DNA of 62,936 bases, filler included, from Collodictyon triciliatum (Eukaryota), in assembly GCA_043381765.1 (NCBI GenBank). It is 8 parts of 8 records of this genome, joined end to end, with 100 filler letters (N's around TTAATTAATTAA, not from the genome) between each part and the next. Parts side by side here need not be neighbours in the genome. Positions count along the whole stretch, not along the records: positions 27,490 to 36,551 come from JBHJMP010003181.1; 7 more parts are not named here. One strand, written 5' to 3'. How positions within the stretch are numbered: position 1 is the stretch's first letter; the number at the start of each line of letters is the position of its first letter. Position numbers and translations under genes: made by a program. Below the pieces are notes generated by a model. The model was not told the DNA's origin, did not search any database, and saw only the letters and a program-made list of their open reading frames with translations. This document shows positions 1 to 62,936 of this stretch, one piece after another.

Positions 1-60
<60 letters not shown>

Positions 61-201
61 AACAAAAACAAAAAAAAGGGAAAAAAACAACGAAAAAAAC
101 AAAAACAACGAAAAAAAGAAAACAACACCATAGCCGAATAAAAAATATATTACCTCGCGATGGAAATGAAATATATGCAATACATAAAGGGGAAAAAAAA
201 G

Positions 202-675
202 CACCTCAGGTGGCGCTGCTCAGCTGAAGGCCTCCGTGGTACGAGCCGAAAGAGCCCTTCCCACACAACTCTGCGCTCCCTACGCCCTTGGTTCTGACAG
301 GTCAATGCATCTCTCCACACGCGCCCAAGTCGCTCCGACCGAGACTCGGTTCTGTCAACATGTCCTAAGAAATCGCATTCGACTCCGCGATCCTCTGATC
401 GAGCTTGACAAGACCAAGTCCGGGTTTCTTCCGTACGCGCAGTTTCGTCGCTATTTGAGTCTCTGCTCATTCAACATCGCCGACGCAGATTTTTATGGGC
501 TATGTCTCAAGTATGACGACAAAAAAAGCGGACTGGTTAACTACTCCAAGTTTCTTGAAGGGTGCCAGCTTATCGGTTTGTACATGTTTATGCTTACATA
601 CATTTACACAATAATAAGTTTCAATTTTGTTTTTCATTTTAAGCATGCCATGGTCATTATGGCCTTGGTTATGTT

Positions 676-771
<96 letters not shown>

Positions 772-3700
772 TCGTTTTTTGTTGAGTGTATATGCGACGG
801 GCGTTGTAAGCAGAATTAAAAAAAATAGTTGAAGTCAACTTGATTTGCCTGCTGACGTGCTGAGGTCAATTTATATTTAGAAACCGAAAACAGTTCCGAC
901 CATGTTACTAGAAGTCTCCTCCCTTCAAAAATAGGTTCATGCAAATAGATTGCAACTTCCTCATTTTTTTCACCCTTTTTTATATCATATGTGAAAAATT
1001 TAAACATACAACATATGTACATTTTGAATCGAATAAAGGGAAAAAAAAACATACAACAGATGTTCAAAATAATATTGATATACATAATCCGAATTTTTAT
1101 TTTTACAAAGCATATAAATAAATCATAAATCAAATAATATATCATTAATTAACCCCATTGTTTCCCTTGCAGATGGATCTCGTCCATCGTCAGATTCCAG
1201 TGATTTTGACTATGACGCTGTTATTGCGACAATGAAACAACATGCTGCAACATACCATATCCCATTAAAGTGGGTTTCGTTCAATTGACATTTCTTTTCA
1301 ACCTGCTTGTACCTTGTTAGAACGTATCCACATACCTATATTTTATGAAAGATAACCTCATGAGGAATGCATCCGCAAATAAATTATGATAGATGCTGAT
1401 AGAAATTTCAGTCTACCAAAAGTACTTTAAAATATCTCACTTTATCTAAAAACTGAAAATAGATCAGCATTTGTCGATTTTGATAGAGCTCATTCAGGTC
1501 ACATTACTATTGATCAGTTTCGTCGAGTTTTAGATAGGTACCTTTTTCAATTAATACGAATTCATCGCATAAACTTTCTAGACACACTTTTCCTTTCTAT
1601 ATTTTCTTTTCATTTTCCGTTTTCATGCGTTTTTGTTTTTGTTTTTGTTTTTGTTTTTGTTTTTGTTTTTGTTTTTGTTTTTGTTTTTGTTTTTGTTTTT
1701 GTTTTTGATCCTTTCTTTCTTGCAATCATGTTCATCGTTTTCTCTCTCTTATCTTGCTAGTACTTTCCCCTCAAACATTTACGGAATTATTTAGTTTCAA
1801 GTTTCACATAAATGATCATGACTTCAATGGAATAGTGAAAAGGTTTTTCTATCTCCACACACTCTCTCCTTATGAAATATTATGAGCTTTTTCTGATGAA
1901 CATACTTTGAATGGTAGTTATGAGATTAGAAATATTATTAACATGATCAACCTCGCTACACTTTGAATCGAACAAAGGAATTTTTTTTTTATTAACATGA
2001 TCAAATTTAGCTGATAAGATGAAATCATTAAAGAGCATCGACATGATTCATGCACAACTTAAAAATCAAAAAATTGATAGATTTCGGCACAAATATTTTC
2101 CCAGGCGGTTGACTTGGACTGAGTTTTGCTCTGATGTCGAAGCTGGTGCCGAAATATCTCATCTATAATTGATAATATATCGCTAATATATATGTTACAC
2201 AGCCAGTATCATCTTTTGTAAGCTAATCTTATTACAAATAAAGCATTTGGGCCACAAGACTTATCTAGGACCCCAACCAGTTCAGTAAGCTCAAAGAGTA
2301 TTCGGAACGAAACAAGAAAACCTACATACATCCCGAATTCTGCTGAGCGATTGGTTATCAAACATCTGGCTGAAAAGATGAGAGTAGAACATATCGATAT
2401 AAAGCCACACTTTAGAGATTACGACAGACTAAATGAAGGGAAAGTTACCATCGAGCAATTTGTTCGGGTAAATGAACTCCATTTAGTTCGCCTACTTATA
2501 TGATACTATGAGAATTAGATAATTATCATACATGCTTTCTGATGAGACATCCATCCAATTTTTCATATAATCAGGCGATGGATGTCTCTAACGCTGCTCT
2601 AAGTGAAGAAGATTCTAGAATACTCACCAAAGTTTATGGATATTCCGAGAATGGGAGGGAAATGATTGCATACAACCAGCTGATATCTGATTTGCAGAAG
2701 CAAAGTAAGCATAATGAGTCCCAAATTTTTCTCACTTTAACGTTTATATCCTGTCGACTTGAAAACGATTTACATTTGAATCTCACACTTGTGAAAAATC
2801 GTAGTGAAACCTAAAATTTCAAGCACAAAAGAATATGTCGAAGACCTTCTAAAAGTTGCCTTGAGCGCAGTACCCAAGAGGGAGGCTGTCCTGGTATTGT
2901 CTATTCATTTATTTGAATTCAGCTTTATTTTAAATACTCAACGTAAAGACGGTGTCTTATATTACATTTCATACTAGAAACTACATCGTATTCAACATTA
3001 TAGAGTCTTTCATTCCCTATTTTCCTATCTTTCTTCTGTTTTCTATTTTTTTTTAATACTCCACCTTTCAGTCTAACTGCCCTCTCAAAAAAAAAAAAAA
3101 AAGGCATTTCAAGCTTTTGACCAGGATGGTAGTGGCCTGATACTAGAAAGTAGATTCCGGCAAGTTTTGGATAGATTTAGTCCTAATCTAAGTCCTGAGG
3201 TAAGAATATATTTGTGACATACCAAACCATCTGGACGTGTGGATAATTTCATTTCATTTTTTGGATTGCTTGACAGACTGATTCAATATGTGATAGGATT
3301 ATGATTGCATAATCGAAAATTACGACCTGGTTAATGAAGAATTTGTGAACTATCGAGATTTTCTGGACCGATTGTTCTCTATTTCTGTGAGTATCGATTG
3401 ACTTAGTCTCCTATCTCCAGATTTTTTAAACAGTTGTAACATATTGAGCAGTGTAAAGTTCATGATGTATTGTTTCATGAAACTATTGTATTTTAATTAA
3501 GAAACCTAAATGATAGTATAATAATTTAGATCGATACATCTACAGAGAAATCAAAATACTCTGCCTCTAAGTCACATGTAAAATGTCATTTATTGAATGC
3601 GAAAACCCAAAAGTTTTTCATAAATACTTAATCATGCGCAATTAATAGCTTTTCTTATATAGATTATATTAAAATATACTAAGTTGTAAGCTGAATGATA

Positions 3701-6700
3701 AACCATTTTATTTTAAATTTCAAAGATATAGTTTTGTCACTGAAATCAACAAAATGTTTTTGCAGCCCATTGAGGAAGTGGAAGATGAAAACGAAGACCT
3801 GAAGCGTGTGGTTGCTAAAATTCAGCTATTTGTTACGGAATCAAAAGTTCGAATTCATGAATTCTTCCGTGATTATGATAGGCTTCGTTCCGGAATAATG
3901 ACAGAGGCGCAGTGCCGTCGAGCATTAAATCTAAGTGGAAACAAGGTACCTGCATTCAAATACGAAAATAAGAAAATATCAGAAAATCAAAACATTTACT
4001 TGTTTTTTTTTCCCACTATAACACTTCGAGACCACACAATCTCCTTAATGCTACACACTATAGTATTCTTTATATACAGAATTACATTCGAATTAGTATT
4101 AATCACAATGATTTGTATCATATTTTCCCTACAGCTGACCGAGAATGAGATTCTGATTATCCTTCATGAATATCGAGGAAAAGCTCCTAATAGTTTCTTA
4201 TGGAGTAGATTTTGTGACGACATTGACAGCGGTACTTATTCTCTCCTGGAAAATCATTTGGAAAACGATACGTACCTTTCGTTTCTATCTTAATAATTAA
4301 TATATTTTATTGACTGGTTCTGCACAGTGTTCACGGTGAAAAATCTGGAGAAAACAGCACGTCCAACGCTTAACTGGAATCGAACAGACCTGAAGTACCG
4401 TTCATCCACACAGGCCAGACAGCCTGCTGTGATTGACATTGTTCGTTCAGTGTTGAACAGATTACAGGAGATTATTTCGAGGCAGCGAATCCTCCCGGCT
4501 CCTCCTTTTCAAGTTGCTTAAAAAAATAAAAAAAATTTTGTCGAATATTTATATTGGGATTTTTTTTAATCTGAAATGCCTGTGAAAGTGTTTCTTTTCT
4601 TATATGCAAGGTCAATTAAATTCAAATACAAATGTCCAAAAAAAATAGGACTTCGATCGCCTTCGATCAGGACGAGTCACGGTCACCCAGTTCCAACAAT
4701 GCCTAGCTGTTCTTGGATTATCTATTAAAGAAGTAATTTTCGCTGAGATCATAAAGTCCCTGAAGACTTCCCACAACAGTATTATTGTATATCACATAAT
4801 TTTTCGATTCCCTATTCACATAAACAAAAGGTCGAAATCAAGGCTTTAGTATCAAAATATGGGTCTGAACTGGATGGATTAGTGATAATGAAGTATCGTG
4901 AATTCTTGGATGATTTGAAAGCATCAGGTTTGTTATACAAAAGTATGAATTTTATACAGAAGGCGAATGACCAATCTATGTTATTGAAGCTGTGCAATCC
5001 TCCATTTTTTTGAACTCGAGAATGAACATCTTGTGAGCAAGTGAATATTTTTGCTTGTAGATAAACATGCTTCAGATATTGCCCATATGAATAAACTGGA
5101 ACAGGTATTGATAAATACGATTAATTTTTTAAAATGGAGTAATAATTAATTCGAAGATTTCGTGATTCTCAACCCTCTATGTATTGTGATATTTCTTAGT
5201 GTGGGTTGTAATAGTGTATCACTCTATAAGGTTCTGAGGGAAAAAATTCTGCAAAATGTGGGAGGAAGTGGCCATCTCAGAAAAGCATTTCGTTACTTCG
5301 ACCGTGACATGACAGGGCAAATCACTGAAACACAATTTGGAAATGTGTGTAGGCAGCTCGGACTTAATTTGACCGAAGAGGTACATCGAAAATTAATCTC
5401 AAATCTAATTATTTCTTAAAGTATATTCATAAGTAACTTCTTGATCAAAGTTGAATTGATTCACATCATATAACCATTTATAGATTTGGCGTTAACACTT
5501 TTTCTTCTTTTATCTTTTTTTGTAACTAACACCAAATCAATTCTAGGAACTGAAAGGATTGATGGCTAGATATGACATCGACCAAGATGGCACGATAGAT
5601 TACTTGGAATTCATTGATAGATTAATGCCTCGGGTAAATCAGTCTATAGTAGATATTTTCCCGTTTTTTTTTTCAAAAAAAGTGCCCATGAAGAGATTCA
5701 GGAAAATCATACAAGCAGCATATTTAGAAACATTGAAATACCATTTTATTTTTTGCATATAGGATTACGGTGTCGAGAAGGGTCCATCTTTCAGTATATT
5801 GAAACAGACAGATACCCCTGCGTTTGTTCCAAAAAAGGTGATATACAAAAGAAACGTTCAGATTTTGTATTCCATCTCCTCATATATTGCTAACTCCTAA
5901 CTATTGGCGCGGTATGCAATAGATGCACTTTGCTACAACTGATGTCAGCCTTCTTTTCCCAAAGTTAAAAGCTCATGTGATTGAAAAAAATGTGCGGTTG
6001 CAAGACTTCTTTAGTGATTTTGACCTGCATAAACGAGGCTCTATCAGTGTCGACCAATTTAAACGAGGATTATCACGTGCTGGCTTCCGTCTAGAGGAGG
6101 AAGAGGTCTTACCATTTTCCATAGATTTCCTTTTATTATAAAAATGTTCTTTCGAAATATTTTATTGGTTGAAAGTCATGTCGATTATAAACCAAAGTTC
6201 TTTCTATTGGCATATCCAGATAATGAAACTTGTTGATAATTACAAAACAAAATCCCCTGACCTTATAAAGTGGACAAAATTCGTGGACGATATATGCTCA
6301 GGTTTAACAAAATGTTAAAATAATCTTTAATCGAATCACATTTATCAAGAAAATTACATGGAATAAAACGAGGGATTATAGATATTTTACAACTTAACAT
6401 AAGTAAATTTCCCAACGAAAAAAAAAAAAAACATTCCTTAATCTTGTGTAACAACTGTGCTGCACACATAAATACTAGCAATTATCCCATTGAACCTCGA
6501 GCGGAATCCATCTCAGGATGTTCAGCACCTTCGACCCAGAGTACATGCTCATCCAAATAGAATTTTTATCTGCGTATAAAATGACCAAACCATCAAAGTT
6601 CGCTGCTGATGTGACATGATTACATATTTGTTAATATTTAATAGTAACTTGAATGATTTGCCATGTGACATACCCTTTGTTATTATAGGACCTCATTATA

Positions 6701-8906
6701 GAGTCGATGGGTGGGACAATCTCTGATGCTTTAGCGAAGGAAATTAAAGTTATACTCAGGGGAATCGCTGACCAGGTGATCTATAAATTTTTCTATAAGT
6801 TTTTCTAATTTATTAATGTAGAATGCTAACTTACTCTTTTCTTTTTTAGGTTCTCTCAAGAAGAATTCTGACACATATGAATGAGTTATTCCATGACTAT
6901 GATGTCCATCACTATCGCCAAATCAAAGCTGAAAACTTTTCGAAAGTACTATCTTTCCAAAAAAAAAAATAATAATGAAGTTATACAATATGAATAGAAA
7001 GGGTGAGACTATATATACAAAATATGAAAAACTTATTCATGTATCTCTTAAACCGTCCATCGGGGACATGTACGAATTTCAGGTAATGAAGATTTTAAAT
7101 ATCGAGCTGTCGCAGAGGCAAATTCAACACTTGCAAGCGCAATACGCTGAAGAAGTAGATGGAGCTTTGTTAATTAGATATGCAGACTTCCTCATAGATT
7201 TGAAGGAAGCATGTCAGTAGTGGTTTTTCCTTATTATTTTTTTTTTGTTGTTGTTGTTGTTTTTGTTGTTTTTTTTTGTTGTTGTTGTTTTGTTGTTTTG
7301 TTGTTTTTCTTTTGTCTTTTGTCTTTTGTCTTTTGTCTTTTGTCTTTTGTCTTTTGTCTTTTGTCTTTTTTTTTGTTTTTGTTGTTTTTGTTATTTTGTT
7401 GTTTTTCTTTTTTGTTTTTTTTAAAAGAAGCAGAAACACCATCCCTATATACTGCTCCATGATATTATTCAGACACACGAATGGATATCGTGTTTTCCCT
7501 GTTTCACATGGTGTTTAAATTTACTGTATATAGACCTGCTTATAATGTATTTATTAGGTAATCCTCCACCGGACAATCCTCGTGTTATGCAGATTATCAG
7601 CCAGGTACATTTATATGTCATTTATTTTCTTTTTTTTCTCACTATTATTTTCGAAGATATACTAAAAAATTACTTTTTTTAAAAAATTTCGAATCAATAA
7701 TAGTTGAGGGAAAAGATTGCCCAGAGGATATCAGGCGGTACATTTGAAATACGACGTGCATTTCGTTGCTTTGATAAGGACGGTAGTGGACAAATTACTG
7801 CGACTGAGTTCAAAGAAGTGCTCGAGCAATATAATATATACGTGTCTGACCTGGTAAGCTTTAATTTATTCTTGTCCCTTTGCCATATCCCTAGAATAAT
7901 TTTGATGCATACTCTATATACCAATGAAAGACCTCGGATTCTGAAATCGTTATAATCAATTCCAGGACCTGAGTGACCTAATGAAGTATATTGATAGCGA
8001 GGGTTATGGTTTCGTCGGATTCAATGATTTTATCGACAAGTGCCTACCAAAAGTTCTTTTTTATATCTCTTCAAACAATTTTTTTTTAAAAAAAAACGAC
8101 CTATAAAGCATTTCTTTCAGATAAAAAGCACGTTCTAGGACTAGCTATAAAGCAAGCATGTTGTATTGACTACTGCTTGATATTGAATCTTTGCATAGGA
8201 CTATGGAGTTGGTCAGATAGTGGTCGAACCTGCGAGAACAGCTCAAGAAATGTCACCCTCTGTAATTTTCCCTTTATCCTAACGTTAAAGCAAAACTTTT
8301 GAGACATGTCAAAAGGGATTTTCCTTATTATCCTTTGTGTAACCAGTTTTTGTCCTAATTACACAGACACTCAGGGCCAAAGACCACAAAGCGCAAGTTT
8401 CTATAGATTATTTACTGGAAAGGATTCGAGTTTACGTGGCCAAAAACCGAATCAGGTGTGCGCTCATGTCCGACGCGGGTTTAAACATACGAATTTTGAC
8501 TCCAAATCTTTTGAGAGCAATTTAATTTAAGTAATAACGCACCCATAGACTCTCTGAATTTCTTCGAGATGGAGATAAGTTTAACATGGGCCGTTTAACT
8601 CACGACCAATTCCATCGAGCACTTTCAGCAGCTGGGGTACAAGTAAACGCCTTGTAAGTCGGTTTCAGATTTTTGTAATCAAAATGCTACGATGAACCAA
8701 GTCGCAAACGAAAGAAGTGGAAAGTAGTTCGCTCGAAAGAAAGTATGAAAAATCTAACAACATCAGACTCAAACTTCAATCCATTTGATTTTATTTCTCT
8801 TTTCTTCCGTATCACAGGGAACTAGAAGCTCTGATAGCAAAGTTTCCCCATGCAAAGCACAATGGGTTCGTTGATTGGCAAAGCTTTGAACACTCAATCG
8901 AAAATG
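202..8906 (+). CDS. Large multi-EF-hand protein (EFCAB6/axonemal EF-hand-like), many exons, 5'- and 3'-partial
   Basis: Spliced exons give repeated paired EF-hand modules: KSAFVDFDRAHSGHITIDQFRR, EFFRDYDRLRSGIMTEAQCRRAL, LRKAFRYFDRDMTGQITETQF, YDIDQDGTIDYLEF, DFFSDFDLHKRGSISVDQF, IRRAFRCFDKDGSGQITATEF. GT-AG phases are consistent where I checked (exons near 202-575, 881-934, 1173-1269, 1464-1537). The gene runs into contig ends on both sides. Confidence 0.8.
674..772. repeat. (TTTC)n microsatellite in intron
   Basis: Direct inspection. Confidence 0.95.
1019..1046 (+). mobile_element. Family-1 micro retro-insertion (5'-truncated non-LTR/SINE 3' end)
   Basis: ACATTTTGAATCGAATAAAGGGAAAAAA flanked by a 17-bp direct repeat AAACATACAACA(T/G)ATGT (1002-1018 / 1047-1063). 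Confidence 0.75.
1630..1707. repeat. (TTTTTG)n microsatellite in intron
   Basis: Direct inspection. Confidence 0.95.
1951..1988 (+). mobile_element. Family-1 micro retro-insertion
   Basis: CCTCGCTACACTTTGAATCGAACAAAGGAA followed by a T-run, flanked by a perfect 16-bp direct repeat TTATTAACATGATCAA (1935-1950 / 1989-2004). Confidence 0.8.
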
Positions 8907-8988
8907 GTATGTTTTTTCCTCTGAGATAATAGTTCATGTTTGCTATCTCGAAAGGATATGATAAAATTGAGCCCCGCAGCATTATCTT

Positions 8989-9059
<71 letters not shown>

Positions 9060-9063
9060 TTTT

Positions 9064-9163
9064 NNNNNNNNNNNNNNNNNNNNNNNNNNNNNNNNNNNNN
9101 NNNNNNNTTAATTAATTAANNNNNNNNNNNNNNNNNNNNNNNNNNNNNNNNNNNNNNNNNNNN
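9064..9163. other. Artificial contig linker (N44-TTAATTAATTAA-N44)
   Basis: Six-frame-stop linker. Identical copies at 18228-18327, 27390-27489, 36552-36651, 45712-45811, 54861-54960 and 61683-61782. Confidence 0.98.
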
Positions 9164-9732
9164 TGTTTTTTTTGTTTTTTTGTTTTTTTGTTTTTTTGTT
9201 TTTTGTTTTTTGTTTTTTATCTGTGTTTTAGAGCTGTTAGCGCGCCGTCCGTGTGGGCATGGCCAAGACTTTTCTCTATTCACGATTTCTCTGCCTCGGC
9301 CGAAAAATAAAAGGTAAAAAGGACAGCAACATTCAGTAAAATTGAATATATAAAGATTACATAATTTTCGATTAATTTCAATCATTGTACAAAAAAAGAC
9401 ATTACAATCGAAGGTGTGAACGGATCTTTATTCTAATCTGGAATTAATATTTCATTCTTTGGTGTTGCAATCAACTGATACAGACAAGGCATGTGAAACC
9501 CGAAAGTGGCCATTTGCCAGACATATTCTCTATTTCAGCGCGCAAAAGAAAAAAAGTTTGATGACTGCAGGGAGATATACCACTGATATTCTGGAAAAGA
9601 TAAGCCTTATGAACAGAACCTCATCCGCTTTATTCTTATCTCGTTACTCTCAGAGTATTGTCTGTCGGGACTATCCTTTTATTTTTACCTCAGTTTGCGA
9701 GGGGTTTGAGGCTTGTTCTCTGCCAAAGTCTT

Positions 9733-18030
<8,298 letters not shown>

Positions 18031-18128
18031 CTATGCTTTTTGTGAAGTTAGCTGCATGAGGAGTTGTCCAAGAAACAACTTCCAGGTTGGTGGGTTTGAA
18101 TCAATAAAATGTGTTACTTTTCCATGTT

Positions 18129-18227
<99 letters not shown>

Positions 18228-18436
18228 NNNNNNNNNNNNNNNNNNNNNNNNNNNNNNNNNNNNNNNNNNNNTTAATTAATTAANNNNNNNNNNNNNNNNN
18301 NNNNNNNNNNNNNNNNNNNNNNNNNNNCGTTGTTTCAGTGGCTTTTCTCTTGGTATTCGGTCTGGTGGGGGGGGTGGGGGGGGGTTGAAGCTCTTGAAGT
18401 ATTGTTTTATAGCTACACAGGTAATCTAAACTCAAA

Positions 18437-19906
18437 CCTCGAACAGGTGCACCGTCCATGATTTCAAACTTTGTAATGGTCTCGCTTTCATTATAGATGT
18501 TTGCCCCTATAGAGCATACCAGTAAGAAAGGAGACACAGATAAGAGGCTATATACAGTACATTCTCTGAATTAATTAGTGCATTCGTCTTATTGGCCATA
18601 AGATCAAACCTGATCCAGTTGATTCGCGTTTGATAATAGCAACCTCCATGTGCTTAATTTTCACACGAACAAGAAGGAAGTATACTTTCCCGATTACAGC
18701 GTCTTTCAGGTGATACCTACACGTGTATTAGTTGCTTGTGAGCAATCTAATGCCATATTATATTTTCAATTTGTAAAGCTAACCATGTATTAATAATTAA
18801 GGGCAAAAAGAATAACGGGAAAAATAAGCTATCGGGCAACTACGATACGACTCACTTGGACTTGTTGTACTCAAATTCAATATGCAAGCAATCTTCAATA
18901 CCGACTTCCATTTTAATGCTATTATTGATTTCTGGTTCTGAAGCAGTGAGCTGTACCCAAAAATCTTGTTCTTTGACAACATTGGTAGCATACTGCCGAG
19001 ACACAGTGACACGGAGAAAATATCTGTGATTGGAAAAAGAAACAAAACATATTCAAGGGAATTTTTCTTATTCGATTCAAAGTGCAGCGAGGAAGTCAAA
19101 ATGAAACACAAAGGAAAAAAAAGAAGAGAGTTTTATTTTAAATTATACCTGAGGCGAACGTTGATTCCATTGTATGACTCGTGGTTCTTCTCTACCGAGG
19201 CAAACTCAAAGGGAAATACCTTATTCTCACTCAAAATGCCCGGTGGGGCGAGTTCACGAAGGGTGGAGGCAAATTCATATTGATTTCCGCGATCATAAAA
19301 GAGTTCTATTCCACCAATCACAAGAAGGAAAAGAGAGAAGAAATAATGTGGCTTTAAGTGCCTATTCTTTCACATACCAGCCAACACTTAACGTAAATGG
19401 AAAAAAAAAAGTCAATTATGAAATGCTTCAGGAGAGTATCTATGGCAGAAAACGTGAGAGAAAGAAGTCATACCAATCTGCCCGACAAGCTCGAGACGAA
19501 TACCCAAGTGCTCCAGCTTCTTCCCAGAACTCGGAGTAATAATTACACGACCGCTGACTGTGTCGTTAGAGTGGTATAGGGGAAGTCGTTCTGAGCCGCC
19601 TTCTTTTTGGACTTCCACGTGGGGGCGGGGCGATCCATCGGAGCGCGGGTCAAACTCGAAGGAAATCTTGTGGGAACTTCCAAAACCAAAGAGCGACTAT
19701 GGTATACAAACTTGAGTTTAGAGCCAGTCACTCCAAGGCTGAAAGGATCTTGCAAAAAGGAAAAGAAAAAAGAAAAAAAGAGAGGAAAAAAGAAAAAAGA
19801 AAAGAAAAAAGGAGAGGTATCCGACAGTCAAAACTTCAGGAGTTTATGATGTAAGAAAGGTTTCATAAATGGCAAGGGATAGTGATCGGGTTTCTCTGCA
19901 AACCAT
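18437..19906 (-). CDS. VPS26: Vacuolar protein sorting 26 (retromer), 3'-partial
   Basis: SLFGFG..., KKLEHLGIRLELVGQI, ELFYDRGNQYEF...RELAPPG, FEFASVEKNHESYNGINVRLRY, IKMEVGIEDCLHIEFEYNK, ESETITKFEIMDGAPVRG. The start is probably an ATG-only coding exon (ATG|GT at 19906-19904, tentative). Truncated by the contig end. Confidence 0.95.
19061..19092 (-). mobile_element. Family-1 micro element, diverged copy in a VPS26 intron
   Basis: Reverse complement CCTCGCTGCACTTTGAATCGAATAAGAAAAAT matches the family core; no clear TSD. Confidence 0.65.
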
Positions 19907-21960
19907 GACTCAAATAGTCCTTCTTGAAAGTAAAGAGGTTTTCGTGAAGGTGCCCTGTGTGCAAAGTCACCACGCCAGGCGGATCTGAAAATAATGGAAG
20001 TCGAGAGGAGGTTAGGGATGAGAAAAAAAAAAGGAATATGTTTGATACTAAGGCGCAAAACACAAAACCCTGGCTCAACAAGCTATGCATCGCAGTGCAA
20101 GTTGTCAGAGTATTTCCTGAGGATGACAGAGTGCAGATTCCCTTCCTGTGTTGCCAGTGGCACTCTTTGGCCTTGGCCATAGACTGTCATCATGGTTCGG
20201 TGCTTATACTCTGGAGTGATCAGTTTTTTTCGAGACTTTTGCAAAGAGCCGGCAAATGACAGATCACAGACCCACGAACGTCACCAAGGGAATAATTTTG
20301 TGAGGAAGATGGCGAGAGGATGCCTTTTCCCTCCCATCCTGGTGGGTGCGCATCAGCGAGCCAACCTTTCTGCACATCCTTCGGGTGTGACCATTTGCCT
20401 TTCTCCTTCTCGGAATTCTCCCTTGCAGACTCCTCGTTCGGATTTGAGCGGTTGGCGTCGATACCACAGAAGCTTTACAAAAAAAATTAATTCGCAAGCA
20501 AAAGGTAAATCATATGATTTCAATCGCCATACTAAAAGGTAAATCAAATATGGAATTTATTTTAAAAATATACTGTTTGAATCGTCTAGATAGATGAAGT
20601 TATCTTATAAAATAAATTTGTTTGGTGCACATATAAAGTAGTAAAGAACTGGCTGTTTCTTCGACCAGGGTTGGGTAAGAGGACACAGATAACATCTTTG
20701 TAACGGGATGGGTTCCCTGTGGGTTGATAGTTGAGTATTTTCGGCACACGGTATTCGTAGATGATGTGCTTTTATTCCTTTTTCACGCACAAGACCTTGA
20801 GCAAGCAGAGCACTCAAGATTTGTAAGATAGGGCCATCATTTGAAGCGAATGAATGAGAAAGACAACACACGTAGATACTTCAAGTGTTATCATCATCCG
20901 ATGAAGCATTGGCATCGACCAGTTTTGTGGAAAAGACTTTACTATCGAGCAAGGAACGATATAATATAATAATATAGGATAAAAACGGTGGGCCAGCGCC
21001 CCATGAAGTCACCAGGCTGGGGGTATTGTCAAATCGGTGGACTAAGTAAGAAGTCTAGCCCAGCCTTTCCATTCGGAGGGTGGATGCACCCATGATGGCA
21101 AAACTCATACACAGACAACATAGAAATATCCTGAAAACGAAAAGAAAACGAAAGGCCCTTTGAGAAACGCATTTTCCAAGCTAAGGAATCTTCCACGCAG
21201 TTTTTTTTAAAAAGGAAAGAAAAAAAAAAAAGGAAAGATGATACAAACGCAGATAGTATGGCTGCATATGCGCTCAGTACAATCACAGGAAACGGACGAG
21301 TAAGTATCCTAATGGCAAACGACAGGTAAAGGACATGAAAATAACAGAGTTTCATGGCTCACATCCGAAAGCAAAACAACGGCAAGGATTCATATCACGA
21401 AAGAAACAGACGAATAGAAAATGCATCGACAAAATGCCGAATCATACGCCAGCTCTGGGATTATCCACCCATCAACAAGCTGCTTGCGTACGTTAAGGAT
21501 GAATAAGGTTGGCTAAGCTACGCAGATGTATGAGTTGCTCAAACACTGAATAAACACCAATCTATGGAGTTCACCTAATCCAAACTTTGAATCATAACAG
21601 TGAAAAGCACAAGAGCTAACAAAGTGTATTTGCGTTTATATCACCTCCTTTCCTCCGACCCCCTGTCATTACTTCCACACTTCCCAAAAATATGGCTATT
21701 GGTGCGGGATAATTCACAACACAGAGCCATCGGCAGAACAGCAAAGTTTTTTTTATTTTCTTTATGTGTGGACTCAGGAAGGCCTTTTCAGCAAAGGCAG
21801 ACATTAAGGGAGACTTGATACGAAAGCGACGCAACCACTTGATTTTTTTGTCGGTAGCATAACTTATAACGTGAATGTCATCCGGAAGCATAACCACGCG
21901 AAACTGTCCATGCTCAGCTATCTGACAGCCTTACTAATCAACTCGCAACTCTTTTCAGGC

Positions 21961-24900
21961 ATGCGGTTGCCAGGACTTCGACGTCCGCGGCTAGAATCGG
22001 TCTCTTTGACTCTCGTGTTGTTGTGTACACTTGTCGCGGTTAAAGCCGGCAATCTTAACAACGAGAGCAGGGACTCGCAGGTTCAAAGGGAAAGCATGCC
22101 CAGGAAACCCACGCCAGTAGCTTCGGGTGATCATACGAGGTGGGGATCTTTCTCGTTTTTGTATGCTGGGGTTATCTTGTTGTTCCTTCTCTTGTCCCAT
22201 TTTCTTTCTGTTTTTCATTTTCGTTCATGGTTTTGCTTTTCTTCATTTGCAAAGTTCAAAGTACTAATAGTTTAAGACTTACTTTGCTGGTTTTTTTTTG
22301 TTTGTTTATAAGTAGTGATTACACATATTTTAATGCAGCCTCGCTAAATCTTGAGGTTTCTTATTTGCATGAAGTTTATATGTCCCATTTTCACGAGTCC
22401 TTTCCCAGGAATTCATTTCATGAGTGCATACACGGTGAAATGATGAACCTTACGACAATAATCAACAGGCGACAAACCTATGAAAAGGTTGATGGTTATT
22501 TTTGCCAATAAACTGAGATTGTGCTACCTATGAGCGAAAAAGATAATATTCAAACACGAAGAAGGAAACAACTTAATATCGCAATTGATGTTTAAAGTGA
22601 TTATTTTCATCTCACCTCATTTTTTGGTCAATATTGCTTTTCCTTTCTTTTTTAAAACAAAATATTGAATACTATCTACGATCTTACTTTAGAAAAATCA
22701 AATTATATATTCAAATATTCTTTTATGCAACCAGGCTAGAATCGGTGCTCCTCTTACACCAGATACAACAGAGCCAATACGAATTCATTTCGACAAAGTT
22801 TTAATTCACTTTGCTTTCATTCTTTGAATAGGGCATCCACAAACCTGTCTTTATTTTAAAAATCGATATTTCATGAGAAACTGGGATTTGCTACAAATTA
22901 TATGTTCTTATGAATTTTTGAATGTCTTTATTTCTGAAGACATACCTAGACCCTACAAATGATATAAAGATGTCGTGTGCAAAGGCTGGGCAAACTTACT
23001 ACAATATCAAATTTAGCCAATACATGACATGCACAGGTGAATGCAGAGCTTGATGAACTAAATAATATGCAATATCTTTAGGGAGGCGGAATCACGACGT
23101 CGTCATTTTATGAATTATTATTAATGTTATTTGATACTATTTTAACACCTAGTTGATGATGTTGTAAATAACATTGGTGTGATTGATGATGTATTGCACG
23201 AAGGACAAAAGTTTTTTGCCAAAGCACTTCGAGTCAAGCCTATTGTATGGTTGGGTTAATGAAGAAGATATCACCGCATATTAATGATTAGTGCATAACA
23301 TGGAAGGAGATCTTCTAGTCAAAAAAATAATTTAATATAGCTCAATGGGGTATCTGTATCAACTTCGTCTCAATGCTCATTCTCCTATCCTTCGCAATCC
23401 AATTATCCAGATTCTGATCTTGTGTTGATGATATTTGGTAAGTGATTTTCTTCGAGCTTTCTTTCTTTTTGTATGAGATGAATGGTTGGAAAGCAAAGAA
23501 GTATCCCATCGCCATCATGTGTGAATGTCACGATGGTACATACTTTACTAGAACTTTATATTGAATTAGAAGATGAATCAAATTTTACCAATTCGATATA
23601 TTCATCGACAGCACGTCCAACAACAAATACCACACTCGCTTTTGCTTCTTATTGTGCGGTGGACCAAACACGTCGACCTGTTCTTGGTTACATAAATTTT
23701 GGGCCAGTGTGTTATTTTTCGCCTTGATACCCACAAGAATAGTTCTTCTATAACTGAATCCTAAAAAATAATTCATTCTGTGATCCTATTTGGACTACCT
23801 GGAGTATCATTTTTCTTCTCTAGTTGTGTAACCTAAACATTTATTTGCATTATTGCAGCGAACAATCAATGGGGCCAAAAAAGGAACGGATGACTACAGA
23901 AAGCTAATATATACCACAATTCATGAAATGACACACGCATTAGGATTTTCGATACCATCTTACTATGTAATGAAGCTCAACGGTCATATTTTATTACGAT
24001 ATTGTACATTTGTATCATCTCTATGCTATTAATCGCCAGATGAACGATATGAGAACTAACTAAATATGTATATATTCTAAAGGATTCAAATAATGACATG
24101 ATGGTGCCTACCCAACTCTTGGTTTATAATCCTTCAAAAAACCAACATGCATACATAACATTCCAGCAAGTTAGGCTGTATGGTAATCCTTTCTTTATCT
24201 CAAACGAAAGTCATTTTATGTTGTAACGTGTTCTAATTGTACACATATACGATCAAATATGCAATTTTTTGACATACTTAAATCAATTCGTACGAAGGAA
24301 CAAATAGAGTTATCTATGTGATGAATTCAGCGAATGTGAAATTAAAGGCTCAGGAGCTAATGGGTTGTTCTGTAATAATTACTATGTTTAATTGCTGTTT
24401 CGGTTAACACGAATTAAGAATCGTGCTGTATAGACACTACCAGGTGCAGCCATGGAAGATTCTGACCTTCCTGGAACAGGGGCAACTCACTGGGAAGAGA
24501 GATTATACATGAACGAAGCCATGACGGGTTTACAAATGTTACACTTACAATTTTTTCATCCTGGTTGACCATTCTTTTCCCTTCTTTTCCCAGTTTTTTT
24601 TTTTTTTTGGAAAATCATTTCTACCTGGTTCCCATGAAATTACATTCTGATTTTACTGCCTGATTACTTATAAGCGATTAATCCATCCAAAGGAACGCTG
24701 GATTATTTGGCACCAGCAAAGTTTTCGGCCCTCACATTGGCATTTTTTGCAGACACAGGTTGATGATTCTCTGTCTTATTCTTGATTATTATTCTTCTTT
24801 CTTTTTTATGACAGTTTGCTCCACTGCCTTTTTAATATATTTCCAAAGCGTTTCTGAACTAGAGCTCTCTTCCTCGGATAGGGTGGTATTCAGTGAACTA

Positions 24901-27281
24901 TGATGCAGGAGAAGATTTGGAATACGGGAAGGGGATGGGATGTGGTTTTTTTGAAACAAAATGCAGTGATTGGACAGGTTTTTTTTTTAAAAGAGACCTA
25001 GCAATATAATGAGGTCTTTAATAGTGATAAAGAAGAAACTATGCAACTTGATAGAGGTCAACTAGTCAGATTCTACAAAAAGATAAACAATATGTAAGCA
25101 ATATTTCCTTAACGATTTTCGTTTACATAAATATGCAGGTGGGTATAAATGTGATAAAATGAAAGGGTTATACTGCTCGGCTGATAGTCGGTACAAGTCT
25201 AGATGTTCGCTAAAAAATTATGGGTCAACCCTTCCGACGAAATTCCAGTATTTCACAGACAAGTCAATAGGAGGGCCCGAGTAATACTAATTTACTACGA
25301 CCATCACAAAAACGATTCAGTTTGCCTATTATATTATTAGGGCAACATTAGTTCATCATAACGATGTTTTCTTTTTTTTAAAAAAAAACCCATGATTTTT
25401 TGATCATAAAATTTTGTTTATCCTTTTTAAGCTCAACTACAGATTACTGCCCCATCCCATCACCTTATGAATCTTGCCAAGATACATCGAATCCTCCGTT
25501 TGAAGTTCAGCTCTATCGCAGCTATCGTGGTGAAAAATACTGCAGCAACTGTTATTGCTTCATGACAAACTCTGTGACCATCACAAATATATTTTCCGAG
25601 GGATATAATAGCGTGTATGCCAAACACTACACTGCCGCATCCATTCACAAATTTAAATCAATATTTTTTTCTATCTCACAAGCATAACTTGAAAAATTGA
25701 ACTAGAACATTCCAAAAAACGCCATTTGCATGTCATGAAGCAATGTGTGCAGGCCCAGACCGCCTTAAGGTATGACACACATATTTTATTTTTATTTTTA
25801 TTTTTATTTCTATTTCTATTTATTATTATTATTTTCATAATTCGATCACGTTGGAAGAAAAGTCCCTGTTGATTATGACATTTTTTTTATAGCTCACTTT
25901 ATATCTTCACTATTATTTGCAAAAAGAAATCACAATTTCTCTTAGATGTGGTTTAAAAGTCGATATAAAAAAAGGTTCGACCTGGTAAACAGACTCCTAT
26001 ATGGTATGACTGTCCATCAGGAGAAAAGATTCACATGTTTGGATATACAGGCCACCTCATTTGTCCAAACGTAACAAAATTAAATGAGTCTGCCATTTTT
26101 TTAAAATGTCTGTTAGCATGTTACTTTCTCTCCTCAAGTATTTCTACATCAAAATACTATGGTCCATACTATAACTTACCACATACCGTCCATGCATTCA
26201 CATTCAAGGCATCTTCAATATGCCACGGAGCTCCATTTCAACCAGATTGGCCGGTCATCACCTCTGTAAACCCAAAGTCATTCAGCGACAATGGAGGCGG
26301 TCTCTTTACCGTTCACGGTAATGTGGTTCCCTGAATATATCCTTTGTATAAAGTATTCATGTGTGTCAACATTAATACCGCTGAAAGTATTTATGAAAAC
26401 ATTATGCTGGATTAACACAGGAATCAAGCTAGGGGATATTAGCCACCTTCTTGTAGCGGACTCAAAGGCAACAATAAAAAAAGTTTGCAATTTGGAAAGA
26501 ATTTTTTTTATTATTGCTTGCAATTCTCTTATACATTCATATTTCCATATTTGATTGTATACTTTCAAAATATAATACTCTGTTTATTCTATTTAAACGC
26601 AGAAAAATGACACCATGATAATTGCTGTTGCGCCAGAAGTATATTCTCCGACTGGAGAAAGCTTTTACGCTCCTGTTGTTGCTGTGTTGGGCGATGATAA
26701 GCAGCGAACGGGACAGATATTTGACCAAGTGAGTGGGGTTTCATCAGACATAACCCCTTTTTGTTATATACATGTCGCATTTATTAATTAACTTTCTATC
26801 GCTTCAAAATCTCGCCCTGATTGTTACATACACACTTTTGACTCTCCCTGACATAGTACTATGTTCGCTATTCGTTTCAATTATTCCGCATCTTTGACAA
26901 GCTTGGAAAAGATTATCCGCTAGCGTTGTTTGGAGGTACGATGATATATTCCCTACAAACAAAAGCGATTCAACAAATAAACATCTATATAAATGAATAT
27001 AAGCCTACCATGAAGGAAAGAGACGCTGTGGTTATGTCACATTCTTTTATCTTGTTTCTAGCCGAGTTATGCAATCTTGTTATAAACGATACGATATATA
27101 ACACACACCGATAGGAATCATCACATCACTCGCACTCACCGCAGCCATTGGATTCTACGTTCGGTGGCGGATGCGCGTCATCCGCTCCCGCATCATCGAG
27201 ACCGTCAAGGAGATCCAGAAGAAACGCAAGATGATACGCGCTCGAAGCCAAAAACCGCAGCAACCCACAAACAAAACATAA
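21961..27281 (+). CDS. Leishmanolysin/GP63-like M8 metalloprotease with IPT/TIG domain, TM helix and basic tail
   Basis: Signal-like N-terminus (LTLVLLCTLVAVKAG), pro-peptide HECIH, RPVLGYINFGP, zinc motif IHEMTHALGF (about 23919-23948), GTGATHWEERLYMNEAMT, SALTLAFFADTGWY, Cys-rich region, PVITSVNPKSFSDNGGGLFTVHG (IPT-like), TM segment ending ...ALFGGIITSLALTAAIGFYV, stop TAA 27279-27281. Confidence 0.92.
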
Positions 27282-27489
27282 AACCGTATAATTCAACTGT
27301 TTTTCCCCTATTTTTTTTTTTTTTTTTTAAAAAAAAAAACCACAAAAAACACCAAAAAACACCCCCCCAACAAAAAAAAAAAAAAAAAANNNNNNNNNNN
27401 NNNNNNNNNNNNNNNNNNNNNNNNNNNNNNNNNTTAATTAATTAANNNNNNNNNNNNNNNNNNNNNNNNNNNNNNNNNNNNNNNNNNNN

Positions 27490-27619
27490 GATTACCGACT
27501 TCTTCTCCGCCACCCGGCCACCAAGTAGCGTCCATGCAAACGATGGCTAGCGAACCAAAGCCAACATCTTCACCATCCTGCACAAAATTGAAAGGAAGAA
27601 TAAAAAAAATAAAAAAAAA
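27490..27619 (+). mobile_element. Family-2 element 3' end (longest copy; contig starts inside it)
   Basis: ...AAGCCAACATCTTCACCATCCTGCACAAAATTGAAAGGAAGAATAAAAAAAATAAAAAAAAA shares its 3' part with the TSD-flanked copies at 29105 and 43534. How far the element extends 5' of about 27558 is inferred. Confidence 0.65.
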
Positions 27620-27814
27620 TCCTGCTCTTTCTCGCGCCCGTTTGCCACACCACCTAATGGCAATACGCTTTCTGTTCTCTGTGCGCACAACCGCACCGTT
27701 ATCTGTCGAGCAACTCCCGTTCTGTGTGACTTGTCAAGTGCCGTCACGAAACAAATTAACGGTGTGCAAAACACAGCCCCCAAACCCCACCCAAACCGCC
27801 CCACTTCTGACGCG

Positions 27815-28390
27815 ATGGCCGACGAGGCTGCGCTTCTAGAAGAGGTCCGAGAGATCGCCGGAAGTCGCGACATTGCCGCTTTAAAAAAGTCCACGTATCT
27901 GTCACTCGGATCTAAAAAACTGACGTCTGTACTGCGTGGAGTTTTTTTACTAACTCATCTGAAACAATTGCGTCTTGACGTAAATCGGCTGTCATCGCTT
28001 CCTTCGCAAATATCGCGTTTGGCTGGTCTCACTCGTCTCGATGTTGAGGGCAACCAGTTGTCATCGCTGCCTCCACAAATATCCTGTTTGATTGGTCTCG
28101 GATGGCTGAGTATTTGGAACAACCCAGTATGCTTTTTTATATTCATATATTATTCTATTTTTATGGATGTTGGAATACAAAGCGACTGAAATCGATACAC
28201 GCAGATGAAGGAGCTCCCACCACAAATCACAGCGCTCAAAAACCTGGATATTCTCTTCATCAAACTCTACGGCACACAGACCATAACGAGAACACCACGT
28301 GGCATCACAGCTCTTCCAGTATGGAACAACTCTGATCGATGGAACACGGATTACGAACACATCCGCGCACTGCAACTCTACGACCCCGTA

Positions 28391-28426
<36 letters not shown>

Positions 28427-31400
28427 GAGAAAAAGTATCTTAAACCCCAAAATTAAAACAGGAAGACGAAATCATGAAGCCGGGATGGACACCTAGCGAG
28501 GCATATATCCAGCTCCACTCGCTGAATTTCACCGGAAAAAATATCTCCGCGCTTCCCGCCAACATCACCCTCCTGGTGAATCTGAGGTCCATCGACGTCA
28601 GCCAGAACAAGGTGAGTGAAACGAAATCGCCGTAAAAAGCGTAAATCTCAATAATCGAACAATAACGAAATTGCGTACGTTTTGGCACTAACCACCTTTC
28701 TGCATGGTGGCCATGCGGCAATAATCGATGCTTCCAACGATAAGGTTTATTTTCCTTCATCTATATATATATTTTACCCATTTTATAATATTTTAGGATT
28801 AACCCCTTTTTAATTTATGAACAGTTATCCGCACTGCCAGCAAACATATTGATCTTGACGAATCTCACAAATCTCAGTATCAGTAACAACGAGGTACAAA
28901 AATGTTGAATTACATTTATGTAAAGTGTACACACTGGCCAATTGTAAATGACCTCTTTCTGACAAATAATTACTCACTATAGTTCGATGTATTACCCGCA
29001 GCCATCTGCACATTGAAGCTAATGGCCTCATTCGATATATCTACCAACCAGGTAATTAAATCGTTTTATCATTTTCTCTTTTCACTTATGAAATTAGACA
29101 TTCCCCCTCGGTCCTGCACAAAATTGAAAGGAAGAATAAAAAAAAATAAATGAAATTAGACATTCCTTAATTCATTTTTCCATTTTATTAGAATTTTGAG
29201 ATTAAACCCTCTTTAATTTATGAACAGTTATCCGCACTGCCAGCAAACATATCAAACTTGACCAATCTCACAAATCTAAGTATCAGTAACAACAAGGTAC
29301 AAATGTTGAAATACATTTATGTAAAATATACACACTGGCCAATTATAAATGACCTCTTTCTGACAAATAATAACTCATCATAGTTCGACGTATTGCCTGA
29401 AGTTATATGCACGTTAACGCTCATCGTATCACTCGATATGACCGCCAACCAGGTCATTAAATCCTTTTCATTTCTATTTTCCATTTTGCATTTTGCATTT
29501 TGCATTTTGCATTTTGCATTTTGTATTTTCCATTTTGCATTTTGCATTTTGCATTTTGTATTTTCCATTTTGCATTTTGTATTTTGTATTTTGTATTTTC
29601 ATTTATAAAAATAGACGTTCCTATTGGTTAATTCATTTTATTATAATCATGGGTTAATGTTTAAGTCTTTTTAATTGATCAACAGATATCCGCGTTGCCA
29701 GCGAGCGTTTCGAACTTGACGAATCTCACAAATATCAGCATCAGTAACAACAAGGTACGAATACTAGAATAGATAACATAATATACAGGTCAGCTCATCA
29801 TAAATGAGAGTGTTCTGACAACCACTAATTCTTCAAAGTTCGACGCATTGCCTGAAGGTATATGCACATTAACGCTCATCGCATCACTCGATATAAGCAC
29901 CAACCAGGTCATTAAATCATTTTTCATTTTCACTTTGATTTCCGCTTTCATTTCCACTTTGATTTTCACTTTGATTTTCAATTTGATTTCCACTTTGATT
30001 TTCAATTTGATTTTCATTTCCATTTTCCATTTTCCATCTTCCATCTTCCATCTTCCATCTTCCATCTTCCATCTTCCATCTTCCATCTTCCATCTTCCAT
30101 CTTCCATCTTCCATCTTCCATCTTCCATTTTCTATTTTCACTTATAAAAATGGGCGTTCCTATTAATTATCCATTTTATTATAATTATGGGTTTATGTTT
30201 AAGACTTTTTAATGAATCTGTAGATATTCACACTGCCAGCAAACATGTCGAACTTGAAGAAACTTACAAATCTCAGTATCAGCAACAACAAGGTACGAAT
30301 ACTTTGTGCTCGATTGTAACGGAATAATTTAAGAGTTTGAATCATACACAATGCGGAAGGCCTTTGATTTGCTTGCGGATTCATGCATCAGCCGTTGATA
30401 TTAAGGAACAAAACCTATCTTTAATTGACAGATATCCGCTTTGCCTGATTTGCGAGCGTTGACAAAGCTCAAAGTTCTGGACATGAAACAAAACGCTTTT
30501 CCGTCGCACATCCAACAAATTCTAGACTCAGTCAATCTCGCAAATAGTGATGGAATAAGTCTATCTGGACGAAAAATCATAGAAGTACCAAAAGAACTGT
30601 TCATGCTGCCTATCATACCTTACAAATTCGATATATCCGCCAACCAGGTAATTACACTCATTTTCATTATTTTAATTTTAATTTTAATTTTAATTTTAAT
30701 TTTAATTTTAATTTTAATTTTAATTTTAATTTTAATTTTAATTTTAATTTTAATTTTAATTTTCAGTTTCAGTTTCAGTTTCAGTTTCAGTTTCAGTTTC
30801 AGTTTCAGTTTCAGTTTCAGCCGCGGACATTACTACACTCTAATATTTTCTTTTTCTTTTCAGTAAGCTGCGTTTAAACCTAAGACTATTTGACCAACAA
30901 ACAAATAGATATCCACATTGCCAGCAAACATGTCGAACTTGACGAAACTCACAAATATCAGCATCGGCAACAACAAGGTATGAATAGTGGAATAATTAGT
31001 ATAATATATGATGGGTTATCATAAATGAAATGGTTCTGAAAAATACTTATTCTTCATAGTTCGACACTCTGCCCGCAGCCATCTGCTCATTGACACTCGT
31101 TGTATCACTCGATATATCCACCAACCAGGTGACTAAATCACTTTTTTCATTTGTCAAAAACAGGCATTATAAAATTCTAATCCATTTTTCTCAGGAAGGT
31201 TTGCGATTTAACTAAAGACTCTTTGATTAACAAACAAACAGATATCCACACTGCCAACATACTTATCGAACTTGACGAATCTCACAAATCTCAGCATCAG
31301 CAACAACAAGGTACGAATAGTGGAACACTTAATATAATATATAATGGGGTATCATAAATGAACTTGCCCTGAAACCCACTCTTTCTCAAAAGATTGACAC

Positions 31401-33974
31401 TCTACCCGCAGCCATCTGCATATTTACACTTATCGTATCACTCGATATATCCAACAACCAGGTAATTAAATCCTTTTTTTAATAAATAAAAAAAAAAACA
31501 GATACCCCTATATTTGTTAATCCATTTTATTAGAATTTTTTCGTTGTAATTAAACCCTCTTAAATTTATCAATAAATAGATATCCGAATTGCCAGCGAAC
31601 ATGTCGGACTTGAAGAAACTTACAAATCTCAGCATCACCAACAACAAGGTACATATACTTGATGCCTGATTAGGACCGAATAATTTAAGATTGATTGAAT
31701 AATACATCACTCAGCATGCCTTTGATATGCTTGTGGATTCATGTATCAGCCCTCGATATTAAGGAATAATACCTCCCTTCAATCAACAGATATCCAATTT
31801 GCCTGATTTGCGAGCGTTGACAAAGCTCAAAGTTCTGGGCACGAAGCAAAACGCTTTTCCATCACACACCCAGCAAGTTTTAGACTCAATCAATCTCGCA
31901 AATAGTGATGGAATAAGTCTATCTGGACGAAAAATCATAGAAGTACCAAGAGAACTGTTCATGCTGCCTATCATACCTTACAAATTCGATATATCCGCCA
32001 ACCAGGTAATTACACTCATTTTCATTTTTTTAATTTTCAGTTTCAGTTTCAGTTTCAGTTTCAGTTTCAGTCGCAGACATTACTACACTCTAATATTTTC
32101 TTTTTCTTTTCAGTAAGCTGCGTTTAAACCTAAGACTATTTGACCAACAAACAAATAGATATCCACATTGCCAGCAAACATGTCGAACTTGACGAAACTC
32201 ACAAATATCAGCATCGGCAACAACAAGGTACGAATAGTGGAACACTTAATATAATATATAATGGGGTATCATACATAAAATGGTTATGAAAAATACTTAT
32301 TCTTCATAGTTCGACACTCTGCCCGCAGCCATCTGCTCATTGACACTCGTTGTATCAATCGATATATCTACCAACCAGGTGACTAAATCAATTATTATTT
32401 TTTTAAAAAAAAAAAAAACCAGACATACCTATATTCGTTAATCCATTTAAGAGTAAATTTTGCATTTAAACTAAAAACTCTTTGATTAACAAACAAATAG
32501 ATATCCACATTGCCAGCAAACATGTCGAACTTGACGAAACTCACAAATATCAGCATCAGCAACAACAAGGTACGAATAGTGGAACACTTAGTATTTTTTT
32601 TCCTTTATTCGATTCAAAGTGTAGCGAGGTTATGCCATACTAGGAGGCGGGATGGGAGCGCATGAGAGAGAAGTGGAACACTTAATATAATATATAATGT
32701 GTTATCATACATAAAATGGTTCTGAAAAATACTTATTCTTCATAGTTCGACACTCTGCCCGCAGCCATATGCTCATTGACACTCATTGTATCACTCGATA
32801 TATCCACCAATCAGGTGACTAAAACACTTTTTTTCATTTGTCAAAAACATTTATATTTTCATTTTCATTTATATTTTCATTTAATTTATTTTATTAAGAT
32901 ATATATGCCTATATTCTTTAATGCGTTATTATATTATTTTTCGTAATTAAACCCTCTTAAATTTATCAATAAATAGATATCCGCATTGCCAGCAAACATA
33001 TCGAACTTGACGAATCTCACAAATCTCAGCATCAGCAACAACAAGGTACATATCATTTGATGCTCCATTGCGACAGAATAATTCAAGAGTGATTGAATCA
33101 TAAACAAACTACATGCCTTTGATACGCTTGCTTATTCGTGCTCCAGCCATGTATATGTTAAGGAATAATACCTCCCTTAAATCAACAGATATCCACTTTG
33201 CCTGATTTGCGAGCTTTGACAAAGCTCAAGGTGTTGGACACGAAGCAAAACCCTTTTCCATCACACACCCAACACATTTTAGACTCAATCAATCTCGCAA
33301 ATAGTGATGGAATAAGTCTATCTGGACGAAACATCATAGAAGTACCAAGAGAACTGTTCATGCTGCCTATCAAAGGATTGAACATCTCCAACAACCAGGT
33401 TTATTATGACACATGTATGAACAGGGGACCTGCTGCGCTAATCCATTTATTAGAATAATTGTATTTATACACTATAATTAATAACAATAAATAGATATCT
33501 GCATTGCCGGCAAACATGTCGAACCTGACGAGCCTTACAAATCTCAGCATCAGCAACAACAAGGTAAACACATATAGACATAGACATAAACATAAAATTT
33601 AGAATATGTTAGCATGATATTCAGATAGCCTATTGTACCTTATAAATTAACTGACAAATATGCGAGGATTTTAGTTCGACGCATTCCCCACAGTCATTTG
33701 CACATTGACCCTTATTGTGACCCTCAATGTTTCTGGAAATCAGGTTATAATATTACACAACATATATATTCAAAGCAATAGCAACTGACGAATCAACAAC
33801 AATGCATATATAGTAACCAAATACTCATTTAAACTCACGTATCGTACGAATCCAGATTTCACACATTCCAGATGCCATAGCAAACCTTGTAAATCTTCAA
33901 AACCTGGATGTATCCAACAACAAAGTCATTTTATTTCCATTATCTATTTTGATTAAATTATGTGGCCATATTTC

Positions 33975-34008
<34 letters not shown>

Positions 34009-34015
34009 AAAAAAA

Positions 34016-34058
<43 letters not shown>

Positions 34059-36551
34059 ACCAACTTCATTATCAGATTGGAATCATACCCGAAATCATCG
34101 GCAAAGTTAAAGGCCTGCGAGGTGGACTGAATATCCAAGGAAATCCCATCAAAAATATAACAGAGAACGTTCTCAGAAATGGGTCTGAAGCAGTCTTTGA
34201 TTTCATAGCAAACTCCATGAAGGGGGTTGTAAAATGGACACAAGGAAGACTCCTATTATTGGGTGAAGCAAATGCTGGGAAAACAACCCTCACTAAATCA
34301 ATAACCCAAAAAAAAATGTTTTTCAAGAACATGACAGACCGGCAGCGCGAGCGAACTGATGGTATCGCTCATGTTGATATCGATGAGTCAGCGATGGGTG
34401 GATTATTCAAGACAAAGATATCTGTGCGAATTTGGGACTTTGGAGGGCAAGAGGAGTTCCAAGTGACACACCCATTCTTTTTGTCATCAGGCGCCCTCGT
34501 TTTAATCCTTTACAGACTCGACCAAGGCAAGGAGAAGAACAATCTAAGCCGCTGGGTCAAAATGCTTGATGACTTTGCACCTGGCTCAAGAATCATAATT
34601 GCTGGGACTCACAAAGATTGTCAAAACCGGGTCTATAAGCAAGAAATGATGAAAGATATCGAACGAATCAAGAAAGAAAATGAGCTGAAACCGGATGAAA
34701 AGGCTCGCCACATCTTCATCAATACAGATTTAAAAGTGAGTAACAAAAGTGGAACAAAAATTTCAGATTTGAAAGAAGAGATATACGAAGGAATGATGAC
34801 ACTTGATAACATGAACAAGGACTTTCCAAAAACATACATCGGGCTGAAAGACTATCTGAATTCAAAAAGTCAAATATCAAAGTACGAACGAATCCAAGAC
34901 ACTTACGATTTTGCCGAGAAGCAGCTGGGTATGGACAGAAATGGATGCGAAAGTGCTCTCAAATTCCTCCACGACCTCGGCTCGGTCGTTTGGTATTCTT
35001 CATTCGAAAATGTCAAAGACATTATATTTTTAGACCCGCTATTTCTCATCAACATTTTTCGCTGTGTCTTCAGCTTCAAAGGCATCGGGAAGGACACAAG
35101 CGGCATCATTTTGTTGAGCAAGCTAAAAGACCAAATCAAACAAGAACTGAATGCAGAACTAGACGAACATGTGTTCAATACAATTCTTCGAATCTTTGAC
35201 CATTTCGGCCTTGGGATTCAATTCAACAGAGAATGCATCGCCTTTCCCTCATTGATGGAAGATTGCCAAAATCTCAAAGCCTTATGGAATGAGAAACCAG
35301 AGTCAAACTGCATTGCAGAAACCTCTGTAGAAATAATCACCAATGGTGAGATCCAGCTCTCTGACAAAAGTAACGTCGTCATGCAAGCGCTTCGTTTGAC
35401 AAAAGAGGCACAAGCTGGAGTTCAATATGACGACCAGTTTTTCAGAGATGTAGCGTTCATACATCTGAATGCTTCGTACAAAACAGGAACGGATGAAATT
35501 CAACTGCTTCCTGGAGACGGTTTGATTATTTTGTATCAAATCCACCAGAAGCATATTTCAGTCAAGATTAGAAAATACGAAAATGATGTTCATGATGGTG
35601 ATAGAATCGTCAGGATTTTTGACATTCTTTCAACCTTCATCAAACAAATATCATCAATTCGACCAAATTTTGTGGAAGCATATCGATTTGAATGTCCTGA
35701 ATGCCAGCGTCGTGGATTAGGCGGTTATATTCAAACATCGGCAAAGATAGATGAATCAGAATTGAAGGTGTGTAACAAGAGCCATCAATTGGATGCGAGT
35801 GCAGTAAAGCAAGGGCGCGTCTATCTGGAACAAGGTTTATTATAATAAATATAATCAAAAAATTAATTTTTAACTTAATAGTAATTTGATTAAATATTAT
35901 CGAAAACTAGTAAATCATTTTATACTTGAAAAAAGGGATTTCAAGGAGATTCACCTCTGTGGTGAGAGAAAAAAAGAAAAAGAAGCCGCAATCTGCTGAA
36001 GCAATTCGTGAGCTTGATTCAATCGACCGAGAATTAACAGACGAATGGATTCATGAAAAAATAGAACTGTCAGGTTATCTCGCAAAGGGGGCTTATGGGC
36101 GAGTTTATACAACAATGCTCGAAGGAAAAAGTGCTGTGGTGAAAATCCAAACTATGCAGAAGAGCAAGGAGCAGACCCTCAGTGAGGTGATTCAATCGCT
36201 CATTTTTGAAAGCAAGTATCTGCATGAATGCAAGGAATGTGAAAATATAGTAAAATTATTTGGTGTTTATCGTAAAGATGACGACTTTTACATGATTATG
36301 GAGAATGCAGGCTTTTCGTTGAAAGCGATGTTGGAGAAGAAAAATATCAAGCCAACATTATCTCAAATAATTTCTTACACAAAACAATTGTGCAAAGGTT
36401 TCATTTTTATGCATTCTAAAAATCTGTATCACGAGGATTTGAAGGCTGATAATGTTATGATTGTGGGTGAAACAACAGTAAAAATTGTAGATTTTGGGAT
36501 AGTGAGCCGTCGTGAAGTTGATAAAGTCGGGTCAAACTTACCGACGAGATT
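27815..36551 (+). CDS. Roco protein: LRR array - ROC GTPase - COR - Ser/Thr kinase (LRRK/Roco family), 3'-partial
   Basis: ATG at 27815, then 26 exons before the ROC-COR exon. The large exon 34076-35834 has P-loop GEANAGKTT, RTDGI, WDFGGQ, GTHKD, VSNK and COR ALKFLHDLGSVVWY...IFLDP. A phase-1 intron leads to 35936 and the kinase (LAKGAYGRV, VVK, YHEDLKADN, DFG). Truncated by the contig end. Confidence 0.95.
29105..29149 (+). mobile_element. Family-2 micro retro-insertion in a Roco intron
   Basis: CCCTCGGTCCTGCACAAAATTGAAAGGAAGAATAAAAAAAAATAA flanked by a perfect 17-bp TSD ATGAAATTAGACATTCC (29088-29104 / 29150-29166). Confidence 0.85.
32591..32671 (-). mobile_element. Family-1 retro-insertion (longest copy, about 80 bp) in a Roco intron
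   Basis: Reverse complement TCTCTCTCATGCGCTCCCATCCCGCCTCCTAGTATGGCATAACCTCGCTACACTTTGAATCGAATAAAGGAAAAAAAA. TSD AGTGGAACACTTA (32578-32590 / 32672-32684). Paralogous introns starting at 31311 and 32228 carry the empty site. Confidence 0.9.
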
Positions 36552-36651
36552 NNNNNNNNNNNNNNNNNNNNNNNNNNNNNNNNNNNNNNNNNNNNTTAAT
36601 TAATTAANNNNNNNNNNNNNNNNNNNNNNNNNNNNNNNNNNNNNNNNNNNN

Positions 36652-36734
<83 letters not shown>

Positions 36735-36750
36735 AACCACACAGGAAAAC

Positions 36751-37932
36751 ATGGCACCCGGCACGGACGACCCGACCCGAGAGGCAGGCGAGGGACCGGC
36801 AGAGACGGACGGAGCAGAGCGAGCAGCCCCGGAGGCACTGATCCAACTCGGGGAGCACGCGATCACGAAGCTCACGACTCGCACAAAGCGCCGATTGCAC
36901 GGGGACACGTCGGAGGACTCATCCGGCGACTCCGTAGACCCCATCCCCATCCACAGCCACAGCCACAGCCACAGCCACAGCCACATCCCCGGACATGATG
37001 GGAGCATCGCCACAGCCACAGCCACAGCCACAGCCACAGGTGCGGTTGTGGACGGCAACGGGGCGGCGGCGGAGGCAGAGGGCGGGACGGGCAAGCGGAG
37101 CAAGCGGGGCCCGCAGTACTGGACGCTGGAGGAGGACGAGGCGCTGTGCCGGGCGGTGCGGGAGGCCGGGCGGGAGGGGTGGCACGCGGTGGCTGCGCAT
37201 GCGCGGGGGGTTCTCGGGCAGCGGCGGACGGCGGAGCAGTGCTGCCATCGCTGGCACCGCGTGCTGAACCCGCGCATCAGCCGCGCAGAGTGGACGCCGG
37301 ACGAGGACGCGCGCCTGGGCTCGCTGGTTGCTGCGCACGGGGCCAGCCACTGGAAGCGCCTTGCGCAGCTGCTGCCCGGCCGCACGGACCAGCAGTGCCG
37401 CTACCGCTGGCATCAGATCTCACAATCACAGTTACCATCACAATCACAATCCCAATCACAGTTGCCATCACAATCACAGTCGCAGTCGCAGAGGCCCAAG
37501 ATGATGCAGCGCGCTTCCCACGCCCGCCGCGACTTCCGCGACCGCACCGTGGCCACCAAAGGCGGCTTCGTCATCGACGTGTGGCATCTGCGGCCGCAGG
37601 CAAACGCCCTGGCCATCGAGGTCGCCGCGTCGCAGTCGCCCGTGCAGCTGCCGTCCATCGAGGACTACGTCGACATGCCCACCCGCGTCGGCCGCTCCCG
37701 CCCGCTCCTCCCGCCCGCTGCCCTCCCCCGCCTGCCGCCCCCGTCCGTCCCTTGCAAGGCCCTCGCAGATGCGCATCCCGATGCCAATCCCGATGCCGAT
37801 GCTGATGCCGATGCCGATTCGGTATCTGCCATCGAGGCTGCTGTGTCCATTGTCGACCCGGTCGACCTGCCCTCCCAGAAGGACGCGTCTGCCTCTGTGG
37901 CTCAGGAGAAGCTTGCTGCAGATGCCCTGTAG
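36751..37932 (+). CDS. R2R3-type Myb DNA-binding protein, single exon
   Basis: 393-aa ORF with WTLEEDEAL...WHAVA...RTAEQCCHRWHRVLNP and WTPDEDARL...WKRLAQLLPGRTDQQCRYRW; HS, AT, SQ and DA low-complexity runs; TAG stop. Confidence 0.93.
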   Translation: MAPGTDDPTREAGEGPAETDGAERAAPEALIQLGEHAITKLTTRTKRRLHGDTSEDSSGDSVDPIPIHSHSHSHSHSHIPGHDGSIATATATATATGAVVDGNGAAAEAEGGTGKRSKRGPQYWTLEEDEALCRAVREAGREGWHAVAAHARGVLGQRRTAEQCCHRWHRVLNPRISRAEWTPDEDARLGSLVAAHGASHWKRLAQLLPGRTDQQCRYRWHQISQSQLPSQSQSQSQLPSQSQSQSQRPKMMQRASHARRDFRDRTVATKGGFVIDVWHLRPQANALAIEVAASQSPVQLPSIEDYVDMPTRVGRSRPLLPPAALPRLPPPSVPCKALADAHPDANPDADADADADSVSAIEAAVSIVDPVDLPSQKDASASVAQEKLAADAL

Positions 37933-38735
37933 TCTTGTTCTTTTCTCTTCTTTTGTTTCAACTTCTTTTTTTTTCTGTTGAGAGATGCGAGAAACAAACA
38001 AACAGACAGACAGACAGACAGAAAGGATATGGCAGCTGTCTCTTCCGCATCTTGTTTTTTTATTTTTTTTTTTTATTTTGTCCCCGCTTGATTATGCCCT
38101 TTCTTATCTCGCTTTGCTTTTCTGCCTTCGTCTATACACCTACTCCGCTCTGCTTCGGCTGGCTCTTGATTACATGCGCGCATATGTGTGGCGTCCTCCC
38201 TGATTACAATGATGTTCTTCTTAGCCTCGTGTGGGTTTGTATCCTGAGCTGGTGCTTCTAATTCCTTTTCCTTTTTTTTTTCCTTTTTTTCCTTGTCCTT
38301 ATCTTACTGGTAGCGGCACCTATTGTTTTGATAGCGCTTTGTCGAGTCGGAGTGATTGGCTCCAGTGTTGAAAGAGAGAGAGAAAGGATAGAAATGACGA
38401 CGAACCACAGATATGCAGAAAAGAGAAAGCAGAGAGAAAGCAAACACACGCTTTGTGATAATACCAAAGACCGATTGCGCACCCACAACATCTTCCCCCT
38501 CAAAGCGAACAACCCCAACCACCACCACAACGCCTCTCACTCGTCAAAACCATATGCGAAAGCACAAGTCCTGCCGCAAACTAACCTCTCTTCTCTTCTC
38601 TTTTTTTTTTTTTTAAAAAAAAAAACAACCACAAACTGAAAACTCAGCTCCCAGCTTCCTTCTTTCCCCCCTCTCTCTTCTCTTCTCTTCTCTTTCTCTT
38701 CTTTTTTTTTCCCTACTCTTTTTTCCTACTCTCCC

Positions 38736-45654
<6,919 letters not shown>

Positions 45655-45811
45655 TAATTTAAAAAAAATTTTTTATTTATTTTTTTTTTTTTATTTTTTT
45701 AAAAATAAAAANNNNNNNNNNNNNNNNNNNNNNNNNNNNNNNNNNNNNNNNNNNNTTAATTAATTAANNNNNNNNNNNNNNNNNNNNNNNNNNNNNNNNN
45801 NNNNNNNNNNN

Positions 45812-45904
45812 GTATGTATGTATGTATGTATGTATGTATGTATGTATGTATGTATGTATGTATGTATGTATGTATGTATGTATGTATGTATGTATGTATG
45901 TATG
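45812..45904. repeat. (TATG)n microsatellite at contig start
   Basis: Direct inspection. Confidence 0.95.
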
Positions 45905-46461
45905 TGTGCGCGACGAAAGCCTGCCGAAGGATTTTCGCACCCTTACCAGAAAAACAGTAATGACATATGCGTATTAGGCAACCAACCCATAATAAAACTT
46001 CAGAGTACAGACAATATTCCAATCCTTGAAAGTTTCATTGAAAAACAAAGTATGGAACAAATAATGCGAGCGCGATCCAGTCTCTGAATCCTGATCATCC
46101 GCCCTCCAAAAAGCACCGTCGCCGCGATCCTCTATTAGTGTTGGACTCTAGAGAAACACGCCTGCAGAAAGAATACAAAGTATTCCGTATGTCTCCAATC
46201 TATCATTGACATTGTCCCTTTTTTTTTTCTCATTTCTCTTTCTCTTTTCTCTTTTCTCTTTTTTTTCTCATTTCTCTTTCTCTTTTCTCTTTTTTCTCTT
46301 TTTTTCTCTTTTTTTCTCTTTTTTTCTCTTTTTTTCTCTTTTTTTCTCTTTTTTTCTCTTTTTCTTTTCTCTTTTTCTTTTCTCTTCTTCTTGTTTCCTG
46401 TTCCTTGTGTCTCTTCTCAGCTACTGCATGACTAACAACACTTTAGAGCTAATACAGGATA

Positions 46462-49086
46462 ATGGAGGCCCCCATTTATCTCACAGTCTATCCGTCAGCC
46501 AGGGACAGTTTTTTTCAGTACGTTCCGCAGTATTTTCAACTACGATTCATAAAGAAAATATCAGAAAACTGCTCCGAGTTTTCAGGCCCCCAGCAGTCTG
46601 TTAGGCACTACCTATCACAGATGATTTACACCATTCCGAATGATCAATACAACTCGCAAGTATAAAAAAATAATACATCGCCCAGCCTTAATCCCCGCAT
46701 CTGTCTCTAAAAGTGCTTGTAGACGAAATGCGTTGAACTCATATAAATAATTTCTAGATTATCTTCACAGCATGTCCACTTCCTAACAGAGCTGATTTTG
46801 TGGCCTTCATCCACAACATGACTTCGACTGCTGATGAAAAAGAACCTGAGCAAGAACCTGCTTCAGTCTCTTTCCCTCAATCATCCACAGGTACCTACGA
46901 CCCCCCAGTGGCGTTGAAAGATTTGAAGTCATTTCAATCATCCGCATTTGCATCTTCATTTGTGGAGGAATTTCGAGGCGCCTCATTGGTGCCTTCAGCC
47001 ATAGACATCGGGGTGTCCAGATCAGAAGCCACAGATACACAACCGCTAACAAGTTCACCCTCACTCTCTTCCAAAGTAATACCCACGTATTCTTCGAATC
47101 TGTATGATCAACACCATCAAAAACCCCTCTCGCTCGATGAAGAACACAGCAAATTACCAGGTAATGGTCTCCAGAGTTCCATAGCTTCACAGCATCCAGC
47201 AACTTCCAATAAGCAAGAGGGAGCCTCTGTTTTACGGCCGTCTTTTAACAGGAACGGGTCGTCTGGGATTGACATCGTTTCGGGGCCTAGTGGCAAGGTG
47301 ACCAATCCTTTACCTGAGAAATTGAACCTCAAAGAGAGCTTCATGGCTTGTGAACTTGGATATAGCCATTCTTTGCCAACATTAGCATTTAAAAAATTCC
47401 AAGAGTCAGACTTTGCATTTGACAATATAAAGCATATAATGAGTACTTCAGACTTCCCAAAAGGCAATCATATCTATGAAAAGGAGTGGGTGTCTGAACT
47501 ATGGTTGAGCGCATACAATAGATACACTCAAAATGTTGACCTTGCCAGAAATAAAGAGGAACGCGATGTGGAGATGGCGAATGTCAAGCGCATGAGGATT
47601 CTAGTCATGCTCAATACCATCAAATGCATTCAGGAAAAGGGCTATACTTCAAAATCAGGACATAGAGTAAAGTTACCAACTATTAACAGTGAGGCTACAA
47701 TATTTTATGGCGATGTACCAAGGATTTCTAAAGTAGAAAAGGCATGTATGCCAACTAAAGTTTCTGTTTTCAATGAGGAATGTCTGATTGTGGCTCAAAT
47801 TCTCAAGAATGACCACCCAGAATATCGTGTATGCGTGTTGAATATGGCATCCATATTTTGTCCAGGAGGGGGCTATAAAAGAGGAGATAGTGGGCAGGAA
47901 GAAGGTCTTTTCAGGGTATCAAATTATTGTGCTGCTCTTGACTCGACATGGGATAGCCATAATCCCCAGTCAGAAGGAAAAGCATATGGTTATCCATTGT
48001 ATGTGCATGGGGGAGCGTATACTAGTAATGTCACTGTGTTCAGAGGTGCAGAAAGAACTGGATACGAGCTCCTGGACGTTCCTTTTGAATGCGACTTTGT
48101 TGCTGTCAACGCCATAAAGAACGAAGCTGGCCGTCCTTTTTCTGATGGTGATGTCGCTCTTACACGGATAAAAATCCGTGCTATGTTCGGAATGGCCTTA
48201 CGTAAAGGAGTAAATGTTCTGGTTCTCGGAGCCCTTGGTTGTGGGACAAATCGTAATAGTCCGGAAGTTGTTTTAGAGTGTTTTGATAGCGTTCTAACTG
48301 AATTTGGCAACGCTTTCAAGAAAGTAGCTTTATGTTTTATATGTTTTCTATTCTTTCATGCTCTACTTTTCATGCGACAAAAATAATCAGCTCTTTCCTA
48401 ATCAAAATTCAAACTTACTCTAGATTGTTTTCGCGGTCACTGATAAAAGCCCAAGCCAGGAGAACTTCAGAGTATTCAGTCAACTGCATGAAAAAGCGTA
48501 CAAAGCACCCAAGGTAGCTGCACAATTTACCCCTAGTTGCGAGATTGGTGCCAAGTGTCTCAGACTTAATGACGACGGGCATCAATCTCAATACTCACAT
48601 CCCCCACTTTGTCCTAATCAAAGTTGCAAAAGCCGGGACCCTGCGCATCTAGTGCTGTTTTTGCATCCTGAATTGAATGCTCCACCAGCACAAGGATTAC
48701 GCAGCTCGCAACGAAATGATGGTACCCAAAATCATAGAAGCAGAGCTTTGCCATCATGCCCACTTGAAGGCACTGATTACTGGTGTGTTGAGGCATATAA
48801 CAAAAGAAGTGAACACTTTAAAGAATTTCAGCACATGTGCAGATACATAGGAAATTGCAAGGATATTCATGACGAGGAGCACTCACGATTATACAACCAT
48901 AAGCAACTACCAGGGTGTCCTGATGGCCTTGATTGCAAAAAGACGTTAGACTATAAACACCGCCTGTCGTATCACCACCCCAACCTACCTGCCATAATGA
49001 TTCCATGTCGATGCGATTCTGCTTCTTTGTGTGAAGAATCGAATGAAACGAAGCACAAACTTCTCTACAAGCACAAATACAATTAA
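46462..49086 (+). CDS. Microbial-type PARG (DUF2263/TIGR02452 macrodomain) with six C-terminal PBZ-like CCHH fingers; 5' end uncertain
   Basis: VCVLNMAS...PGGGYKRGDSGQEE (PARG GGG-x7-QEE signature), YTSNVTVFRG, VLVLGALGCG. Intron 48324-48423 joins FKK to IVFAV, and the last exon stays open to TAA at 49086. Further upstream exons are likely (about 46020-46180). Confidence 0.88.
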
Positions 49087-49708
49087 TGCCTCTTCAGATA
49101 GATGATATGCCTCTCTCGTTGGTCTTTTAGTATTCTGACGTAGAGAAAGAGCGAAAAAAAGAAAAGAAAAGGACCGAATTTGCTCTTCATCGCACCTAAC
49201 CCCGAAATAAAAAATCAAACAGCCATCCACCTTTCAACCCAAGAACTCATTCACGTTGCAGTGGGTGATTGGTCTTTGACATCTACTTGCATTTTTTTTT
49301 TTTTTTCATTTTTCAGAAAACATAGAAGCTGATTAGAATGCACGCTCAGTTGTATGTCATCCATTCAGGCGCGTTCACATCACTACCTCCTCTCCCAGTT
49401 TCCGTAGACACGAATTCTCCGAATTGCGTGACAACTTCAAATATTAAAAAAAACATAGAATTGAATCTAAATATTTCTCGCTGGGATAAATCTTTCTTAA
49501 AATTATCTCAAAATGCTAAATTATCATCAATTCCACATATAATTTAGTCTTGTGGGAGACAGCTTAGTCAAATGGCAGAACCACAAAACCTAATCTGGAA
49601 TTGTTCCCATTCCCTCGGACACTCGATCAACCCACCGGCGATCCGCGACCTTTTCTGCGTCTCGGCGAGTCCAGCAGATGCAGAGGGATACATTCAGCAA
49701 AGGGAATC

Positions 49709-52700
49709 ATGGCGTCAAAAGCAAAATCACACAAACACGCTTACGAGCGTGAATGTCTGCTTCACCAGTCTGCGTGAGGAAAGTTTTTTTTTTTTCTCCT
49801 TATTTTTCTCACATATGCTTTTCCAGCCTGTTCGACCTTTCCACAGTCAACTCGAAGTAGCAACGAACTTGTCGGGACGTGGCCGATGACAGGTTTCTTT
49901 GCCTATCTTATTCCGTAGTTTAAAGGAATTTTTTATACTTTTTTTTTTTTTTACTCTGCGTTGGAACGTATAGTCCAGTCACATGCAATATCACATTAAA
50001 CTGGAACGCTTTATTGAAAGTCCCACGAATAAGTCATTTGCAAGAGATATTACTCTTACTTACCTCTATTCCACTTACAACATAAATACTTAAACTTCGA
50101 CAACGACACTGCGTAGACTACCTAATTGACTTTGCATACTCGAATAATGATGAGGTTAAAATGAGTCTGGTTGATTCCTTTCTGGAGCTGGCAGAAAGAG
50201 GTACACTTTTCGTGTCTTTTAAGGGGACGCAGCGATGTTGTCCGATGTATTTCTTTTCCAAGTGCATCAATATTTCTTTTTTAAAAAAAACGATTTCTTG
50301 ACTAAAGGAAAATACTTTATTAATCGGAAATGAGCCTATTGCAAAGAGAATGTCCTTATAACATAGTGATATTGTCCTAGCGAAAGATGTTATGAGGATT
50401 TGTTTTATTCGTTTATGCAACACTATTTTCCGTTATGTAGTTTGTTTAATAAACTTTTTTTTTATTGATTGCAAGAAGAAAATATGCATCATGAAACTCT
50501 TCTACAATACGAACAATTGAAAGCTGTGGTCTTTCTTGTTTCACAACCTGGGTCGCTGAGCATCCGCTCAAAGGCTGCAAAAATTTTATCCTTCCTTTGT
50601 AAATCAGGTATTTCTGAATGAAATAAAACCAACTTTCCTCCTCATTTTCCTTTTTCCATTTATATATCTTGCCTCCCCACTTCCAAGACAAAAGCGACAC
50701 ATACATATTTAATGAAAGTTTACTTTAAATTTAGCAATAGGAGCTGGTCTTGTGGATGATAAGGGTGGTATCAAGGTTTACTTTTCAATCTCTATTACAT
50801 TATTCATATCCTTTTATATATGCGTGTATCTATTTCCTTCATCTACGTTCGCTCCCTCTGATATTTACTTGAAAAAGCAGTCAAATTATTAATTTAGTTA
50901 GAATAAACCGAAAAAAAAAGTAACGCAATAACCACTATAAAACACCATAGATGATTTATTCACATTTGCAATATTCTTTTCTTTTTTTTTTTTTGCCAAA
51001 TGTTTTATTGTAAGCTATATTTTGACGGAATTAGGCATGCTCTACATTTTGTTTAATCGAGCCTGAAGATCAGTCGTTCGCTTTGCTCACCCTTGCAAAC
51101 TTTTGTGAATATGGTAAAATAGACCTTATTGTATGTGTGTATGAATATTAGTGCCCTGGATTTTCATGTGTATTCATAATTCGAGCAAAAAGTATCGCAT
51201 ACTATGGTTAATTTTTTGAGTATATTTTAGTTCGATATGCAAATCCAAATTTCTCTTATTTCATCAGTTATCACTACTTATCAAATATCATTTTCCCCTT
51301 TAGCATCCGAGAGTCGGATTGTACATCACTCGATTGTTCCTTTATTTGTTAACCAAATGCAAACTCGCCAAGATATTCAAGCAATTAAGTACTGTCTGCT
51401 AGGAGTTCGAAATTGTACAAGAATAGGTCTTTTTGTTTTTTGTTTTTGTTTTTATTTTTGTTTTTGTTTTATTTCATCAAATATAGACGCCCATAAGTTT
51501 GAAGTTAAAATGATTATTTGACCTTCCAATATTTTTCCTTTTAACTGATTACTAATGAGGCATGCATAGATGATGTATTAATTGGCCCTTTTTCCTTACT
51601 ATAAATCTTACCCTTGGCTTCATTAGTATCACTTCAGGCCCAATTCAAGACCAAATATTTCTTTCAGAGCCTTGGTAGAATCGTTAAAATGAGGGATGAC
51701 GGAATCAAGATTCTCTTATCATCCGTTTTGCAAAACATGTCTAGATATCTGTGTAAGTGTCATTCGATTGGGATTTATATTTTTGAAATATGTTTTTGAG
51801 AACATGTAGGTGTTACTTATTTTGTGGAAGTATTTGAACCTTAACTTACTCATTCCAAAATAGTTGATGAAGCGTCTGTATTCAAATCTGATGTGAGCAT
51901 TTTCATGGGGATTATATCCTGCTTGATGAAAGCCAAAGATGTAGAAGCTCAATGCGCAGTTGCTCAACTAATCCTCGTCTTGTGTGAGAACGGTATCTTC
52001 GTTTTAATATTAGTTTACCTATTTTTTCTGTTCAGTAGCCAGAAAAATAAAAAATAAAAAAGGGAAAGAAAAGAAGTTGCATAAAGCCCGAAGGATAAAC
52101 ATAAACTCATCAAAATAATTATTGCAGTCACGCAAATTTTATTTGTTTTCCTAAAAAAAAAAAGGTGAGTTCCTAAAGAAGATTATGGTGGATAAGGACG
52201 GTTTTCTGAAATCATTTTCACAGCTTGCAAAGTAAATTCTGTTTCATCAACCAGTTGAAGTAAACTCTTAATATTGTTTTCAGCGAAATACTCTCATCAC
52301 ACGAACTATTTCTTCTTTGTTAGGTCGAAGGACCGTGATACTCTATTAAACATTGTACGAATCATCGTACTTTTCATGGAAAAAGGTTCAAAGATACAAA
52401 CTTTTTCTCGTGAAAGCACTTTTTCTACATGCGCTGCTTATTTCTCTCTTGATGACCTAATTACCATGTTTGATTTTTGTACATATTCGAGTGAGTTAAA
52501 AAATCATTACTCAGTGAACGCGGTTACCCTTTTAACAAATAGCATTTTATGAACAATAACATTCTAGATCGGAAAACATGGTCAACACTCGATATCAGGT
52601 TCATAGAAGGCATACTTACCTTGCTCGAGAGCGGAGAATTTAATTGCGAATCTGAGTCGATCAAGTTACTTTGCAGATTATCGGACATAGGTAGTTTCAT

Positions 52701-62936: not shown

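What the first reader, a model, noticed from the sequence alone, without database searches (positions are those of the whole stretch)
28825..33924. Roco receptor built from interchangeable one-LRR-per-exon cassettes in higher-order tandem units
Seen: 20 exons of exactly 69 nt (23 codons, one LRR each) and 3 exons of 216/216/210 nt, all phase 0-0, in the order A B A B A B A C A B A B A C A B A B A C' A B D. A is like ISTLPANMSNLTKLTNISISNNK and B like FDTLPAAICSLTLVVSLDISTNQ. Introns are duplicated with the exons, and the C-A-B-A-B-A unit recurs at 1358 and 1399 bp spacing, while the whole ROC-COR region is a single 1.76-kb exon. Known: one-LRR-per-exon Roco genes with exon shuffling are described in the brown alga Ectocarpus as candidate pathogen receptors. 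Inference: any exon can be skipped, duplicated or swapped in frame, so this may be an independently evolved modular, diversifiable sensor in a protist. Caveat: A copies differ little on the predicted concave face, so hypervariability is not demonstrated.
Basis: partly seen in the sequence, partly recalled or inferred. Interest (0 to 1): 0.85.

Follow-up and report, generated by a model that had tools for sequence, protein, structure and literature searches.

The report
Roco kinase with duplicated LRR exons
A signalling gene (leucine-rich repeats, GTPase, kinase) of an AT-rich eukaryote grew its repeat domain by copying 69-base exons together with their introns; this is a tidy case of exon duplication, and the copies show no sign of being diversified like immune receptors.

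Summary
Window 28825-33924 carries 20 exons of exactly 69 nt and three of 216/216/210 nt. Introns were copied with the exons, and C exons start 1358 and 1399 bp apart.

Spliced, the gene gives an open 1680-codon LRR-Roc-COR-kinase. It is cut inside the kinase because its piece (27490-36551) ends there; the window is a chain of unrelated ~9-kb pieces joined by spacers.

Copies are under purifying selection (dN/dS 0.21-0.47). Type-A repeats are nearly invariant on the predicted concave face. No orphan or antisense cassettes exist in the window, and no paralogues were found. One clear cassette replacement by gene conversion or unequal exchange is visible.

The nearest relatives are Diphylleia rotans transcripts, about 35% identical in Roc-COR, which share the 72-residue C module. 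Brown-algal ROCO genes (72-nt exons) and Tetrahymena LRR genes (90-nt exons), both with phase-2 introns, are precedents. This is therefore an independent variant of a known kind.

Splicing isoforms, copy-number variation and assembly accuracy could not be tested.

The parts
27490..36551 (.). The one assembly piece (9062 nt) that holds the gene. Its neighbours in the window are separate pieces joined by N44-TTAATTAATTAA-N44 spacers.
27815..28126 (+). Exon N1 (312 nt): start codon and several LRRs with no intron between them
   Evidence: Pfam LRR_8 E 1.1e-7
28205..28387 (+). Exon N2 (183 nt): irregular module, also seen in the Diphylleia relatives
28462..28611 (+). Exon N3 (150 nt), ending in an A-like LRR
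28825..28893 (+). e1, type A, 69 nt
28983..29051 (+). e2, type B, 69 nt. Its flanks match e4 but the exon itself is divergent (72% to e4).
29228..29296 (+). e3, type A
29384..29452 (+). e4, type B
29686..29754 (+). e5, type A
29839..29907 (+). e6, type B
30224..30292 (+). e7, type A; first exon of higher-order unit 1 (30224-31579)
30432..30647 (+). e8, C module, 216 nt (three irregular repeats in one exon)
30909..30977 (+). e9, type A (identical to e15)
31060..31128 (+). e10, type B
31242..31310 (+). e11, type A
31393..31461 (+). e12, type B
31580..31648 (+). e13, type A; first exon of higher-order unit 2 (31580-32976)
31790..32005 (+). e14, C module, 216 nt
32159..32227 (+). e15, type A
32310..32378 (+). 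e16, type B
32501..32569 (+). e17, type A
32746..32814 (+). e18, type B
32977..33045 (+). e19, type A; first exon of the shorter unit 3 (32977-33924)
33189..33398 (+). e20, C' module, 210 nt
33495..33563 (+). e21, type A
33675..33743 (+). e22, type B (the most divergent B)
33856..33924 (+). e23, type D, 69 nt
   Evidence: LRR_8 E 0.0022
34076..35834 (+). Single 1759-nt exon: last LRR, Roc GTPase, COR
35936..36551 (+). Kinase exon, entered in phase 1, cut by the end of the piece at profile position 147 of 263
32498..32839 (+). Replaced cassette (e17-intron-e18). It matches the e15/e9 pairs at 34 informative sites and its positional homologue e11/e12 at 2. In the 3' flank the ratio is 2 to 15.
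   Evidence: Fisher p 2.7e-9; break points chosen after looking
32578..32671 (-). Extra 94 nt in intron i17: a 77-nt antisense tail of a dispersed repeat (AATAAA, A-run) plus one copy of a 17-nt target duplication
29476..30132 (+). Copy-specific microsatellites in B>A introns i04 and i06, with periods of 7, 12 and 7. Others lie at 30669-30820 and 32035-32071.

Best explanation
The locus encodes a cytosolic multidomain Roco signalling protein: a long LRR solenoid, a Roc GTPase, a COR domain and a protein kinase. The LRR domain was lengthened by nested tandem duplication of exon-plus-intron units through unequal crossing-over: first A-intron-B pairs of about 400-460 bp, then an A-C-A-B-A-B unit of about 1.36-1.40 kb. 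Occasional gene conversion or cassette replacement followed. All introns of the LRR region sit at the same place in the repeat, one residue after the conserved Asn, in phase 0. Within the array this is because they descend from a few ancestral introns by duplication. The copies are kept by purifying selection as a regular solenoid of alternating A and B repeats, interrupted every 187 residues by an old, conserved three-repeat C module. The domain therefore most likely serves as a constant scaffold or regulatory arm for Roc-COR-kinase, as the LRR does in LRRK2, and not as a variable recognition surface. Shown here: the anatomy, the domains, the intron homology, the selection regime and one cassette replacement. 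Inferred: the crossing-over mechanism and the scaffold or regulatory role.
For: Gene model: 28 exons and 27 GT-AG introns, giving 1680 codons without a stop. 26 of 27 introns have in-frame stops.

Domains: Roc 69.3 bits (cut-off 27), COR-A 46.7 bits (cut-off 35.3), Pkinase 96.2 bits. The motifs GEANAGKT, DFGGQ, THKD, AVVK, HEDLKADN and DFG are present. The best solved relative of Roc-COR is human LRRK2, E 3e-19.

Support for the spliced model: it aligns colinearly with spliced Diphylleia transcripts, for example residues 22-756 with P0076 at E 6e-73.

Duplication: intron classes are homologous and units are 82-90% identical including introns.

Selection: unit 1 against unit 2 has dS 0.139, similar to the intron divergence (78-95% identity), and dN/dS 0.43. 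All 10 comparisons fall between 0.21 and 0.47. On type A, concave diversity is 0.095 against 0.335 at other exposed sites.

The C module occurs three times in Diphylleia P0001 (E 2e-11, 5e-10, 3e-5), so it is old.

Mosaic e17-e18 cassette.
Against: There are no transcript data, so none of the 27 splice junctions has been observed. On type B the concave positions vary about as much as other exposed positions (0.364 against 0.317), so some surface variation exists. Exon e2 is far more divergent than its flanks (72% against 90%), which could mean exchange with an unseen paralogue. The rest of the genome is not available, so a family of such genes cannot be excluded. The scaffold or regulatory role is an analogy with LRRK2, recalled and not tested here. 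The longest exact repeat within the array is 155 nt, and the assembly could not be checked against reads.
Confidence: 0.75

Rival explanations
1. One reading: the phase-0 cassettes are used combinatorially, by exon skipping, cassette swapping or copy-number change, to diversify a pathogen or ligand sensor, in parallel with brown-algal ROCO genes.
For: All 23 array exons are symmetric in phase 0, so any subset stays in frame. At least one cassette replacement happened in the past, and exon and flank affinities disagree for e2, e4, e5, e7 and e17. B-type concave positions vary. The kinase has HED in place of HRD. Non-RD kinases are linked with pattern-recognition signalling: I recall this claim from a paper that I saw only as a reference-list entry in PMC6564038.
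Against: dN/dS is 0.21-0.47 in all 10 comparisons. On type A, 4 of 5 concave positions are invariant. No orphan, inactivated or antisense LRR exons were found in the introns or elsewhere in the window, whereas the brown-algal loci have them (PMC3341825). There is no signal peptide-like N-terminus. The five Trinity forms of the closest Diphylleia gene differ in the LRR region only by N-terminal truncation, not by cassettes; one short form also ends early outside the LRR region.
Confidence: 0.12
2. The array, or part of it, is an assembly artefact: copies collapsed, expanded or put in the wrong order.
For: The piece is only 9062 nt, and the window's pieces commonly end in homopolymers or microsatellites. 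Two stretches of the array share 155 identical bases, and 300-nt blocks are 96% identical.
Against: Units differ by 10-18% overall, and each intron has its own microsatellites and indels. Every junction keeps the frame and the splice sites. Chimeric joins would be unlikely to preserve a regular A/B/C order over 5 kb.
Confidence: 0.05
3. Some of the cassettes are dead pseudo-exons that are never included in the mRNA, so the real protein is shorter.
For: There are no RNA data. Donor sites after B exons are varied (GTCATT, GTGACT, GTTATA).
Against: 23 of 23 array exons are open, keep AG/GT and fit the repeat register. Non-synonymous change is held below synonymous change in every comparison.
Confidence: 0.05

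Closest known systems
Brown-algal LRR-ROC-COR (ROCO) genes with one LRR per exon (Ectocarpus, Saccharina). PMC3341825: passages read. PMC11378527: abstract and sections 11 and 15 read.
   Same: A Roco gene whose LRRs are each encoded by one short symmetric exon. The array was built by duplicating exon-intron units, and the LRR lies N-terminal of Roc-COR.
   Different: Exons here are 69 nt with phase-0 introns, against 72 nt with phase 2. The intron sits one residue after the conserved Asn, against three in the published exon consensus. Here two repeat types alternate and a three-repeat C exon recurs. A kinase follows COR. No antisense or inactivated intronic LRRs were found. Selection is purifying rather than positive on the concave face. 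The family size is unknown. Those papers' supplementary tables were not seen.
Tetrahymena LRR genes with arrays of exactly 90-bp exons (PMC6564038; passages read)
   Same: A protist case of equal-length LRR exons with one intron phase throughout. It is explained by unequal crossing-over and is associated with a non-LTR retroelement. Here one retroelement tail sits in an array intron.
   Different: [quoted passage not shown] Here a single locus was seen.
Diphylleia rotans Roco transcripts (EukProt; P0001/P0076, P0002, P0003)
   Same: These are the closest sequence relatives: 34-35% identity in Roc-COR, E 4e-60 to 2e-52. P0076 shows a colinear LRR region. The C module is shared with P0001, and an N2-like module is seen by eye in P0001 and P0002.
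   Different: Their precomputed domain lists hold no kinase family. P0001 carries PF13271, PF13401 and PF13191; P0002 carries PF13401 and PF13191 but not PF13271 (names recalled: DUF4062, AAA_22, AAA_16). P0003 carries PF00169. In P0001 the C modules start 114-119 residues apart and are divergent from one another; here they are 187 residues apart and over 85% identical. Their gene structure is unknown because only transcripts are available.
LRRK2, LRRK1 and prokaryotic Roco proteins with solved structures
   Same: The LRR-Roc-COR(-kinase) order is the same. The best solved match of Roc-COR is LRRK2 residues 1318-1677 (E 3e-19), followed by M. barkeri 4wnr, LRRK1 and the C. tepidum protein 6hlu.
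   Different: No ankyrin, armadillo or WD40 parts were seen, although the 3' end is missing. The LRR domain here is much longer. The top solved matches of the kinase are generic kinases (EGFR, STK10, MST), not LRRK2.
Ribonuclease inhibitor (alternating A/B repeats; recalled) and gonadotropin receptor LRR exons (cited in PMC11378527 section 15)
   Same: An LRR domain grown by exon duplication, with alternating repeat types in the ribonuclease inhibitor.
   Different: In the ribonuclease inhibitor one exon holds an A plus B pair (recalled); here A and B each have their own exon. The gonadotropin receptor introns are phase 2.

Membership tests
Roco proteins (Roc-COR tandem) | Roc (Ras of complex) GTPase domain with G motifs | tested here: met
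   PF08477 E 4.3e-19, 69.3 bits against a cut-off of 27. GEANAGKT, DFGGQ and THKD are present.
Roco proteins (Roc-COR tandem) | COR domain directly after Roc | tested here: met
   PF16095 COR-A E 4e-12, 46.7 bits against a cut-off of 35.3, at residues 251-379 of the same exon. LRRK2 aligns over residues 40-398.
Roco proteins (Roc-COR tandem) | Second half of COR (COR-B) | tested here: inconclusive
   No second COR family appears. Many more distant hits carry PF25497 (name recalled as COR-B), but the three closest relatives (P0001-P0003) do not list it. The 200 residues after COR-A align with the Diphylleia proteins.
Roco kinases (LRRK / Dictyostelium type) | Protein kinase C-terminal of COR | tested here: met
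   PF00069 E 2.8e-27, matching profile positions 7-147 of 263; the rest is lost at the end of the piece.
Brown-algal exon-shuffled ROCO receptors | Each LRR on its own exon of fixed length | tested here: met
   20 exons of exactly 69 nt hold one repeat each. Exons N1 and C hold several repeats.
Brown-algal exon-shuffled ROCO receptors | 72-nt exons separated by phase-2 introns | tested here: not met
   69 nt and phase 0 throughout the array, against PMC11378527 section 11.
Brown-algal exon-shuffled ROCO receptors | Inactivated or antisense LRR exons inside the introns | tested here: not met
   tblastn with all 23 exon peptides: the only hits outside the array with E below 0.05 are 4 rows, all in exons N1 and N3. 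The one intronic antisense row has E 0.29 over 15 residues. There are no inverted repeats of 60 nt or more.
Brown-algal exon-shuffled ROCO receptors | Diversifying selection on concave-face positions | tested here: not met
   dN/dS 0.21-0.47. Type A: 1 of 5 concave positions varies. Type B: no excess over other positions. The sample is small (11 and 8 copies), and no site model was run.
Brown-algal exon-shuffled ROCO receptors | Alternative splicing of LRR exons; large clustered gene family | not testable with these tools
   No genome is held, no RNA run is listed, and no reads were laid.
Tetrahymena 90-bp LRR exon arrays | Exactly 90-bp exons, phase-2 introns, thousands of genes | tested here: not met
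   69 nt and phase 0. Only one locus is visible.

The most novel reading that the evidence does not exclude
This would be a third, independent origin of LRR exon-cassette arrays in a protist lineage whose nearest Roco relatives are in Diphylleia (CRuMs), here in a Roco kinase. On this reading the phase-0 cassettes are still exchanged by recombination and are used, through cassette-level splicing or copy-number change between cells or strains, to tune what the LRR arm binds.
Probability: 0.12. Interest if true: 0.65.

Novelty: new variant of a known kind. Interest (0 to 1): 0.3.

Why it matters
It adds a clean, independent example to the short list of LRR domains built from one-repeat exons: brown-algal ROCO, Tetrahymena LRR genes and gonadotropin receptors. 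It differs from them in exon length and intron phase, so the architecture arises repeatedly. It also shows that the architecture need not come with diversifying selection. That weakens the inference, drawn from brown algae, that such gene structure by itself marks an immune-type receptor. The conserved 72-residue C module shared with Diphylleia defines a Roco subfamily for which two full-text searches found no description.

Tried and rejected
- Whole genome: none is held, so no genome-wide count of 69-nt LRR exons or of paralogues was possible.
- Sequencing runs: no RNA holder is listed. Two freshwater metagenome runs hold 0.06-0.07 of the sampled words.
Assembly accuracy and expression are therefore untested.
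- Metagenome scans: an A-exon DNA pattern gave 0 matches. The Roc-COR protein gave 108 pattern matches, 0 of them confirmed.
- Protein searches: 33 (longer) and 39 (near-length) proteins, with none closer than 35% identity and none from the window's own genome.
- Diphylleia Trinity forms as a proxy for cassette isoforms: 5 forms aligned. In the LRR region they differ only by N-terminal truncation; one short form also ends early outside it.
- AlphaFold2 of the C exon alone: mean pLDDT 57, pTM 0.22, so it is uninformative.
- Pfam on single 23-residue exons: A and B gave no hit; D gave LRR_8 at E 0.0022.
- Earlier findings of this scan: nothing on this genome or this sequence; the word search returned only unrelated ROCO notes.
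- Literature: 13 papers mention a 69-bp/nt exon, and none concerns LRRs judging by title and abstract start. No paper holds both 'Diphylleia' and 'Roco'. One paper holds Roco, COR domain, protist, LRR and intron together, and it is the brown-algal paper.
- The neighbouring genes in the window were rejected as context, because they lie on other assembly pieces.
Full report
WHAT THE WINDOW IS

The 62,936-base window is not one stretch of chromosome. Seven paired runs of 44 N with TTAATTAATTAA between them divide it into eight pieces: five of 9,060-9,064 nt, then 9,049, 6,722 and 1,154 nt, the last cut by the window end. Many pieces end in long homopolymers or microsatellites. The finding lies wholly inside one piece, 27490-36551 (9,062 nt). 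The neighbouring genes, including the GC-rich Myb-like frame that starts at 36.9 kb, are therefore not linked context. No whole genome is held for this window.

THE OBSERVATION

- There are 11 type-A, 8 type-B and one type-D exon, each of exactly 69 nt.
- There are three C exons of 216, 216 and 210 nt.
- The order is A B A B A B A C A B A B A C A B A B A C' A B D.
- The second C exon is 31790-32005. My first table was one base off and was corrected.
- Every exon is entered and left in phase 0, and all 27 introns of the gene model are GT-AG.
- C exons start at 30432, 31790 and 33189, giving spacings of 1358 and 1399.
- The Roc-COR exon is 34076-35834, 1759 nt.

This is far beyond chance. All 20 of the 69-nt exons fit a strict pattern for the repeat register. 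Only one other AG-69-GT open frame on the + strand of the window fits it, and that one lies inside exon N1 of the same gene. None on the - strand fits, and none in 200 shuffles of the piece.

THE GENE

Three upstream exons (27815-28126, 28205-28387, 28462-28611), the 23 array exons, the Roc-COR exon and a last exon (35936-36551) splice into 1680 codons without a stop. When read through from the upstream exon, 26 of 27 introns carry an in-frame stop. The remaining intron is 151 nt, so retaining it would shift the frame.

Pfam gives Roc (E 4.3e-19), COR-A (E 4e-12) and a protein kinase (E 2.8e-27). The kinase match stops at profile position 147 of 263 because the piece ends there. The GTPase and kinase motifs are intact: GEANAGKT, DFGGQ, THKD, AVVK, HEDLKADN and DFG.

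The best solved relative of Roc-COR is human LRRK2 (E 3e-19). Next come a Methanosarcina barkeri protein, LRRK1 and the Chlorobium tepidum Roco protein. The best solved matches of the kinase are generic kinases.

The N-terminus has no hydrophobic signal-like segment. The most hydrophobic 19-residue windows are type-B repeat cores and one COR segment. The product is thus a cytosolic-type LRR-Roc-COR-kinase, not a membrane receptor.

RELATIVES

The two large protein searches returned 33 and 39 proteins. The only close ones are three transcript-derived proteins of Diphylleia rotans, with 34-35% identity in Roc-COR and E values from 4e-60 to 2e-52. None of the rows that carry a source name names a brown alga, and no protein of the window's own genome appeared.

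The spliced model aligns colinearly with these spliced transcripts across many predicted junctions, for example residues 22-756 with P0076 at E 6e-73. This supports the exon model in the absence of RNA data.

The 72-residue C exon matches three places in P0001 (E 2e-11, 5e-10, 3e-5). An N2-like module is also visible by eye in P0001 and P0002. The C module, which reads as three irregular repeats in one exon, is therefore an old feature of this Roco subfamily. In P0001 the C copies start 114-119 residues apart and are divergent from one another. Here they are 187 residues apart and over 85% identical. The precomputed domain lists of the Diphylleia proteins contain no kinase family.

HOW THE ARRAY AROSE

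Introns are homologous within classes:
- A>B introns are 68-94% identical over pairs that align along nearly their full length.
- A>C introns are 79-81% identical.
- The two long C>A introns are 95% identical.

Self-BLAST gives 82-90% identity over 400-570 bp between units, introns included. Two levels of repeat are visible. The first is the A-intron-B pair, about 400-460 bp. The second is an A-C-A-B-A-B unit present as 30224-31579 and 31580-32976, with a shorter third copy at 32977-33924.

Synonymous divergence between the first two units (0.139) matches their intron divergence. The third unit (0.44-0.52) and the first three A-B pairs (0.36-0.67) are older. Each intron has since gained its own microsatellites.

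Exon N1 holds two full repeats in the same register with no intron between them. The parsimonious history is therefore multiplication of a few intron-flanked repeats, not intron gain at each repeat.

EXCHANGE BETWEEN CASSETTES

The e17-intron-e18 cassette (about 32498-32839) agrees with the e15-e16 and e9-e10 pairs at 34 informative sites, and with its positional homologue e11-e12 at 2. In its 3' flank the ratio is 2 to 15 (Fisher p 2.7e-9, with break points chosen after looking). This is a gene-conversion or unequal-exchange tract.

A table of best matches by upstream flank, exon and downstream flank shows further disagreement for e2, e4, e5 and e7. So cassettes have been exchanged during evolution. 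That is the one part of 'interchangeable' that the DNA shows.

SELECTION

All 10 comparisons of paralogous cassettes or units give dN/dS between 0.21 and 0.47.

I took the predicted concave positions to be exon positions 15, 16, 18, 20 and 21; this assignment follows the LxxLxLxxN rule and is recalled, not computed.
- Type A: 1 of 5 concave positions varies, against 9 of 9 other exposed positions. Mean pairwise difference is 0.095 against 0.335 (Fisher p 0.005).
- Type B: no difference, 0.364 against 0.317.

This is the opposite of the brown-algal pattern, where positively selected sites lie on the concave side (PMC11378527 section 11). The samples are small and no site model was run.

No inactivated, orphan or antisense LRR exon was found. 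With all 23 exon peptides as tblastn queries, the only hits outside the array with E below 0.05 are four rows, all in exons N1 and N3. The one antisense intronic row has E 0.29 over 15 residues. There are no inverted repeats of 60 nt or more.

COMPARISON WITH WHAT IS KNOWN

In Ectocarpus and other brown algae each ROCO LRR is a 72-nt exon between phase-2 introns. Related non-coding LRRs lie in the introns, often on the other strand. Splice variants and positive selection are reported (PMC3341825, passages read; PMC11378527, abstract and sections 11 and 15 read; supplements not seen).

Tetrahymena has nearly 50,000 exactly 90-bp LRR exons separated by phase-2 introns. These are ascribed to unequal crossing-over and possibly to a non-LTR element (PMC6564038, passages read).

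The present gene has 69-nt exons, phase-0 introns one residue after the conserved Asn, two alternating repeat types, a recurring three-repeat exon and a kinase output. It shares the principle with the known cases but fails the defining details of both families. I therefore file it as an independent variant of a known kind.

The searches I ran found no description of 69-nt LRR exon arrays or of Diphylleia Roco genes.

MOST LIKELY FUNCTION

The repeats are conserved and highly regular. I therefore read the LRR arm as a constant scaffold or intramolecular regulator of Roc-COR-kinase. In full-length LRRK2 the LRR lies over the kinase; this is recalled and the paper was not read, although full-length LRRK2 entries appear. 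This step is inference.

WHAT REMAINS OPEN

- Expression and isoforms: no RNA run is listed.
- Assembly accuracy across a 155-nt exact repeat; no reads were laid.
- Cassette-number variation between isolates.
- Whether the genome holds more such genes.
- A fold of the C exon alone was uninformative, with pLDDT 57.

Noticed in passing
window 9064-9163, 18228-18327, 27390-27489, 36552-36651, 45712-45811, 54861-54960, 61683-61782: Paired 44-N runs with TTAATTAATTAA between them cut the window into eight pieces in roughly descending length order (five of 9060-9064 nt, then 9049, 6722 and 1154 nt). The window is a chain of unlinked contigs, so gene neighbourhood across the spacers has no meaning.
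   Followed up: yes
window 32578-32671 (antisense); also about 1949-1980, 1018-1048, 12155-12185 and 19062-19092: A dispersed short repeat ends in ...TTTGAATCGAATAAAGG plus an A-run. Three copies (in intron i17, near 1980 and near 1048) are flanked by 14-17-nt target-site duplications. These look like heavily 5'-truncated non-LTR retroelement tails, and one lies in an intron of the LRR array.
   Followed up: partly
window 30761-30820 and 32035-32071: (TTTCAG)10 and (TTTCAG)6 microsatellites lie in the two C>A introns. Each unit looks like a 3' splice-site motif, about 90 nt upstream of the acceptor that is used. No effect was tested.
   Followed up: no
window 36652-38100: The next piece begins with an 82-nt A-run. 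It then has about 52% GC, against about 35% elsewhere, and holds an open frame with two Myb-like repeats (...WTLEEDEAL..., ...WTPDEDARL...). The composition is strikingly different for the same assembly.
   Followed up: no
window 23832-26334: Several short open frames include an HEMTHALGF motif, which suggests a leishmanolysin-like metalloprotease gene with many introns (family name recalled, not searched).
   Followed up: no
window 46758-48386: A 542-residue open frame has a ...PGGGYKRGDSGQEEGLFR... segment that recalls microbial-type poly(ADP-ribose) glycohydrolase or macro-like proteins (recalled, not searched).
   Followed up: no
exons e1-e21 of type A against type B: A and B exons were copied together, yet synonymous difference among A copies (0.24) is half that among B copies (0.47), and six A codons never vary. 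This points to homogenisation of A exons or to constraint at the nucleotide level, for example from splicing signals.
   Followed up: partly
P0001/P0076 and P0002 (Diphylleia rotans): In the closest relatives Roc-COR is followed not by a kinase but by PF13401 and PF13191, and in P0001 also PF13271. This is a Roco fused to a STAND-like NTPase (family names recalled).
   Followed up: no
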